A stretch of 64,000 nt of DNA from the NCBI GenBank assembly GCA_963727825.1, contig CAVSHO010000014.1, positions 32,001 to 96,000 on the forward strand, read 5' to 3'. This DNA comes from Ignavibacteriota bacterium (GTDB lineage Bacteria; Bacteroidota; Ignavibacteria; UBA10030). The translations under genes were made by a program, and so were the position numbers. A model generated the notes under the pieces. It was given only the letters and a program-made list of their open reading frames with translations. It made no database searches and was not told where the DNA came from. Shown here piece after piece: positions 1 through 64,000 of this stretch (positions within the stretch are counted from its first letter, which is position 1; each line of letters begins with the position of its first letter).

Positions 1-175
1 TTGCCTCAGACAACAGAATTGCAAGTTCATCTTCTGGGGTTATGCTTGAGCCTGTACCGCGCTTAGAAAGTTCTATGATTCTTGTCCGAATTGATCGAAT
101 TGTGTTCAACTTAACGCTGTCGCCGGATTTCATTGCGGCTTTAAGATCATCGTTAATCTTTTCTGAGAGTGCCAT
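1..175 (-). CDS. GatB/YqeY domain protein (5' part; runs off the window start)
   Basis: Manual translation from ATG at 175: MALSEKINDDLKAAMKSGDSVKLNTIRSIRTRIIELSKRG..., a typical YqeY N-terminus; AAGGAT just upstream. Confidence 0.85.
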   Translation of the reverse strand, partial: MALSEKINDDLKAAMKSGDSVKLNTIRSIRTRIIELSKRGTGSSITPEDELAILLSEA

Positions 176-369
176 CCTTCTTACCTTTCATTAATAGGTA
201 ATTAAAGATATTTCGTTTTTTCTATGTTCGTGAGAAATATTGACGAATTACGTGTCTTAATTTACCTATATAGAAAAATACAAAATAAATGGCTTATCTG
301 CCAATGATGTGTATCAACATCCGTTTACTATGTAGCCATACCTCTCTTTAAGAAGAATACGATCTCTTT

Positions 370-555
370 TCATTGTTCTGCAAACTTCTTGATCGCATCA
401 AAATATTTCACAATAGCTTTCGCCTTGTTTTTTCCAAATGACATCCAATGCCACGTTGTATCCGGATTTGGTTCATCAACTGTGGGAATTCGTAAAATCG
501 GTTTTCCTTTGTAATCACTCAGGATAGGCTGCGCTTCGTTCTTTTCTTCTTCCAT
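370..555 (-). CDS. Small conserved hypothetical protein (61 aa)
   Basis: GAGAGGA RBS; YKGKPIL...SFGKNKAKAIVKYFDAIKKF resembles a family of small uncharacterised proteins (from memory, not searched). Confidence 0.7.
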   Translation of the reverse strand: MEEEKNEAQPILSDYKGKPILRIPTVDEPNPDTTWHWMSFGKNKAKAIVKYFDAIKKFAEQ

Positions 556-575
556 AAATTCCTCTCTTTTTTCGA

Positions 576-599
576 TTTACCCGTCCCCCTTGCATCGGG
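576..599 (+). repeat. 24-nt YTTR-hairpin module (degenerate copy)
   Basis: ttta-cccgtc-ccccttgc-atcggg; same layout as 27240-27263; lies within a ttcg..acaaactc remnant. Confidence 0.5.
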
Positions 600-723
600 A
601 CAAACTCCAACAGGTATCATAATTTATCCACAATAGGATTTTTCGTTGTCATGGGAATAATTATCCATGTAACATTTTTCCCTCTATATATTTATATTAT
701 TTTTCTCTGGACAAGATACTCCT

Positions 724-957
724 CTATTTGATGATCTGCTCAGCTTTTTTCACCGCTTTTTGAATTGGCTCGATAGTCGAAGTGACTGACTTACCTGTAT
801 AGTAAATATATGCCAGAAATGCGATCAGTATGATAAAAGCATATATGAATAATTTTATAGCCTTTTTTATAACAAAAATTACTATAACAATTAATATACA
901 TGCCGCAATAATCGTGTAATATTTATTTGATAAAATAATATGGACAAAATCACCCAT
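724..957 (-). CDS. Small membrane protein (two hydrophobic segments)
   Basis: AGGAG RBS, 77 aa, Ile-rich hydrophobic stretches. Confidence 0.7.
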   Translation of the reverse strand: MGDFVHIILSNKYYTIIAACILIVIVIFVIKKAIKLFIYAFIILIAFLAYIYYTGKSVTSTIEPIQKAVKKAEQIIK

Positions 958-974
958 ATCTTTACTCCTGTTAC

Positions 975-1098
975 TAGAACCTATCTCATAAATGATTTGA
1001 AGTCACATTGAGCTTTTCGAAATGTGACTAAACACTTTACGACCAGACTTCGACAAGCTCAGTCTGACTGTTACAATATATTTTTGAGATGACTTCTA
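975..1098. mobile_element. MITE-like element (shell Y, copy 1) carrying a GTCA-type REP doublet
   Basis: Imperfect terminal inverted repeats TAGAACCTATCTCATAAAT / rc TAGAAGTCATCTCAAAAAT; internal gtcacattgagcttttcgaaatgtgac and cttcgacaagctcagtctgac; inverted homologue at 2155-2322. Confidence 0.65.
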
Positions 1099-1143
1099 AA
1101 AATAAATATATCTGCAGCCTAGATTGCAAACCTCTTCAGAGAT

Positions 1144-1365
1144 TTATTTCTTTATGCTTTCAAGATACAGCTTTTCCACTTTTATGCGTGCCCAGGGAGT
1201 CTTACGCAAAAATTTCAGGCTCGATTGGATACTTGGATTGTCATTGAAGCATTTGATTTTAATCCTTGCTCCCATTTGTTCCCACCCATAATGATCTTCC
1301 AAATGATGCAAGATTGTTTCCAATGTCTTTCCATGCAGTGGATTATTTAGTTGTTCTGATTTCAT
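1144..1365 (-). CDS. VF530/DUF2132 family putative DNA-binding protein
   Basis: [10 protein letters not shown]...YGWEQM...[31 protein letters not shown] signature. Confidence 0.9.
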
Positions 1366-1413
1366 ACATCGCCAGCATTTTCTAATTATTCATTTATGTG
1401 CGTTCACCGTTTG

Positions 1414-1516
1414 CTCGCCCACCATGTTATGTGGAAGGCCTGGATAGATGAAGCCGGCTTGTTGAATTGCACGCATCTCTTCCCAACTGCATTTATCCGC
1501 TGATCTTCACGTCGGA
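1414..1516 (+). repeat. Two 25-nt YTTR-hairpin modules (1414-1438, 1492-1516)
   Basis: ctcg-cccacc-atgttatgt-ggaagg and ttta-tccgct-gatcttcac-gtcgga align with 27343-27367 and 27240-27263. Confidence 0.55.
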
Positions 1517-1564
1517 TCTCCATCGGAAATGCAGAAAAGATGAAATAAAAAAAATACAAAGTTG

Positions 1565-1873
1565 TTAGTATTTAGAACGGTTTCCTCCGCCGTTGTTGCC
1601 GCCGCGTCCTCGGTTGTTAGACTTACGGTCGGCCATCGGACGAGCTTCATTCACCACAATTTTGCGTCCCTTCACTTCTTTATCATTCAATCCGGCAATA
1701 GCCGCCTCTGCTTCCGTTTTTATCGGCATCTCCACAAATCCGAACCCCTTTAATGTTCCAGTAAATTTGTCTTTTATGAGAGCTACAGAATCAACTGCCC
1801 CAAATACCGCAAATTCCTGTTTCACTTCGTCTTCCGAAATATCGCGTGATAGATTACCAACATACATCTTCAT
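1565..1873 (-). CDS. RRM (RNP-1) RNA-binding protein with Gly/Arg-rich tail
   Basis: RNP2 MYVGNL and RNP1 KGFGFVEM motifs; VVNEARP; AAGGAG RBS. Confidence 0.95.
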   Translation of the reverse strand: MKMYVGNLSRDISEDEVKQEFAVFGAVDSVALIKDKFTGTLKGFGFVEMPIKTEAEAAIAGLNDKEVKGRKIVVNEARPMADRKSNNRGRGGNNGGGNRSKY

Positions 1874-2064
1874 GATGTTTCTCCTTTGAGCAATTTGTTA
1901 TTATACCTGTTGTTTGATTCGTTTATACAAATGATTTTCTCTAGAGGTGTTATCTTAAGTTTTTATGTGGCAGGGACTATTGAATATTTACTAAGCATTT
2001 GGTGTATCTCTACATACAGATTACTATATATTTTTATCACTTCCAACTCCATAGAGATTTGATG

Positions 2065-2114
2065 CCCGCCCAATAAGAAGACGGGCAAACCTGCCAAATA
2101 TAACGGCGAACAAG
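2065..2114 (-). repeat. Head-to-tail tandem of two 25-nt YTTR-hairpin modules
   Basis: rc tttg-cccgtc-ttcttattg-ggcggg (2065-2089) and cttg-ttcgcc-gttatattt-ggcagg (2090-2114). Confidence 0.65.
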
Positions 2115-2154
2115 CATCTTACAAAATAAAAGAGCTATAATACGTCACTATGAT

Positions 2155-2322
2155 TAGAAGTTATCTTAAAAATACCGTTCGCTGTCAGACTGAGCTTGCC
2201 AACCCGCTGAGGGTATGTAGGCGGTTCTAAGTCTTATCCGTGGCATATTCTGTCACCCTTTGTGCTTCGAATTTGCCAGTATGACTCAGAGTGACTTGAA
2301 ATCATTTTTAAGATGGCTTATA
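2155..2322. mobile_element. MITE-like element (shell Y, copy 2, inverted) with nested hairpin insertions
   Basis: Left end TAGAAGTTATCTTAAAAATA matches rc of copy-1 right end at 18/20; right end rc TATAAGCCATCTTAAAAATGATTTCAAGTCAC matches copy-1 left end; internal gtcagactgagcttg is rc of the copy-1 REP. Confidence 0.65.
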
Positions 2323-2325
2323 GTC

Positions 2326-3639
2326 TTAATCGAATATATGTCCTTTTCTAAATTGACGTACGCTGACCATATTAAGCAATGCGCCAATACCAAATAAAAT
2401 TGCAAGATGCGGTAGGATGGATATAAATCCTACGCCTCTCCACAATACTTCTAAAAAACCTTCCATCGCCCAGTAAACAACTGTCAGCTTGCTAAAGAAT
2501 TGGATTGTTGAGGGCATAAATGAAGTTGGAAACCATGCCCCACCAATCGCGCTCATGCTCAATATCAATAACGTTCCTAATCCATTTGCCTGCTGGCGGG
2601 TTTGGGAAAACGCAGCAATCAGCATCCCAAGCGCCGTGCACGCTACTGATGCAGCGATTACTACCATCATCAGATTTAAAAAATTTGAGAATATATCCAC
2701 TTGGAACATCAACCACCCAAAAATGAACATGAAAAGCAATTGAATAATTCCTAGCGACATATTGAAAATATATTTATTCCAGAGAATGTGTGTCCGCGAA
2801 ACCGGAGAGGTCAGCATTCGCATAAGTACTCCAGATTTCCGCTCATCAAACAACGATGATGACGTAGCTGTCAATGTGAACATAAGGAACATAATGCCCC
2901 ACCCGCCTACACTCCGCGTTGCCCATTGATTCTTCATCTCTTTACCAACAAGCTGTTGGTTTTCAATACGGACGATATTATCAAGGAAACTTGCATTGCC
3001 CCTTGTGGAATCATTACCTGCGATCTTAAAATCAGAAAGTTTGGGATGCAAAATAACATTGGTATCGACTTTGAAATATTTATGAATAAGAGAAGCCATA
3101 TTGCGATTGAATGCACTTCCGGGTTTGATTCCTAAATATCTCTCGGCTTGCCGTAGACCGCTTTGCGCCATGACCGAAGGAAATTGACTAAATACAACCT
3201 GCTGGATTAATCCCCGCACGGTTTGCATCTCCATATCATTCTTCGGGTCAAAATAAAATTTGACATAGAGTCCAACTGAAGTATCTGCATAAGTATCAGG
3301 CGGAAGAACGAGCGCAGCGGCTGCTTTACCGGTGCGGACATATTCTTGAATTGAAAGCGTATCGAATACAACTGTCTTTCCGGAATCCGTCTTAAAAGAT
3401 TTAATCACATAGAATGCTTTTATCGTATCAAGTGAAGATTCTATACTTTTCGCTACGGGAGACGTGCTTTGATTCAACACTGCAAGCCGTATTCCCTGTG
3501 GACCCGAACCCGATCCGCCAAAAACTGCTCCGAAAATAGTCATTAGAATCATCGGCACAATAAAGGTCAATGCAATGGAACCTTTGTCTTTCCAGAAGAT
3601 CCGGTATGAGGTTTTGAATAACCAATAGACCTGTTTCAA
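2326..3639 (-). CDS. ABC-2 type exporter permease
   Basis: N-terminal TM, large extracytoplasmic loop, ERKSGVLMRMLTSP motif, six C-terminal TMs with GGAWFP; TTG start overlaps the ATPase stop. Confidence 0.9.
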   Translation of the reverse strand: MKQVYWLFKTSYRIFWKDKGSIALTFIVPMILMTIFGAVFGGSGSGPQGIRLAVLNQSTSPVAKSIESSLDTIKAFYVIKSFKTDSGKTVVFDTLSIQEYVRTGKAAAALVLPPDTYADTSVGLYVKFYFDPKNDMEMQTVRGLIQQVVFSQFPSVMAQSGLRQAERYLGIKPGSAFNRNMASLIHKYFKVDTNVILHPKLSDFKIAGNDSTRGNASFLDNIVRIENQQLVGKEMKNQWATRSVGGWGIMFLMFTLTATSSSLFDERKSGVLMRMLTSPVSRTHILWNKYIFNMSLGIIQLLFMFIFGWLMFQVDIFSNFLNLMMVVIAASVACTALGMLIAAFSQTRQQANGLGTLLILSMSAIGGAWFPTSFMPSTIQFFSKLTVVYWAMEGFLEVLWRGVGFISILPHLAILFGIGALLNMVSVRQFRKGHIFD

Positions 3640-4553
3640 TCTCGCAACCTCCTTCCAGTCAGCTGGAGGAATAATGCCTCCAATGTTGGACGCTGCAACT
3701 CAACCCAGGAATATTTTATTCCTTGTTTTTCTATATCTGCAAAAAATTTTGATAGCAGAAATCCCTTAGCCGGTTTCAGCTCGTAATGGTCGTCTTCTTC
3801 AAGTAGTGATCCGAATTTCTCAAACGTTGCCTGGTTATTTACGGTTGCTGGATTCTTGATGATTGCGATAGTTTCTTCGTAAGCGAGCTTTTCCAAAAGT
3901 TTGTTTATAGTGCCTAATGCAATGATTTTGCCATGATCAATAATACCGATACGGCTACAAAGACGTTCAGCTTCTTCCATATAATGTGTTGTGTATATGA
4001 TCGTTTTTCCATGTTTATTAAGGGAAGTTAGGAAGTCAAAAATTGCATTACGTGATTGAGGATCTACGCCGACAGTTGGTTCATCGCATAGTAATACTTT
4101 CGGATCGTGCAATAAGCTTGCGATCATATTGAGCCGCCGTTTCATGCCGCCTGAAAAGGTTTTAACTTTATCTTTGCGCCTTTCGTACAACTCAACGGCA
4201 TTGAGCTGCTCCTCGATACGCTCCTTTAAAAGCTTTCGTTGGACATCAAACAACTGCCCGAATACTTCTAAGTTTTCCTGTGCCGTAAGTTCATCATATA
4301 ATGCGATGGATTGAGGAACAAATCCGATTTTTTTTCGAATCTCTAAAGTATCCTGAGTCACGTTATCGCCATCGATTGTGATTGTGCCGCCGTCGGGATT
4401 GAAATAGCCGACCAGCAAGTTCATTAGTGTGGTCTTACCCGCCCCATTGGGCCCTAACAGGCCAAAGAACTCCTGCTGCTGCACTTCTAATGTGACGGCA
4501 TCAAGAGCCGTGACTTTCGGGTATTTTTTTGTGATTTGCTGGATTTTGATCAT
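3636..4553 (-). CDS. ABC exporter ATP-binding protein (DrrA/LnrL-like)
   Basis: Walker A GPNGAGKTT, signature FSGGMKRR, Walker B LLCDEPT, H-loop TTHYMEEAE. Confidence 0.95.
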   Translation of the reverse strand: MIKIQQITKKYPKVTALDAVTLEVQQQEFFGLLGPNGAGKTTLMNLLVGYFNPDGGTITIDGDNVTQDTLEIRKKIGFVPQSIALYDELTAQENLEVFGQLFDVQRKLLKERIEEQLNAVELYERRKDKVKTFSGGMKRRLNMIASLLHDPKVLLCDEPTVGVDPQSRNAIFDFLTSLNKHGKTIIYTTHYMEEAERLCSRIGIIDHGKIIALGTINKLLEKLAYEETIAIIKNPATVNNQATFEKFGSLLEEDDHYELKPAKGFLLSKFFADIEKQGIKYSWVELQRPTLEALFLQLTGRRLRD

Positions 4554-4600
4554 AATTTCGCCGCTGCTTTCCTTCTCCAGTATAGGTTTCTAAATGAGGG

Positions 4601-4750
4601 AATAAAGCATCCCCGCAGCAAGCTGCGGGGTATTTACTGCGTCACCCTGAACTTGTTTCAGGGTCTACAGTTTAGATGCCGAAACAAGTTCGGCATGACA
4701 ATCTATAATTAGACGCAATCGTCGGGGTATTAAACCCAATAGAGAATAAA
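4601..4750 (+). mobile_element. Non-autonomous palindromic element (shell Z, copy 1) enclosing a GTCA-REP doublet
   Basis: aataaa...ccccgcagcaagctgcggggtattt [gtcaccctgaacttgtttcagggtct...agatgccgaaacaagttcggcatgac] cgtcggggtattaaaccc...aataaa; the same ends recur inverted at 14512-14651. Confidence 0.65.
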
Positions 4751-4953
4751 CATACAGATTAGTTTACGCAATATTCTCAGAAAAGATATAGTGAAACATC
4801 CAAAATGTTCAATTTCAAATATATTATAAATCTGAAATATAACATGGCCCTGAGTTAGTAACTGACAAGTAATAATGGCCATAAGATTGATTGGATTAAG
4901 GTATTTCTAGTACTAATTACTTTTGAATTGAATGAGATTCGTCTTCTCTATTG

Positions 4954-7104
4954 TCACCTATTAATCCAGTTATAGGCATCTATTGAATCGAAAGATTGAA
5001 GCGATCCTCCATCTACAGATTTAATAGTACCCGAGATATATCCTATTTTACCTAAATCATCACTGGAATAATACATTAAATCTAATCTTATGAGAATTGT
5101 TGTATTGTCATTTGGTTTTAATGATAGAGTTGTCTTGGCCGCAAGAGTAAGTTGGTTACGTGTTAAAACAAATGCCGCTTGCTCCGAAGACGGGTCTTGC
5201 ATCTGTTTATTAAATGTCAATTCGATATGTTTTGCATCCGGTGTTATAATAGCCGATAAACATATCGGCGACGACCCTTTTGGAGAATCCGCTAAGGTAT
5301 CAATTCCAAATCCGTATGCATAGAGAGGAGAATAATTAGCATCGCCAAAATTGATCGGGATCTGTGACATACTCTTCGGCCATGTATGTGATAATTTCCC
5401 CTTTGGCTGATAATCGCCAAATAGAACCTCAGCAACACCATCACCTTCCGTTCCGGGCAGCCAAGCTGCAACAATTACATCTGAAAAGTGCAATATTTTT
5501 CCTAGAACAAGAGGTCTGCCTGAAACAATGACGACAACAACGGGAGCACCATAGCTTTTCATCTTTTTCACTAAGTCCACATCGGCTTGGGAGATACTCA
5601 GGTCTTTCCTATCTCCGTAACCTTCTGCATATGGCATTTCACCAATCACGACAATAGAATAGTCGGCTAAAGTATTCGTAAATGTACCGGTTATTGAATA
5701 ATCTATCGTTGCATTTGCAGCAGTGTTCTTAATACCCTGAAGAATTGTAGTTCCTGTAGTAAGACTATCGCCGCTTTTTCCCTGCCAGTCAATTGTCCAG
5801 CCTCCGCACTGATTTCCGAGATTAGCTGCATTAGAACCTGCAACCAGGATTCGTGCATTTGTTTTTCGAAGCGGCAGAATACCATCTTTCTTCTTCAATA
5901 ATACGATTGATTCACGAACACACTGACGTGCAACCGATCGATGTGCAGTACACCCTACAAGCGGTAATAGTGATCGATCAGTATAAGGCCTTTCGAACAA
6001 ACCGAGCTTGAATTTGATGGAAAGAATTCTTTTAACAGCATCATCAACACGGGCAGTATCAATTTTGCCTTTGCTGATAAGACTTTTCATGGAATTATAA
6101 AAATCGAGATATCGATTTGGCAGCATGACCATATCGATTCCTGCATTGATCGATTGTTCAACACAATTGGTATAATTGGATGATAACTGATCGATACCAG
6201 CCCAATCTGAGACAACGAATCCTTTAAACCCTAACTCATTTTTTAGAACATCTGTAATCCAATATTTGCTTCCATGCATCTTCAACCCATTGATACTGCT
6301 GTACGATACCATAATACTTCCTACACCCGAATCAATAGCTGAAATATATCCCGGCAGAAAGAGTTTTCTTATGGTGGCAGTATCTCCTTGAGTATCTCCT
6401 TGATCTTTTCCTCCGGTGGTTCCCCCATCTCCAAGATAGTGTTTCGCGCAGGCAAGAATACTTGTTGGGTTCGATAAGGAATCTCCCTGGAATCCTCGTA
6501 TTTCCGATGAGCCGAAAAGCTGAGCCAATTCCGGAGTTTCGCCAAATCCTTCATACGTTCTGCCCCATCGCTCATCTCGTGGAACAGCTATACACGGGCC
6601 AAATGTCCAATCTATGCCTGTTGCGGCAACCTCTATTGCAGTAATTCGCGCTGCTTCTTTAGCCAATTGCGGATTTCTTGTGCATCCCATTCCAATGTTA
6701 TGGGGAAAGATCGTTGCACCGGTAACATTATTATGTCCATGCACAGCGTCAATTCCGTAGATTATCGGAATTTTTAATCGCGTTTTTAGTGCATAGCTTT
6801 GCATTTCATCATAGGTATTAGCCCAACTCAGTGCCGAGTTTCCTGTGCTCGGGTCACTTCCGCCGCCGCTGAGTACCGAACCAATAAAATATTTAGTAAG
6901 ATCCGATGGATAATTTTGAGCTTTCCCAAGATCGACTTGCATCATTTGCCCGATTTTTTCGTCGAGCGTCATTCGGCTGATCAAATCTGCCACACGTTGA
7001 TCAACTGATAAAGTAGAGTCTTGATAAGGAAATGTTTGTGATGATAAAAATGGAGCGAAAGAGAACATTAGAAATACCGTCAAGGTGAAGTATTTATTTT
7101 TCAT
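4954..7104 (-). CDS. Secreted GH3 beta-glucosidase / glucan exohydrolase with C-terminal beta-sandwich extension
   Basis: Signal peptide; DAVHG, RDERWGRTYEG, KHYLGDGG, GFVVSDW nucleophile motif, PYAEG acid/base region, AWLPGTEG. Confidence 0.93.
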   Translation of the reverse strand: MKNKYFTLTVFLMFSFAPFLSSQTFPYQDSTLSVDQRVADLISRMTLDEKIGQMMQVDLGKAQNYPSDLTKYFIGSVLSGGGSDPSTGNSALSWANTYDEMQSYALKTRLKIPIIYGIDAVHGHNNVTGATIFPHNIGMGCTRNPQLAKEAARITAIEVAATGIDWTFGPCIAVPRDERWGRTYEGFGETPELAQLFGSSEIRGFQGDSLSNPTSILACAKHYLGDGGTTGGKDQGDTQGDTATIRKLFLPGYISAIDSGVGSIMVSYSSINGLKMHGSKYWITDVLKNELGFKGFVVSDWAGIDQLSSNYTNCVEQSINAGIDMVMLPNRYLDFYNSMKSLISKGKIDTARVDDAVKRILSIKFKLGLFERPYTDRSLLPLVGCTAHRSVARQCVRESIVLLKKKDGILPLRKTNARILVAGSNAANLGNQCGGWTIDWQGKSGDSLTTGTTILQGIKNTAANATIDYSITGTFTNTLADYSIVVIGEMPYAEGYGDRKDLSISQADVDLVKKMKSYGAPVVVVIVSGRPLVLGKILHFSDVIVAAWLPGTEGDGVAEVLFGDYQPKGKLSHTWPKSMSQIPINFGDANYSPLYAYGFGIDTLADSPKGSSPICLSAIITPDAKHIELTFNKQMQDPSSEQAAFVLTRNQLTLAAKTTLSLKPNDNTTILIRLDLMYYSSDDLGKIGYISGTIKSVDGGSLQSFDSIDAYNWINR

Positions 7105-7204
7105 ATAATAATCTCACTAATATAAGCACAACTGATCGAATCATAAAGTTAATGTAATAACGAAGAATAATAATATTTAATATGCAATCTCGATTCTCAT
7201 ATTT

Positions 7205-7270
7205 GTCATGCCCACGTAAGCGATTATTTTACATCATTTATATTAAGATTTCCTCTTTCGAGGGAATGAC
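7205..7270. repeat. Degenerate GTCA-type REP doublet (gtcatgccc...gggaatgac family)
   Basis: gtcatgcccacgtaagcg ... gatttcctctttcgagggaatgac; homologous to 12729-12824 and 14551-14608. Confidence 0.6.
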
Positions 7271-7295
7271 TTTACGTGCAATTGTTTTTGCTTTT

Positions 7296-7323
7296 GTAGG
7301 GACGAATAATTATACGTCCATAC
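7296..7323 (+). repeat. GTAG-type REP
   Basis: gtagggacg-aataattata-cgtccatac palindrome; near-identical inverted copy at 7820-7847. Confidence 0.75.
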
Positions 7324-7338
7324 GAGGATTACTGCATC

Positions 7339-7722
7339 TCATTTAATTTTCACTAGCAGTGTCTTAATGTGCTTTGGGAAGCGTCCATTTTCCTTTTCCT
7401 GCTTGATAAGCTCGACCATCGATTTATCTGTAAATGCAAACACGATTTCCTGCGGTTTTTCACTGAGAGAACCCGCCCAAAAAGCATCCTTACGGATCTT
7501 TGCAAGCTCATCTGCGTCGGGTTTTCCGTCCGCTGTCTTGCTTGGGCTTGTTGAAATAAAACAGACAATCATTCCGTCTTCAGAGACAGCGTCACATTCA
7601 AATTCTCCGCCGGATTGTACGCCTAATTTGCGTTTTGCAAAAGCCTGCGCATACTTTTTGGGTAGGAATTCGTTCCGTATCCAATTTTCAACATCTCTTG
7701 TTGCTATAGTTGAATCTGCCAT
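7339..7722 (-). CDS. Hypothetical protein, possibly a degenerate PD-(D/E)XK nuclease fold
   Basis: GGAG RBS; VE..IR helix, then FECDAVSEDGMIVCFISTS where an E-x-K would be expected. Confidence 0.65.
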   Translation of the reverse strand: MADSTIATRDVENWIRNEFLPKKYAQAFAKRKLGVQSGGEFECDAVSEDGMIVCFISTSPSKTADGKPDADELAKIRKDAFWAGSLSEKPQEIVFAFTDKSMVELIKQEKENGRFPKHIKTLLVKIK

Positions 7723-7770
7723 TTTTTTATCATTTACTCCACAATCTTTATCTTTTCCCCTTTGTTTATT

Positions 7771-7796
7771 GTCATACCCTTGTCAGTGGGTATGAC
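7771..7796. repeat. GTCA-footed hairpin
   Basis: gtcataccc-ttgtcagt-gggtatgac, perfect 9-bp stem. Confidence 0.6.
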
Positions 7797-7819
7797 AATA
7801 TATGAAATGATTTTGCTTT

Positions 7820-7847
7820 ATAGAGACGTATAATTATACGTCTCTAC
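7820..7847 (-). repeat. GTAG-type REP overlapping the R-M stop codon
   Basis: rc gtagagacgtataattatacgtctctat; the TAG of GTAG is the stop at 7844-7846. Confidence 0.75.
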
Positions 7848-10800
7848 GATGATTTTCCTTCCACAATTGCAATTTCTTTTTCTGTCAATCCGTATAATTT
7901 ATATACCAGATCATCAATCTTTTTATCTGTGGCGACGATTTGGCGCTCGATCGGTTCTTTCTCACTGTCAAAATGTGCTTTTTGCAATTGCTTGTTGAGT
8001 TCCAACATTTTCTCCACGAGCGACACGAGATCGTCGTGCATTTTCTTTTCGGCAGGATTATTAAAATCGATTGTGCGGATGGGAAGCTGCTCGATTTGAA
8101 CACCTTTAATTTTTGGAAATGTGTCTTTCCTGTCAGACATCATCTTTTGAAAGAAATATCCTAAAACCTTCGAACATATCACACCAAGAAAGTATTCTTC
8201 TCTTATCTCATTTTCTTTATTAACCAGCACGTACACAGTCTGATCACAATAATATCTTTCGTTATCTATCGTGGCATAGATTCTTTCTGCACCCATGACC
8301 TGTCTTACTAATACCTTTTTTGACTGAAGGAAGATGCTTTCATCCCGAAAAGCTTGATTTGTAAACTTTGACTCTAGTATTTTATTATAATGCACCCATT
8401 CACCATCCCAAATCAATCTGAATGGTTTTACTGAACTTCCAAGAAGAAATTTGTGATAATTATTATTTCTCTTCTTGGTTTCAACAAAATCTTTTCGAAC
8501 CTTCATTCCTGCTTTTACATCATAGAATGATTCAAGAGGTTTAGAGTCTTTTTTTATCTTCTTAGCCACTTCAAGTCCAATTGTATCTAGATTGCTATTA
8601 AACGAGCAATCAGAAAGATTATAAATAGCAGATTGCTTAATTCTATTTTGGGGAGTATCAACACGCTCATATTGCGATGCAGAAACCTCACCAATGGCAA
8701 TCATATTTTCGCGAAGTTCCTTTTTCTTTTTTGTGCTTCTCAAAACGATTATTGATGTATCAACTGCTGCATTTTCAAAAACACCTTCTTTGAGATTTAC
8801 AATTATCTCAGCAGCCGTGTGCTCGATAATATATCTTCGTAACCGTTCATAATAATAATTCGTTAAAATACCATTAGGTATGATATAACCAAGCCTACCT
8901 CCTTCATTAAGCAATCGAGTCGCATGTTCAATAAAGAAAGCAAAAGTATCTGGTTGATATGAGGCAGCTTCATATTTCCTGATAAGATAATCTTTAATCG
9001 TACTATCGATGAATTGGCTCCGTATATACGGCGGATTCCCAATCACCACATCGAAGCCTCGAGAACCTTCCGAAGGTCTCAGCGGATCTGGATTGACCTT
9101 CGGAAGGTGGCCGTTTCCTTCGAAAGGTTTCCCGTTATTCCGGCCTTTACCAAGTATTTCCGGAAACTCTAATTCCCAATCGAACGGATTTACTTTGCGC
9201 CGGGCATCTTCGTCAAATAAATTTCCCTGCGAAGTAAAGTCCGTGCCGATCAGCGAATTGCCGCATTTAATATTATTTGCCAGCGAGGGCAAGTACACTT
9301 CTTTGAGTGCAAGCGTCATTTGCGGATTGAGTGTTTCGGCATTCTCGCCTTCTAACACTTTCAGGTAGAGCGACATCTGCGTCACTTCTACCGCCTGCCT
9401 ATCTATATCTACGCCGTAAATGTTCTTCACCAAAATATCACGTTTCTTGCGCGGTGAGAGATGGTAATTGCCGCCAGTGTCTTTGTATGCATCCGGCACA
9501 TTGTTTTCAGTTTTAATATCTTCTGGGTGCGTGGTGTACCATTCAATGTGATAATCAATCAGTTTCTGAAATGCACCGAGCAGGAACGATCCACTTCCGC
9601 AAGCGATGTCAATTATTTTTAATTTTGATACCTGTTTTGGCGAAAGCTTGAGAGTTCGACGATCAAACTGTCCCCCTTGTAGGGGGACCACAGAGGGTTC
9701 CGCCATTTGCTTTGGAACCTCACCCTGACCCTCTCCTACAAGGAGAGGGGATCGTTTTTCATCTTCTTCGTACAACAATTTCCCAAGTGTATTATCTACG
9801 ATGTACTTTACAATATACTGCGGTGTGTAATAAACTCCACCAGCTTTTCGAACCTCCGGCTTTTCCTCAATACGCGTTGTCTTTGGTGTCAGATGAATCG
9901 TTTTTCCTAAAAACTTTTCATAAATGCTGCCAAGTATCTCGACACCGATTTCATTGAAGTGATACGGCGAGAACGGATAATTCAAATTCTCCAGAATTTT
10001 TATCAATACCTCGTCGCCAACTTCAAGTTCTTCGCATTGATGTTGACTAAAGAGTAGACCATTATACAACGACCGCCGCTGTTTGAATAAATCATTCAAT
10101 AGAGAATACAACGATAACCCACGGCGTTCCTTCCACATTCGCAAAATGGCAAGGAGAGTATTTTCAACTTCGATTTCTCTGTCTTCGCACACGCGAATGA
10201 ACACAATACGATCAAGGATGCGTTGCACAGCTTCATTAAGCGTGTAATCGTTCAGAATTCGACGGTTCTTCGGATGTTTAGCAATATCTCTCGCTAACTC
10301 TTCACGCCACTTGGACAAGTCTTCTAAAAATTCGCGGTCGAGCGCAAAGTCGCCGGTGCGCTTGAGCATCATTTTCTTTGTCAGCACTTCCAGCGAACCT
10401 GCCGCTACTGCTTCGCGCGAGAAGGTATCGTACAAAAGGTCGAATCTATCCAAGTAGTTTTTATAGGTTATATCGAAATCGTGTATTACGCCTAATTTCG
10501 GTTTCTCAAACAAAGGACGCTGGGTGCAATCAAATGTGCGGAACTCTTCGAAATCTGTAAGAATGGCAAGCGGTACACGCCCGGAAAATCCATATCTTTT
10601 AACCTGAAAGATCGCCGATTGGCTTTTCGCAAGATCAACAGAAGGCTTTTTTGCTTCGACAAAGAATTTCGTTTGCCCGCCAATGCGAAATCGATAATCC
10701 GGCTTTTTGACTGCTTCTTTTGAACTTGCTTTATATTCGTCCTCTGCAATATAATCCAGAATGGACGTGTACTCTTTATATTCTTTACCGAGAGTTTCTT

Positions 10801-11065
10801 TTTTCGGAAAGAGCGGTTCCTGTTCTCGTACTTCCTTACCAACGTTAGATTTCACTCGTGATTCAGGCACTACCTCTTGGCGAAACAATGGCAGCATTAA
10901 GCGGTTATGCATATCCCAGCCAAATGATTCGAAGAATGGATCAATCAATTGCTGGCGTGCTTGAGTTTCGTTAAAGGAGGGAGATTTTAATTGGTAAATA
11001 TTTGAATCGAAGAATTGAACTAATTTTTCTATCTGTTGCCTCGCAGCAAGCCTATCATTTGCCAT
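7844..11065 (-). CDS. Type IIG fused restriction endonuclease / N6-adenine methyltransferase with TaqI-C-like specificity domain
   Basis: N-terminal nuclease PDY...VEAKK; GSIYEKFLG, GVYYTP, motif I DIACGSGSFL, IYGVDID, NIKCGNSL, motif IV GNPPY; C-terminal TRD and KIDDLVYKLYGLTEKEI tail. Confidence 0.92.
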   Translation of the reverse strand: MANDRLAARQQIEKLVQFFDSNIYQLKSPSFNETQARQQLIDPFFESFGWDMHNRLMLPLFRQEVVPESRVKSNVGKEVREQEPLFPKKETLGKEYKEYTSILDYIAEDEYKASSKEAVKKPDYRFRIGGQTKFFVEAKKPSVDLAKSQSAIFQVKRYGFSGRVPLAILTDFEEFRTFDCTQRPLFEKPKLGVIHDFDITYKNYLDRFDLLYDTFSREAVAAGSLEVLTKKMMLKRTGDFALDREFLEDLSKWREELARDIAKHPKNRRILNDYTLNEAVQRILDRIVFIRVCEDREIEVENTLLAILRMWKERRGLSLYSLLNDLFKQRRSLYNGLLFSQHQCEELEVGDEVLIKILENLNYPFSPYHFNEIGVEILGSIYEKFLGKTIHLTPKTTRIEEKPEVRKAGGVYYTPQYIVKYIVDNTLGKLLYEEDEKRSPLLVGEGQGEVPKQMAEPSVVPLQGGQFDRRTLKLSPKQVSKLKIIDIACGSGSFLLGAFQKLIDYHIEWYTTHPEDIKTENNVPDAYKDTGGNYHLSPRKKRDILVKNIYGVDIDRQAVEVTQMSLYLKVLEGENAETLNPQMTLALKEVYLPSLANNIKCGNSLIGTDFTSQGNLFDEDARRKVNPFDWELEFPEILGKGRNNGKPFEGNGHLPKVNPDPLRPSEGSRGFDVVIGNPPYIRSQFIDSTIKDYLIRKYEAASYQPDTFAFFIEHATRLLNEGGRLGYIIPNGILTNYYYERLRRYIIEHTAAEIIVNLKEGVFENAAVDTSIIVLRSTKKKKELRENMIAIGEVSASQYERVDTPQNRIKQSAIYNLSDCSFNSNLDTIGLEVAKKIKKDSKPLESFYDVKAGMKVRKDFVETKKRNNNYHKFLLGSSVKPFRLIWDGEWVHYNKILESKFTNQAFRDESIFLQSKKVLVRQVMGAERIYATIDNERYYCDQTVYVLVNKENEIREEYFLGVICSKVLGYFFQKMMSDRKDTFPKIKGVQIEQLPIRTIDFNNPAEKKMHDDLVSLVEKMLELNKQLQKAHFDSEKEPIERQIVATDKKIDDLVYKLYGLTEKEIAIVEGKSS

Positions 11066-11130
11066 AGATTTCTTGATTCTAATCGTTTCTTGATAAGATC
11101 ATACGATGAGACTTCGGTACCGCCACCGTT

Positions 11131-11159
11131 AATCTACCAAACCCTTTGCTTGTTTGCAA
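11131..11159 (-). promoter_or_regulatory. Putative sigma70 promoter of the R-M gene
   Basis: TTGCAA-17 nt-TAGATT on the minus strand, about 65 bp upstream of the ATG; duplicated at 11737-11765. Confidence 0.6.
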
Positions 11160-11187
11160 TGACTTTATATTCCCCTCACGTTAAAGT

Positions 11188-11706
11188 CTACATGAAATTG
11201 TTGGAAATTTCCTTTTCTATTAGCCATTTGAAAGGATTGTTGGCGATATATTCTCTTATATTATCGAGATCTTTGTCATCGCGTATGATATGCTCGTAAT
11301 AATTTCTCTGCCAGAATCGATCTCCTGGTGTTCGATTCATTGCGTTGATCAATTTCGTCGATTGGTATTTGAAATATGCCACCATATTTCCCAATGTCGG
11401 TTTACGTAGTAGGGGCGAGGTCACCTCGCCCCTACCAGGTTCATTGATAACGATAATTCCATGCAAGTGATTTGGCATGGTTATAAACGCATCCAATTCG
11501 ACATCATGAAAATGTCCGGGAATGTCTTTCCAACATCGTTTTACAATTTCTCCATTAGAGGATAAACACATTTCTTCATTTACAATCTTGCCTAAAGAAC
11601 ATGTTTTGCCCTGTGTACACATCGTTATAAAATAATCTCCGGGCTGAGAATAATCATAATCCTGCAGCCGAATAGAACGTCTCTTGTGTAAATTGAGATT
11701 AATCAT
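11188..11706 (-). CDS. REP-associated tyrosine (HUH/Y1) transposase, RAYT / TnpA-REP
   Basis: RRSIRLQDYDYSQPGDYFITMCT, HUH motif MPNHLHGII, FWQRNYYEHIIRD, catalytic YIANNP; GTAG REP within the gene. Confidence 0.9.
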   Translation of the reverse strand: MINLNLHKRRSIRLQDYDYSQPGDYFITMCTQGKTCSLGKIVNEEMCLSSNGEIVKRCWKDIPGHFHDVELDAFITMPNHLHGIIVINEPGRGEVTSPLLRKPTLGNMVAYFKYQSTKLINAMNRTPGDRFWQRNYYEHIIRDDKDLDNIREYIANNPFKWLIEKEISNNFM

Positions 11707-11736
11707 AAAGGGATTTGTGAGAACTGGAGCTTTTTT

Positions 11737-11765
11737 AAACTACGAAACCCTTTGCTTGTTTGCAA
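11737..11765 (-). promoter_or_regulatory. Putative sigma70 promoter of the RAYT gene
   Basis: TTGCAA-17 nt-TAGTTT; 11740-11765 matches 11134-11159 at 25/26. Confidence 0.55.
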
Positions 11766-11842
11766 CGGTTCCCTAACAAAACAGGCGATGCATTGCCGCA
11801 CTTTCTGTGAAATTAAGATATGACAAACATTTCCGATCGCTC

Positions 11843-12613
11843 TTAGCGGTCGGAAAGCTGCACGACATCGCCGTTTTTCAGAATGCGAATTTTATCTGAA
11901 ATACCGATTCGTTTTGCTTCTTCCTGAAGGAGCAGAGGCGGTTCTTGAAGAGGTTCATCACTAATCTTAAATGTTCCCCAATGCATTGGTATTAACATGT
12001 CGGCTTTGAGATCCATGAAAGCCTGGATAGCAGTTTGCGGATTGAGATGTATATCTTTAAACCAGTTGTGCGGTTTATAGGCACCTATAGGAAGAAGAGC
12101 CGCACTGATGAGAAATCGGGATGAAATTTCTTTGAAATGTGTACTGTAACCGGTATCGCCGGCAAAGTAAATTGTGTTGTGTGGACTTTCGATGACATAT
12201 CCGCAGCATAAGCGCTTGTTACGCTGGAAAGGTGTACGATTACCTTTATGTTTTGCTGGAACACATGTAATCCGGAGCTGATCGTGGTCATGAGTCTCCC
12301 ATTCCTTCATTTCGATAACCGATGTAAAACCAGCATCGTACGCATACTTAGCATCACCCAGCGGAACGATAATTTGCGATTGGTGCTGCCTGCGGAGTTT
12401 GCGGAGTGTGCGTGTATTCAGATGGTCGTAATCATTATGAGAGATAAGGATAATATCGATTTGCGGAAGATCTTTAAAAGGGATACCGACTTTTTGCATA
12501 CGCGGCGCAATCCATCCTATCGAGCATGCATAAATTGGATCGGTGATAATATTAGTATCCCCGATCTGAATAAGCAAAGTTGCATGGTTGATAAGTGTGA
12601 TTTTCGTGCTCAT
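11843..12613 (-). CDS. MBL-fold metallo-hydrolase (RomA / NAPE-PLD-like)
   Basis: ITLINHATLLI, ITDP, ISHNDYDHL, VPAKH, YFAGDTGY, LPIGAY, IPMHWGTF; start moved to ATG 12613 because the longer ORF begins inside a REP. Confidence 0.88.
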   Translation of the reverse strand: MSTKITLINHATLLIQIGDTNIITDPIYACSIGWIAPRMQKVGIPFKDLPQIDIILISHNDYDHLNTRTLRKLRRQHQSQIIVPLGDAKYAYDAGFTSVIEMKEWETHDHDQLRITCVPAKHKGNRTPFQRNKRLCCGYVIESPHNTIYFAGDTGYSTHFKEISSRFLISAALLPIGAYKPHNWFKDIHLNPQTAIQAFMDLKADMLIPMHWGTFKISDEPLQEPPLLLQEEAKRIGISDKIRILKNGDVVQLSDR

Positions 12614-12728
12614 TGCGATCTTCTTGATATCTGTTTTAATATTAAAAGCATTAAGCACGAAGTGCAAACCACCAACAATCACCCCTTTCCCGACACGACC
12701 AATCGTGTCGAGACTGTCCCCTCTTTTT

Positions 12729-12824
12729 GTCATGCCCGTGTAAACGGGCATCTTAGTTTAAGATATGTAAGATTCCCGCGTGCGCCTGCTCGCCGCTTCG
12801 CTTTGTCAGGCAGGTGGGAATGAC
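12729..12824. repeat. GTCA-type REP doublet with a 30-nt cctgc..gcagg hairpin inserted in its second arm
   Basis: gtcatgcccgtgtaaacgggcatc ... gattcccgcgtgcg[cctgctcgccgcttcgctttgtcaggcagg]tgggaatgac; empty form at 14585-14608. Confidence 0.7.
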
Positions 12825-12841
12825 GGATGGAAGATGAACAA

Positions 12842-13600
12842 CTACACTGCCCCTTGTTCCTTCTTCTTCACCGGAAATATAATCGACACGCTCAACGCTA
12901 GCAATGCGTGAAAAAACACAAGCGTATATCCTGTAGGCAGATCCAGATTGTAGGAAACGAGAATCGACACTAAATTTACAGCCGTTCCGATGATCCATGC
13001 AGTGAGAAGCAATTTCCCTTTATTGATTCTCAGTGCAATATATGCAGGTGCAACGAGGAGAGAAAAAACAATAAGCACTCCCGCTAATCGCACGGAACTG
13101 GTCACCGTAGCTGCAAACGATACGAAGAAGAGTGCATCCTTCCAAAATCCTTTCATGCGAGGATACACAAAGACGAGCAACAAACCGAGCAGGGAATAAA
13201 TAATTCCCGTTTCGATAATATCTGACCATGGCGTAAAGAGAATATCCGAGGCCATCAGTTTATCGAACATCTCCATTCCATGCGCCGACTTGGAAAGAAT
13301 AATAAACACACCTGAAATTCCAAATGCGTATAGAAGTCCGATGAATGCTTCGTGCGATACGGTCCGCTTGGATGCAATTGCAATGGCAAGTCCTGCAAGC
13401 AAAGCAAAAGCAAGTGATAGCGGATAAATAAATAGGCCGTCGAAGAAAAGAATCGAAAGCGCAGCTCCAATTGCGGACATTTGTCCTATTGCAAGGTCTG
13501 TAAAAATAATTCCCCTCCTGATGATTTCCAACCCGAAGAAAGAATGAATGCCGAGCAGTACAACAGAAAGAACGAATGCGGAAAGAAGTATATCAGCCAT
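12842..13600 (-). CDS. Metal ABC transporter permease (ZnuB/ABC-3 family)
   Basis: HSFFGLEIIRRGIIFTDLAIGQ, EAFIGLLYAF, GVLIVFSLLVAPA, DLPTG; highly hydrophobic. Confidence 0.88.
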   Translation of the reverse strand: MADILLSAFVLSVVLLGIHSFFGLEIIRRGIIFTDLAIGQMSAIGAALSILFFDGLFIYPLSLAFALLAGLAIAIASKRTVSHEAFIGLLYAFGISGVFIILSKSAHGMEMFDKLMASDILFTPWSDIIETGIIYSLLGLLLVFVYPRMKGFWKDALFFVSFAATVTSSVRLAGVLIVFSLLVAPAYIALRINKGKLLLTAWIIGTAVNLVSILVSYNLDLPTGYTLVFFHALLALSVSIIFPVKKKEQGAV

Positions 13601-14486
13601 TAGTCAATCTCCTTACAATCTCATCAAACATGCTGAACACATTATCAGCCTCTTTTATAGATCCGACATCATGCGGCATAATAATAAGTTTTACATTAAG
13701 TTTTTTTGATAAATACGACGAAGCATCCTGCGGATTGTACACATCCTGTAGTATAAACTTGATTCCTTCTCGCTGGATTAATTTCTCAACTTCTGCAATG
13801 TGCTTTGTGGTCGGCGGAATTCCTGGTAGCGGCTCGATCGTGCCGGCGATAACAAATCCGAATCGATCTAGGAAATAATCGAAGAGCTTGTGATACTCGA
13901 CGACCTTTTCTCCCTTGAACGGTTTTAACTTCTCTTCCCACGTTTTCATTTTTTGCTGCCAGAGACCGTACAGTTCTTTATTATTGGCTTCATAGAAAGC
14001 TTGATTATCGGGATCAAGTTCGCTCAACCGTTCAGTGATTGCATTCGCAACAAGCGGAATATTATCAGGATCCAAAAAGAAGTGCGGATTCCCTTCGGGA
14101 TGCACATCCCCAAGTTCACGGGATACACTCGTCGGCACATCGATCAGATGCACATGTTGAGAGAGATCGAGAAATCCCCGCTCCCCCGGCTGCACGGCGG
14201 CGTTATTCGCTTGCTTGATAATTTGGGGAAGCCATCCGATCTCTAATTGTCCGCCATTGATAATAAGAAGATCTGCTTTACGCATTTTTGCAATGTAGGA
14301 TGGTTTAGGAATGATGATGTGCGGATTATAATCTCCCCGTGCAAGAGAGATCACTTCGACACGATCTTTGCCGATACGCTGAGTGATATCGCCGATGTAA
14401 CCGTAGGTTGCCACAACCTGCAATTGCCCCGTGAAAGCTGCTTGCATGCACACTAACAAGAGCGGAATAATTTTTAACAGTTTCAT
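13593..14486 (-). CDS. Metal ABC transporter substrate-binding protein (ZnuA/TroA cluster)
   Basis: Signal peptide; NPH, GDVHPEGNPHFFLDP, YHKLFDY, IEPLPGIPPT motifs. Confidence 0.9.
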   Translation of the reverse strand: MKLLKIIPLLLVCMQAAFTGQLQVVATYGYIGDITQRIGKDRVEVISLARGDYNPHIIIPKPSYIAKMRKADLLIINGGQLEIGWLPQIIKQANNAAVQPGERGFLDLSQHVHLIDVPTSVSRELGDVHPEGNPHFFLDPDNIPLVANAITERLSELDPDNQAFYEANNKELYGLWQQKMKTWEEKLKPFKGEKVVEYHKLFDYFLDRFGFVIAGTIEPLPGIPPTTKHIAEVEKLIQREGIKFILQDVYNPQDASSYLSKKLNVKLIIMPHDVGSIKEADNVFSMFDEIVRRLTNG

Positions 14487-14511
14487 ACAATACTCCATAA
14501 TGAGATGTGAA

Positions 14512-14651
14512 TTTATATTCTACTGGGTTAAATACTCCAACGTTCATACCGTCATTCCCGCGAAAGCGGGAATCCAGAACATCAGACTCCTGCGTACGCG
14601 GGAGTGACAAAATACCTTGTCCCGCTGTGCAGGACTACGAGGATGTTTATT
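14512..14651 (-). mobile_element. Non-autonomous palindromic element (shell Z, copy 2) enclosing a gtcattcccgcg REP doublet (14551-14608)
   Basis: rc aataaacatcctcgta...caaggtattt [gtcactcccgcg...ggattcccgctttcgcgggaatgac] cgttggagtatttaacccagtagaatataaa; ends match 4601-4750. Confidence 0.65.
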
Positions 14652-14655
14652 TTCT

Positions 14656-15939
14656 TCAAAATGCATGTGCTCCGTGAGCGCCGATTGTTAAATTTGCCTG
14701 TAAAATAATTTGTGTATATGGCTGCTGAGACCATCCTCCAGATGTCTGCACATAGCGGCTTAAGTCTCTATCGAGTTGAAGCCGGAGACGTGAGAATTCT
14801 GTTGGGCTATATTCGATCATTGCAGAATATCGCGGAAGATTTGACGGCATATGTTGATCCACGCCGCCGAGTAATACATCATTCTGCATCAGCAAATCGC
14901 ACCTTACGCCGATTTCCCAGAGTTGATCGAGCTTGGCGGCAACCTGTGCATAAAAACCGGAATTATGCTTGTCCAGACTCGGTGACAAAACAACGTTCGA
15001 TGAATCGCGCGTGTATTCTGTTCCGTTCATCACACGATACATATATTCGCCCTGGAGTGAAACAAAACGGATCGCATCGAGAGAATATTTAATGGTCAAA
15101 TCGCCGCCGATAATATCTGTGTTGGCATCAATGGCTTCTCCCGTGCCTCCTGTAGAAGAAAAGCCCTGATCGGTTCTTGTCGTTCCCAGCGCATTGGAAA
15201 TACCGAATAGGATCGAAGCCTCATCGATATCGAATGACGAGCGCAAAAATCCTATATAAAGATTCGGTCCCTGGACGGGACTGACGGAAACAATGTCTTT
15301 CGGATCGCTGAATCCTACAGTACCGAAGCTCTGCGGATTTTCGCCGTTCAGAACTTCTCCTCCTAGTACCAGAAAGAACGATGTAGGTGCAACCCACGTA
15401 ACCTGTGCGCCGATTTCATTCAGTCCATCTTCACCGAATAACGCTGTTGCAATAAGCGGCCGGTTGGCAAAGTCCCAGTAATGTTCATGCTGCTCGTTGA
15501 CCCTGCCAAAACTCGCGAGAAACTTTCCTGCCTTTATCTTAAAACCATACGGAAGTTTCCTTGTTGTAAAATATGCTTCTTCCAGGCCTGCACTTTCCGG
15601 TGCAAGATCGATAACGGCAAAGAGATCGAAATATGGATCGACGACGGAATATAGCGACATCTCACCATAATTGAAATTCAACCCACGGTGAGCATTCAAT
15701 CCGGAAGAACTCGGCAGGTTCAGAAACGGAAAGCTGAAACCGGGAATTGTCAAAGAGTAATATTTTTGATCTGCCATATCGCGCCCAACACCAGACACAT
15801 CGAGAATGAGTGCGATATCGGGAACATATTTGGACTGATCGAAGGCAGATCCTTCTTTCGATTGCGCCCGAAGCAATTCACCCGGCCAAAGAAATAATAA
15901 CATAAGCAATGCTGAAATGCATGTTTTGTTCAATTTCAT
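14656..15939 (-). CDS. Outer-membrane beta-barrel protein of metal-uptake loci (zinc-regulated receptor/porin type)
   Basis: Signal peptide; PDIALILD, VDPYF, LEEAY, GKFLASFGRVNEQHEHYWDF, PTEFSRLRLQ, C-terminal IGAHGAHAF. Confidence 0.85.
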   Translation of the reverse strand: MKLNKTCISALLMLLFLWPGELLRAQSKEGSAFDQSKYVPDIALILDVSGVGRDMADQKYYSLTIPGFSFPFLNLPSSSGLNAHRGLNFNYGEMSLYSVVDPYFDLFAVIDLAPESAGLEEAYFTTRKLPYGFKIKAGKFLASFGRVNEQHEHYWDFANRPLIATALFGEDGLNEIGAQVTWVAPTSFFLVLGGEVLNGENPQSFGTVGFSDPKDIVSVSPVQGPNLYIGFLRSSFDIDEASILFGISNALGTTRTDQGFSSTGGTGEAIDANTDIIGGDLTIKYSLDAIRFVSLQGEYMYRVMNGTEYTRDSSNVVLSPSLDKHNSGFYAQVAAKLDQLWEIGVRCDLLMQNDVLLGGVDQHMPSNLPRYSAMIEYSPTEFSRLRLQLDRDLSRYVQTSGGWSQQPYTQIILQANLTIGAHGAHAF

Positions 15940-16073
15940 AATAACTCCTAAATCTTTTTTATGACACTACAAGCAAAGACAAGAACATCACTGTTCGGGA
16001 TGAAGTATCAAATGATACTCAATTCCACCGCTCCAAAAAAAGTGTGGAATCGGTAAATTATTTTATTAAGAGA

Positions 16074-16379
16074 TTAGCTGAATTGAGGGGGAGCGTGAGA
16101 AGAAAAAACACTTGTATGGAACGGTTCCGTAACTCTTTCTGGCAGTGTGATAACGGAAAATAGAATAGGTTCATTATATAGATCAGAACATGCTTTCGTA
16201 TCGAATGACAATATGGAGTTTGCAACCTGGAAGTTACAAATTGCGCAGTTATCCTGGTTCTCACAATCATGATGATTGTGGAATGCACTGATTGTGAGGC
16301 TTCCTAAAAGCAACATCAACATCAATGCAGGTATAACGACACGTAAGAAATGGCGATATTGCATCGATAGAGATTTCAT
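16074..16379 (-). CDS. DUF2946-like leader protein (TM/signal, HNHH-C..CAIC, C-terminal HAPP)
   Basis: Hydrophobic N-terminus, His/Cys cluster with CxxC, Pro-containing linker, SHAPP three residues before the stop; first gene of the metal-uptake operon. Confidence 0.75.
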   Translation of the reverse strand: MKSLSMQYRHFLRVVIPALMLMLLLGSLTISAFHNHHDCENQDNCAICNFQVANSILSFDTKACSDLYNEPILFSVITLPERVTEPFHTSVFSSHAPPQFS

Positions 16380-16654
16380 ACTTATTTTGAGAAATATCGC
16401 ATTGATTATGACATTATTAAACGAAATAGCAACGAATTTTTTTGTCTAACTTGCCTTAAAAAATCATTAACCACATTCTTAATTATAAACGGAATATTTA
16501 GCGCAGTGTTTCCTTAATGAGGCTTAAAAATGTAATAGCCAAGTATGAACACCTTAATAAACGATCAATTTAATGCTTGAAAATATCTGTCAATTCCTAT
16601 CTCAGAAATACACGCTTTGACAATTTTGTTATACTAAGACAACAGCATTATTCA

Positions 16655-16954
16655 TCACGCAACTTCAATAAGCGTTGCATATCGGGCTTTGCCCTCTTTC
16701 AAATAAGTTTCAAGGCGATTCACTAGCTCTTCGCCGCTCTCCGTCATTCCATCTTCGAGCGCTTCATATTCTTCTACTGAATTGCAAACGAATTCTTCTA
16801 CAAAAAAGTTCTTTTTTCCTTTTTGCTCGAAGATTGTGTAATTCTTTTTTTGCACGCCAGCAAAATGGTTTTTTAGTTCTCTTGCAAGAGCAAGATAGTC
16901 TTCTCGTATTTCCGGTTTTATTTCGTATGAAATTTGTAAAATGACTTTAGACAT
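16655..16954 (-). CDS. Conserved hypothetical protein (possible ABM/dimeric alpha-beta barrel-like fold)
   Basis: 99-aa ORF co-oriented with neighbours; ISYEIKPEIREDY...FVEEF pattern. Confidence 0.7.
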   Translation of the reverse strand: MSKVILQISYEIKPEIREDYLALARELKNHFAGVQKKNYTIFEQKGKKNFFVEEFVCNSVEEYEALEDGMTESGEELVNRLETYLKEGKARYATLIEVA

Positions 16955-16987
16955 AGGTTTCTTTCTTGATATAATTAAATGAATTAT

Positions 16988-17371
16988 TTATTTTTCCATC
17001 GCGTTCCGAATTTCCAGCTCGCTCATTCCGAAATAGTGCCCCAGTTCATGAAGCAGCACTTCTTTAATACGTTCAGATACTTCCTCATCGTTCCGGCAAA
17101 CAGCTTCGATGTTAGCTTGATATAAAGAAATCTTATCGGGAATTGTCGGGCTCGTTCCGTACCATGTTCCCCGATGCGTTAAGGGTATTCCCTGATATAA
17201 ACCCAAGAGAGATGTCTTGCTTGAATGCGTCTGGTGCATTACATCTTCTGAAGGATAATCCTCAACGGTTATGTGAACATTATCAATCTTATCCTCGAAT
17301 AATCTCGGCAAACCTTCAAATACTTTTTCGGCCACATCTTCAAATTTTTCTCTTGTCATTGCATCTTGCAA
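16988..17371 (-). CDS. Minimal zincin (Zincin_1) metallopeptidase family protein
   Basis: VEDYP, LLGLYQGIPL, PDKISLYQ, HELGHYFG. Confidence 0.9.
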   Translation of the reverse strand: MQDAMTREKFEDVAEKVFEGLPRLFEDKIDNVHITVEDYPSEDVMHQTHSSKTSLLGLYQGIPLTHRGTWYGTSPTIPDKISLYQANIEAVCRNDEEVSERIKEVLLHELGHYFGMSELEIRNAMEK

Positions 17372-17382
17372 ACTTATTATCG

Positions 17383-18102
17383 CTAAAACATTTTCAGCGC
17401 AAATTCGCCGCCATTCACTAATACAATCACAATAAGCCCATAGACAACCGAACTAATCAAAATTGATTTCCATAAAGAGATTTGATTGCCCACATTCGTT
17501 CCGATAATTAAAAGTATCCATGCCCATACCGCTAAGGCAATATCAAATCCAACAAGTAATATATATAACATCGGTTTGATAGTTATAGGAGGCGGATTGA
17601 ATGTGAAGAAGTACATTCCAAAAGTCAATAATTCAATCGGCAAGATAAATAATAACGACATAATGATTGGCGTTAACGAGTAACTTGTAATGCCTAATGA
17701 ATTACGGAAAGACGCTTTTTTATCCAGTATTTTTGATAAACCCCAATGCAGCGAAGAAGCAATAAGACAAAGTACAATGCCAAAGGGGATGCCAATCAGG
17801 ATCGTCAAAAAAATGAGTACGAGAATATTATCAAACCGATCTCCAAGTTTGAAATACGAGATTCCCGTGAATGTGATTGCAATTCCCGTCAAAGTATATA
17901 GGAACAATGCATAATTCTTATGATCTGCACGCATGATCAACCGAAAAGCATCTCGAGGGCTTTCAAGGATTTTCCATATTACGTCAAACAAATCCAAATT
18001 AGGAACTCGATTCTGCAAAAAACCACCACATTTTTTGCAGATCGTTGCATATTGGTCATTTTCTGTTTGACAAACGGAACAATTGATCATAGAATTTGGC
18101 AT
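17383..18102 (-). CDS. Zinc-ribbon plus Yip1-like membrane protein
   Basis: CSVC...CKKCG followed by five hydrophobic segments. Confidence 0.75.
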   Translation of the reverse strand: MPNSMINCSVCQTENDQYATICKKCGGFLQNRVPNLDLFDVIWKILESPRDAFRLIMRADHKNYALFLYTLTGIAITFTGISYFKLGDRFDNILVLIFLTILIGIPFGIVLCLIASSLHWGLSKILDKKASFRNSLGITSYSLTPIIMSLLFILPIELLTFGMYFFTFNPPPITIKPMLYILLVGFDIALAVWAWILLIIGTNVGNQISLWKSILISSVVYGLIVIVLVNGGEFALKMF

Positions 18103-18184
18103 TTCTTGAGTTATGTATCTAAACGAAGTTATGAAGATTGTGCTATGGAAGCAACGCTTTTTTAAATGATCCGAATAAATCTGA

Positions 18185-19561
18185 TCAAGTCAAGCGCTTA
18201 AATTTTGCAGTAAAATGCCGAAGTGTCGGTGCTTCTTCGATGATTTTGAATCCTTTGAGACTTTTACGATTCTTAAATACTTCTTCTGCTACTTCGACCA
18301 CGTAATCCATATGGCTCTGTGTGTAGACCCGCCGCGGAATAGCAAGCCGAACCAACTCCATCGGTGGAGAAATAAATGCACCGGTTTGTGAATCATATTT
18401 ACCAAACATTACGCTTCCTATTTCCACGCTTCGTATTCCGCCTACCCGGAAAAACTCGCTCACAACTGCTTGCCCAGGATATTCATGAGGCGGAATTTGC
18501 GATAAGAACTGCTTTGCATCGATATAGATAGCATGTCCGCCAGGCGGCTGAACGATAGGAATTCCAATCGCTGTGAATTTTTCGCCGAGGTATTCAACAG
18601 ATCGGATTCGATAACGAAGGTATTCCTCATCAAGAATTTCTTCCAGACCTTGAGAAATAGCTTCCAGATCCCGTCCGGCTAAACCGCCGTATGTCGGGAA
18701 TCCCTCAGTAACAATCAGAAGGTTCCTCGATTTCATGGCGAGGTTATTGTCGTTCATTGCCAGAAAACCGCCGATATTCGCGAGTGCATCTTTTTTTGCG
18801 CTCATCGTGCAACCATCTGCATATGAAAACATTTCGCGCGCAATCTCACGCACCGATTTTTTTGAATAACCTTTCTCGCGTAATTTGATAAAGTAAGCGT
18901 TCTCCGCAAATCGACAGGCATCAATAAACAATGGAATTCCATGTTTCTGGAGATTTTTTTTTGCTTGTCGGATATTTTCCATTGAAACGGGTTGCCCGCC
19001 GCCGGAATTATTTGTCACTGTCATCATGCATAGCGGTATGTTCTCAGCTCCCTTTTCCTCAATGATCTTCTTCAATGCTGCAATGTCCATATTCCCTTTG
19101 AAATCAGCGATGAGATCCGGATGTTTTCCTGTTTCGTTCAGTATGTCCACAGCTTCAGCGCCCGAATATTCCACATTTGCGCGAGTAGTATCAAAATGAG
19201 TGTTGTTCGGGATCCATTTGCCTTTACCGCCAACAATTGTAAAGAGAATCTTTTCCGCCGCACGTCCTTGATGAGTTGGAATAATGTATTTAAATCCTGT
19301 CAGTTCGCGGACAGTTTTCTCGAAACGATAAAAACTTTTCGAACCTGCATACGACTCATCGCCATCCATCATGCCGGACCATTGTTTCGCACTCATCGCA
19401 GAAGTCCCGCTATCTGTAAGTAAATCAATAAGAACATCTTCTGCAGGAATCAGGAATGGATTATAATATGCCTTGCGTAAAATGCATTCTCTTTGATGTT
19501 CGGTAGTGAACTTGATAGGCTCGATGGATTTGATCTTAAATGGCTCAATAATTGTTTTCAT
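18185..19561 (-). CDS. tnaA: Tryptophanase
   Basis: EPFKIK, DLLTDSGT, HQGRAAE, HFDTTR, PLP Lys in MSAKKD, VEIGS, LRHFTAKF (tryptophanase-type rather than tyrosine phenol-lyase residues). Confidence 0.88.
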   Translation of the reverse strand: MKTIIEPFKIKSIEPIKFTTEHQRECILRKAYYNPFLIPAEDVLIDLLTDSGTSAMSAKQWSGMMDGDESYAGSKSFYRFEKTVRELTGFKYIIPTHQGRAAEKILFTIVGGKGKWIPNNTHFDTTRANVEYSGAEAVDILNETGKHPDLIADFKGNMDIAALKKIIEEKGAENIPLCMMTVTNNSGGGQPVSMENIRQAKKNLQKHGIPLFIDACRFAENAYFIKLREKGYSKKSVREIAREMFSYADGCTMSAKKDALANIGGFLAMNDNNLAMKSRNLLIVTEGFPTYGGLAGRDLEAISQGLEEILDEEYLRYRIRSVEYLGEKFTAIGIPIVQPPGGHAIYIDAKQFLSQIPPHEYPGQAVVSEFFRVGGIRSVEIGSVMFGKYDSQTGAFISPPMELVRLAIPRRVYTQSHMDYVVEVAEEVFKNRKSLKGFKIIEEAPTLRHFTAKFKRLT

Positions 19562-19729
19562 TGTCAGATCCTCCAATTATTTCTTTTCTCTCACCTCTAT
19601 GCTACGTTCTTCGAGAAAGTGCATTCTTTTCGCCAAGATTATTCAAACAATATTAAGTCTGAGTTTATTTACAGTGATTTGATCCTATTTGTAATTTTGC
19701 AGCCAATCTATGAAATGAATGATTATGGG

Positions 19730-20254
19730 TTATTCTTTGTCATATTGGACAAGCGAATAAATATCGTACTTTTCAAGGTTTTTCCGTCCTTGAAGAAATG
19801 AAAGCTCGATAAGAAAAGATATGCCGACAATATTTGCTTGAAGTTTCTCAACAAGTCTCACAGCAGCGCACATAGTTCCGCCTGTTGCCAATAAATCATC
19901 GTGTAATAAAATACGTTCTCCGGGTTTGAGAGCATCCTTATGTATTTCGATTACATCGGTTCCATACTCCAAAGCGTACTCCTCTCTCATAACTTCAGCA
20001 GGAAGTTTTCCTTTTTTTCGTATAGGAACAAAACCTGCGCCCAAACTTACTGCTAATGCAGATCCGAGGATAAATCCGCGAGATTCAATGCATACAACCT
20101 TATCAATTTTTGAACTTTTATATCGCTTACTTAAAATATTAACGGCATCACACAATGCTTCGGCGTCTTTTAGAAGTGTAGTGATATCGCGAAAAACTAT
20201 TCCCTTCTTCGGAAAATCAGGAATGCTGCGGATGGTTTCAGAAAGCTGTTTCAT
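19730..20254 (-). CDS. apt: Adenine phosphoribosyltransferase
   Basis: IPDFPKKGIVFRDIT, ESRGF, RKKGKLP, LEYG, DDLLATGGT. Confidence 0.97.
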   Translation of the reverse strand: MKQLSETIRSIPDFPKKGIVFRDITTLLKDAEALCDAVNILSKRYKSSKIDKVVCIESRGFILGSALAVSLGAGFVPIRKKGKLPAEVMREEYALEYGTDVIEIHKDALKPGERILLHDDLLATGGTMCAAVRLVEKLQANIVGISFLIELSFLQGRKNLEKYDIYSLVQYDKE

Positions 20255-20269
20255 TGTTCACCTAAAAAA

Positions 20270-21052
20270 TTACCATTTTAATGGTTTTGAATTGAGAAAA
20301 GCGTCAATTCCCTTCTTGCAATCCTCTGTCATACGCGTCAACGCGTTTAGATGAGAAGCATAATCCAATGCATCACCCGTTTCCATTCCATAGACACGCG
20401 CGAGAAGTTCTTTTATCAATCCCATAGATGTACTACTGTTGTTTGTGATTAATTCGTTCGCCAGCTGCATACCTATTTTCTCTAAGTCGATTGATGGAAC
20501 AACTTTGCTGATAAGCCCGAGCTTAAACGATTCTTCTGCATCGATTAGATTGCCCTGCAGTACAAGCTCGCGAGCATGTCCTTCACCAATCCGTCTTACT
20601 AAATAAATCATAACGATCGCCGGGATAAGGCCCATCTTCGCTTCAGTATATCCAAACTTTGCTGTTTCACGCGCAGCTATAACGAAATCACATATAGTTG
20701 CCAATCCGCATCCGCCTGCAATTGCTTCTCCCTGAACAAGAGCAATAACTGGTTTTCGCAATGTATATATTTGTTGAAAGAGTTTCATCAAATCTGTCGA
20801 GTCTTGCAGATTCTGATTAAAATCGTATTTAGAAATACGTTCAAGGTAGGAATGTTCCAAACCAGAACAAAATGAATCTCCTTCTGCGCGTAATATCACC
20901 GCTTTGACTACAGAGTCTCTCTGCGTTTGTACAAATGCCTGGGTCAGTTCAGAAACCATTTGATCATCAAGGGCATTTTGTTTTTCCGGCCAATTGAGTG
21001 AGATAATCCCAATTCGTTTTTCGATTGTATATGTAATACGATAGAATTCCAC
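20270..21052 (-). CDS. Enoyl-CoA hydratase/isomerase family (methylglutaconyl-CoA hydratase-like)
   Basis: PEKQNAL, FCSG, KPVIALVQGEAIAGGCGL, FGYTEAKMGLIPA. Confidence 0.88.
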   Translation of the reverse strand: MEFYRITYTIEKRIGIISLNWPEKQNALDDQMVSELTQAFVQTQRDSVVKAVILRAEGDSFCSGLEHSYLERISKYDFNQNLQDSTDLMKLFQQIYTLRKPVIALVQGEAIAGGCGLATICDFVIAARETAKFGYTEAKMGLIPAIVMIYLVRRIGEGHARELVLQGNLIDAEESFKLGLISKVVPSIDLEKIGMQLANELITNNSSTSMGLIKELLARVYGMETGDALDYASHLNALTRMTEDCKKGIDAFLNSKPLKW

Positions 21053-21164
21053 ATGTCACCTTTTATGGTTGTGAAAGTAGCAAGAAGGGAAATGAAAAGC
21101 AATGTTTCAGATCGAGATGGAAAATAAATCTTGTAACTTTATTGTAATGAGGATAAATCCATAA

Positions 21165-21626
21165 CTATTTTTGGGCAGCAATTTTTATCCTTGTTGTTTC
21201 TTTTGGGCTTGAGAGAACAAGACTTGTTGTTGTTTTGGAAACACCCTGCCATGATTGGATTTTTGATAATAACTTTTCCAGGCCATCAGTGTTTTCTGTC
21301 CGCACTTTCAACAGATGCGTACCATTCCCTGTTATTGCATGACACTCTTGGATATCGTCTGTTTTCATAACATGTTCAAGAACAGTTTCATAGTGTTTCG
21401 ATGAGTCTACCGTAACAATGACAAACGCAGTAATGTCTTTTCCAAGACGTTTATGGTTCAGTTTTGCGTAATATCCTTGAATAATGCCATCCTCTTCAAG
21501 TTTATGCATTCGCTCACTTACAGCCGGAAGTGAGAGTCCTACCTTTTCTGCCAATTCGTTCCGTTTCGTTCTCCCTTCAACCTGGAGAACTTCAAGTAAC
21601 TCGCAATCTATTTTATCCAGCATCAT
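21165..21626 (-). CDS. Lrp/AsnC family transcriptional regulator
   Basis: LDKID..LL, ELAEKVGLSLPAVSERMHKLE HTH, ECHAITG. Confidence 0.93.
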   Translation of the reverse strand: MMLDKIDCELLEVLQVEGRTKRNELAEKVGLSLPAVSERMHKLEEDGIIQGYYAKLNHKRLGKDITAFVIVTVDSSKHYETVLEHVMKTDDIQECHAITGNGTHLLKVRTENTDGLEKLLSKIQSWQGVSKTTTSLVLSSPKETTRIKIAAQK

Positions 21627-21817
21627 AAACTCCACCCTTCTTTGCTAACGCATTATTCGATCTATACGATAATATATTAACACTTTCACAATATTTACCT
21701 GAAGATGTTAAGATTTCTATCAATAAAATGCAAGATATAATTAATAGAATATTAGTAAGCTATTTTAAATATTCCGCAAATCATGCAAAAGTGATAAATG
21801 TTATTGTGCAGCGGTCA

Positions 21818-22471
21818 TTACTTTGCGGCAGTTCGTAGAGAAACAATAGCTTTTTTTATAGACTTTGCCTTAAATACAGATGTTCCAGCAACAAGAACGT
21901 TGGCGCCTGCTTCAATAACGGAACGCGCGGTGTTTTGGTCTATTCCGCCATCAACTTCAAGCATAATTTCTCTTTTTGAGTGGCTAATCATTTCTCTTGT
22001 TTCATGAATTTTTCTAAGGGAATTTTTAATGAAGCTCTGACCTCCAAACCCCGGCTCAACAGTCATAATAAGAATCAAATCGACTTCATCGATTATATTC
22101 TGAATCGTAGCCACCGGAGTTGATGGATCAAGCGCTACCCCAGCTTTGCTGCCGCTTTCTTTTATCGCTTGAATAGTTCGATACAGGTGTGGACAAGTTT
22201 CCTGATGGACTGTTATAATATCTGCGCCGGCAGAACGAAATGAAGAAAGTAATTTTTCTGGCTCCTCAATCATTAGATGCACATCTAATGGGAGTTTTGT
22301 GCATCCACGAACTGCACTGACAAGAGGCGGGCCAAATGTAATATTAGGAACAAAATGTCCATCCATTACATCAAGATGAATTAAATCCGCTCCACCCTTT
22401 TCGGCTTCAACAACCTGTTTTCCAAGAATAGTAAAATCTGCGGCAAGCAATGAAGTAGCAATTTTAATCAT
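21818..22471 (-). CDS. rpe: Ribulose-phosphate 3-epimerase
   Basis: SLLAADF, HLDVMDGHFVPN, DVHLM, MTVEPGFGGQ, EVDGGI. Confidence 0.97.
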   Translation of the reverse strand: MIKIATSLLAADFTILGKQVVEAEKGGADLIHLDVMDGHFVPNITFGPPLVSAVRGCTKLPLDVHLMIEEPEKLLSSFRSAGADIITVHQETCPHLYRTIQAIKESGSKAGVALDPSTPVATIQNIIDEVDLILIMTVEPGFGGQSFIKNSLRKIHETREMISHSKREIMLEVDGGIDQNTARSVIEAGANVLVAGTSVFKAKSIKKAIVSLRTAAK

Positions 22472-22475
22472 ATAA

Positions 22476-23237
22476 TTAATTCTCGAGCTTGTTTTTTGTG
22501 TCTGTCTTTTGTGCAATAACTAAATCTATGGCTTGACCCAACTGTAGAAGTTCACCAGCTTTTGGATTTTGTTCAAGAATCGTGTTGGGAAGGATATCTA
22601 TATTGGTCTGATAAGTTGTTTTCCCAATCTGAAACCCATTATCGATGAGTATTTTCTCGGCTTCATCTAAGGTCTTCAACGAAACATCCGGTACCGGATG
22701 TTTATCCGTAGAGCGCCCTTGACTAACTGTGACATTGATACTATTGCCACCTTTTATTTTCACGCCTGGTTGAATTTCTTGGCTAATAATCGTGTTTGCA
22801 AATATTTCTTCTGAAGGTTCATACGAAATTGTTCCAAGCTTGAGATTAAATTTTTCAAGATTGAAAGCTGCCTCTCGTACAGACTTGCCCCTTAAATTTG
22901 GAACATCAACTAGTGCTTCTCCGCCGCTGATAGTTAAATATACTCCTCTATCTCGTTTTACTTCTGATTCAGCAATTGGGTTTTGTAACGTGATTGTACC
23001 GATTTTATACCTTTTATCATTTTTGTATTCTGCTTCTTTAGGATCTAATCCAGCTTCTTTGATTTTTTGTTTTGCATCTTCGAGAGATAATCCAATGACA
23101 TCGGGAACCTTCGTTGTCTTCCCCTTCTGAACATATAAAGGCATTAGAATATTGTTGAAAAGGAAGAAAATAATAAGTCCTATGATTGCAACAATGCCAA
23201 TTGGTATTGCAGCTTTTTTAATTTTATCTCTTTTCAT
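22476..23237 (-). CDS. PASTA-domain membrane protein (three PASTA repeats)
   Basis: N-terminal TM; VPDVIG, VPNLRG and VPDVS repeats each with Q-x-P. Confidence 0.92.
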   Translation of the reverse strand: MKRDKIKKAAIPIGIVAIIGLIIFFLFNNILMPLYVQKGKTTKVPDVIGLSLEDAKQKIKEAGLDPKEAEYKNDKRYKIGTITLQNPIAESEVKRDRGVYLTISGGEALVDVPNLRGKSVREAAFNLEKFNLKLGTISYEPSEEIFANTIISQEIQPGVKIKGGNSINVTVSQGRSTDKHPVPDVSLKTLDEAEKILIDNGFQIGKTTYQTNIDILPNTILEQNPKAGELLQLGQAIDLVIAQKTDTKNKLEN

Positions 23238-23587
23238 AAACAGATCGATTCTATTAACAATCGAATATAATTATTAATGGATTGAATTACAATGTGCTTC
23301 CACTTTTAGCATAGAATCATATATTTGAGCGATTTAGCTCTAAAACTAACCTGATAAGATATAGAAAAAACGTAAATGTGCTATTTCCTTATACAAGTTA
23401 AAGTGGTTTTTACAGGATTTCGAAACATTATAGGAATTATCGGCACCTCTGGATTTTTATTGCGAAAGTCTGCTTCACAATAAATTTATAATAATGTTTA
23501 TCATATGATTTTCATAAATTGCTTCTCAGTCTAATCTTCTATATATTTTTCACAATTGTCTTTCAATAATCAATTATTGCATAATCT

Positions 23588-24007
23588 ATGAAAAGAGAAT
23601 ATAGAGAACTCGCAAATGCCGCTCAAAAAGCAAAGCTCAACTCCTATTCTCCTTTTTCTAAATTCAGAGTCGGTGCAGCGCTTCTCACAAAGGATGGTAC
23701 AATTTTTACGGGATGTAATATCGAAAACAGTTCGTATGGACTTACGATCTGCGCAGAACGAGTTGCAATTTTTAATGCCATTTCATCAGGAGCATTAAAA
23801 TTCAAGGCTATTGCAATTGCTTCAGATTATCATGGTTTTATATCTCCATGCGGTGCTTGTCGGCAAGTTCTCTCTGACTTAGCTGGCGATATAGATTTTA
23901 TAATGGTAGATTCTAAAGAACGACTTAAAATTTTAAAACTCAAATCTCTTCTGCCCTTTGCATTTTCTGGAAAAAACTTGAAGCATCCAATTAAACTGAA
24001 GAAATAA
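23588..24007 (+). CDS. cdd: Cytidine deaminase (tetrameric type)
   Basis: [29 protein letters not shown]. Confidence 0.97.
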
Positions 24008-24009
24008 TT

Positions 24010-24585
24010 ATGGATACATCTGAATTGCATGATATTCCCCGTAATACCGGTTGGATTGAAGTAGTTTGCGGTTGTATGTTTAGCGGTAAAACTGAAGAAC
24101 TCATACGTCGTCTTCGGCGGGCACAAATTGCAAAACAAAGAGTCGTTGTTTTCAAACCTAAAATTGATACGCGATATAGCTCGGAGCATATTGTTTCGCA
24201 CAGCGAACAATCATTAAATGCTCTTGTAATCGAAGATGCTGATGAAATTTTGGACTTAGTTGGTGATGCACAGGTGATTGGAATTGATGAAGGCCAATTT
24301 TTTAAATCAAATATAGTCGACGTTTGTAATCAGTTGGCAAATCAAGGAAAGCGAATTATTGTTGCTGGACTCGATCAAGATTACAGAGGAAATCCTTTCG
24401 AACCAATGCCTCAACTCCTTGCTATATCAGAATATATCACCAAAACCTTAGCAATTTGTGTAGTATGTGGAAATCCTGCTGATAGGACTCAACGGAAAAG
24501 TGAGCAACACGAACTTGTTATTGTTGGTGCTAAGGATATTTATGAAGCAAGATGCCGAAATTGTCATAAACCTCCGAAAGAATAG
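24010..24585 (+). CDS. tdk: Thymidine kinase
   Basis: [21 protein letters not shown], Zn site CVVC...CRNC. Confidence 0.97.
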
Positions 24586-24615
24586 AACTACGGAGCACGA
24601 TCCATTTGCAGCTCA

Positions 24616-25461
24616 TTGATCAGTGAAAAATTGATTACAAAGAAGAAAATCAAAGATGCGTTGGGTTTTATTCGCGATGTTACAGATTTCAAACCTCAGA
24701 TTGCACTGATTCTTGGATCTGGGCTAGGTGAATTTACTAAGAATATTAGTATAGTCTCTTCAATTTCGGCATCTAAAATACCTAATTACCCTGTTTCGTC
24801 TGTTCAAGGTCATGCCGGAAAGCTTATTTTTGGTTATTTGCAAAAGGATTCCACAGAATCGACACCTCTTCTCATTTTTCAAGGGCGTGTTCATTTCTAT
24901 GAATTTGGATTTATTGACCGAGTCGTATTCCCGGTAATTATCGCACATCATATAGGTGTTAGAAAACTAGTTATTACAAATGCTGCTGGTGGTTTGAATA
25001 GTTGTTTCTCTGCGGGTGATTTTATGCTTATCAAAGATATCTTAAATCTCACTTTCCTACAGCAGCATTCAAAGAACAAAAAAAACGGGTTCTCGACTTA
25101 TGCTCCTAATGAATATTTTGACCATAAGATGCAACAAATGGTTCTTCAATGCGCAGCCCAACTTAAAATACCGATGCAACAAGGTACTTACTGTTGGTTA
25201 AAAGGTCCATCATATGAAACGCCATCAGAAATTCAGATGCTTAAGCGCCTCGGTGTCGATGCAGTCGGCATGTCAACTGTTCCAGAAATTTATACTTCCT
25301 TCAGTTTAGGAATGAAAACCGTTGGAATTTCGCTTATTTCAAACCTGGCTGCCGGTATTTCTAAGAACAAACTTTCGCATATAGAAGTTACAGAAACAGC
25401 AAACAATGTGAAGGAGCGATTCTCTGAATTAATGGAAAAACTTCTTCTTTCAATCAATTGA
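24616..25461 (+). CDS. punA: Purine nucleoside phosphorylase (trimeric, PunA/XapA type)
   Basis: ILGSGLG, GHAG, QGRVHFYE, TNAAGG, GPSYETPSE, DAVGMSTVPE. Confidence 0.92.
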   Translation: MISEKLITKKKIKDALGFIRDVTDFKPQIALILGSGLGEFTKNISIVSSISASKIPNYPVSSVQGHAGKLIFGYLQKDSTESTPLLIFQGRVHFYEFGFIDRVVFPVIIAHHIGVRKLVITNAAGGLNSCFSAGDFMLIKDILNLTFLQQHSKNKKNGFSTYAPNEYFDHKMQQMVLQCAAQLKIPMQQGTYCWLKGPSYETPSEIQMLKRLGVDAVGMSTVPEIYTSFSLGMKTVGISLISNLAAGISKNKLSHIEVTETANNVKERFSELMEKLLLSIN

Positions 25462-25499
25462 TATATCATTCTTTCACTTTTACTTTTTTTAGAATGCCT

Positions 25500-27143
25500 A
25501 TGAATTTTATACCATACAACGAACTACAATCCGGGGAATCAGGATTTTCCCGCCTTTTTGTCGACTATATTGACAATTATTCGCTCGTTAAAGATTTTTT
25601 CATCGGCGATTTTCGTGATAAAAAACTATGGCAATCACAAATTAATGCGGTGTCACACCGAGAAATTGATCGATCTTCGCTTGCCCAAGTTCTTTTAAAT
25701 CAGAATCGCGATTATCAATGCGGCATTAAGACATTAGCAAACATTGACCTTCTTCTTAGCGATAATACTGTTGCTATTGTCACTGGCCAACAGGTTGGCC
25801 TTTTCACCGGCCCCCTTTATACCCTGTATAAAATATTGACCACTCTCAAACTTACTGAGCAACTCTCTCAACAATATCCTGAATACAACTTTGTCCCAAT
25901 ATTTTGGCTTGAAGGGGAAGACCATGATATAGAAGAAGTAAGTTCTTTCTCTTTTCTCAATGCCTCAAATGAACTTCAAGAGCTGCGCTATCCATCTGAA
26001 GATAAAACAAGTGGGAATAATTTAGGTGCAGTTGGCGGTGTTCATCTAAGTGAATCAATAGGAATGCTTTTCCGCAATCTTCATCAAGCTTTGTTACCGA
26101 CAGAATATTCGCCAAAGGTTTTTGAGTTATTCGAAACAGCTTACCAAAAAGGAATGACCTTCAGCCGAGCATTTATCCATCTCGTCAATGTTTTACTTGA
26201 AGACTCTGGACTTGTTTTTTTCGATCCCCATAATCCTGATACAAAGAAAATACTAAAGCCGATCTTTGAACAAGAATTAAACAATATCTCGCACACATGT
26301 CGTCTTGTTATTACTCAAAGTGAGATTCTTGAAAAGCAGTATCAAGCTCAAGTTAAACCAAGGGCGGTAAATCTTTTCCTATTCCATAACGGCGGGCGAT
26401 ATGCCATAGAACCGCACGAGAATGGATTCTCTTTAAAAGGAACACGCCGCACTTTTAGTAAAGAAGAAATGCTTGGATTTCTGAATACTGATCCGAATCT
26501 TTTCAGTCCAAATGTTGTTCTCCGGCCAATCTGTCAGGATTACCTCTTCCCAACTCTCGCATATGTTGCAGGGCCATCTGAAGTTGCCTACTTTGCGCAG
26601 TTCAAGTTGCTTTATGAGAATTTTAACATACCTGAACCTATTATTTACCCTCGCTGCAGTGCAACTATCGTAGAGGAAAAGATTCAAAAGATTATCAATA
26701 AATATAGCCTTCAACCAAAGGATTTTTTCACTGATATAGAGGTTCTCAAGGAGCGAATATCCGCATCCATCTCTGATTTCAAGGTTGAAGAACTATTCTC
26801 AAATACATTTGGAACTGTATCTGAAAGTTTAACTAGTCTAAAAGATGGCTTAGAATCAATCGATCCAACACTTGTCCCTGCAATGGAAAACACTCTTGTA
26901 CGAATGCAGGGCGCACTTAACGGTTTGAAAGAGAAGACTCTTGCTGCTCAAGTACGTCAGCATGAAATATCATTTCGCCAATTGGACAAAGTGTCAATTA
27001 GTCTCTTTCCAAATTCTAACTTGCAAGAACGAGAAATGAATATTATTTATTATTTGAATAAATATGGATTAGAACTATTACGATGGTTACGCAGTGAACT
27101 TGTTCTTGACAAATTTATGCACCAGATTATCAGTCTTGAATAA
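25500..27143 (+). CDS. bshC: Bacillithiol biosynthesis cysteine-adding enzyme BshC
   Basis: VTGQQVGLFTGPLYTLYK, PIFWLEGEDHD, FSPNVVLRP, YVAGPSEVAY, LQER; start uncertain (25494 or 25500). Confidence 0.92.
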   Translation: MNFIPYNELQSGESGFSRLFVDYIDNYSLVKDFFIGDFRDKKLWQSQINAVSHREIDRSSLAQVLLNQNRDYQCGIKTLANIDLLLSDNTVAIVTGQQVGLFTGPLYTLYKILTTLKLTEQLSQQYPEYNFVPIFWLEGEDHDIEEVSSFSFLNASNELQELRYPSEDKTSGNNLGAVGGVHLSESIGMLFRNLHQALLPTEYSPKVFELFETAYQKGMTFSRAFIHLVNVLLEDSGLVFFDPHNPDTKKILKPIFEQELNNISHTCRLVITQSEILEKQYQAQVKPRAVNLFLFHNGGRYAIEPHENGFSLKGTRRTFSKEEMLGFLNTDPNLFSPNVVLRPICQDYLFPTLAYVAGPSEVAYFAQFKLLYENFNIPEPIIYPRCSATIVEEKIQKIINKYSLQPKDFFTDIEVLKERISASISDFKVEELFSNTFGTVSESLTSLKDGLESIDPTLVPAMENTLVRMQGALNGLKEKTLAAQVRQHEISFRQLDKVSISLFPNSNLQEREMNIIYYLNKYGLELLRWLRSELVLDKFMHQIISLE

Positions 27144-27461
27144 ACTATTTACGCACCCAACTTTAGAACCTTCCGAAGGTCTCAGCAGATCTAGTTTGAC
27201 CTTCGGAAGGTAACCTTGTATTCCTCGTTCCCGAGCTCCTTTATCCGCCATTTTGTTGGCGGGGCTTGGGAACGCCACTTCTGAAAGCTCCGCTTTCTTC
27301 CTTGTTACGAAGCAGAGCTTCAACCACTTCCGTTCCCAACAACTTGCCCGACATTCTTTGTGGCGGGGATGTTGGGAACAAGATAACTATTTACGCACCC
27401 AACTTTAGAACCTTCCGAAGGTCACAGCAGATCTAATTTGACCTTCGGAAGGTAACCTTGT
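27143..27461 (+). repeat. 77-bp direct repeat (27143-27219 / 27385-27461) containing the accttccgaaggt..accttcggaaggt REP
   Basis: Two copies differing at 2 positions, 242-bp period, bracketing REP element X. Confidence 0.9.
27224..27382. repeat. Four-hairpin REP element X, filled copy (110 bp + 24 + 25 nt inserts)
   Basis: ctcgttccc...gggaac / gaaagctccgctttc / gaagcagagcttc / gttcccaac..gttgggaacaag; homologous to 29471-29580. Confidence 0.9.
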
Positions 27462-27462
27462 G

Positions 27463-27606
27463 ATGACTGATATTTATGGTTTTAAGCATACTTATTATAC
27501 TAGTTCTGATACTGTTATTGACGGCAAGAACGCATCTACTCCAGCAGGAACAAATACTAATACTGCTACTTCATCATCTTATAAGAGTATCAGTATGGAG
27601 ATATAA
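27463..27606 (+). other. Probable 3' fragment of a foreign gene (47-codon Ser/Thr-rich frame)
   Basis: Open frame MTDIYGFKHTYYTSSDTVIDGKNASTPAGTNTNTATSSSYKSISMEI* begins immediately after the repeat boundary and converges on the pseudogene. Confidence 0.35.
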
Positions 27607-27649
27607 TAGTACAATAATATTTTTTTAGTTATATTTCTTGTGCCTTTAT

Positions 27650-29000
27650 AGTTTCTCGATTTTGTTAATGGTATCATGTGCTTGTTGCACCTTGATATGA
27701 ATGCCTCATCTTCAGGAATAATATATGGTCCACGCCTCTGTTGTGACAGAACCATATCCTACATCTTCTTTTCTTGAGGAGGTTCCACCAGTTGCATATT
27801 GAGTTCTCTGCAGTTCATGACACATCAGGAGCCATACAGGTACCTGTCAGCCATGCCATGCGAGGTGTTTAATCCAACAATATACCTCTTAGGCCTATTA
27901 TCAGCAAACATCTCTTCGAGATATGTTGTTCCATCTTGTCCACCCACTGGTGATGTTACATCGTCTTTAGCATAGATTAAATCTATTGCTGTAAAGTCTG
28001 TCCCCTTATAAGATTGGTTTACAATAACATATTTTGCAGTCTTATCAGTCTTATTCCATGAATCCACAGCACCCTTAACAAATGCCCACCATGCTGCAGG
28101 ACAATTAGCAGAATCCAAAAATAATTGCATAGGATAATGCGGTGTCCGGCATGTTTCAATAGTTGGATTTATATATGTTTGCCAGTATATTTGAAATAAA
28201 TCCAACTCAGTAGTTACATCCGTTGCCAATGGATAGTCTAGATTTCTCTTCGGAAATGCTGCATGATCATAAGTTGTTGTGCCGTCGAATTCATCATCAA
28301 TATATGTTTCAAACCTGTTCTGTGTCGAATCACTAAAAGACATAAAATTAGTAGACGATGTTTTTTTCAGACTACTTGATGTTTTGTCTAAATTTTTTAG
28401 TGCGTTTATCCCGACTTGTTCATGCCCTATAATATCATCCAAGCTAAAGTTTGTATTGTTGCTTACTGCTCCATCTTTTTGGTGTATATATTTTAGTGTG
28501 ACTAGATCTTTTTGAGTCATGATTCTAATGAAGTATACTCCGTTAGCGACTTCTTGTCCGCCGGAATTTTTTCCATCCCATCGTGCAGTATGTATGCCTG
28601 GATGTAGAACATCATCAACAATAGTTTTTACTTCTTGTCCTAGCATGTTGTATACTTGTATTGTTACATGTGTTGTTCCGGGAATATTGTATCCGACTAC
28701 AGATTCACGTCCAGGGTTTGGGAATACTCCTGCACCAAATTTATATGATATTGGAGCCTTATTTTCTACAGCAGTAGGAGTGTCTAGAGTCATCTCATAA
28801 TTTCCTTTAGCATCACTAGTTGCTTTTCCAACTTTACCATTCTACGATGCTTGAACATTTACACCACTAACTGCGCTAGAATCCTCAGCAGAAAATATAT
28901 TACCATGAATAGTTTGAGAATATAATGGAGATGCAGCTATTGCTAAAGCCGCAGCCATCCAAAAAGCTCCACGTTTAATACCTCGTAAGATTTTACTCAT
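27650..29000 (-). pseudogene. Decayed secreted protein: signal peptide, carboxypeptidase-regulatory-like segment, FlgD-Ig/T9SS-CTD-like domain, metallopeptidase-like C-terminus
   Basis: ATG 29000 MSKILRG...ASPLYSQ; in-frame TAG at 28842-28844 separates it from ORF 27825-28793 (same frame); FPNP...VYNMLGQEV...WDGKN..G..VANGVYF; shifted frame near 27840 gives VWLLMCHELQR; 3' end approximate. Confidence 0.7.
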
Positions 29001-29020
29001 ACAATCATCATAGACGTCAG

Positions 29021-29040
29021 TATTTATAAACTTTACGGTT
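29021..29040 (-). promoter_or_regulatory. Archaeal-type BRE + TATA-like element
   Basis: AACCGTAAAG-TTTATAAATA followed by 20 nt and then the ATG, with no Shine-Dalgarno. Confidence 0.45.
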
Positions 29041-29147
29041 GTAGTTACTGAGATCATATATAACCTCCCAGCCAAAATACAAAATATTTCTATAGCGGTA
29101 TTTAATTCCGCAAATAAAGTCCCATTTCATATAAGAATTAACCGAAT

Positions 29148-29266
29148 TGAGAGGGGATTTTCCCGAAGGGATGGGGACGGCAAGGGGTGTGTCATTTATT
29201 CTTGCGTCCTTGATCTTCCAGCAATCGACTTCACACACCCCTGTGGTCCCCCTCTGGAGAGGGGAC
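29148..29266. repeat. cccctct..agagggg / aggggtgtgt palindromic repeat doublet (type often found beside DUF559 genes)
   Basis: gagaggggattt...aaggggtgtgt and acacacccctgtggtccccctctggagaggggac; related copy in-frame in the R-M gene at 9670-9698. Confidence 0.7.
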
Positions 29267-29268
29267 GT

Positions 29269-29466
29269 TCATCCTTTAGCGTGTGTTATCCGAGCTTCAA
29301 TCCATTCCCGCAACTGCTCAACAATACCATCAACATTGCACTTCACATCCGAATCCCAAAATCGCATTATTGTCAACCCCAACGATTCCAGTTTCTCCTG
29401 TCTAATTCGATCGGCCTATTCCCTTCCGTCATGGGAATCGCCATCTATCTCAAGAATTAATTTCAA
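29269..29466 (-). pseudogene. DUF559 (Vsr-like endonuclease domain) C-terminal remnant
   Basis: Manual translation LKLILEIDGDSHDGRE*ADRIRQEKLESLGLTIMRFWDSDVKCNVDGIVEQLREWI; internal TAG at 29416-29418; 5' half replaced by REP element X. Confidence 0.8.
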
Positions 29467-29470
29467 TCAC

Positions 29471-29580
29471 CTCGCTCCCAAGCTCAGCTTGGGAGTGCCA
29501 CTTCTGAAAGCTCCGCTTTCTTCCTTGTTACGAAGCAGAGCTTCAATCACTTCTGTTCCCAACAAGATGTTGGGAACGAG
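29471..29580. repeat. Four-hairpin REP element X, empty copy (110 bp)
   Basis: ctcgctcccaagctcagcttgggag...gttcccaacaagatgttgggaacgag; terminal inverted repeats. Confidence 0.9.
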
Positions 29581-29972
29581 ATAGCATCACCATTTTCGTC
29601 ATTTTGAAATATTAATATTTATACCTTCTTAGAAGAAACCAGTTTCTGCCAAAATCCAGGAAATGAGATATCTGCACAATCGGTATTTTCTATAGTAATA
29701 TTAGGAATTCTAAGCCCTGCTACTCCGAATGACATTGCAATCCGATCTTCCTTGTTACGAAGCAGAGCTTCAATCACTTCTGTTCCCAACAAGATGTTGG
29801 GAACGAGATAGCATCACCATTTTCGTCATTTTGAAATATTAATATTTATACCTTCTTAGAAGAAACCAGTTTCTGCCAAAATCCAGGAAATGAGATATCT
29901 GCACAATCGGTATTTTCTATAGTAATATTAGGAATTCTAAGTCCTGCTACTCCGAATGACATTGCAATCCGA
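29519..29972 (+). repeat. 227-bp tandem duplication (half of REP X plus the aroA 3' end)
   Basis: 29519-29745 and 29746-29972 are identical apart from one substitution seen (taagccctgc / taagtcctgc). Confidence 0.92.
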
Positions 29973-31129
29973 TGATCACCATAACTAGGAATTAATGCGC
30001 CTGAGTAATTTTTCTTCCCTTCAAAAGCAAATCCATCTTCATATTCTTCTATATCACAGCCCAATAAACGCAGATTATTCACAATAGCATGAATTCGATC
30101 AGTTTCTTTCGTTCTTAGTTCTCGCGCATCGTGAATGCTAAAACTGCCCTCTGCAAATAAAGCTGTAATCGAGAGAATTGGGATTTCATCTATAAGATCA
30201 ACCACTTCTGCACCACGTAGATCAATATTACTTTTCAATTCCGAATATTTGACAACAAGATCACCAATAGGTTCACCTTCGACGATTCTTTCATTTTCAA
30301 CTTGGATATTACCACCCATTGTTTTGAATATATCCAAAATGCGTCTTCGTGTCGGATTAAGCCCGACATTTTGTATTGTGATATTTGATTCCGGCACAAT
30401 CAATCCAGTGGAAAGGAAAAACGCTGCTGCTGACATGTCTCCGGGAACAAAAAACTTCTTACCGTCAATTTTCATATCTGATTGGACTTCAACAACATTG
30501 CAGCCATTTATTGTTGTTGATCTCAAACCGAGCATTCGTTCAGTATGGTCGCGTGTTTTTGAATTTTCAATAACCGTTGTCAGACCGTCAGCAAAAAGAC
30601 CTGCAAAAAGTAACGCAGATTTGACTTGTGCACTTGGTATAGGCAAGGTATATTGAATTGAATGAAGCTGTTCAACTGGTTCAATAAACAGTGGCGCAGT
30701 ATTTGTTTCAGTACCATAAATATTTGCACCCATTTGTCGAAGCGGATCGATGATACGTTTCATTGGCCGCTGGCATAATGAAGAATCTCCAATAAGAACT
30801 GAATTAAATTTTTGTCCAGCAAGAATACCTGAAAGCAATCGCATAGTCGTACCTGAGTTGCCCGCGTTTAATGGCGCGGAAGCTTTCTGCAATCCGCGGC
30901 GTCCTTTACCATAGAATGAAATGTAATTTCCACGCTCGTTGATTTGAATTCCAAGTTGCTTAATACATGAAAGTGTACTAAGAGGGTCTGCAGCGTGCGA
31001 ACACGAGCTTATTTCCGATACACCGTCTGCAATTGCGCCTATCAAAATGGCTCGATGAGAAATGGATTTATCCCCTGGAACTTGTAAAGTTCCCTTAAAT
31101 CCTTTTATCTGTGGTATCGTAAGATTCAT
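29846..31129 (-). CDS. aroA: 3-phosphoshikimate 1-carboxyvinyltransferase
   Basis: PGDKSISHRA, GNSGTTMRL, RPMKR, SAQVKSA, RDHTERM, DEIP, ELRTKETDRI, GDHRIAM. Confidence 0.97.
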   Translation of the reverse strand: MNLTIPQIKGFKGTLQVPGDKSISHRAILIGAIADGVSEISSCSHAADPLSTLSCIKQLGIQINERGNYISFYGKGRRGLQKASAPLNAGNSGTTMRLLSGILAGQKFNSVLIGDSSLCQRPMKRIIDPLRQMGANIYGTETNTAPLFIEPVEQLHSIQYTLPIPSAQVKSALLFAGLFADGLTTVIENSKTRDHTERMLGLRSTTINGCNVVEVQSDMKIDGKKFFVPGDMSAAAFFLSTGLIVPESNITIQNVGLNPTRRRILDIFKTMGGNIQVENERIVEGEPIGDLVVKYSELKSNIDLRGAEVVDLIDEIPILSITALFAEGSFSIHDARELRTKETDRIHAIVNNLRLLGCDIEEYEDGFAFEGKKNYSGALIPSYGDHRIAMSFGVAGLRIPNITIENTDCADISFPGFWQKLVSSKKV

Positions 31130-31200
31130 AAAAGAAATCCTCACACCGTTTATAAATTGTTTGTGATGTGAGGATATGTGCTCCTTGAAGTTGGAAATGG

Positions 31201-33373
31201 TTAACGACGCGGACGCCGGTCGTCCCTGCCTCCATGATGATCTGATTTTTTGCGTTCACGGGAACGCTTCATTTCCTCGCCTGCATTTTCTCCACCAGGC
31301 AGCAATGCTTTATGACTTAGGCTCATTTTCCCATCTGGATCGATGTGCATTAATTTAACTTCAAGAATGTCTCCTACTTTCACAAAGTCGTCCACCTTTT
31401 CAACACGCTGCACATTTAATTGGGAAACGTGTACGAGTCCTTCTTTTCCCGGAAGAATTTCAACGAATGCACCAAAGTCTGTAATCTTTTTTACAGTTGC
31501 TTTATACACTTTATCTATTTCCGGCAATTCAGCAAGACCACGAATATAGAGCATCGCTTTATCTGCAGATTCTTTTTCTACCGCTGCAACTGTAACCGTA
31601 CCGTCATCTTCTACATTGATTTCTGCACCGCTATCCTTGACGAGCTGACGAATATTTTTACCGCCAGGCCCAATCAATGAACCAATCATATCTATCGGGA
31701 TCTTTATAGTTTCCAAACGCGGTGCATACTGAGAAATTTCAGTCCGTGCTGTTGAAAGGCATGTAGCCATTATATCAAGAATATGCATTCGTCCTTCTTT
31801 CGCTTGAGCAAGAGCTTTCTCAAAAATCTCGAATGAAATACCTTTGATCTTAATATCCATTTGGAATGCAGTAATTCCGACATTTGTGCCGGCAACTTTG
31901 AAATCCATATCACCTAAATGATCTTCGTTTCCAAGAATATCACTAAGAATGGCAACCTGATCAGATTCCTTCACTAAACCCATTGCAATACCGGCAACAG
32001 CCCGCTTCATTGGAACTCCAGCATCAAAAAGTGAAAGTGTACCTGCACAAACCGTTGCCATCGAAGATGAACCGTTTGATTCGAGAATATCAGAAACTAC
32101 GCGAATAGTATAAGGAAATTCTACTTCGGTCGGAATCAATCTCTTAAGCGAACGCTCAGCAAGATTTCCGTGACCAATTTCACGCCGTCCAGTTGAACCA
32201 ACTCTTCCAACCTCGCCAACAGAAAATGGCGGAAAATTATAGTGGAGCATAAAACGTTTTGTTGTTTCGGGTAACAGACCTTCGAGTACTTGTTCATCCA
32301 TTTTTGTCCCAAGTGTCGCACTTGTAAGACTTTGTGTCTCGCCGCGAGTAAAAAGTGCTGAACCGTGCGTACGCGGGAGAATTCCAACCTCGCAAGTAAT
32401 CGGTCGTATATCTGTCAAACCGCGTCCATCAAGTCGTTTACCATCGTTAAGGATAGTTGATCGCATTGCATCACGTTCGATATCGTGGAGTAATTCATCT
32501 ATAAGTGGTTCTTTCTCAGGATATTTTTCCGCCAAAGAAGCTTTGATCTCATCACGCACTTTATTCGTTTTTTCAGATCGTTCCTCTTTTGTCATCACTG
32601 TGCGGCTTAATTGTTTCATCTTTGCTTCTGCAAGTGCAGTAACTTCATCTTTCATACCAGATGGAATTTCCGGAACAAGTATATTCCGCTTTCGGCTTAT
32701 TGACTTCCTGAGCAAGCTCAACCTGAACAGAACAAATGCTCTTTATTGCTTCATGACCGATTCGCAATGCTTCAAGCAAATCATTTTCTGAAGCTTCAGC
32801 AGATTCACCTTCAACCATAACAATAGAATCAGGTGTTCCAGCTACTGTGATGTCTAAATCGCTTGAATCCAGTTCCCTGAATGTCGGGTTCACAATATAT
32901 TTTCCATCAACACGACCTACTCGTACTTCCGCAATTGGACCATCAAATGGAACATCAGACACCATCAAAGCTGCTGATGCCGCACAAGCGCCAAGGACAT
33001 CGCCATCATGTTCCATATCAGAAGAATAAACAGTGACAAGAACTTGTGTTTCGTTTTTATATGTCTTGGGAAACATCGGTCTAATAGGACGGTCAATCAA
33101 TCGAGAGGATAATATTTCTTTTTCAGTCGGACGTCCTTCGCGCTTGAAAAAACCGCCTGGAATTTTCCCTGCAGCTGCCGTTTTTTCACGATACTCAACT
33201 TGCAATGGGAAAAAATCCTGACCTTCTACGGCTTCGTATCCGCTCACTACTGTCGCCAGCACCATTGTGTCTCCATATCTAACCATTACTGCGCCATGTG
33301 CTTGTTTTGCAAACCTGCCGGTTTCCAGTGTGAATGTTTTTCCGTTAAGTTGTATTTCCTTTGTGACCATCAT
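31201..33373 (-). CDS. pnp: Polyribonucleotide nucleotidyltransferase, split by one frameshift near 32690
   Basis: [14 protein letters not shown] and RLIDRPIRP in the 5' ORF; [38 protein letters not shown] and S1 in the 3' ORF; removing one base from CCG-AAA-G joins them. Confidence 0.93.
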
Positions 33374-33439
33374 AGTTACCTGCTTCTTTCTTCTAAAGAA
33401 CCGCGTACTAAAAATTGATATCATTTATAGCGCATTTAA

Positions 33440-33709
33440 TTACTTACGTATATCAAGCTCTTGAATAATCTTTCGATAGCGCGCAATATCTTTTTTCATT
33501 AAATAGTCTAGCAATCGGCGCCTCTTGCCGACTAATTTCAGCAAACCCAGCCGGGCATGATGATCTTTTTTAAATGTATCAAGATGCGGGGACAAACTGT
33601 CAAGAGTGGCTGTTATGATGGCAATTTGCACTTCAGGAGTACCAGTATCTGAAGAATTCTTGCCATATTTTCCTATTATTTCTTTTTTTTGCTCTGTTGT
33701 AATTGGCAT
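33440..33709 (-). CDS. rpsO: 30S ribosomal protein S15
   Basis: [34 protein letters not shown]; AAGGAG RBS. Confidence 0.97.
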
Positions 33710-33751
33710 TTTAGCTCCTTGTAAATTGTAATTGTACTGCAATCATTCTAT

Positions 33752-34696
33752 TCAATTATTTTTATATTCAAGCTGTAATACGCTGCTCAATTCTTTGTCT
33801 TTGTGCATTTGCTGAATAAGTTGCTCAGCGGTATCAAATTTAAATTCATTGCGCATTTTACGCAGGAAATTGATTTGAATATCTAATTCATAAATATCTT
33901 TATCAAAATCAAGAATATTTACTTCAATAGTACGTTTACCTAACGGTTGAAATGTCGGACGCACTCCAATACTCGCCATACCAAAATAATTGTCCTTATC
34001 TACATTGACCTTCACAAAATAAATACCGTTATCAGGAACAAGCTTCTTTTGCGAATCAAGCATAATATTTGCCGTTGGATAACCGAGAAGACGTCCCCTC
34101 CCGTCACCTGCGACAACTTTCCCCCGTAAGGCATATGGCCTGCCCAATAATTTTGCCGCACTTTGTACCCTTCCTTGGTTTAACGCATCTCGAATTATGG
34201 AACTACTTATCGGATTACCGTTAAGAGTGAATTGTTTAATATTTACAACATCAAATTCAAATTCTTTCCCCAGCTGTATCAAGGAGTCAATTGTCCCTTC
34301 GCGATTTCTTCCCCAGTGATGATCATACCCTTCTACCACTAGGCTTATTCCAATGCCATTAATAAGATATGTTATATAGAAATCTCGAAAGCTCTGATTT
34401 GAAAACGCTTTGTCAAATTCAATCACAACAAACCAATCAACACCCAACATCTCACATAATTCTTGACGTTCTCGCAAGGTTGTTAGAAGTTGCACCTTTG
34501 TCTTGGCATCTGCTAATATTTCTCGCGGATGCGGTTCAAAAGTCACCACTACACTTCTACCATTCCTTTTTTTCGCAAGAGCAACTACTTCTTTTATAAT
34601 TTCTTGATGGGCAAGATGAACGCCATCAAATGTACCAACTGTAATAGTCGAATTCTTGTCAAACGGAATCTCATTAATTTGTTGAGCTAATTTCAT
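33752..34696 (-). CDS. ribF: Bifunctional riboflavin kinase / FAD synthetase
   Basis: GTFDGVHLAHQ, TFEPHP, ISSSIIR, GRLLGYPTAN, GVRPTF. Confidence 0.96.
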   Translation of the reverse strand: MKLAQQINEIPFDKNSTITVGTFDGVHLAHQEIIKEVVALAKKRNGRSVVVTFEPHPREILADAKTKVQLLTTLRERQELCEMLGVDWFVVIEFDKAFSNQSFRDFYITYLINGIGISLVVEGYDHHWGRNREGTIDSLIQLGKEFEFDVVNIKQFTLNGNPISSSIIRDALNQGRVQSAAKLLGRPYALRGKVVAGDGRGRLLGYPTANIMLDSQKKLVPDNGIYFVKVNVDKDNYFGMASIGVRPTFQPLGKRTIEVNILDFDKDIYELDIQINFLRKMRNEFKFDTAEQLIQQMHKDKELSSVLQLEYKNN

Positions 34697-34703
34697 GAAA
34701 GCT

Positions 34704-35408
34704 CTAATTATTTTTGAAGATCGAATTCCGCCAATCAATCAATTGTTCTATTGTCATAGCATTAGTGATACGATGATCGCCAATACGTGTTCTCCTCAGT
34801 GCTGTCAATGTTGCACCGCATCCAAGTCGCAGACCAAATTCATCAATCAAAGAACGAATATATGTTCCCTTTGAGCAAACGATACAAAAATCAATATATA
34901 AATCACGAATATCAACAATATCAAAGCTTAAAATATTTATTTCTCGCTCAACACGTTCTACTGCTTTTCCGGCTCGTGCATATTTGTATAACGGTTTCCC
35001 GCCATATTTTACTGCGGAGTACATCGGCGGCAACTGGAGTTGCTTGCCGATATAACTTTGAGCTATCTCTTTTATTTTCCGTTCGGTTATTGTAGAAGAA
35101 TCCCTCCATTCATGAGGCTCTGTTTCCGTGTCAAAACTTGGAGTGCGCACTCCAAGTTTACAAGTACCTGTATATTCTTTTTCTAGCCCGACAAATTGCT
35201 CAATAGTTTTTGTTTTCTTGCCTGTACAAACAATCAATAAACCGGTTGCGTTTGGGTCTAAAGTTCCAGCATGTCCCACTTTCCGCACATCAAAGAGCAC
35301 TCTTACTTTCTTAACAACATCAAAGGACGTCCAATCTAAAGGTTTGTCGATGAAAAGAACCACACCTTCAACTGAAAAATCATGTTGCAATAATTTCTCT
35401 TCACTCAT
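34704..35408 (-). CDS. truB: tRNA pseudouridine(55) synthase
   Basis: DKPLDWTSFDVV, GHAGTLDP, PPMYSA, CSKGTYIRSL. Confidence 0.97.
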   Translation of the reverse strand: MSEEKLLQHDFSVEGVVLFIDKPLDWTSFDVVKKVRVLFDVRKVGHAGTLDPNATGLLIVCTGKKTKTIEQFVGLEKEYTGTCKLGVRTPSFDTETEPHEWRDSSTITERKIKEIAQSYIGKQLQLPPMYSAVKYGGKPLYKYARAGKAVERVEREINILSFDIVDIRDLYIDFCIVCSKGTYIRSLIDEFGLRLGCGATLTALRRTRIGDHRITNAMTIEQLIDWRNSIFKNN

Positions 35409-35785
35409 GCATCAGCCGAATTTTTCTCTTCTTCTTTCTTTGAATCATTCTCATGAATTTTATTAAATATATTCTCAAGTTTCATTGCCCTATCCAGGGA
35501 TTCATCTAAATAAAAGATAATCTCAGGTGTAAAACGCAATCGCACTGCATGGCCGAGCATAGAGCGAATCGATGATTTTTGTGCTTCTAATTTGGTGAAG
35601 CTCTTTTTCTTTTGCTCTTCGTCTCCAAAAATACTTAAATAAACTTTTGCGACCTTAAGATCGGGACTCATTATTACATCTGTTACAGTTAAAAAACCGT
35701 AATCGTTCATGCTGAAGTTACGTTGAAACATTAAGCCCAATTCCTCTTTGATGAGCGATCCAACTTTTTCAGATCTAACAGACAC
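35405..35785 (-). CDS. rbfA: Ribosome-binding factor A
   Basis: TVTDVIMSPDLKVAKVYLS, LRFTPEIIFYLD; between infB and truB. Confidence 0.95.
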   Translation of the reverse strand: MSVRSEKVGSLIKEELGLMFQRNFSMNDYGFLTVTDVIMSPDLKVAKVYLSIFGDEEQKKKSFTKLEAQKSSIRSMLGHAVRLRFTPEIIFYLDESLDRAMKLENIFNKIHENDSKKEEEKNSADA

Positions 35786-35795
35786 ATTCTATCCT

Positions 35796-38482
35796 TTATT
35801 CCAATTTGCGTTTAGTTTCAACAGTTCTATATGCTTCAATAATATCGCCATTCTTGATATCGTTGAAGCTTTCAAGACTAATACCGCATTCAAACCCTTG
35901 TTCGACTTCTTTTACATCATCTTTGAACCGTTTCAGCGATGCAATAGTTCCGTCAAACACTTCGATGCCATCACGTACTAGGCGTACATGATTGTTCCGT
36001 ACAATTTTGCCATCTCTAACATAGCAACCAGCAATTGTTCCGATTTTAGATATTTTGAAGACATCTCGAACATCTACCGTTGCAGTAACTTCCTCTGTTA
36101 CAGTTGGAGCCAATAAACCTTCCAGAGCTTTCTTCACATCATTAATAGCATTATAAATGATATTATAGATTCTGATGTCAACATCTTCGTGTTGTGCTAA
36201 TTGACGCGCTTTGAGATTCGGACGTACATGGAATCCAATAATCACTGCACTGGATGCCATAGCGAGCAATACATCTGATTCAGAAATACCACCGACACCT
36301 TTATAGATGACTTGCACTTTGACTTCATCTGTCGAGAGTCTCATCAAAGAATCCGAAAGAGCTTCTGCTGAACCATCCACATCAGCTTTGACAATAACCG
36401 GTAGATCACGCACTTGCCCTTCTTTGATTTGTTGCGAAATATCATCCAATGTCACTCGTCTGTTTTGCCGGAAATCTTGTTCTCGTTTTAATTGCTGGCG
36501 TGTTAAACTAATTTCACGTGCTTGATGTTCGTCTTCAATGCCAACAAGATCATCACCCGCTTGTGGAATACCGTCAAAACCAACAACTTGGACAGGTTGC
36601 GATGGTTTAGCCGCTTCTACTCTTTGACCTCGCTCATCAAACATGGCTCTTACGCGTCCACTCCAAACGCCGCAAACAAATGAATCGCCAATACGCAGAG
36701 TACCTTTCTGTACTAAAATTGTCGCGATAATTCCTTTGCCCTTATCTAATTCAGCTTCTACAACAGTTCCGCGTGCTTCTCTATTTGGGTTTGCGCGAAG
36801 ATTCAACATCTCTGCTTCTAGTAGTATTTTTTCGAGGAGCAAATTAATATTGGTTCCTTTCTTAGCAGAAAGTTCGACTGCTTGATGCTTTCCCCCGTAT
36901 TCTTCAATCAGAATTCCGTGTTCGGCCAATTGTTGTTTTATCCGTTCAGGATTAGCTTCTACTTTATCAATTTTATTAATCGCAACAATTATCGGAACGT
37001 TTGCTGCTTGTGCATGACTTATGGCTTCTACGGTTTGAGGCATTACACTATCATCTGCAGCTACCACCAAAACAACAATATCCGTAACTTGTGCGCCTCT
37101 GGCACGCATTGCGGTGAATGCCTCGTGACCTGGTGTATCGAGAAACGTAATCTGTTTATTACTATCAACTGTGACTTCGTAAGCACCGATATGCTGTGTT
37201 ATTCCTCCTGCTTCACCAGCGACAACATTTGCACTTCTAATATGATCGAGCAACGATGTTTTGCCGTGATCGACGTGCCCCATAATCGTGACAACCGGTG
37301 CGCGCTGAATAAGTGTCTCTTCTTCATCTTCAATATCCGAAAGCGCTTCTGATGAAAACTCTTCTTCAAAATCCACTTGGAATCCAAACTCATCAGAAAC
37401 TAGAGTAATTGTATCTTTATCTAAACGCTGGTTGATGGAAACCATAATGCCAAGACCCATTACTTTTTGTATGACTTCAGCTACAGTTACCTGCATTAGA
37501 TTGGCAAGTTCACCAACAGTAACATATTCAGTTACTTTGATGCGCATCTTATCATGTTCAATTTGATCGAGTTTTTTCTGTTCTTCCTCTTCTCTCTTTT
37601 CTTTTTTCTTTCGTCTTATGGCTGCACGTGCAATCGCCAACTCGTCGCCTGACTCAGCAAGAGTTTCCCGAATTGCTTTTGCCACTTCATCTTCATTGAC
37701 CTCAGCACGTCGAACTCGTTTTCGTTTTCTTGATTTTGATTCTTCTTCATCTTCCGATTTGCCTGGTGCTGATTTAGTTTTCTTAATCTCATCACGAACT
37801 TTTTTCTTTTTCTTTTTTCTTTTCTCTTCTATATCCGGTTTTTGATTACCTCGAGCAGGCGTTAGATCTATCTTTCCTTTGATTGTTAATCCGCGCTGCG
37901 AACGCGCAACAACAGCTTCCAATGGAGTCTGCAATTGCTTTTTTGCCCGTCCTGCTGGTTTGTCTTTGCTTGGAGTCTCTCCTTTGGTTTCTCGGTTTTT
38001 GTTTCAACGACTGGCGATGGCGGTTCAGCTGATATTTCTGTAGTTACGACTTCTTTTTCAGGTTCAGGTATTTCTTTAACAGAAATTTCGATTGTCTCTG
38101 TTACTATCGGCTGTGGAATTTCTTTCACAGCATGAATCAATGGTTCCTCTATTGTGGGTTGCTGCGCTTCCTTTTGCACAGGAATATCTTCTTTTCCTGC
38201 GGCTTTCTTTTCAACTTTCTCAACTGTTTCTGTTTTTTCAGGAGTTTCCTTCTTCCGTGTAGAACGGAACTCTTGAATTTTACGTTGATGCCTCTCTGCA
38301 ACTTCCTTGTCTTTCTTAAAATGGCCCATAATAACAGGCATCATATCCTCGGTCACAGAGGACATGTGTGACTTCACATCGAAGCCTTTCTTTTTAAGGA
38401 AGTCAATGATTGTTTCGCTTGAAAGATTTAATTCTTTCGCGAGGTTGAAGATCTTCATTTTTTTAAAGCTCTGTTCAGACAT
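35796..38482 (-). CDS. infB: Translation initiation factor IF-2, split by one frameshift in the N-terminal linker (about 37890-38000)
   Basis: IF2-N IFNLAKEL in the 5' ORF; GHVDHGKT, GGITQHIG, DTPGH, NKID and LKRFKDDV in the 3' ORF. Confidence 0.94.
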
Positions 38483-38520
38483 TCTGATCTTCTTTCGTTA
38501 TACACGAAATAAGTGTTTTT

Positions 38521-39918
38521 TTACTCGCCTTCCGGCTTAGTTTCTTCTGTCTTTATTATTTCTGGTTCTTCGTGCGCTTTTAAGTCTGAGGAAATTTCCT
38601 CTTTTTCAGTCTTCTCTTCTTTATCTGTTCCATCGATCTCTGCAAGTAAAGTATCCGTTTCCTCGTCGATTTCTACTTCTGCTTCTTCAAAGCCCTTCTT
38701 CAACATTGCAATAATCTCGTCCACTTTTTCCGGTTCTATCCCAAGTGTATTAACCAGATCTTCTTTTGGCGTCTTTATGATATCACGCACTGATTTATAA
38801 TTCTCATCAAAGAATTTATGGAAGAGCACATCGCCAAGTTCTTCACGGAATTCCGATAAATCCATGTCGTATTCCTCTTCTTCACCGCCTTCTTTTTGCA
38901 CATTCAACTCAAATCCCGTCAACTTAGAGGCTAAACGAACATTCTGTCCGCCTTTGCCTATGGCAAGAGAAACCTGATCGTTGGCAACATTTATCACTGC
39001 TTTTTTATTTTCCTTGTCCATCTGAATTTCTTTAAGTTTAGCCGGTGCAAGTGCACGTTGGATAAACACTAAAGGATCTTCAGAATAATTAATTACATCG
39101 ATATTCTCGTTATTCAATTCTCTAACGATTGCATGAATACGCACACCCTTCATTCCAACGCATGCTCCGACGGCATCAATACGCTCGTCGTGTGAAAGCA
39201 CTGCTACTTTAGCTCTATCTCCCGGTTCACGTGCAATTCTCTTAATTTCAATAATACCATCATAGACTTCGGGAATTTCAATCTCAAATAACCTCATAAG
39301 AAAGGCAGGATCTGTCCGAGATATAACAACCGTTGGATTACCTGCTCCTTTGCGAACTTCTTTCACGATAGCTCGGATTGTATCACCTTTTTTATAGCGT
39401 TCTTTGTAAATTTGTTCATTCCTGGGCAGAAGCAATTCATTCTTATTATGAATGACAAGAATTTCACCTTTGCCTTTGCGAATCTGATAAATCTCACCTA
39501 CAACAATTTCTCCGATTGAATTAGAGTATTCATTAAATATCGCCTCGCGTTCGATCTCTTTGATACGCTGATTTAAGTTTTGTTTTGCACTTATCACAAG
39601 ACGACGGCCGAAGTCCTCTAATGGAACGATTTCGACGAACTCTTCTCCAGTGGCTAAACTATCTCCAGATTTTTTTTGTGCATCTTCAACAGAAATCTGT
39701 GTTGATGGATCTTCTACCACCTCTACGACTTCTTTTTCAAGATAAATTTCGATGTCACCTTTATCCATATTGACGACAACATCATATTTTACATTAGGCC
39801 CATACTTCTTCTTCACCATCATCCCAAAAATATCTTCCACAATCCCAATAAGGATATCTTTGTCGATGCCTTTTTCGCGAGCCATCTGTGCAAATGATTC
39901 AACAATTTCGTGATTCAT
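38521..39918 (-). CDS. nusA: Transcription termination/antitermination factor NusA
   Basis: FGRR, EIPEVYDG, AREPGDRAKVAV, GACVGMKG, SLAIGKGGQNVRLA. Confidence 0.97.
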   Translation of the reverse strand: MNHEIVESFAQMAREKGIDKDILIGIVEDIFGMMVKKKYGPNVKYDVVVNMDKGDIEIYLEKEVVEVVEDPSTQISVEDAQKKSGDSLATGEEFVEIVPLEDFGRRLVISAKQNLNQRIKEIEREAIFNEYSNSIGEIVVGEIYQIRKGKGEILVIHNKNELLLPRNEQIYKERYKKGDTIRAIVKEVRKGAGNPTVVISRTDPAFLMRLFEIEIPEVYDGIIEIKRIAREPGDRAKVAVLSHDERIDAVGACVGMKGVRIHAIVRELNNENIDVINYSEDPLVFIQRALAPAKLKEIQMDKENKKAVINVANDQVSLAIGKGGQNVRLASKLTGFELNVQKEGGEEEEYDMDLSEFREELGDVLFHKFFDENYKSVRDIIKTPKEDLVNTLGIEPEKVDEIIAMLKKGFEEAEVEIDEETDTLLAEIDGTDKEEKTEKEEISSDLKAHEEPEIIKTEETKPEGE

Positions 39919-39953
39919 CTTACCTCCATGCTACAGAGCATTCATTCTGTGGA

Positions 39954-40403
39954 CTACCAGGGAAGCTCTTCAATTGATTCAATAATCTCATTAAAGGAAA
40001 TTTTACAAGTTTCTCCATTTTTAGTGATAAAAGTTAAAATATCACCTTCTATTTCACTAAGCGTACCGTTAATCTCTTCAATTCCGACGTCTTTTCGATA
40101 ATGCACGAGGAATTTTCTTCCTATATTTTTACGATATTGCCTTAACAACCTAAGCGGTTTCGTTAAATCAGGAGAAGACACTTCCAATATATATGAATTT
40201 GGAATAATATTTTGAAGTTCAAGCGTTTCTCCTATTTTTCGATTCAGTTCAGTACATTGACTAACCGTAATTCCTGAATCAGTATCTACAAAAAGCTGCA
40301 ATACTTTTCGCTGCTCACCCTGTATATTAATATCAACGATGAATGCATCGATTGTGTTAAGAAAGGGTTTCGCTATTTCTTCAATCTTTTGCTGTAAATC
40401 CAT
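39954..40403 (-). CDS. rimP: Ribosome maturation factor RimP
   Basis: FVD..GI...C, YILEVSSPDLTKPL; first gene of the nusA-infB operon. Confidence 0.93.
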   Translation of the reverse strand: MDLQQKIEEIAKPFLNTIDAFIVDINIQGEQRKVLQLFVDTDSGITVSQCTELNRKIGETLELQNIIPNSYILEVSSPDLTKPLRLLRQYRKNIGRKFLVHYRKDVGIEEINGTLSEIEGDILTFITKNGETCKISFNEIIESIEELPW

Positions 40404-40417
40404 CAATTCAGGATTCC

Positions 40418-40447
40418 AAAAAAAATAGCCCGTCTACCTCGGGCTAT
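40418..40447 (-). terminator. rimP leader attenuator-like intrinsic terminator
   Basis: ATAGCCCG-AGGTAGA-CGGGCTAT followed by a T run, between the promoter and the rimP start. Confidence 0.7.
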
Positions 40448-40464
40448 CTACATCTGCTGTTTAT

Positions 40465-40493
40465 AATATACACAATGGCTTTTGAAGAAGCAA
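40465..40493 (-). promoter_or_regulatory. Putative sigma70 promoter of the rimP-nusA-infB operon
   Basis: TTGCTT-17 nt-TATATT. Confidence 0.6.
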
Positions 40494-40531
40494 GAAAATT
40501 TGCTGTTTATAGGTTTTGCCTCTACAGTAAT

Positions 40532-41260
40532 TTAAAAATTAGTAATCATTACATTTTTCTTGTAGAAATCCTCAATAATTGTAGCCGCCTCGACCGGATC
40601 ATCAGTAACATGAAATATATCTATATCTTCGGGAGAAATCATTTTTTCCTGAACGACCGTTGTTTTAATCCAATCGACAAGGCCTTTCCAGTAATCAGAG
40701 CCCATAAGGACAATCGGAAACGCTTTTGTTTTTTGGGTCTGAACAAGTGTCATTGCTTCAAAGAATTCATCTAACGTACCAAATCCTCCAGGCATTACTA
40801 TAAATCCATGGGCGTATTTAACAAACATCACTTTTCGCACGAAGAAATGTCTAAAAGTTTGCAATCTACCGCGATCAATATACTTATTCGCGTCTTCTTC
40901 ATGCGGCAGCTCTATAGCGACGCCGACAGAATCCCCTTTCTGCTCTTGTGCTCCTTTATTTGCCGCTTCCATAATACCTGGACCACCGCCTGTGAGCACA
41001 TTGAACCCATGCTTGACGAGTTCCTTAGCTACCTGAACAGCCAGCTGGTAATATCGCGAATCCGGTTTTAATCGAGCAGAGCCAAATATAGAAACGAGAT
41101 TTTTTTGTCTCGCCATCAAGGTGAATCCATCAACAAATTCTGCCATAACACGAAATATACGCCATACATCATCCTGCGCTGCGAGGAGCCCCCTGAGCTG
41201 TTGATCTTGTTGTGCGTCATAATCTGTTCGAGTCTGATGGTTCAAATTGTTATTTTCCAT
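40532..41260 (-). CDS. LOG family (TIGR00730) nucleotide-binding protein
   Basis: SIFGSAR, TGGGPGIMEAANKGA, FFVRKVMF, PGGFGTLDE. Confidence 0.93.
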   Translation of the reverse strand: MENNNLNHQTRTDYDAQQDQQLRGLLAAQDDVWRIFRVMAEFVDGFTLMARQKNLVSIFGSARLKPDSRYYQLAVQVAKELVKHGFNVLTGGGPGIMEAANKGAQEQKGDSVGVAIELPHEEDANKYIDRGRLQTFRHFFVRKVMFVKYAHGFIVMPGGFGTLDEFFEAMTLVQTQKTKAFPIVLMGSDYWKGLVDWIKTTVVQEKMISPEDIDIFHVTDDPVEAATIIEDFYKKNVMITNF

Positions 41261-41272
41261 ATTCTTCTCCTT

Positions 41273-42307
41273 CTAATTTCTAAAAAGTGATTTCATCATT
41301 TCCGAGGCTATTATAATTTGTTCCTTACTGATATCTAGATGTGTAACCGCTCGAAGAGTAGAAATACCCATTTCCGAAATAAGAACACCTTTGGCTTTCA
41401 ATTTGGAGATAAGCTCTTCGGCGCTCTCCGATCTGCCACTAATATTGAGGATGATAATATTTGTTTGTACAGATTTTAAGTCAAGATCAATGCCAGGGAG
41501 ATTGCTTAATTCTTTTGCTAACCACTTTGCCTTATCGTGATCTTCCTTCAAACGTTCATAATTGTGATCAAGTGCAAATAATGCTCCAGCTGCAAGAATT
41601 CCAACTTGACGCATACCACCGCCGAATATTTTTCGATATTTTCGTGCCGATTCGATTTTCTCGCGTGTTCCAGTTAAAGCGGAGCCAACCGGAGCTCCCA
41701 ACCCTTTTGAAAAACAAACCGAGACAGTATCAAAGAAACGAGCATATTCTTTCGGAGCAATGCCCGTTGCAATAGAGGCATTCCAAAGACGAGCACCATC
41801 AAGATGAAGGGCAAGTTTCCTATTTCTCGCCAAGTTATGTATTTTCTGAATTTCTTCAAGCGGATAAATTGTTCCGCCTGCCTTGTTGTGAGTATTTTCA
41901 AGACAGACAAGTGAAGTTTTCGGGTTGTAATAGATCTTTGAACGGATTGCTTGAGCTACCTGTTCTACGTTTAAGATTCCATTGTTTCCTTTGACTGTAC
42001 ACAATTGCACATTGGAAAGAAATGCAGCTCCAGCTGTTTCATAGTTAAAGATATGCGATTCGCTTTCAACGATGACTTCATCACCCGGTTGAGTATGCAC
42101 TTTAAGAGCAAGTTGATTTGCCATCACTCCAGATGGCACGAAGAGCGCCGCTTCTTTGCCAAGGATTTCAGCTACTCTTTCCTGCAAACAATTTACTGTC
42201 GGATCTTCACCATACACATCATCGCCAACTTCAGCAGTAAGCATCGCTTCTCGCATTTCTCGGGAAGGTTTGGTTACCGTATCACTTCGCAAATCGATTA
42301 TTTCCAT
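41273..42307 (-). CDS. ltaE: Low-specificity L-threonine aldolase
   Basis: [38 protein letters not shown]. Confidence 0.95.
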
Positions 42308-42308
42308 A

Positions 42309-43970
42309 TTAATTCCTTTTTAATTTATTTTTAAAAAGCACTGTAATAAGCAGCATTGATGAAATTGCAAGACAAATTTTGGCTACAACATCGCCGTATT
42401 TTACATAGAATGTCTCGTCTGATAATAAGCCAATATCTGCAATAAATTTAGTATTTGTGTACAAATTCGTTGTTAATTGTCTTTTACCTGTAGGATCAAC
42501 AACCATGGAAATTCCGCCATTTGCACATTGAACTATCCAGCGGCGCGTCTCAACTGCCCTTAAGGATGCAAACGCGGCATGCTGATATGCACCAGATGTA
42601 TTGCCCCACCAACTATCATTTGTTATAATAACCAAAAAGTTTGCGCCACGCTTCACAAATTCTCTTACATAATTCGGATAGACAGATTCATAACAAATCA
42701 TTCCAGAGAATTTTGTTTGACGACCATCTTTCAAATGAAATGAATATACAATAGTATCCGCACCTTTTCCCCAGCTTGAAATGCCCACATTCCATTTTAA
42801 CGGTTCGATAAGCCAGCGAAATGTTTCGGCGTACGGAATACGTTCTGCAAATGGAACCAAGATTGACTTCTTATGAATTTGATCGATTATGCGATTGGGT
42901 TGAATTAAAACTGCAGAGTTGTATGATTCAATATATGAATTTGATGCTCCAATTCTTTCAGCAGTTGCGGGTGCATGCAACGAATCGAAAAATTCCGCTG
43001 TTGGAAGTCCAGTAAATATTGGAAGTCTCAGTGTATCAGAAAGCGAAAGAAGTTCTGAAAGAAAGAGAGAATATCGCGGCAATAGTATATGAAATGGAAT
43101 AGCTGTCTCCGGCCAGAATACAATGTCCGGTTTGGATTTGGAAAGTTGCTTTGTCTCATCAAAGTAATAATTGAGTTGATGAAAATAGGATTCCCATTTA
43201 TCGCTGTAACTTCCACCCCATTTATCCCACGGATCAAAGTTTGGCTGAATGACGCCAATAGATATTTTGTTTCCTGAATCCACTGATTTATTTCCAATAA
43301 CATACGTACCATAAAGAGCAGACCCAAAATACAGAACAACCAGTACTGACACTAAAGACAGGACTTTTCTGGATCGAAATTCCCATTTGCCACTTGCTTG
43401 ATTCACTATTAGCAGGAATGCTATAATGTTGAATGCAAAGATCAGAAGTGTTAATCCATATACAGAGGAATATTCAACAATTTGGATTCGATTGAGATCA
43501 TAAGCTTGACTATTTCCAATTGTGAGCCACGGAAATGAATATTCCCCCAGCGAATGAAGATACTCAAACGAAGTCCAGAACAAGGCAAATGCAATTAATC
43601 CATGAATAAGTCCAAGTCTTTTCTTGACAACAAATGCAAACAGGACTATCGGTAAGAAAAATATCGGGTGGATAAAAACGACTGCAGTGCCTGCCGTCAT
43701 CATCCAAATATCTTTTCCAACAACAAATCCTCCTGTCCAATACACTGTGATTAAATGAAATATTAGCAGGAATAAATATGAATATTTTACGATTTGGTAG
43801 AATGATTCTAATCTAGCGAAAAGAAAAAACATTGGGATGAATGCAACATACGCCAGTGAATAGAATGGAGATGGAGGGAAAGAAAAACCGAGAAGGATTC
43901 CAGAAGCAACTGCAAGACCTACATTTAACCACAATTGTTTAGGAGTTTGATTTGATTTTGAATCCTTCAT
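42309..43970 (-). CDS. lnt: Apolipoprotein N-acyltransferase
   Basis: FPW..G, catalytic WPE, K..LVPFAE, ICYES; TNDSWWG. Confidence 0.95.
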
Positions 43971-43984
43971 CAAATACTTTCTTA

Positions 43985-44560
43985 TTACACTTTTCTTTGT
44001 CTAAAGCCATACCAAAGTTCTTCTAACGCGATAAAGATTAAAAGCACGATTCCAGCGCAAAATAATCCGATAACTGCGCCACCGATCACATCAGATGGGT
44101 AATGTACACCAACATACACGCGCGAAAATGCAACAATTGCTGCAAGTCCAAAGAACCACCATTTACAGCGCGGAAAAAAGAAAGCCAGTATAAGAGCGCC
44201 TGCAAAATTATTGACGGCGTGCGAAGACGGAAATGAAAATCCACTTCCACAACTAACTAGTAGATGAACATTTTGCAGTGCAAAACATGGTCGTGGACGT
44301 ACCAGCAAATACTTGATCACAGAACTGCTTAATTGATCACTTATAATAATGGTAATAATGAGAAGGATTGCCGCTATTCTAACATGACGTTTTCCACGAA
44401 TAAGCATCCAGAGAAGAATTAAAGCAACGAAGACCAAAACGATGCGTTGCTTGTTCAAATCTGTGATGAACGGCATTAAGAAGTCGAATACCGGATTACA
44501 CAATGAAGTATTAAGAAAGTGAAATAATGTAATATCAAGAGAATTGAGAAAATTGACCAC
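43985..44560 (-). CDS. PAP2 family membrane phosphatase
   Basis: K..RPRP, SFPSSH, SRVYVGVHYPSDV. Confidence 0.93.
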   Translation of the reverse strand: MVNFLNSLDITLFHFLNTSLCNPVFDFLMPFITDLNKQRIVLVFVALILLWMLIRGKRHVRIAAILLIITIIISDQLSSSVIKYLLVRPRPCFALQNVHLLVSCGSGFSFPSSHAVNNFAGALILAFFFPRCKWWFFGLAAIVAFSRVYVGVHYPSDVIGGAVIGLFCAGIVLLIFIALEELWYGFRQRKV

Positions 44561-44632
44561 TAGTTTAACTATAATTTAATTATTCTGTTGTAAGTGAAAA
44601 TATATATTGGATATAGACAATTATTTGATATC

Positions 44633-45139
44633 TCACTCATTTTTTTTTTGCAGAATGGAAGCAATTGCAAAAGCTGCACAACCTTCTTCCCTACCAAAGG
44701 ATCCAAGACCTTCGTGAGTAGTAGCTTTAATGGAAATTAATTGAGGCGAGACATTGAGTGCTTTTCCAATGCGCTGGCGCATCGCAGCAACGTATTTTGC
44801 TATTTTTGGCTTTTCGAGAATTACAGTAGAATCAATATTATTAATCTCCCATCCACTTTTCTGAATCATTATTCCTACCCGTTTGAGAAGCTTAAGACTT
44901 GAGATATTATGATATTCTTTATTAGTATCAGGAAAATGTTTTCCGATATCACCCAAAGCAGCTGCTCCAAGAAGTGCGTCACAAATAGCGTGGAGCAAAA
45001 CATCCGCGTCAGAATGTCCTAAGAGTCCAATATCAGATGGAATGTGAACGCCGCCTAAGACAAGCTTTCGTCCTTGCATTAAACGGTGAACATCATAACC
45101 CAATCCAAATCGAATTATTTCTCTTTTTTGTATCAGCAT
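44633..45139 (-). CDS. ispF: 2-C-methyl-D-erythritol 2,4-cyclodiphosphate synthase
   Basis: GYDVH, GHSDADV, GDIGKHFP, KATTHEGLG. Confidence 0.97.
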   Translation of the reverse strand: MLIQKREIIRFGLGYDVHRLMQGRKLVLGGVHIPSDIGLLGHSDADVLLHAICDALLGAAALGDIGKHFPDTNKEYHNISSLKLLKRVGIMIQKSGWEINNIDSTVILEKPKIAKYVAAMRQRIGKALNVSPQLISIKATTHEGLGSFGREEGCAAFAIASILQKKNE

Positions 45140-45157
45140 CAAGAAATATTATCTCAT

Positions 45158-45430
45158 TTACTGTATGTCAAAACTTCTATAAGTTTTTATGCATTCAAGC
45201 CATTCTATTTTCAAATTTTTTACATGAGCTACACGCGGACCAACTTTCACTTCTTTAATAAATTCTTCAATTAATGAGCGATCTCCTTCGATTTCGATTT
45301 CCACCTCTCCTGAAAATATATTTTTCACATACCCAACAAGTCCGAAATTTATTGCCCGATTGAAGACAAAGTAGCGATATCCAACACCTTGAACTATTCC
45401 ACTCACTAATAAATGTGCTCGAATTTCCAT
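45158..45430 (-). CDS. acyP: Acylphosphatase
   Basis: VSGIVQGVGYRYF, GYVKN..GEVE, GP. Confidence 0.93.
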   Translation of the reverse strand: MEIRAHLLVSGIVQGVGYRYFVFNRAINFGLVGYVKNIFSGEVEIEIEGDRSLIEEFIKEVKVGPRVAHVKNLKIEWLECIKTYRSFDIQ

Positions 45431-45480
45431 AGTTTATGCCAAATTACGATGAATGCATTTGACATGCAATAAAGTCAAGC

Positions 45481-45515
45481 AAAAGAAAAAGGGACAGCTG
45501 AATGCCGTCCCTTTT
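45481..45515 (-). terminator. Intrinsic terminator after the tRNA pair
   Basis: AAAAGGGACGGC-ATTCA-GCTGTCCCTTTTTCTTTT on the minus strand. Confidence 0.8.
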
Positions 45516-45520
45516 GTAAG

Positions 45521-45604
45521 TGCCCGGAGCGAGACTTGAACTCGCATGCCCTTACGGGCGCCACCCCCTCAAGATGGTGTGTCTGCCAGTTCCACCATCC
45601 GGGC
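45521..45604 (-). tRNA. tRNA-Leu (GAG)
   Basis: GCCCGGA/TCCGGGC acceptor, anticodon arm CCATC-TTGAGGG-GGTGG, long variable arm, TTCAAGT T-loop; CCA not encoded. Confidence 0.96.
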
Positions 45605-45613
45605 AAAGAAACG

Positions 45614-45685
45614 TGAGCGTGGGTGGGCTCGAACCACCGACCCTCTGCTTAAAAGGCAGATGCTCTACCCCTGAGCTACACACTC
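45614..45685 (-). tRNA. tRNA-Lys (TTT)
   Basis: GAGTGTG/CACGCTC acceptor, TCTGC-CTTTTAA-GCAGA anticodon arm, TTCGAGC T-loop. Confidence 0.96.
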
Positions 45686-45768
45686 GCACATTTCATAAAT
45701 CATTCGCCAATCGCATTTATACTGTTCGTTATCGAACAAGCATAATATAAGAAATAGAGCGCCGAAAT

Positions 45769-46059
45769 TCAATGTGAATTTGCTGAATTTGTCTCTGCCG
45801 TTTTTACGATATCTTCTGTTTTCGTTTTTTTGCGAAAGAGAATTCCCGTTGGTATAACTATACAATAACCCACTACTAACAAAATTGGAGCAACCACAAG
45901 TGGCATTGTTCCGTTCCATGGATCTTGCGCAAGAGCTATATAGCCAAGTATTATACATATTATCCCTGCGCCAAGAATTTGATAATTTATTTTTGTAAAC
46001 GGAAGCCCAATACCGAATACTTTTTGTTTTGTAGTTGTATGTTTTTCCACTCGAACCAT
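45769..46059 (-). CDS. DUF3098-like small membrane protein
   Basis: LPFTKINY..LG.G...IILGY...VAPILLVVGY; GGAG RBS. Confidence 0.8.
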   Translation of the reverse strand: MVRVEKHTTTKQKVFGIGLPFTKINYQILGAGIICIILGYIALAQDPWNGTMPLVVAPILLVVGYCIVIPTGILFRKKTKTEDIVKTAETNSANSH

Positions 46060-46171
46060 TTTTTATTCTCCAAGATAAATCATGAAAAAACCCGACAGAT
46101 GAAAAAACGCCGGGCCTGACCATAACACCAGCAATGGTCAGGATATTCACCATTGCATTTATTTTAAAAGT

Positions 46172-46199
46172 AATTTAGAGCATTTCTTTTCAATGTCAA
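46172..46199 (-). promoter_or_regulatory. Putative sigma70 promoter for the DUF3098/tRNA unit
   Basis: TTGACA-16 nt-TAAATT. Confidence 0.5.
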
Positions 46200-46214
46200 G
46201 ATCCGAAAATATAT

Positions 46215-46913
46215 TTACTGATGCCTTGCTACGTTCAATTTTCCTTCCGAAAGCCGGAGGACACGATGAGCACGCCTTGTAAGATCAAAGTTGTGTGTTG
46301 CAACGACAAAAGTCATTCCAAATTCTTCTGATAGATGTACTAGCAAACGATGCAAACTCAAGCCATTTTCTTCATCAAGATTACCCGATGGCTCATCTGC
46401 AAGAACAATCTTTGGATTGTTCATAAGCGCGCGCGCGACAGCGACTCGCTGTTGTTCTCCTCCCGAAAGTTCGTTTGGTTTATGATGCGCTCGATCCGAA
46501 AGACCTACCTGTTCCAGAAGTATTTGAGCTCTAGGAGTCGCTTCCTTAATTGTTTTTCCAGCAATCAAAGCGGGCATGCATACATTTTCTAGTGAGGAAA
46601 ATTCTGGAAGAAGATGGTGAAATTGAAAAATGAAACCCAGCGAACGATTTCTAAATTTTGTCAATTGCTCTTCTGTAAGTGCAGACACATTCTGCTCACC
46701 AAGTTTCACCATTCCGTCTGTTGGACGATCGAGTCCGCCTAAAATGTGAAGTAATGTACTCTTGCCTGAACCAGACGGGCCTACAATCACGACGAATTCC
46801 CCATGCCGAATTTCTATATCAACACCTTTGAGAACAGGAAGAGTTAGGTTCTTTCCCATCGGATATTCTTTCCAAATATTCTCTCCTGTTAGAAGAGTAG
46901 AGCGACGTGTCAT
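46215..46913 (-). CDS. lolD: Lipoprotein-releasing ABC transporter ATP-binding protein
   Basis: [46 protein letters not shown]; follows two LolC/E-type permeases. Confidence 0.9.
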
Positions 46914-48136
46914 TCCCATCGTATAGCTTTCACTGGATCAAGGTTTGCCGCTCGTTTAGACGGGAGGCGTGAAGCAAGTGAGCATAAACCAATTGCAGCA
47001 ACTGCAATAACCACAATATCTAAGATATGTACTTCTACAGGCATAGCCGGGATAATATAAATAGTAGTATCAAGCGCAACTAGATGATACCGTTGTTGAA
47101 GATACACAATAAATAATCCAATTACAGATCCTGTTATAGTGCCTACAATACCGACAAATAGACCCTGGAGAGCAAATATTTTTTTTAGACTTTCGTTTGA
47201 CGCGCCCATGGACTTTAAAATTCCAATGTCACGCCGTTTCTCAATAACGGTCATCGTCAATGAGCCAAGCAAGTTGAATGACGCAACCGCGATAATAAGA
47301 CAGAGTACGATATATGCACACCACCTTTCAATTTGCATTACAGTATATAGTTCGCGATGTAGATCGTACCAAGTTAGATAACGAAATGTACTCCCGTATT
47401 TATTCTTTAATTCATCTTTCATATTATCTGCATTATCGATATGATCGAAGCGAATATCTATGCCATCAATTCGCCCTGCACGACCAAAAAGAGATTGGGC
47501 GCTAGCCAAATTCGTGAAAGCATAGTAACCGTCATAATCTTTATTGTTCGATTCATAAATTCCAACTACTCGAAAGCGGCGAATGACAGGCAAGTCAAGT
47601 TGCATCGTCGCTAATTCGGCTCCCGCTGGGCTTACAATAGAAATTGTATCACCGATTACGGTACCTAATCTATCTGCGAGAACAAGACCCAATACAATTC
47701 CGCCTCTCTGTTTTTTATCTAAATCAATTGATCCGAGAACAAGTTTATCCGAAAGTCCGGATACATTCGGGATTTTACTTGTTTCGAGTCCTCTGATATT
47801 GACAACTCGATTTACATTTTTAGAAACTATGAGTGCCTTTCCACCTACAAAAGGCGAGCATGCTTTAACATGTGGCTGGTGAGAAATGTATTCCAGTATC
47901 GGCCCGCTATTAATTGAATCCATTGGGACAGTACTTTCGATTCGAAGATGCGGATCAAAATTTATAAGAATTGAAGATACTAAACTTCCAAATCCATTAA
48001 ACACCGATAACACGACAACAAGTGCCGCCACACCTATCGTAACACCTATAACAGAGATTGCTGATATGATTGAGACAAATTTCAGATGTCTTTTGCTCAA
48101 TGAATATCGAAACGCTATAAAATATTCATATTTCAT
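46910..48136 (-). CDS. Lipoprotein-releasing ABC transporter permease (LolC/E family)
   Basis: [48 protein letters not shown]; start reset to ATG 48136. Confidence 0.9.
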   Translation of the reverse strand: MKYEYFIAFRYSLSKRHLKFVSIISAISVIGVTIGVAALVVVLSVFNGFGSLVSSILINFDPHLRIESTVPMDSINSGPILEYISHQPHVKACSPFVGGKALIVSKNVNRVVNIRGLETSKIPNVSGLSDKLVLGSIDLDKKQRGGIVLGLVLADRLGTVIGDTISIVSPAGAELATMQLDLPVIRRFRVVGIYESNNKDYDGYYAFTNLASAQSLFGRAGRIDGIDIRFDHIDNADNMKDELKNKYGSTFRYLTWYDLHRELYTVMQIERWCAYIVLCLIIAVASFNLLGSLTMTVIEKRRDIGILKSMGASNESLKKIFALQGLFVGIVGTITGSVIGLFIVYLQQRYHLVALDTTIYIIPAMPVEVHILDIVVIAVAAIGLCSLASRLPSKRAANLDPVKAIRWE

Positions 48137-49377
48137 TATGAAAAACGAATAAGCGTTATAGGATCCATCTTTGCTGCAAGTCTCGAAGGAAGCCAAGACG
48201 CAAGAAAACTCATGCAGATTGCAGAAGCACTTACAATAATAAAATCGAAAATAGATAGAACTATCGGCACATGAGTCATAAAATAAATTCCCGATGGGAG
48301 CGGAAAGAAACGATAACGAAATTCCAGCCAACAAAGCACCAACGCAATGATATTACCTAGAATTGTTCCGACAATCCCGATAAGTATTCCTTGTTTTAGA
48401 AATACCAAAACGATACTCCTACGCTGCATACCAATAGCCATCAAAGTTCCGATTTCGCGCGACTTTCCAAGTATCATCATCAATAATGTTCCAATAATAT
48501 TTACTGTAGCAACAATAATTATAAGCGCTAAAATAATCAATACTGGAATTCGCTGAAGATCGACCCAGGCAAATAGATTTCTGTATTGCTGAAACATTGT
48601 TCGCGCATAATAAGGATAGCCGAAGTACTCAGGAATTTGTTGTGCAAGCGATGCAAGACTATCTGTGTTAGAAACTAAAATGTCAAATCCCGAAACAGTA
48701 TTTCCGACCTGACACAGCCTCTGCGCATTTCTTAAATTAATATAGATAACACTTCCATCATAATCCGCCATCCCCGTTTCGTAAATACCACTGATTTCAA
48801 ATTGCATTATTCGAGTATGAGCAAGTGATAGGGATGTTCCGCCAAGTGCATACATCAGAACATGGTCGTTCAGATGTACATTTAATTTTTCTGATAAACG
48901 TCTTCCAAGGATAACTCGCTGGGCACCGGTTTCCCGCTCTTCAAGATCGTATATTCCTTCCACAAGCCTTCGCTTTGCTGCGGAAATATCATTTGTCGGA
49001 TCAACTCCCTTGATGAGAACACCGTCTATATCTGAATTTGATCGAATCATTCCTTCACGGGAAAGATAAGGCGCCATTTCAAGTACTTCTGGAAATCTCG
49101 CAATAACTTTCTGAATGGTCAAAGCTGGATCTGGCAACAAATCATTTTCAAAAGCAAACAATTGCATATGCGCTGTAAAACTAACGACATTTTCCTTTAT
49201 TGTTTTTTCAAATCCACCGAGAATTGCAAGCGTAATGTCTAAACTGGCAACTCCAAGTGTGACTCCGATAATTGCAATAAATGTAATAAAGGATACAAAT
49301 CCTCTATTATGCCTCGAAGTCAAATGTCGAATTGCGATAAAATCTGTAACATCCTTTTTTTTAAGCCGTAGGCGCAC
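48136..49377 (-). CDS. Lipoprotein-releasing ABC transporter permease (LolC/E family)
   Basis: FIAIRHL, GVTLGVA..AILGGFE, REIGTLMAIG, PSRLAAKMDP. Confidence 0.9.
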   Translation of the reverse strand: MRLRLKKKDVTDFIAIRHLTSRHNRGFVSFITFIAIIGVTLGVASLDITLAILGGFEKTIKENVVSFTAHMQLFAFENDLLPDPALTIQKVIARFPEVLEMAPYLSREGMIRSNSDIDGVLIKGVDPTNDISAAKRRLVEGIYDLEERETGAQRVILGRRLSEKLNVHLNDHVLMYALGGTSLSLAHTRIMQFEISGIYETGMADYDGSVIYINLRNAQRLCQVGNTVSGFDILVSNTDSLASLAQQIPEYFGYPYYARTMFQQYRNLFAWVDLQRIPVLIILALIIIVATVNIIGTLLMMILGKSREIGTLMAIGMQRRSIVLVFLKQGILIGIVGTILGNIIALVLCWLEFRYRFFPLPSGIYFMTHVPIVLSIFDFIIVSASAICMSFLASWLPSRLAAKMDPITLIRFS

Positions 49378-49394
49378 GAGGAATCCGGTAATTA

Positions 49395-50499
49395 TTATTT
49401 TATTGAAGATTGAAGAAGATAGCTTTTGATAAATTCATCGATCTCACCATCCATTACGGATTGTACATTTCCATTTTCTGTTCCCGTTCTGTGGTCTTTC
49501 ACAAGTTGATATGGTTGAAAAGTGTAAGATCGGATTTGACTCCCCCATTCAATTCGTTTTTTAGTACTTTCAATTGCACTGAGCCGTGCCTCTTCTTCTT
49601 CTCGGCGAATCTGATAGAGGCGGGATTTCAACATTTTCATCGCACGTTCACGATTCTGAAATTGCGAACGCTCCTCCTGACATGCAACAATGACACCTGA
49701 AGGAATATGTGTTATACGTACAGCTGTCTCAACTTTATTAACATTTTGTCCGCCCTTGCCGCCAGAACGATATGTATCAATTTTCAAATCAGATGGATTA
49801 ATTTCGATTTCTACATCATCTTCAACTTCAGGATAGACAAATACGGATGCGAAAGAAGTATGTCTGCGCGCATTAGCATCGAATGGTGAGATGCGCACCA
49901 GCCGATGCACTCCACTTTCTGCCTTCAAATAGCCATAAGCGTACTTACCAATCACTTCAATTGTGGCGCTCTTAATGCCGGCGCCCTCACCTTCTAACAT
50001 ATCAGCAAGAAATATTTTTAGTCCATGCCGTTCGCACCATCTGGAATACATTCTTAAAAGCATTTCCGCCCAATCTTGTGCTTCGGTGCCTCCGGCGCCA
50101 GAATGAATAGTAAGAAATGCATTTTTCTCATCATCCGGACCACTTAACATATTTTTAAGTTCGAGGTTTTCTATATCTGCACGAAGCTTTTCAATATCTC
50201 TTTTTACTTCTGTTTCAAAGTCTGTTTCTTGCGCTTCTTCGGCCATCTCAATCAATGATTTCGTATCTTGGTAAAGAGCATCAAGTGAATTCCACGCATC
50301 AAGCCATTCTTTTCGACTATTTATTTCTTGAATAACTTTCTGTGCTGCTACATTATCATTCCAAAAGCCATCTGAAGCCGTACGTGCTTGATATTCCTTT
50401 AATTCTTGTTCTTTTTTATCGAGGTCAAAGATACCCCCGAAGTGCGCCGATACGTTTTCTTAGTTCTTCCAATTCTGTTCGCAAATCAAGAAAGCTCAA
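49395..50499 (-). CDS. prfB: Peptide chain release factor 2 with programmed +1 frameshift
   Basis: TTG start after AAGGAG; 24 codons ending GGGGG-TAT-CTT-TGA-C (shift at 50427); SPF anticodon mimic and GGQ motif in the +1 frame. Confidence 0.96.
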
Positions 50500-50566
50500 A
50501 TCGTTTTCTCCTTATTCATTCTTTGGCTACATGCGCAATACTAATATGGATGCAACTCGTTCAACT

Positions 50567-52333
50567 CTACTTTAATCTGATATGCAATTCATCCAGCTGT
50601 TTCTTATCCACTATCGATGGCGCTTCATCCATCAATGACATGCCGCTCGATGTTTTCGGAAATGCAATAACGTCACGGATAGATTTACATCCAGTCATCA
50701 ACATTATCATGCGATCAAGTCCAAATGCAATTCCTCCATGCGGCGGCGCGCCATATTTAAATGCATCCAGAAGGAATCCAAATTTTAATTTCGCATCCTC
50801 TGACGAAATGCCCATAAGACCGAACATTCTACTCTGTAATTCCTGTGTATGGATTCGGATACTTCCACCAGCAATTTCATTTCCGTTCAGCACTAAATCA
50901 TACGCTCGTGCTCTCGCTTTGCCCGGATCGTTTTCTAGCAAATGTAAATCCGCCAGGTTCGGTGCTGTAAACGGATGATGGACAGCGATAAATCTTTTTT
51001 CTTCTTCGCTATACTCCAGCAGCGGAAAATCTGTTATCCAAAGAAAATTCCACTTTCCTTCCGGAATTAAATTCAATCGTTGTGCCATTTCAAGACGAAG
51101 AGTTCCAAGAATAGTTAAAGCTTTTTTCCAATCACCAGAAATTAACAGAATAAGATCTCCCGGCCTTGCATCAAACTTTTTTGCAATAGCATTTGACTCT
51201 TCCTGCGTAATGAATTTTGCTGCAGAACATTCTACTTTATCTTCAGTTACTCTCAAATACACCAAACCGCCTGCCCCAAGCGATTTGACATAATCAGTCA
51301 AAATATCTAATTGACTTCTTGTGTAGGAAGCAAGATTCGGGACATTAATCCCAGCAACAATTCCACCCTTCTTTACTGCATCACTGAAAATCCGGAATCC
51401 TGATTCCGCTGCTATATCTGAGCAATCTTGGATTTCCAGGCCGAAACGTGTATCGGGTTTGTCACTTCCGTAGCGCTCCATCGCTGTTTTATATGTTATA
51501 ATTGGAAACGACGACGGCACTTCATAATTCAGGATCGTCTTAAAAATATCAGCTATAGCACCTTCAGTGATTCTCCGAATATCTTCTTCATCGACAAATG
51601 ACATTTCAACATCGATTTGTGTGAATTCTGGTTGCCGGTCGGCACGAAGATCTTCATCCCGAAAACATTTGACTATTTGAAAATACCGATCAAACCCAGA
51701 AACCATCAAAATTTGCTTATAAGTCTGAGGGGACTGTGGCAGAGCGTAAAACTTTCCGCTGTGTAAACGGCTTGGTACAAGAAAATCGCGCGCCCCTTCT
51801 GGTGTGCTCTTCATTAAAATTGGTGTTTCGATTTCTAAGAATCCGTTTTTATCAAAATACTTTCTCACGACTTGATAAGTATGGTGCCGCATAATCAAAT
51901 TGCTTTGTACTGAAGGCCTACGCAAATCGAGATACCTATACTTCAATCGCAGGTCTTCGTTGATTTCCACATAATCATCAAGAGCAAATGGCGGTGTTTC
52001 TGCTTTATTTAGAATCTCCAGCTCATTAATATCAACTTCAACTTCTCCTGTGGCAATCTCCGCATTTTCTGTTTCTTTAGGCCGGATATTAACCAAACCA
52101 GTTACTGAAATAACATATTCAGAACGCAAAGATTTTGCAATTTCATGCGCACCTGCATGTCTCTCCGGTGAAAACACTATTTGTGTTTTACCGTATCGAT
52201 CGCGCAGATCGATAAAAATTAATCCGCCAAGATCACGGCGCTTATCTACCCATCCGGTAAGTGTCACTGTTTTCCCAACATGGATTTCTCTTAATTCGCC
52301 GCATGTAACAGTTCTTTTTTTATATGTGCTCAA
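50567..52333 (-). CDS. aspS: Aspartate--tRNA ligase
   Basis: RRDLGGLIFIDLRD, YALPQSPQ, FRDEDLRADRQPEFTQ, HHPFT, PPHGGIAFGLDR. Confidence 0.97.
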   Translation of the reverse strand: MSTYKKRTVTCGELREIHVGKTVTLTGWVDKRRDLGGLIFIDLRDRYGKTQIVFSPERHAGAHEIAKSLRSEYVISVTGLVNIRPKETENAEIATGEVEVDINELEILNKAETPPFALDDYVEINEDLRLKYRYLDLRRPSVQSNLIMRHHTYQVVRKYFDKNGFLEIETPILMKSTPEGARDFLVPSRLHSGKFYALPQSPQTYKQILMVSGFDRYFQIVKCFRDEDLRADRQPEFTQIDVEMSFVDEEDIRRITEGAIADIFKTILNYEVPSSFPIITYKTAMERYGSDKPDTRFGLEIQDCSDIAAESGFRIFSDAVKKGGIVAGINVPNLASYTRSQLDILTDYVKSLGAGGLVYLRVTEDKVECSAAKFITQEESNAIAKKFDARPGDLILLISGDWKKALTILGTLRLEMAQRLNLIPEGKWNFLWITDFPLLEYSEEEKRFIAVHHPFTAPNLADLHLLENDPGKARARAYDLVLNGNEIAGGSIRIHTQELQSRMFGLMGISSEDAKLKFGFLLDAFKYGAPPHGGIAFGLDRMIMLMTGCKSIRDVIAFPKTSSGMSLMDEAPSIVDKKQLDELHIRLK

Positions 52334-52362
52334 TACTATCCTCTTCTCTTATTCTGTTTTAT

Positions 52363-52411
52363 AAAAACAAAAAAGCGAGAATTGCCATTAAGGCGCTTTG
52401 TTCTCGCTTTT
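52363..52411 (-). terminator. Terminator-like hairpin between trxA and aspS
   Basis: AAAAGCGAGAA...TTCTCGCTTTT inverted repeat with a T-rich tail. Confidence 0.6.
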
Positions 52412-52423
52412 ATTTTATTAAAT

Positions 52424-52747
52424 TCAATTCAAATGTTTCGATAATTTTTCGATAAGTGATCTCTTTGGCGCTGCACCGATAATCTGTTCTACTACTTTTC
52501 CATCTTTAAAAATAAGGAGCGTTGGAATGCTGCGGATACCGTATTGCATTGCAATCTGTTGATTATTATCAACGTCCACTTTGCCGATTTTCAATTTGCC
52601 TTCGTATTCATTTGCAAGCTCATCAACAACTGGAGCGATCATTTTACAGGGACCGCACCATACTGCCCAAAAATCAACAAGCACAGGCATATTTGCTTTT
52701 AATACTTCTTGTTCAAAATTATTTTCGTTCAATTCGACTGGTTTCAT
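52424..52747 (-). CDS. trxA: Thioredoxin
   Basis: VDFWAVWCGPCKMIAP, SIPTL. Confidence 0.97.
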   Translation of the reverse strand: MKPVELNENNFEQEVLKANMPVLVDFWAVWCGPCKMIAPVVDELANEYEGKLKIGKVDVDNNQQIAMQYGIRSIPTLLIFKDGKVVEQIIGAAPKRSLIEKLSKHLN

Positions 52748-52765
52748 AAATGTAGTTCCTTTTTG

Positions 52766-55700
52766 CTATCCTTTTAGATGAACCGTCTCCTGCCCAAAAA
52801 GCTTTTTAACCGCATCCGTAAATTGTCTGTTTGGATCAATAGTATACTTGCGAGTTAAATATATCGAATTGTTGCTTAATCCGCTACCAGAGAGATTCAA
52901 GATACATTGGCACTTACCTTGATTGTGTTCAATTAGCTTCACTAATTCGAACACATCCTTTTCCTTTATGATATCAAGATTCAAGTCGATAATGATACCT
53001 TTTGCGTATTTCTTTCTTACATCATCAATGCCGATAATTTCATTGACAATGACTTTAATTGCTTCTTCATTACCATCATTCTTCCCTATCATCATAACTA
53101 TGGAACCTACTTGGAGAAGAGCGGCATATTTTTGGAATGCATCAGCGAACACAATACAATCTGCTTTACCTGTAAAATCCTCAATTGTAACAAACGCCAT
53201 GGTTCTATTTCGTTTATCTATTTTCTTTTTAATGTCAGAAATAATACCACATACATGGAGTGTAGAATTTGGTTTTATAGAATCTGCTTCGCCCAATTTC
53301 GCTGTTGATAATCCATCAATCTCATCACGATATTTCAACAAAGGATGGCCAGATACATAAAATCCTAGTACAGTTTTCTCACGCGAAAGTTTTTCCGTTT
53401 CCGTCCAATCTGGAACATTACGAAACATGGGCCGATTTGTGACTTTCGCACCACCAAGATCGAATAAATTTGACTGTCCTTTTTCAAGTTGTTCTTGCAG
53501 ATTCTGCCCATAAGCTATTGCAGCTTCGACATTACTAAATATTTGAGCGCGATTATTATGAAGAGAATCAAAAGCTCCTGATTGAATAAGTCCTTCAATT
53601 GTTTTTTTATTTGCCAAACGCAGATCGACGCGTATGCAGAAATCAAAGATATCTTTGAATCGCCCTTTCTCGCCTCGTGCTTTCACAATTTGTTCTACAG
53701 CACCTGTACCGACATTCTTAATAGCGCTCAATCCAAAGCGAATTCCCTTTGGTGTAACGACAAAGTTAACACCGCTTTCGTTGACGTCAGGAGGAAGGAC
53801 ATCAATCCCTAATTTTCTGCACTCATCAATAAGTATTACTATCTTATCGGTGTTGTCCATTTCGCTGGAAAGTGTTGCAGCCATATATTCGGCTGGATAG
53901 TGTGCCTTAAGATACGCCGTTTGATAAGCCAAAACTGAATACGCAACGCTGTGCGATTTATTGAAACCGTAGGAAGCAAATTTTTCAATCAAATCAAATA
54001 TTTCTGAGGCAATTTTTCTCTCAATACTTTTTGCCACAGCATTCTCTACAAATTCTTTTTTCTGCTTAGCCATCAACTCTTTATCTTTTTTTCCCATCGC
54101 ACGACGAAGCAAATCTGCTTGCGAAAGGCTAAGACCGCCGATCTCACTGGCAATTCTTATTACTTGTTCTTGATATACAATTACTCCATAGGTCTCGCGA
54201 AGAATTGGTTCAAGTTTCGCGTGTAGATAGGAGATTTTCTGCTTGCCATTTTTTCTATCGATAAAGTCAGGTATGTTTTCCATTGGACCCGGACGATATA
54301 GCGCATTCATGGCAACGAGATCATGAATAGATGTCGGCTTAAGCTTGCGTAAATAATCCTGCATGCCAGTACTTTCAAACTGGAACAGCGCCACAGTCTG
54401 TCCCCGTGTGAATAGTTCCAAAGTTTTTTGATCCGCTTCTGGAATTTTGGATAAATCCAATTTTATTCCATGTCCTTCTTCAACCATCTTCAGAGCATCA
54501 TCTATCACAGTCAGCGTACGCAAACCAAGAAAATCCATCTTGAGTAGACCGGCGTCTTCAAGATCCTTCATATTGTATTGCGTCATTAAATCGGTTTGTG
54601 GAGTTTTATACATCGGCACATAATCGCTAATGTCTCCTGGCGCAATTACAACGCCGGCTGCGTGGGTTGAAAGATTACGATTCATTCCTTCAAGTACTTT
54701 TGCCGTATCAATCAACAGCTTTATTTTTTCATCGGAACTCTGATTTACCCATTTTAGATCTGGGACATTTTTTAACGCATCTTCAATGCGCGCCACTTTT
54801 CCTTGAAATACCGGAATTTGTTTTGTTATAGAATCGATGACGGATAATTGAATACCGAGAACTCTACCAACATCCTTAAGTGCCGCACGGGATGACATTG
54901 TACCGAATGTGGCAATCTGCGCAACAGATTTTTCGCCGTACTTTTGTTTTACATAATCAATTACTTTTTCACGTTTATTATCTGCAAAATCAATATCTAT
55001 GTCAGGCATGGAAACACGATCTGGATTAAGAAATCTCTCAAAAAGCAAATCATATTTGAGTGGATCGACATCTGTGATTCCTAATGCATAAGAAACGATG
55101 CTCCCTGCTGCGCTTCCTCTGCCCGGACCGACAGGAACATCCATCGAACGAGCAGCATTTATAAAATCCTGAACTATGAGAAAATATCCCGCATATCCCA
55201 TGTTCTTTATTACATTTATTTCATGAACAACCCGCTCTTCGATCTCAGGCGTGATTGTTTCATATCTTTTTGGGATTTTTTCTCGCACGAGTCGTTCAAA
55301 ATATTCATTAAGATCAGTACTGCCTGCTTCCGGCGGAATAGGAAATGCCGGCATATGATTTTTATTTAATTCTATTTGCAGATTGCATTTGTCTGTAATT
55401 TCTAATGTAGATTGGATTGCTTCTGGATAATCTTTGAATAACGCGATCATTTCATCAGATGATTTGAAATAGAGTTGATCTGTTTTGTACCTAAGCGTCA
55501 GATAATCAGATGTGTTTGTGCTGCTCGCTTCCGGGATATAGAGCATGATATTATGCGGCAGAGCATGCTCTTGCAGGATATAATGGCAATCGTTTGTTGC
55601 AACCAATTTTATACCAAGTTCGCGCGCTATCTTAGGCGCACCTTCAAGGATAGACTGTTCGTTCTGCAAGCCATGGTTTTGAATTTCCAAATAAAAATCT

Positions 55701-56227
55701 TCGCCGAATACATCTCGATAAATCGACGCAAATTCCATAGCCTCATTATAGTCACCGTTCACAAGTTGTTCATTGACGATTCCAGCTTGGCATGCAGATG
55801 TCGCAATAATTCCTTCATGATATTTCGATAAAACTTCAACGTCAATTCGAGGTTTGAAATAGAATCCTTCCGTATGTCCAATAGTGCAAAGGCGAATTAG
55901 ATTTTTATATCCGACTGCATCTTTTGCCAACAAAACAATATGGTTGTAAATACCACGTCCTTCTCTCTTGTTTAATCGATTCGTATCTACTTTCTTTTCA
56001 AACCGGCTTCCTTTGGTAACAATATACGCTTCACAGCCAATGATAGGCTTTATACCTGCTTTATCGGCACGTTTGTAAAATTCAATAGCACCAAAAAGCA
56101 CGCCGTGATCAGTAATCGCCACTGCCGGCATATTATTTGTCACAGCAGCACTTACAAGACTCTGGACTGTTGCCGCCCCGTCAAGAAGGCTGTAATGTGT
56201 GTGATTATGGAGATGAACAAACTGCAT
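52766..56227 (-). CDS. dnaE: DNA polymerase III alpha subunit
   Basis: PHP HLHNHTHYSLLDG, GRGSAAGS, MPDIDIDF, KMDFLGL, YGFNKSH; no intein-sized insertion. Confidence 0.98.
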   Translation of the reverse strand: MQFVHLHNHTHYSLLDGAATVQSLVSAAVTNNMPAVAITDHGVLFGAIEFYKRADKAGIKPIIGCEAYIVTKGSRFEKKVDTNRLNKREGRGIYNHIVLLAKDAVGYKNLIRLCTIGHTEGFYFKPRIDVEVLSKYHEGIIATSACQAGIVNEQLVNGDYNEAMEFASIYRDVFGEDFYLEIQNHGLQNEQSILEGAPKIARELGIKLVATNDCHYILQEHALPHNIMLYIPEASSTNTSDYLTLRYKTDQLYFKSSDEMIALFKDYPEAIQSTLEITDKCNLQIELNKNHMPAFPIPPEAGSTDLNEYFERLVREKIPKRYETITPEIEERVVHEINVIKNMGYAGYFLIVQDFINAARSMDVPVGPGRGSAAGSIVSYALGITDVDPLKYDLLFERFLNPDRVSMPDIDIDFADNKREKVIDYVKQKYGEKSVAQIATFGTMSSRAALKDVGRVLGIQLSVIDSITKQIPVFQGKVARIEDALKNVPDLKWVNQSSDEKIKLLIDTAKVLEGMNRNLSTHAAGVVIAPGDISDYVPMYKTPQTDLMTQYNMKDLEDAGLLKMDFLGLRTLTVIDDALKMVEEGHGIKLDLSKIPEADQKTLELFTRGQTVALFQFESTGMQDYLRKLKPTSIHDLVAMNALYRPGPMENIPDFIDRKNGKQKISYLHAKLEPILRETYGVIVYQEQVIRIASEIGGLSLSQADLLRRAMGKKDKELMAKQKKEFVENAVAKSIERKIASEIFDLIEKFASYGFNKSHSVAYSVLAYQTAYLKAHYPAEYMAATLSSEMDNTDKIVILIDECRKLGIDVLPPDVNESGVNFVVTPKGIRFGLSAIKNVGTGAVEQIVKARGEKGRFKDIFDFCIRVDLRLANKKTIEGLIQSGAFDSLHNNRAQIFSNVEAAIAYGQNLQEQLEKGQSNLFDLGGAKVTNRPMFRNVPDWTETEKLSREKTVLGFYVSGHPLLKYRDEIDGLSTAKLGEADSIKPNSTLHVCGIISDIKKKIDKRNRTMAFVTIEDFTGKADCIVFADAFQKYAALLQVGSIVMMIGKNDGNEEAIKVIVNEIIGIDDVRKKYAKGIIIDLNLDIIKEKDVFELVKLIEHNQGKCQCILNLSGSGLSNNSIYLTRKYTIDPNRQFTDAVKKLFGQETVHLKG

Positions 56228-56249
56228 GGAACTGCTTATAACCAAGGGG

Positions 56250-56361
56250 AAATTCCAAATTCTAATCTACTAATCCTAAACAAAATACAAATATCAAGAC
56301 CAACAATTAAGATCATTTATTTGTGATTTATCTGCAATTTGTTTTTGAGGGTTGAGTTTTT
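56250..56361. repeat. Degenerate heptamer tract with a complementary tract downstream
   Basis: aaattcc aaattct aatctac taatcct aaac... followed by ttgtgat..ttgtttt tgagggt tgagttt. Confidence 0.45.
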
Positions 56362-56372
56362 CTAAATCTCTA

Positions 56373-58064
56373 TTATAGTAACAACTTTTGTATTTCTGAA
56401 AGAGCATCTTCAAGCTTCACAAGAATCCGTTCACCTGTTCTTCTGCGCTTGATTTCAATCTGACCATTTTTTAATCCTTTATCGCCTACAATTACTTGAA
56501 ACGGCATGCCGAGCAAATCTGCATCTTTGAATTTAAATCCTGGAGTAATGTTTGCCCTGTCGTCAAAGAGTGTATCAACGCCAAGTTTATTAAGCTGGGT
56601 GTAAATTCGATCCGCAGCAACCACAACATCTTTGCTATTCATATTAACAGCAATCAGATGGATTTGGTATGGTGCCAGGGCTTTGTTCCAGATGATACCA
56701 TCTTTGTCATGATTCTGTTCAATATAGCAAGCCACGATACGTTCCATACCGATTCCGTAGCTGCCCATAATCACTGGCTGGGCTTTGCCGCTTTCATCAA
56801 GATAGGTGATGTTGAGTGCATCGGAGTATTTTGTACCAAGCTTGAAGATATGTCCAAGCTCAATAGCGTTGGATATCTTTAACGGTGCCAAGCATTTGGG
56901 GCAAGGTTCACCAGCCTCAATTGATCGCAAGTCATAGTAACCTTCAATTTTAGCATCGCGAGCTAAATCTATATTCGCGAGATGATAATCATTCCGATTC
57001 GCACCACTTATAAGACCATTCATGCCTTCTAATCGCTTGTCACCAATAATCCTAAATCCTTTTATGTTAACTGGTCCAATAGAGCCGCCGTCTGCACCTG
57101 TAAGCGCCAACAATTCTTCTGCACCAATAGGTGTTGCATCACTACTACCCAATGCAACAGCAAGTTTTGATTCATTGAGTTGGTCATTTCCCAGCATGAG
57201 AATTAGAAGTGGTTTACTATTATGCCTATATACAAGCGATTTTGCGAAGCGGGATTGATCAGTCTTTAGGAACTCTACAAGCTGGTCAATTGTCTTTACA
57301 TTCGGCGTATGAATTTCTTTCAATGGCTCGTTGTTCTCAACTCGATTAACTTTGGGCATGTTGGAAGTCGCTACCTCTAAGTTCGCAGCATACCCGCACT
57401 TTGCGCAAAGAGCTGTAGTGTCTTCTCCGGATTCTGATTCGATCATAAATTCCTGTGAGCCTGTTCCGCCCATTGCACCGCTGGATGCCCCGACGATAAA
57501 GAACTTAATTCCGCACCGTGTAAATATTTTCTTGTATGCTTCAGCTTGTGCATCATAGCTTTTATCCAGATCTTCCCACGAACGATCCAGCGAATACGCA
57601 TCCTTCATAATAAATTGCCGCCCACGGAGAACACCTGAACGAGGTCGCGGTTCATTTCTGAATTTTGTCTGTATCTGGTACCAAATCTGCGGTAAATCTT
57701 TGTACGATTGAATGTGCATGCTTGCAATATAACCGATAACCTCCTCATGCGTTGGCGCAAGTACTAATTCCCGTTCTTTAATGCTGAAAATAAAGTTTGG
57801 TACATTGCGCCTTCCAGATTGAATCCAAAGCGATTCTGGATTTAATGCAGGTAGAAGTAATTCCTGTCCACCGATGGCATTCATTTCCTCTCGAACAATA
57901 TTCATTGCAATAGTGATTGCTCGCAAACCAAGCGGCAAGTAGGAATAAACTCCTGCCGTTAATTGGCGCATCATTCCAGACCTTAGCATCAATTGATGAC
58001 TTGGAATATTTGCATCTGCCGGAATTTCTTTAAGAGTCGGGATAAAAGCTTGACTAAGTTTCAT
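56373..58064 (-). CDS. proS: Proline--tRNA ligase (bacterial type with INS editing domain)
   Basis: SHQLMLR, LAPTHEE, KFRNEPRPRSGVLRGRQF, ELGHIFKLG, MGSYGIG. Confidence 0.97.
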   Translation of the reverse strand: MKLSQAFIPTLKEIPADANIPSHQLMLRSGMMRQLTAGVYSYLPLGLRAITIAMNIVREEMNAIGGQELLLPALNPESLWIQSGRRNVPNFIFSIKERELVLAPTHEEVIGYIASMHIQSYKDLPQIWYQIQTKFRNEPRPRSGVLRGRQFIMKDAYSLDRSWEDLDKSYDAQAEAYKKIFTRCGIKFFIVGASSGAMGGTGSQEFMIESESGEDTTALCAKCGYAANLEVATSNMPKVNRVENNEPLKEIHTPNVKTIDQLVEFLKTDQSRFAKSLVYRHNSKPLLILMLGNDQLNESKLAVALGSSDATPIGAEELLALTGADGGSIGPVNIKGFRIIGDKRLEGMNGLISGANRNDYHLANIDLARDAKIEGYYDLRSIEAGEPCPKCLAPLKISNAIELGHIFKLGTKYSDALNITYLDESGKAQPVIMGSYGIGMERIVACYIEQNHDKDGIIWNKALAPYQIHLIAVNMNSKDVVVAADRIYTQLNKLGVDTLFDDRANITPGFKFKDADLLGMPFQVIVGDKGLKNGQIEIKRRRTGERILVKLEDALSEIQKLLL

Positions 58065-58169
58065 AATGTATTTTTCAAATTTGTTAATTTAGTATTCATA
58101 TTTAATATAGAAAAAGTCAATTCCCTTAAGCACGTAATCACACTTCTACAATCCGAAATTGGCAATTTT

Positions 58170-58490
58170 CTGTACCCCCGAAAGGATTCTCCCGATGCAT
58201 CCTGCATCGGGACGACCAACGGTTTAGTACCAATGTAACAAAAGTTAGCAAACGGATAACAGTTAACTTTTAATTTGCATTGTGAATCCCGCTTTAGCAG
58301 GAGATACTATTCCAAAGAATTACCTGTACCCCCGAGAGGAGTTTTCCGATGCATCCTGCATCGGGACTACCAACGTTTTAGCCCCAATGTAACAAAAGTT
58401 AGCAAACGGATAACAGCTACCTTTTAATTTGCATTGTGAATCCCGCTTTAGCAGGAGATACTATTCCAAATAATTACCTGTACCCCCGAG
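58170..58490 (-). repeat. 154-bp tandem repeat downstream of tRNA-Arg; each unit has a tRNA 3'-half with the T-arm replaced by a palindrome
   Basis: ctgtacccccg recurs at 58170, 58324 and 58478; spacers near-identical; tcccgatgca-tcc-tgcatcggga at 58190-58212 and a variant at 58344-58366. Confidence 0.92.
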
Positions 58491-58554
58491 AGGAGTCGAA
58501 CCTCCGACCAACGGTTTAGGAAACCGCTGCTCTATCCATCTGAGCTACGGGGGC
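58481..58554 (-). tRNA. tRNA-Arg (CCT)
   Basis: GCCCCCG/CGGGGGT acceptor, GCGGT-TTCCTAA-ACCGT anticodon arm, TTCGACT T-loop; CCA not encoded. Confidence 0.96.
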
Positions 58555-58863
58555 GTTGTTTTTATTCCTATGTCGGCAAATTGTCCTTCAACCTCATACA
58601 GATAATGCCTAATTTATTTCATCTTTAACTCATTGAATACAATTGTAGAAGTAAAATACAAAAGATTGTAGAGTGAAGCAATTCAACTGACAATTCAAAA
58701 ACAGCGCTAATTTTTGAATAATAAATATAAGTGAGAATATTTCCTTCTCGGTGCAGCTGTTGAGGTTGGATGAACAAATCTTGTTTAGGTGAACGAATTG
58801 AACTACCGAAGTGACTGCTAATAGCTATTATTTTACTGTCTACTAAATATTTGATGCACAGAT

Positions 58864-59619
58864 TTACCAGCGACTATTCATCTGTTGAAAACTTTTATCC
58901 AATTCTTCTCTAGAAGCTCTGATTGATTTTTCCGTCATTCCATAACCTATTTCAAATACATCATCCTTGAGGTATTTCATTACGGATGCCACAAATTCTT
59001 CAGGCGTTAAATTTGCTTTAAAGTTTCCTCTTTTGGCCCTTCCATCTGGATTTAATTCTGTATCGACTGCGGGTGGAACAACTTCAAATACTTTGATCCC
59101 GAGCTTTAAAAGTTGATGCCTAAGCGCAATAGAAAAAGCGTGCAATCCGGCTTTAGTCGCACTATATACCGGCATTCGGGCGGCTGGTACAAAACCTAAT
59201 CCTGATGAAATATTAATAATTGCAGCTTCTTTCTTTCCGGTTAGATATGGAATAAACATTCCTGACAAGACTATCGGCGCTTCTAAATTGATTTTGATTT
59301 CACTTTCTCCAGCAAGAAATTCATTAATACCTTTAGTAAAATCAATATCTCTTTGCACTCCAGCATTGTTAATGAGAATATTCAAATTGCTGAAGTTGGC
59401 AGTTATCCATTCCACAAGTTCTTCTCGATCCGCTTCTTCAGCTACATCACATACTTTGACATGAAGCTCCCGATGTTTTTTTTGAGCTTCAAGAAGTCTT
59501 TCTTCCCTTCGGCCGCAAATGATGACTTGATTCTTCGCTTCCAGGAAAGCTTCGGCCATTGCATAACCTATTCCTGTTGCCCCACCTGTGATTAGTACGA
59601 TATTTCCTGAAATCTCCAT
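58864..59619 (-). CDS. Short-chain dehydrogenase/reductase (DltE-like)
   Basis: TGGATGIG, INNAG, ISSGL, YSATK, PPAVDT. Confidence 0.93.
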   Translation of the reverse strand: MEISGNIVLITGGATGIGYAMAEAFLEAKNQVIICGRREERLLEAQKKHRELHVKVCDVAEEADREELVEWITANFSNLNILINNAGVQRDIDFTKGINEFLAGESEIKINLEAPIVLSGMFIPYLTGKKEAAIINISSGLGFVPAARMPVYSATKAGLHAFSIALRHQLLKLGIKVFEVVPPAVDTELNPDGRAKRGNFKANLTPEEFVASVMKYLKDDVFEIGYGMTEKSIRASREELDKSFQQMNSRW

Positions 59620-59634
59620 TTGAAATCTCCACTA

Positions 59635-60327
59635 TTATTTTTTAACAGGATATCCAATGGTTTGGCCAAAGAGTACTCGTTGGTTACTATCTAAACTTAA
59701 CTTTTCTGTAAGGCTGGGTTTATTGCAATTATGGAACCATGATGCCAAGCCTTGAGCCGCAGCAAACAAATATACATTGCCTGCAATGAGACCTGTATCG
59801 ACATAGTAATATGATTTTTGAATTTCAGGATCCTGCAATCCGGGTTCTTGAAAACCTGATGTTTTAGAAAGTTTATTTACATCGACGACATAAATAATCT
59901 GAATTGGAGCCTTCGCTATAAAATTCGCTTGACCAGGACCAATTGCCAGTGCACGAAAATCACCGACAACAACTGGAATCAGACTATTCTGAAATGCATT
60001 ATACAAGTAAATTCCCTCCTGCATGGCAATATAAAGATCAATTTCCTGCGAGTTGCTCGCCGATGCAGCGGTTCTTCCAGGAATTCCGAATGGACCTATT
60101 TTACGATTTATACCATATGCTGCCCAGAGGAGATTTGAAAGGTGCTGCAAAGAAAGTTTTTTATCGCTTATATCACGGAGAGTTTTTCTTTGCTGTAATG
60201 CTTTGAACACCGACGAATCACGATCACAGGCGGGCTTCGGCATTTTGATCGTCAGCAGATTCTTTGCAGAATTTTGACGTTCCGGCACAGAAGCAGTCCG
60301 GTTATTTTTCTTTTCTTTCTGAATCAT
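59635..60327 (-). CDS. Nitroreductase / SagB-like family protein
   Basis: ALQQRKTLR, LSNLLWAA.G, RTAASASNSQE, VDTGLIAGNVYLFAAAQGL. Confidence 0.88.
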   Translation of the reverse strand: MIQKEKKNNRTASVPERQNSAKNLLTIKMPKPACDRDSSVFKALQQRKTLRDISDKKLSLQHLSNLLWAAYGINRKIGPFGIPGRTAASASNSQEIDLYIAMQEGIYLYNAFQNSLIPVVVGDFRALAIGPGQANFIAKAPIQIIYVVDVNKLSKTSGFQEPGLQDPEIQKSYYYVDTGLIAGNVYLFAAAQGLASWFHNCNKPSLTEKLSLDSNQRVLFGQTIGYPVKK

Positions 60328-60504
60328 AAAATCCCCTTTTCTTGCTTTGGAATTTTCTTTGAATGCAGTTCCATGGGAGTTCAAGATATCTTTCCCTGAT
60401 GAAAGATCAAGTGCTTATAATTACTGACTGCAGGAATTATCTTAACGTGTAGGTAACTGTATACATGAAATAAATGTAAGAGAACAAACTGTTTCGTTTT
60501 CTTC

Positions 60505-63327
60505 TCAACGCACAGTATAGGTGAATGTGAGTATTAAATATCTCTTCAGGACTTCATTGCTATCGTCTTCGATGTATGAACTTGCAATTGTTCTCGAAAG
60601 GCTTTTGTTTTGCCCGAGGAGATCGGCAACAGACAATTTGATTTCTCCGGCTTGTTTAGCAAAAAGCTTTTTTGCAAGGCTCATATTCCAGAGAATAGAA
60701 TTTTGGTTATACCCGTTGCTTTGACCGTTGTTCAACACATTATTAATTTCATCATGAAAAACTACGCCGTCCCAAAATATCCAGTTGAATCTGAGACCTG
60801 CTGTATGGGAATAATAATTGGAATTCAAGCCAGATTGAAGAGTATTTCGGCTGACCGAATAGTTTCCAAGATAACTGAGTGTAAAGTCTAAATTCGGGCT
60901 AATATTGCTGCCGAGGACGCACCCCGCCGTAGAGGTGAGCGCATGGGCAATATTCATGGCATAGTTGACCGCGCCGGGAGTTTGCGTATAACTGACACCG
61001 CCACTCAGATTGACATTGGTTTTGATGAGATCGATAGGAAATCCGTATGTTGTGAACGAACGTACCGACCAGTATCCGTCGAAGTTTTGGGGTATCGTGA
61101 GTTGTGTGCCGGGAGATACTTTCGTTCCATCGACAACAGTGTCCCGACTCGGCGCAAATACTTCGTTGCCGATATAATCATTTGTAAATGTTGCAGAGAG
61201 CAGAAAGAAAAAGCTTCGTCCCTCTTCAGGTGTTGTCATCGAAAAACGGGAGAGCAAGGTTTGCGTGTAAGATTGTTTCAAATTTGAGTTTCCGGCAGTA
61301 AGGAGTAGTGGATTTGAATTGTTCACTACATCCTGTAATTGCGTCACTGCAGGCGCGCGGGTCGATGTCTGATAATAGATTCGAACGTTTTCATGGTTGG
61401 GTAACTTCCAATTGAACATTACATCGGGCAAAATGCTTGTAAATATTTTCCTGGTGGATGCCGAGTACGGAAAAGTCTGTTCATTAGAAAGATATGCTTG
61501 CTGCCCTTCGATGTGCATGTTAAAATTTATAGTTGAGTCATTATAACGATAACCAAAGCCTCCAGCTTGAGTCGAATATCGTGTTCCGTATGTGTTGGAA
61601 AGGGAAGGTTGAAAATTAGAATATTGCTGGGTAAGTGAATCGAATTCGTACGTGCGTGTGTCCGCTGTTCCGTGGGAAAAAGTGGGTTGATAGTTGATTT
61701 CTAAAAGATGATTGCCGCCAAGTGGTTCTGTATATATGAGGCTTGGCGCAAGAGAGATATTACTAGCCGTGCCATCCGAATATTGAATGACCGGAGCAAT
61801 CGAGTCTGGCGTTCCTGACATACTACTGCTCAATGCATTAAGATTAGTCGAACTTTCCTTGTAACTTTCGCCGAATCCGATATCAAGAGAGATCGTTCGT
61901 CCCGGGGTATCAAATCTATGCCGCAGAGTAAGGTGACCCGCAAGATTATTTCCGGTTGTTATCGTTTGGTTTTGTGTCTGCGTCTGCGAAACGGGAGTTC
62001 CGTCCGCAAGACTGTTTATAGCAATTTGATTATTCGAAGCATGATTATCCTGATAAGCAAATTGTGGAGTGAATGTAATACTGTTTGCTCGATCGATTGC
62101 ATAATCCCACCGTGCACTAAATCTGTGATTATAATTAATGCCATTGATGTCCGATTGTTGATCGTACAAAGAGCTAGAGTCGCTGGAATACAAGTATTGG
62201 CGGTTGATATCTTGATTATTTTGATTCTTGGTCTCATTGAAAAAATAATTCATCTGAAGAAACATTCCGTGCGAGATCGAATCTGAATAATTTGCTCCGA
62301 GGAAACTGGTCGTATTGATACCCTGTTGCATGCCAATGATTGACGCACCCGTTCTTGCTGAGCCACCTGGGGTGAAGATACCTCCACGCGGAGCAGTTCC
62401 GCTGGCATTCCTCGGCCCTCTTCTGCCTCCTCCCATTCCATAATTACGTGACTGGCCTGTCCCCGACATTATGCCGAAGAGATCCTGCATCGAAAATGCT
62501 TGCGTGTTGGTATTATTTGATGAAGCGAGAATTGTGAACCGTTGATTGCCGTTAAAAATATTGAAACTGCCATTCGATTCATATCGTTCGTCGTCGCCGT
62601 ACCCTGCAGCAAATTTTCCAAAATTGGATTGCGCCGTACGTGTTCGAGTAATTACGTTCATTGTCTTGATATATTGCCCGTCGTCGAACCCCGTGAACTG
62701 AGCCTGGTCACTCATTTGATCGAACACCTGTATCTTTTCAACGATCTCCGCCGGGAGATTACGAATTGCGAGTGTCGGATCGTCTCCGAAAAACGGTTTT
62801 CCGTCAATTAAAACTCGCTGCACAGTTTCACCATTCGTTTGCACGGTTCCTGTATTATCGACCGTAATACCAGGCATCTTGGTAACCAGTTCCTCGATTG
62901 TCGCATCTGGATGTGTTTTAAATGCATTAGCATTGAATTCCGTTGTATCACCATTTTGAGCCGCAAGTGGAACTCTTCCCTCGATTGTAACAGCATTGAG
63001 GTTAATCGTTGTTTCGGCCATATTTATTGTGCCTAGATCAATATCTTTTCCGACTGCTCGAATAACACGAATGATTTTTTTATAGCCAATTGTAATTGCT
63101 TCGAACCGATACGTCCCTTTCCAATTACCGTGGAAGCGAAATCCTCCATGTGCATCGGTCGGCTGCACAAAAAAATGTGTCGTATCAGGTAGGCTGTAAA
63201 GCCAAACGGGATTGCCACTCGAAGGTGCGCCATTGGGAAAGTGTATAATTCCATAAATATCGGATTCCTGAGCCACAGCGGATGCCATGCCTAAGAAAAG
63301 AAAAAGCAGCAACAGATATAATTTCAT
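60505..63327 (-). CDS. Outer-membrane beta-barrel / TonB-dependent-like protein with carboxypeptidase-regulatory N-domain
   Basis: Signal peptide; GDTTEFNA.AF, KMPGI, IDGKPFFGDDP..A..NLPA, GFDDG, C-terminal RYLILTFTY. Confidence 0.85.
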   Translation of the reverse strand: MKLYLLLLFLFLGMASAVAQESDIYGIIHFPNGAPSSGNPVWLYSLPDTTHFFVQPTDAHGGFRFHGNWKGTYRFEAITIGYKKIIRVIRAVGKDIDLGTINMAETTINLNAVTIEGRVPLAAQNGDTTEFNANAFKTHPDATIEELVTKMPGITVDNTGTVQTNGETVQRVLIDGKPFFGDDPTLAIRNLPAEIVEKIQVFDQMSDQAQFTGFDDGQYIKTMNVITRTRTAQSNFGKFAAGYGDDERYESNGSFNIFNGNQRFTILASSNNTNTQAFSMQDLFGIMSGTGQSRNYGMGGGRRGPRNASGTAPRGGIFTPGGSARTGASIIGMQQGINTTSFLGANYSDSISHGMFLQMNYFFNETKNQNNQDINRQYLYSSDSSSLYDQQSDINGINYNHRFSARWDYAIDRANSITFTPQFAYQDNHASNNQIAINSLADGTPVSQTQTQNQTITTGNNLAGHLTLRHRFDTPGRTISLDIGFGESYKESSTNLNALSSSMSGTPDSIAPVIQYSDGTASNISLAPSLIYTEPLGGNHLLEINYQPTFSHGTADTRTYEFDSLTQQYSNFQPSLSNTYGTRYSTQAGGFGYRYNDSTINFNMHIEGQQAYLSNEQTFPYSASTRKIFTSILPDVMFNWKLPNHENVRIYYQTSTRAPAVTQLQDVVNNSNPLLLTAGNSNLKQSYTQTLLSRFSMTTPEEGRSFFFLLSATFTNDYIGNEVFAPSRDTVVDGTKVSPGTQLTIPQNFDGYWSVRSFTTYGFPIDLIKTNVNLSGGVSYTQTPGAVNYAMNIAHALTSTAGCVLGSNISPNLDFTLSYLGNYSVSRNTLQSGLNSNYYSHTAGLRFNWIFWDGVVFHDEINNVLNNGQSNGYNQNSILWNMSLAKKLFAKQAGEIKLSVADLLGQNKSLSRTIASSYIEDDSNEVLKRYLILTFTYTVR

Positions 63328-63557
63328 TTGATAGATCATTATATTTTACCTGAAAGACTTCCCTTTAACGAAAATTTGAATCGATTGAAATAGAAAATCA
63401 TTTTTGAAAGCACACTTAATAAACGAAGCTTTCGAGACATTGTTTCTGAAATATGAAAATCCGGGATGTAGACAGATTCATATCCATCTGCATAACAGGC
63501 TAACGAGATGCGATAAATGTATTCGATGATCAGGGATTATGTTCAACGGTTAATTTT

Positions 63558-64000
63558 TTATTGCGCGAGGTGGATACGAAGACTGAGAGAAATTGGTTTA
63601 TGCGTAGCTCCTTGGCTGCTACTTCGTTCCCCATAATTTCCTCGCCCGCTACCGGTGTAATCACTACCTTGTGTTCCTTCATTACCGGATATACCACTTC
63701 CTCCTGGTGGCGTTCCAGCATTGGGTGTGCTACCGCCGCCATGCCTTCGTCTTCCACCACCGCCCATACTCCCATCTTGATGTTTGCTGTCTGAAGGCTT
63801 TTCGATCTTCCCAGATTCGATATTCATACTCAAGGTATTATCAATTCCAGCTCCAAAGGGTTCTTGCTTTGCTTTACGCGGAATTTTTAGTTCAAGAACA
63901 GCAAATCCGGACGAATCACGAAATGCAGCAGCGATGCCATAATCGTTTTCGGATGTTAGTGTTGAACTTTGGGTTATTGCATCTTTTTCAGGTCCCAATA
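63558..64000 (-). CDS. Hypothetical protein with Gly-rich region (3' part; begins beyond the window)
   Basis: Open frame to the window edge; LELKIP motif and GMGGGGRR tract. Confidence 0.65.
   Translation of the reverse strand, partial: LGPEKDAITQSSTLTSENDYGIAAAFRDSSGFAVLELKIPRKAKQEPFGAGIDNTLSMNIESGKIEKPSDSKHQDGSMGGGGRRRHGGGSTPNAGTPPGGSGISGNEGTQGSDYTGSGRGNYGERSSSQGATHKPISLSLRIHLAQ

Follow-up and report, generated by a model that had tools for sequence, protein, structure and literature searches.

The two segments by which the long form of a repeat, designated X, exceeds its short form in the genome of an Ignavibacteriota bacterium are copies of a small hairpin (hereafter referred to as M), each located in the loop of an X hairpin, and M very probably constitutes a discrete insertion module that targets such loops. 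The window is the whole stretch of DNA analysed, 64,000 nucleotides in length; the genome that holds it is designated G000 and the contigs of this genome are given C numbers, C14 being the contig of the window. The explanation considered best as a whole, and likely to be correct, is that M is a loop-targeting module of a single hairpin, which was inserted into X and would be moved in trans. The features of the window and the families of hairpins occupied by M are listed in Table 1.

Table 1. Features of the window (positions as in the window) and host families of M in G000, with empty and filled copies counted by pattern.
Feature	Position	Strand	Description
Y-left	27144-27219	+	76-nt repeat with two ACCTTCCGAAGGT-type palindromes; flanks X-long
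X-long	27224-27382	+	159-nt repeat; two terminal hairpins, M in the loop of each
M insert 1	27240-27263	+	24 nt; TTTA leader, TCCGCC/GGCGGG stem; in loop of X 5' hairpin
M insert 2	27343-27367	+	25 nt; CTTG leader, imperfect CCCGAC/GGCGGG stem; in loop of X 3' hairpin
Y-right	27386-27461	+	second copy of Y-left, in direct orientation, beyond X-long
X-short	29471-29580	+	empty X of 110 nt; no insert in either hairpin loop
X-short 3' half, local duplicate	29746-29812	+	empty 3' hairpin and right flank; 100% identity, 67 nt
Third M copy	2065-2089	-	TTTG leader, CCCGTC/GGGCGG stem; no recognised host repeat
Type-4 RAYT-like Y1/HUH gene	11209-11703	-	one of about 7 paralogues; candidate trans-acting enzyme only
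Host X, 5' hairpin			5 empty, 2 filled
Host X, 3' hairpin			2 empty, 3 filled
Host F			GTAG-tagged palindrome; 25 empty, 3 filled (short pattern, chance matches included)
Host E			GGGAGAACATCTCCC hairpin; 2 filled (short pattern, chance matches included)
Host G			AACCTTGTCAAGGTT palindromes; 3 empty, 4 filled
Host K			repeat of more than 60 nt with empty copies at 98% identity (60 nt); 9 empty, 1 filled
Host P			6 empty, 1 filled
Host T			further M-filled family; 1 empty, 1 filled
Hosts Q, S and others			further M-filled families

Removal of the two inserts (24 and 25 nt) from X-long leaves 110 nt that align with X-short without gaps and are identical to it at 102 of the 110 positions. The difference of 49 nt had been attributed to exactly two inserts in an earlier reading made from the letters alone (the sequence-only reading), which had placed both inserts correctly to the base; its description of the first site is incomplete in one respect, in that the single loop base also differs there, being A in X-short and C in X-long. 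Folded alone, inserts 1 and 2 form hairpins of -6.5 and -5.4 kcal/mol, values equalled by 1 and 2 of 200 shuffles, respectively. X-short folds into two terminal hairpins, and the fold of X-long (-40.6 kcal/mol, z = -7.4) retains both X stems with the hairpin of an insert at the apex of each, in agreement with the proposed location of the inserts in the loops. The inserts have the same orientation, forming direct repeats about 100 nt apart, and no duplication of the flanking bases is visible, as had also been claimed. The observation regarding the two inserts is thus confirmed as real.

A second full copy of X-long, 98% identical, is present at C8:61546-61707, and the 25-mer of insert 2 recurs without change at the same site of X at C8:61667 and C8:57770. 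The filled long form is represented in G000 by two full copies and one partial copy (C8:57753-57839). X-long is sandwiched between two direct copies of the repeat Y, of which the C8 copy of X-long has the left one only; the ACCTTCCGAAGGT-type palindrome family of Y also flanks a RAYT-like gene at C7:111441-112031. The local duplicate of the 3' half of X-short sits about 275 nt downstream of the original. Metagenome contigs (four runs of one study, low depth) compared with positions 20001-36000 of the window showed one ambiguous joint between two X copies; they revealed no difference between strains in the presence of M and are uninformative on M over this region. One such contig (run X2) joins 27144 straight to 29608 with 35 other letters between, and a related strain therefore seems to be without the whole 2.46-kb stretch 27145-29607, which contains the Y-X-Y arrangement, an ORF with a T9SS domain and X-short.

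M is 23-26 nt long and is made up of a 4-nt YTTR leader (CTTG, TTTA, CCTG and similar), a YCCGCC/GGCGGR stem of 6 bp and a loop of about 8 nt that is rich in T. A relaxed structural scan of G000 yielded 86 candidates, from which a core list of 35 copies was curated by eye, with three copies added by pattern and two found later. Two candidates were left out as doubtful (C1:261195 and C10:198594); pattern matches in other repeat families (CCTGCCCGCAGC-type) and a two-way palindrome at C7:122223 were left out as well. The 10-mer YTTRYCCGCC is followed by the complementary arm within 5-10 nt at 18 of its 76 occurrences in G000, as compared with 1 of 53 for the reversed pattern. The closing pair of the stem covaries (T-A 7, C-G 6, T.G 3, mismatch 2; n = 18), and a double change, CCCACC/GGTGGG, is present in one copy. 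The recurrence of M throughout the genome, with its leader and stem fixed, points to more than chance. Ten of the 35 copies lie inside a stop-to-stop frame of at least 100 aa.

M shows a strong preference for hairpin loops. Perfect stems of at least 5, 6 and 8 bp between the two flanks, starting no more than 5 nt from the junction, were found for 17, 14 and 10 of the 35 copies, respectively, whereas 5.8%, 2.1% and 0.5% of 20,000 random non-ORF positions had such stems; the claim of the sequence-only reading that the module targets other hairpins is borne out by this comparison. Where a host stem is present, M lies 0-2 nt from its 3' arm in 16 of 17 copies and 1-5 nt from its 5' arm in all 17, offsets that would allow the stems of M and the host to stack, with the leader as a 5' bulge. 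The bases preceding M vary and are often T-rich (TTA 20, CTT 14, TTT 12, GGA 11, CGA 9; n = 101, a set that excludes 12 cross-phylum loci, six of them one orthologous actinobacterial coding locus and six judged by eye to be chance matches of coding-like character). No regular target duplication was found at the junctions of the 35 G000 copies; CTTG stands on both sides of M at C11:430762, which could represent an ambiguity of 4 nt. A replication-strand bias was likewise not found, 18 of the 35 copies being on the G-rich strand; elements of the IS608 type do show such a bias.

The distribution of M extends well beyond G000. The strict pattern YTTRYCCGCC-N7-9-GGCGGR matched in 30 of 41 genomes of the order, G000 included, and in all 15 relatives from the genus (1-24 matches each), the reversed control pattern giving 0-2 matches per genome in the 41. 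With a narrower pattern and one genome per species, 108 stretches from many phyla were obtained, including assemblies labelled as Ignavibacteria, Ignavibacteriales, Melioribacteraceae, Bacteroidota, Kryptoniota, Desulfobacteraceae, Desulfatiglandales, Pirellulales, KSB1, Omnitrophota and others; a closed 'Deltaproteobacteria' chromosome carries five M loci. Six actinobacterial matches, which represent one orthologous coding locus, were rejected as M. Strict matches number 12-52 in each of four genomes of other phyla, with 0-1 in the controls. An identical 24-mer of M was found in at least six unrelated host contexts in different phyla.

M also occurs within its own kind. One copy in G000 (C12:12694) lies in the loop of another M; nesting in an M-like loop was observed for 23 of 101 copies, and in the genomes of other phyla it reaches a depth of 3-4 and is always balanced. 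In a Desulfobacteraceae-type genome, five M copies are arranged head to tail with an exact period of 24 nt (G043:C38:4025-4144), and nesting 3-4 deep is seen nearby. The S repeat (..GCAGCTTAGCGCC..TCCGTTAGG) is the commonest host of M with a CTTG leader in the related genomes. S repeats adjoin some of the five genes for IS110-family (DEDD) transposases, four of them identical, that lie within 20 kb in G000 (C11:4917-24345).

For the other hosts in G000, the left and right flanks of every M copy (35 in all) were joined, and the genome was searched for an empty paralogue spanning the junction. Such a paralogue was found for 20 of the 35 copies (three of these being weak), in at least ten unrelated repeat families; three further matches of joined flanks, being self-overlaps or M-like, were not counted. 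The counts of empty and filled copies by pattern are given in Table 1, those based on short patterns (E, S, Q and F) including chance matches, as exemplified by the 199 'empty' matches of S. In the nearest species (G009 and G005) the genes are 83-87% identical to those of G000, and the intergenic DNA at the M site C7:127917 is too diverged to be scored. Discrete boundaries at other copies had been set as a test by the sequence-only reading, and a fixed insertion point was indeed observed in at least ten unrelated repeat families of G000 with empty copies. From the comparison of filled and empty sites, and from this alone, we infer that M is mobile. The interpretation offered earlier, that of a single-hairpin mobile unit targeting hairpins, is supported by these comparisons of sequence. 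As to its narrower form, a parasite of REP elements, the targets are hairpin loops in general, those of REPs, of terminator-like hairpins and of M itself, and not of REPs alone.

The direction of the change in X was examined by a search with X-short in 15 relatives from the genus, 12 of which gave matches. Over 27 X loci of these 12 relatives, 29 empty 5' hairpins and 20 empty 3' hairpins were counted; M was seen at neither, and there was one 'other' insert at each. As the search recovers the filled copies of G000 itself through the X core, filled copies in other genomes were detectable; M was found in an X-type hairpin outside G000 only in G014, twice, beside an IS200-like gene. Within G000, the 3' insert is present in four X-type copies (the long copies on C14 and C8, the partial copy at C8:57753-57839 and, on C7, a diverged copy whose 3' site holds another subtype of M) and absent in two independent ones (X-short, with its local duplicate, and C11:280234). 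A long ancestral form, from which X-short would have arisen when both modules were lost, whether deleted or precisely excised, might be read into this pattern, since the filled partial copy differs more from X-long (6 differences) than X-short does (2 differences, both counted from the alignment). Such closeness would imply that the insert was precisely excised or that the same 25-mer was inserted a second time, so that the X copies of G000, taken by themselves, appear ambiguous with regard to direction. It is the X hairpins of the outgroup, mostly empty and never with M in the 27 loci, that identify the long form as derived; in addition, C11:280234, which is the most divergent X copy of G000, is empty, and M resides in at least ten unrelated hosts whose copies are mostly empty. 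An ancestral long form, named by the sequence-only reading as the outcome that would count against it, is therefore largely refuted as a general account and is considered highly improbable; a single precise excision in the lineage of X-short would itself be a property of a mobile element.

A different alternative holds that M does not move by itself: an apical segment would pass between hairpins via short homology, whether in recombination, in gene conversion or in a template switch at a stalled fork, and the composites would spread as ordinary REPs. Composites do multiply, host P plus M being multi-copy in G001, G010 and G013, a palindrome of H plus M recurring in G012, G001, G008 and G009, and nested M-in-M units being repeated in G004; the frequent T-rich bases before M are, moreover, leader-like. 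However, the hosts have no mutual homology beyond their hairpin form and yet all contain one 24-nt unit whose boundaries do not change, nested copies always gain the 5' and 3' halves jointly, and the identical 24-mer occurs in unrelated contexts of different phyla, which makes this alternative unlikely. Still less probable is a mainly functional role of M in cis, for instance as a binding site or as a hairpin (RNA or DNA) that serves a conserved factor of the host, its spread being due to selection for this role and not to selfish movement. The conservation of all 24 nt, the loop included, across phyla and the low copy numbers of about 10-50 per genome would suit a function; no Rfam family, on the other hand, matched positions 26500-30000 of the window at E-values up to 1, no gene context common to the M positions was found, nesting 3-4 deep and tandem arrays of 24 nt would be hard to account for by function, and the entry of the unit into loops would be left unexplained. 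A role in cis is compatible with insertion into loops and does not exclude it.

In the preferred explanation, that of an inserted module, M acts like a tiny non-autonomous insertion element that enters stable DNA hairpins at the single-stranded loop of their apex, the hairpin being a REP-like palindrome, a terminator-like hairpin or another M. The landing point is the junction of the loop with the 3' arm of the host, or a position no more than 2 nt from this junction, and after insertion the stem of M can stack on that of the host, with the leader and the old loop as a bulge on the 5' side. The filled composite hairpin is then copied with the host repeat, which accounts for the two full copies and one partial copy of X-long. 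The number of these filled copies indicates that the composite of X and M was itself copied afterwards, both insertions into X being old and later copied together with it. Copies of M that are identical within G000 share their host family, which suggests that most of the copying may be done by composites and not by M on its own; G000 shows no trace of a burst of M in recent times. Insertion itself would proceed by cutting and joining of a single strand in trans, by a Y1/HUH enzyme (RAYT or IS200-like) that reads the leader and the hairpin.

Enzymes of the IS200/IS605 type insert into single-stranded DNA without duplication. A search of G000 with PF01797 gave nine matches, among them one intact IS200-type TnpA (C7:128205-128641; NF033573, 95.6 bits), four RAYT-like proteins, two proteins of a third type and one fragment; RAYT-like examples are those at C10:250144-250698 and C7:111441-112031, and a type-3 protein is encoded at C7:141830-142420. 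A RAYT-like protein of 'type 4', most copies of which are missed by PF01797, has eight matches at about seven loci in G000, and the type-4 proteins score 59-73 bits against NF047646, under the cut-off of 80. The type-4 gene of the window (Table 1) is an open frame of 183 aa that shares 55% identity with a protein of 190 aa in G015, a closed genome of the same genus, and its score against NF047646 is 59.2 bits (cut-off 80); it is not among the nine Pfam Y1_Tnp matches of G000, and it is flanked on both sides by the direct repeat TTGCAAACAAGCAAAGGGTTT(C/G)GTAG. Another type-4 gene (C7:244521-244900) is broken just past the HUH motif by a GTAG-tagged F palindrome (GGTAGAGACGTTCAATTGAACGTCTCTAC). 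A near-identical type-4 gene with an M-filled upstream hairpin is found on two contigs (C6:12000-13000 and C11:278700-279500), which may represent a true duplication or redundancy of the assembly, the contamination estimate of which is 6.55%. One 20-kb stretch (C7:121700-141900) contains seven or eight of the about 35 M copies along with a Y1 gene of type 3 and the IS200-type gene that is intact. Desulfobacterota-type genomes encode multi-copy proteins of 330-416 aa (L175, G041:C1:1262013-1262996) that combine a RAYT-like Y1 domain with a C-terminal part, which may resemble the C-terminal DNA-binding domain of DnaA.

The Y1 genes of G000 are flanked by REP families of their own (Y, G, E-like and F-like), and M is found beside them only as a guest within their GTAG-type REPs. 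No M was found within 1.5 kb of the type-4 genes in G015, G013, G004 and G011, and a Y1 homologue was found at only 2 of 108 cross-phylum M loci in the stored stretches. The type-4 protein was not found in G043 and G044, despite the 44 and 52 M matches of these genomes. Among 41 genomes, both M and type 4 are present in 25, M only in 5, type 4 only in 5 and neither in 6, a weak co-occurrence that is confounded by kinship. No specific link to M was obtained for the PF01797 proteins, for the type-4 protein by adjacency or co-occurrence, for the neighbours of the large Y1 fusion proteins, for recurrent neighbour proteins, for IS110 or for Y2_Tnp, the control of the last search having matched nowhere. 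That a Y1/HUH enzyme moves M is conceivable, and falls somewhat short of being probable.

The SDR repeats of the Nostocaceae nest in one another and share a hairpin fold. In the accessible passages of the papers concerned, they are 21-27 nt long, are called mobile and are set precisely in other short sequences, SDR5 between bases three and four of the palindrome HIP1 (PMC4390886, PMC5861425, PMC13756078), and SDR-like repeats are reported there as absent outside the Nostocaceae (PMC5861425). SDR4-6 (Elhai et al. 2008, Genome Res 18:1484), as far as their accessible descriptions go, are like M in size (23-26 nt) and in the precise junctions of filled and empty sites. M differs from the SDRs, which are represented here by their descriptions in citing papers, in phylum and sequence, in a target defined by loop structure and not by HIP1, and in its spread across phyla. 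A cyanobacterial origin of G000 itself was considered and rejected, as HIP1 is not enriched in it (31 occurrences against about 20 expected), it carries BshC and T9SS-domain genes, and its relatives are labelled Ignavibacteriota or Ignavibacteriales. On the strength of these partial descriptions the SDR elements are the nearest precedent, and M is classed with the very small mobile repeats.

As far as the accessible text of the respective papers goes, REPs are defined by a GTAG/GTGG (or CGTC) tetranucleotide 0-2 nt from the foot of a hairpin (PMC6006769, PMC3733652), the inverted REP doublet was argued by Bertels and Rainey (2011) to be the replicative unit (PMC3116915), and Di Nocera et al. 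(2013) mention palindromes of A. variabilis, T. roseum and H. neapolitanus that have REPs 'inserted within' them (PMC3733652). A literature search for 12-mers of M gave no match, the supplementary lists of REP families in PMC3733652 and PMC6006769 lying outside its reach, and the accessible literature on nested or loop-inserted REPs yielded only passing remarks of the Di Nocera type and the SDR passages. M resembles the REP/REPIN-RAYT systems as a short repeated palindrome with a 4-nt tag by the foot of its hairpin, in a genome rich in RAYT-like genes and GTAG REPs, and like REPs it is a short, imperfect and mostly extragenic palindrome (35 copies, 6-bp stem). Its tag, however, is YTTR in all curated copies, and GTAG belongs to the REPs that host M (families F and H); no cognate RAYT gene with M on its flanks was found, M being a guest inside REPs; and its copies are single and do not form the one long hairpin of an inverted REPIN doublet.

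IS200/IS605 elements and PATEs have two distinct subterminal hairpins and a length of at least 100 nt; they insert on the lagging-strand template, 3' of a tetra- or pentanucleotide that does not vary. M would share with the IS200/IS605 elements a hairpin-dependent insertion into single strands without target duplication, and differs from them and from the PATEs in being one 24-nt hairpin that has no distinct end hairpins, no fixed target word on its 5' side and no strand bias. The combination of terminal inverted repeats with a target-site duplication, which defines classical MITEs, is also not seen in M, whose junctions lack a regular duplication. Clusters of G+C-rich hairpins in fungal mitochondria are mobile, measure no more than 30-50 nt, and enter A+T-rich DNA and each other; they are organellar and have been reported to leave short duplications. 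They are like M as small hairpins that insert into one another, the sequences being unrelated. As the defining features of REPs, of IS200/IS605 derivatives and of MITEs are absent, M is placed outside any named family.

A wider reading, held tentatively and regarded as rather doubtful, is that M represents the first member to be recognised of a class of loop-hopping hairpins across phyla and, at about 24 nt, the smallest self-contained mobile unit, moved by an enzyme apart from the REPIN doublet. M would then enter the tip of any stable hairpin, its own included, to give recursively nested hairpins, and the mover would be a conserved enzyme.

The usual view is that REP-type repeats move as doublets, about 100 nt in length, and to our knowledge mobile repeats of less than 30 nt have so far been argued for one cyanobacterial family only. 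M is a single hairpin of 24 nt with clean filled and empty sites, many unrelated hosts, a target defined by structure and the ability to nest in itself, and its sequence is nearly invariant in Ignavibacteriota-, Desulfobacterota- and Planctomycetota-type genomes; it would rank among the smallest insertion elements known in bacteria. For annotation, composite hairpins in these genomes are to be regarded as mosaics and not as single families. If actively mobile, M would set a lower size limit for a transposable unit, its leader and hairpin together with a hairpin-loop target would provide a defined substrate for orphan Y1/HUH enzymes, and its insertion would be a route by which REPs and terminators gain longer stems.
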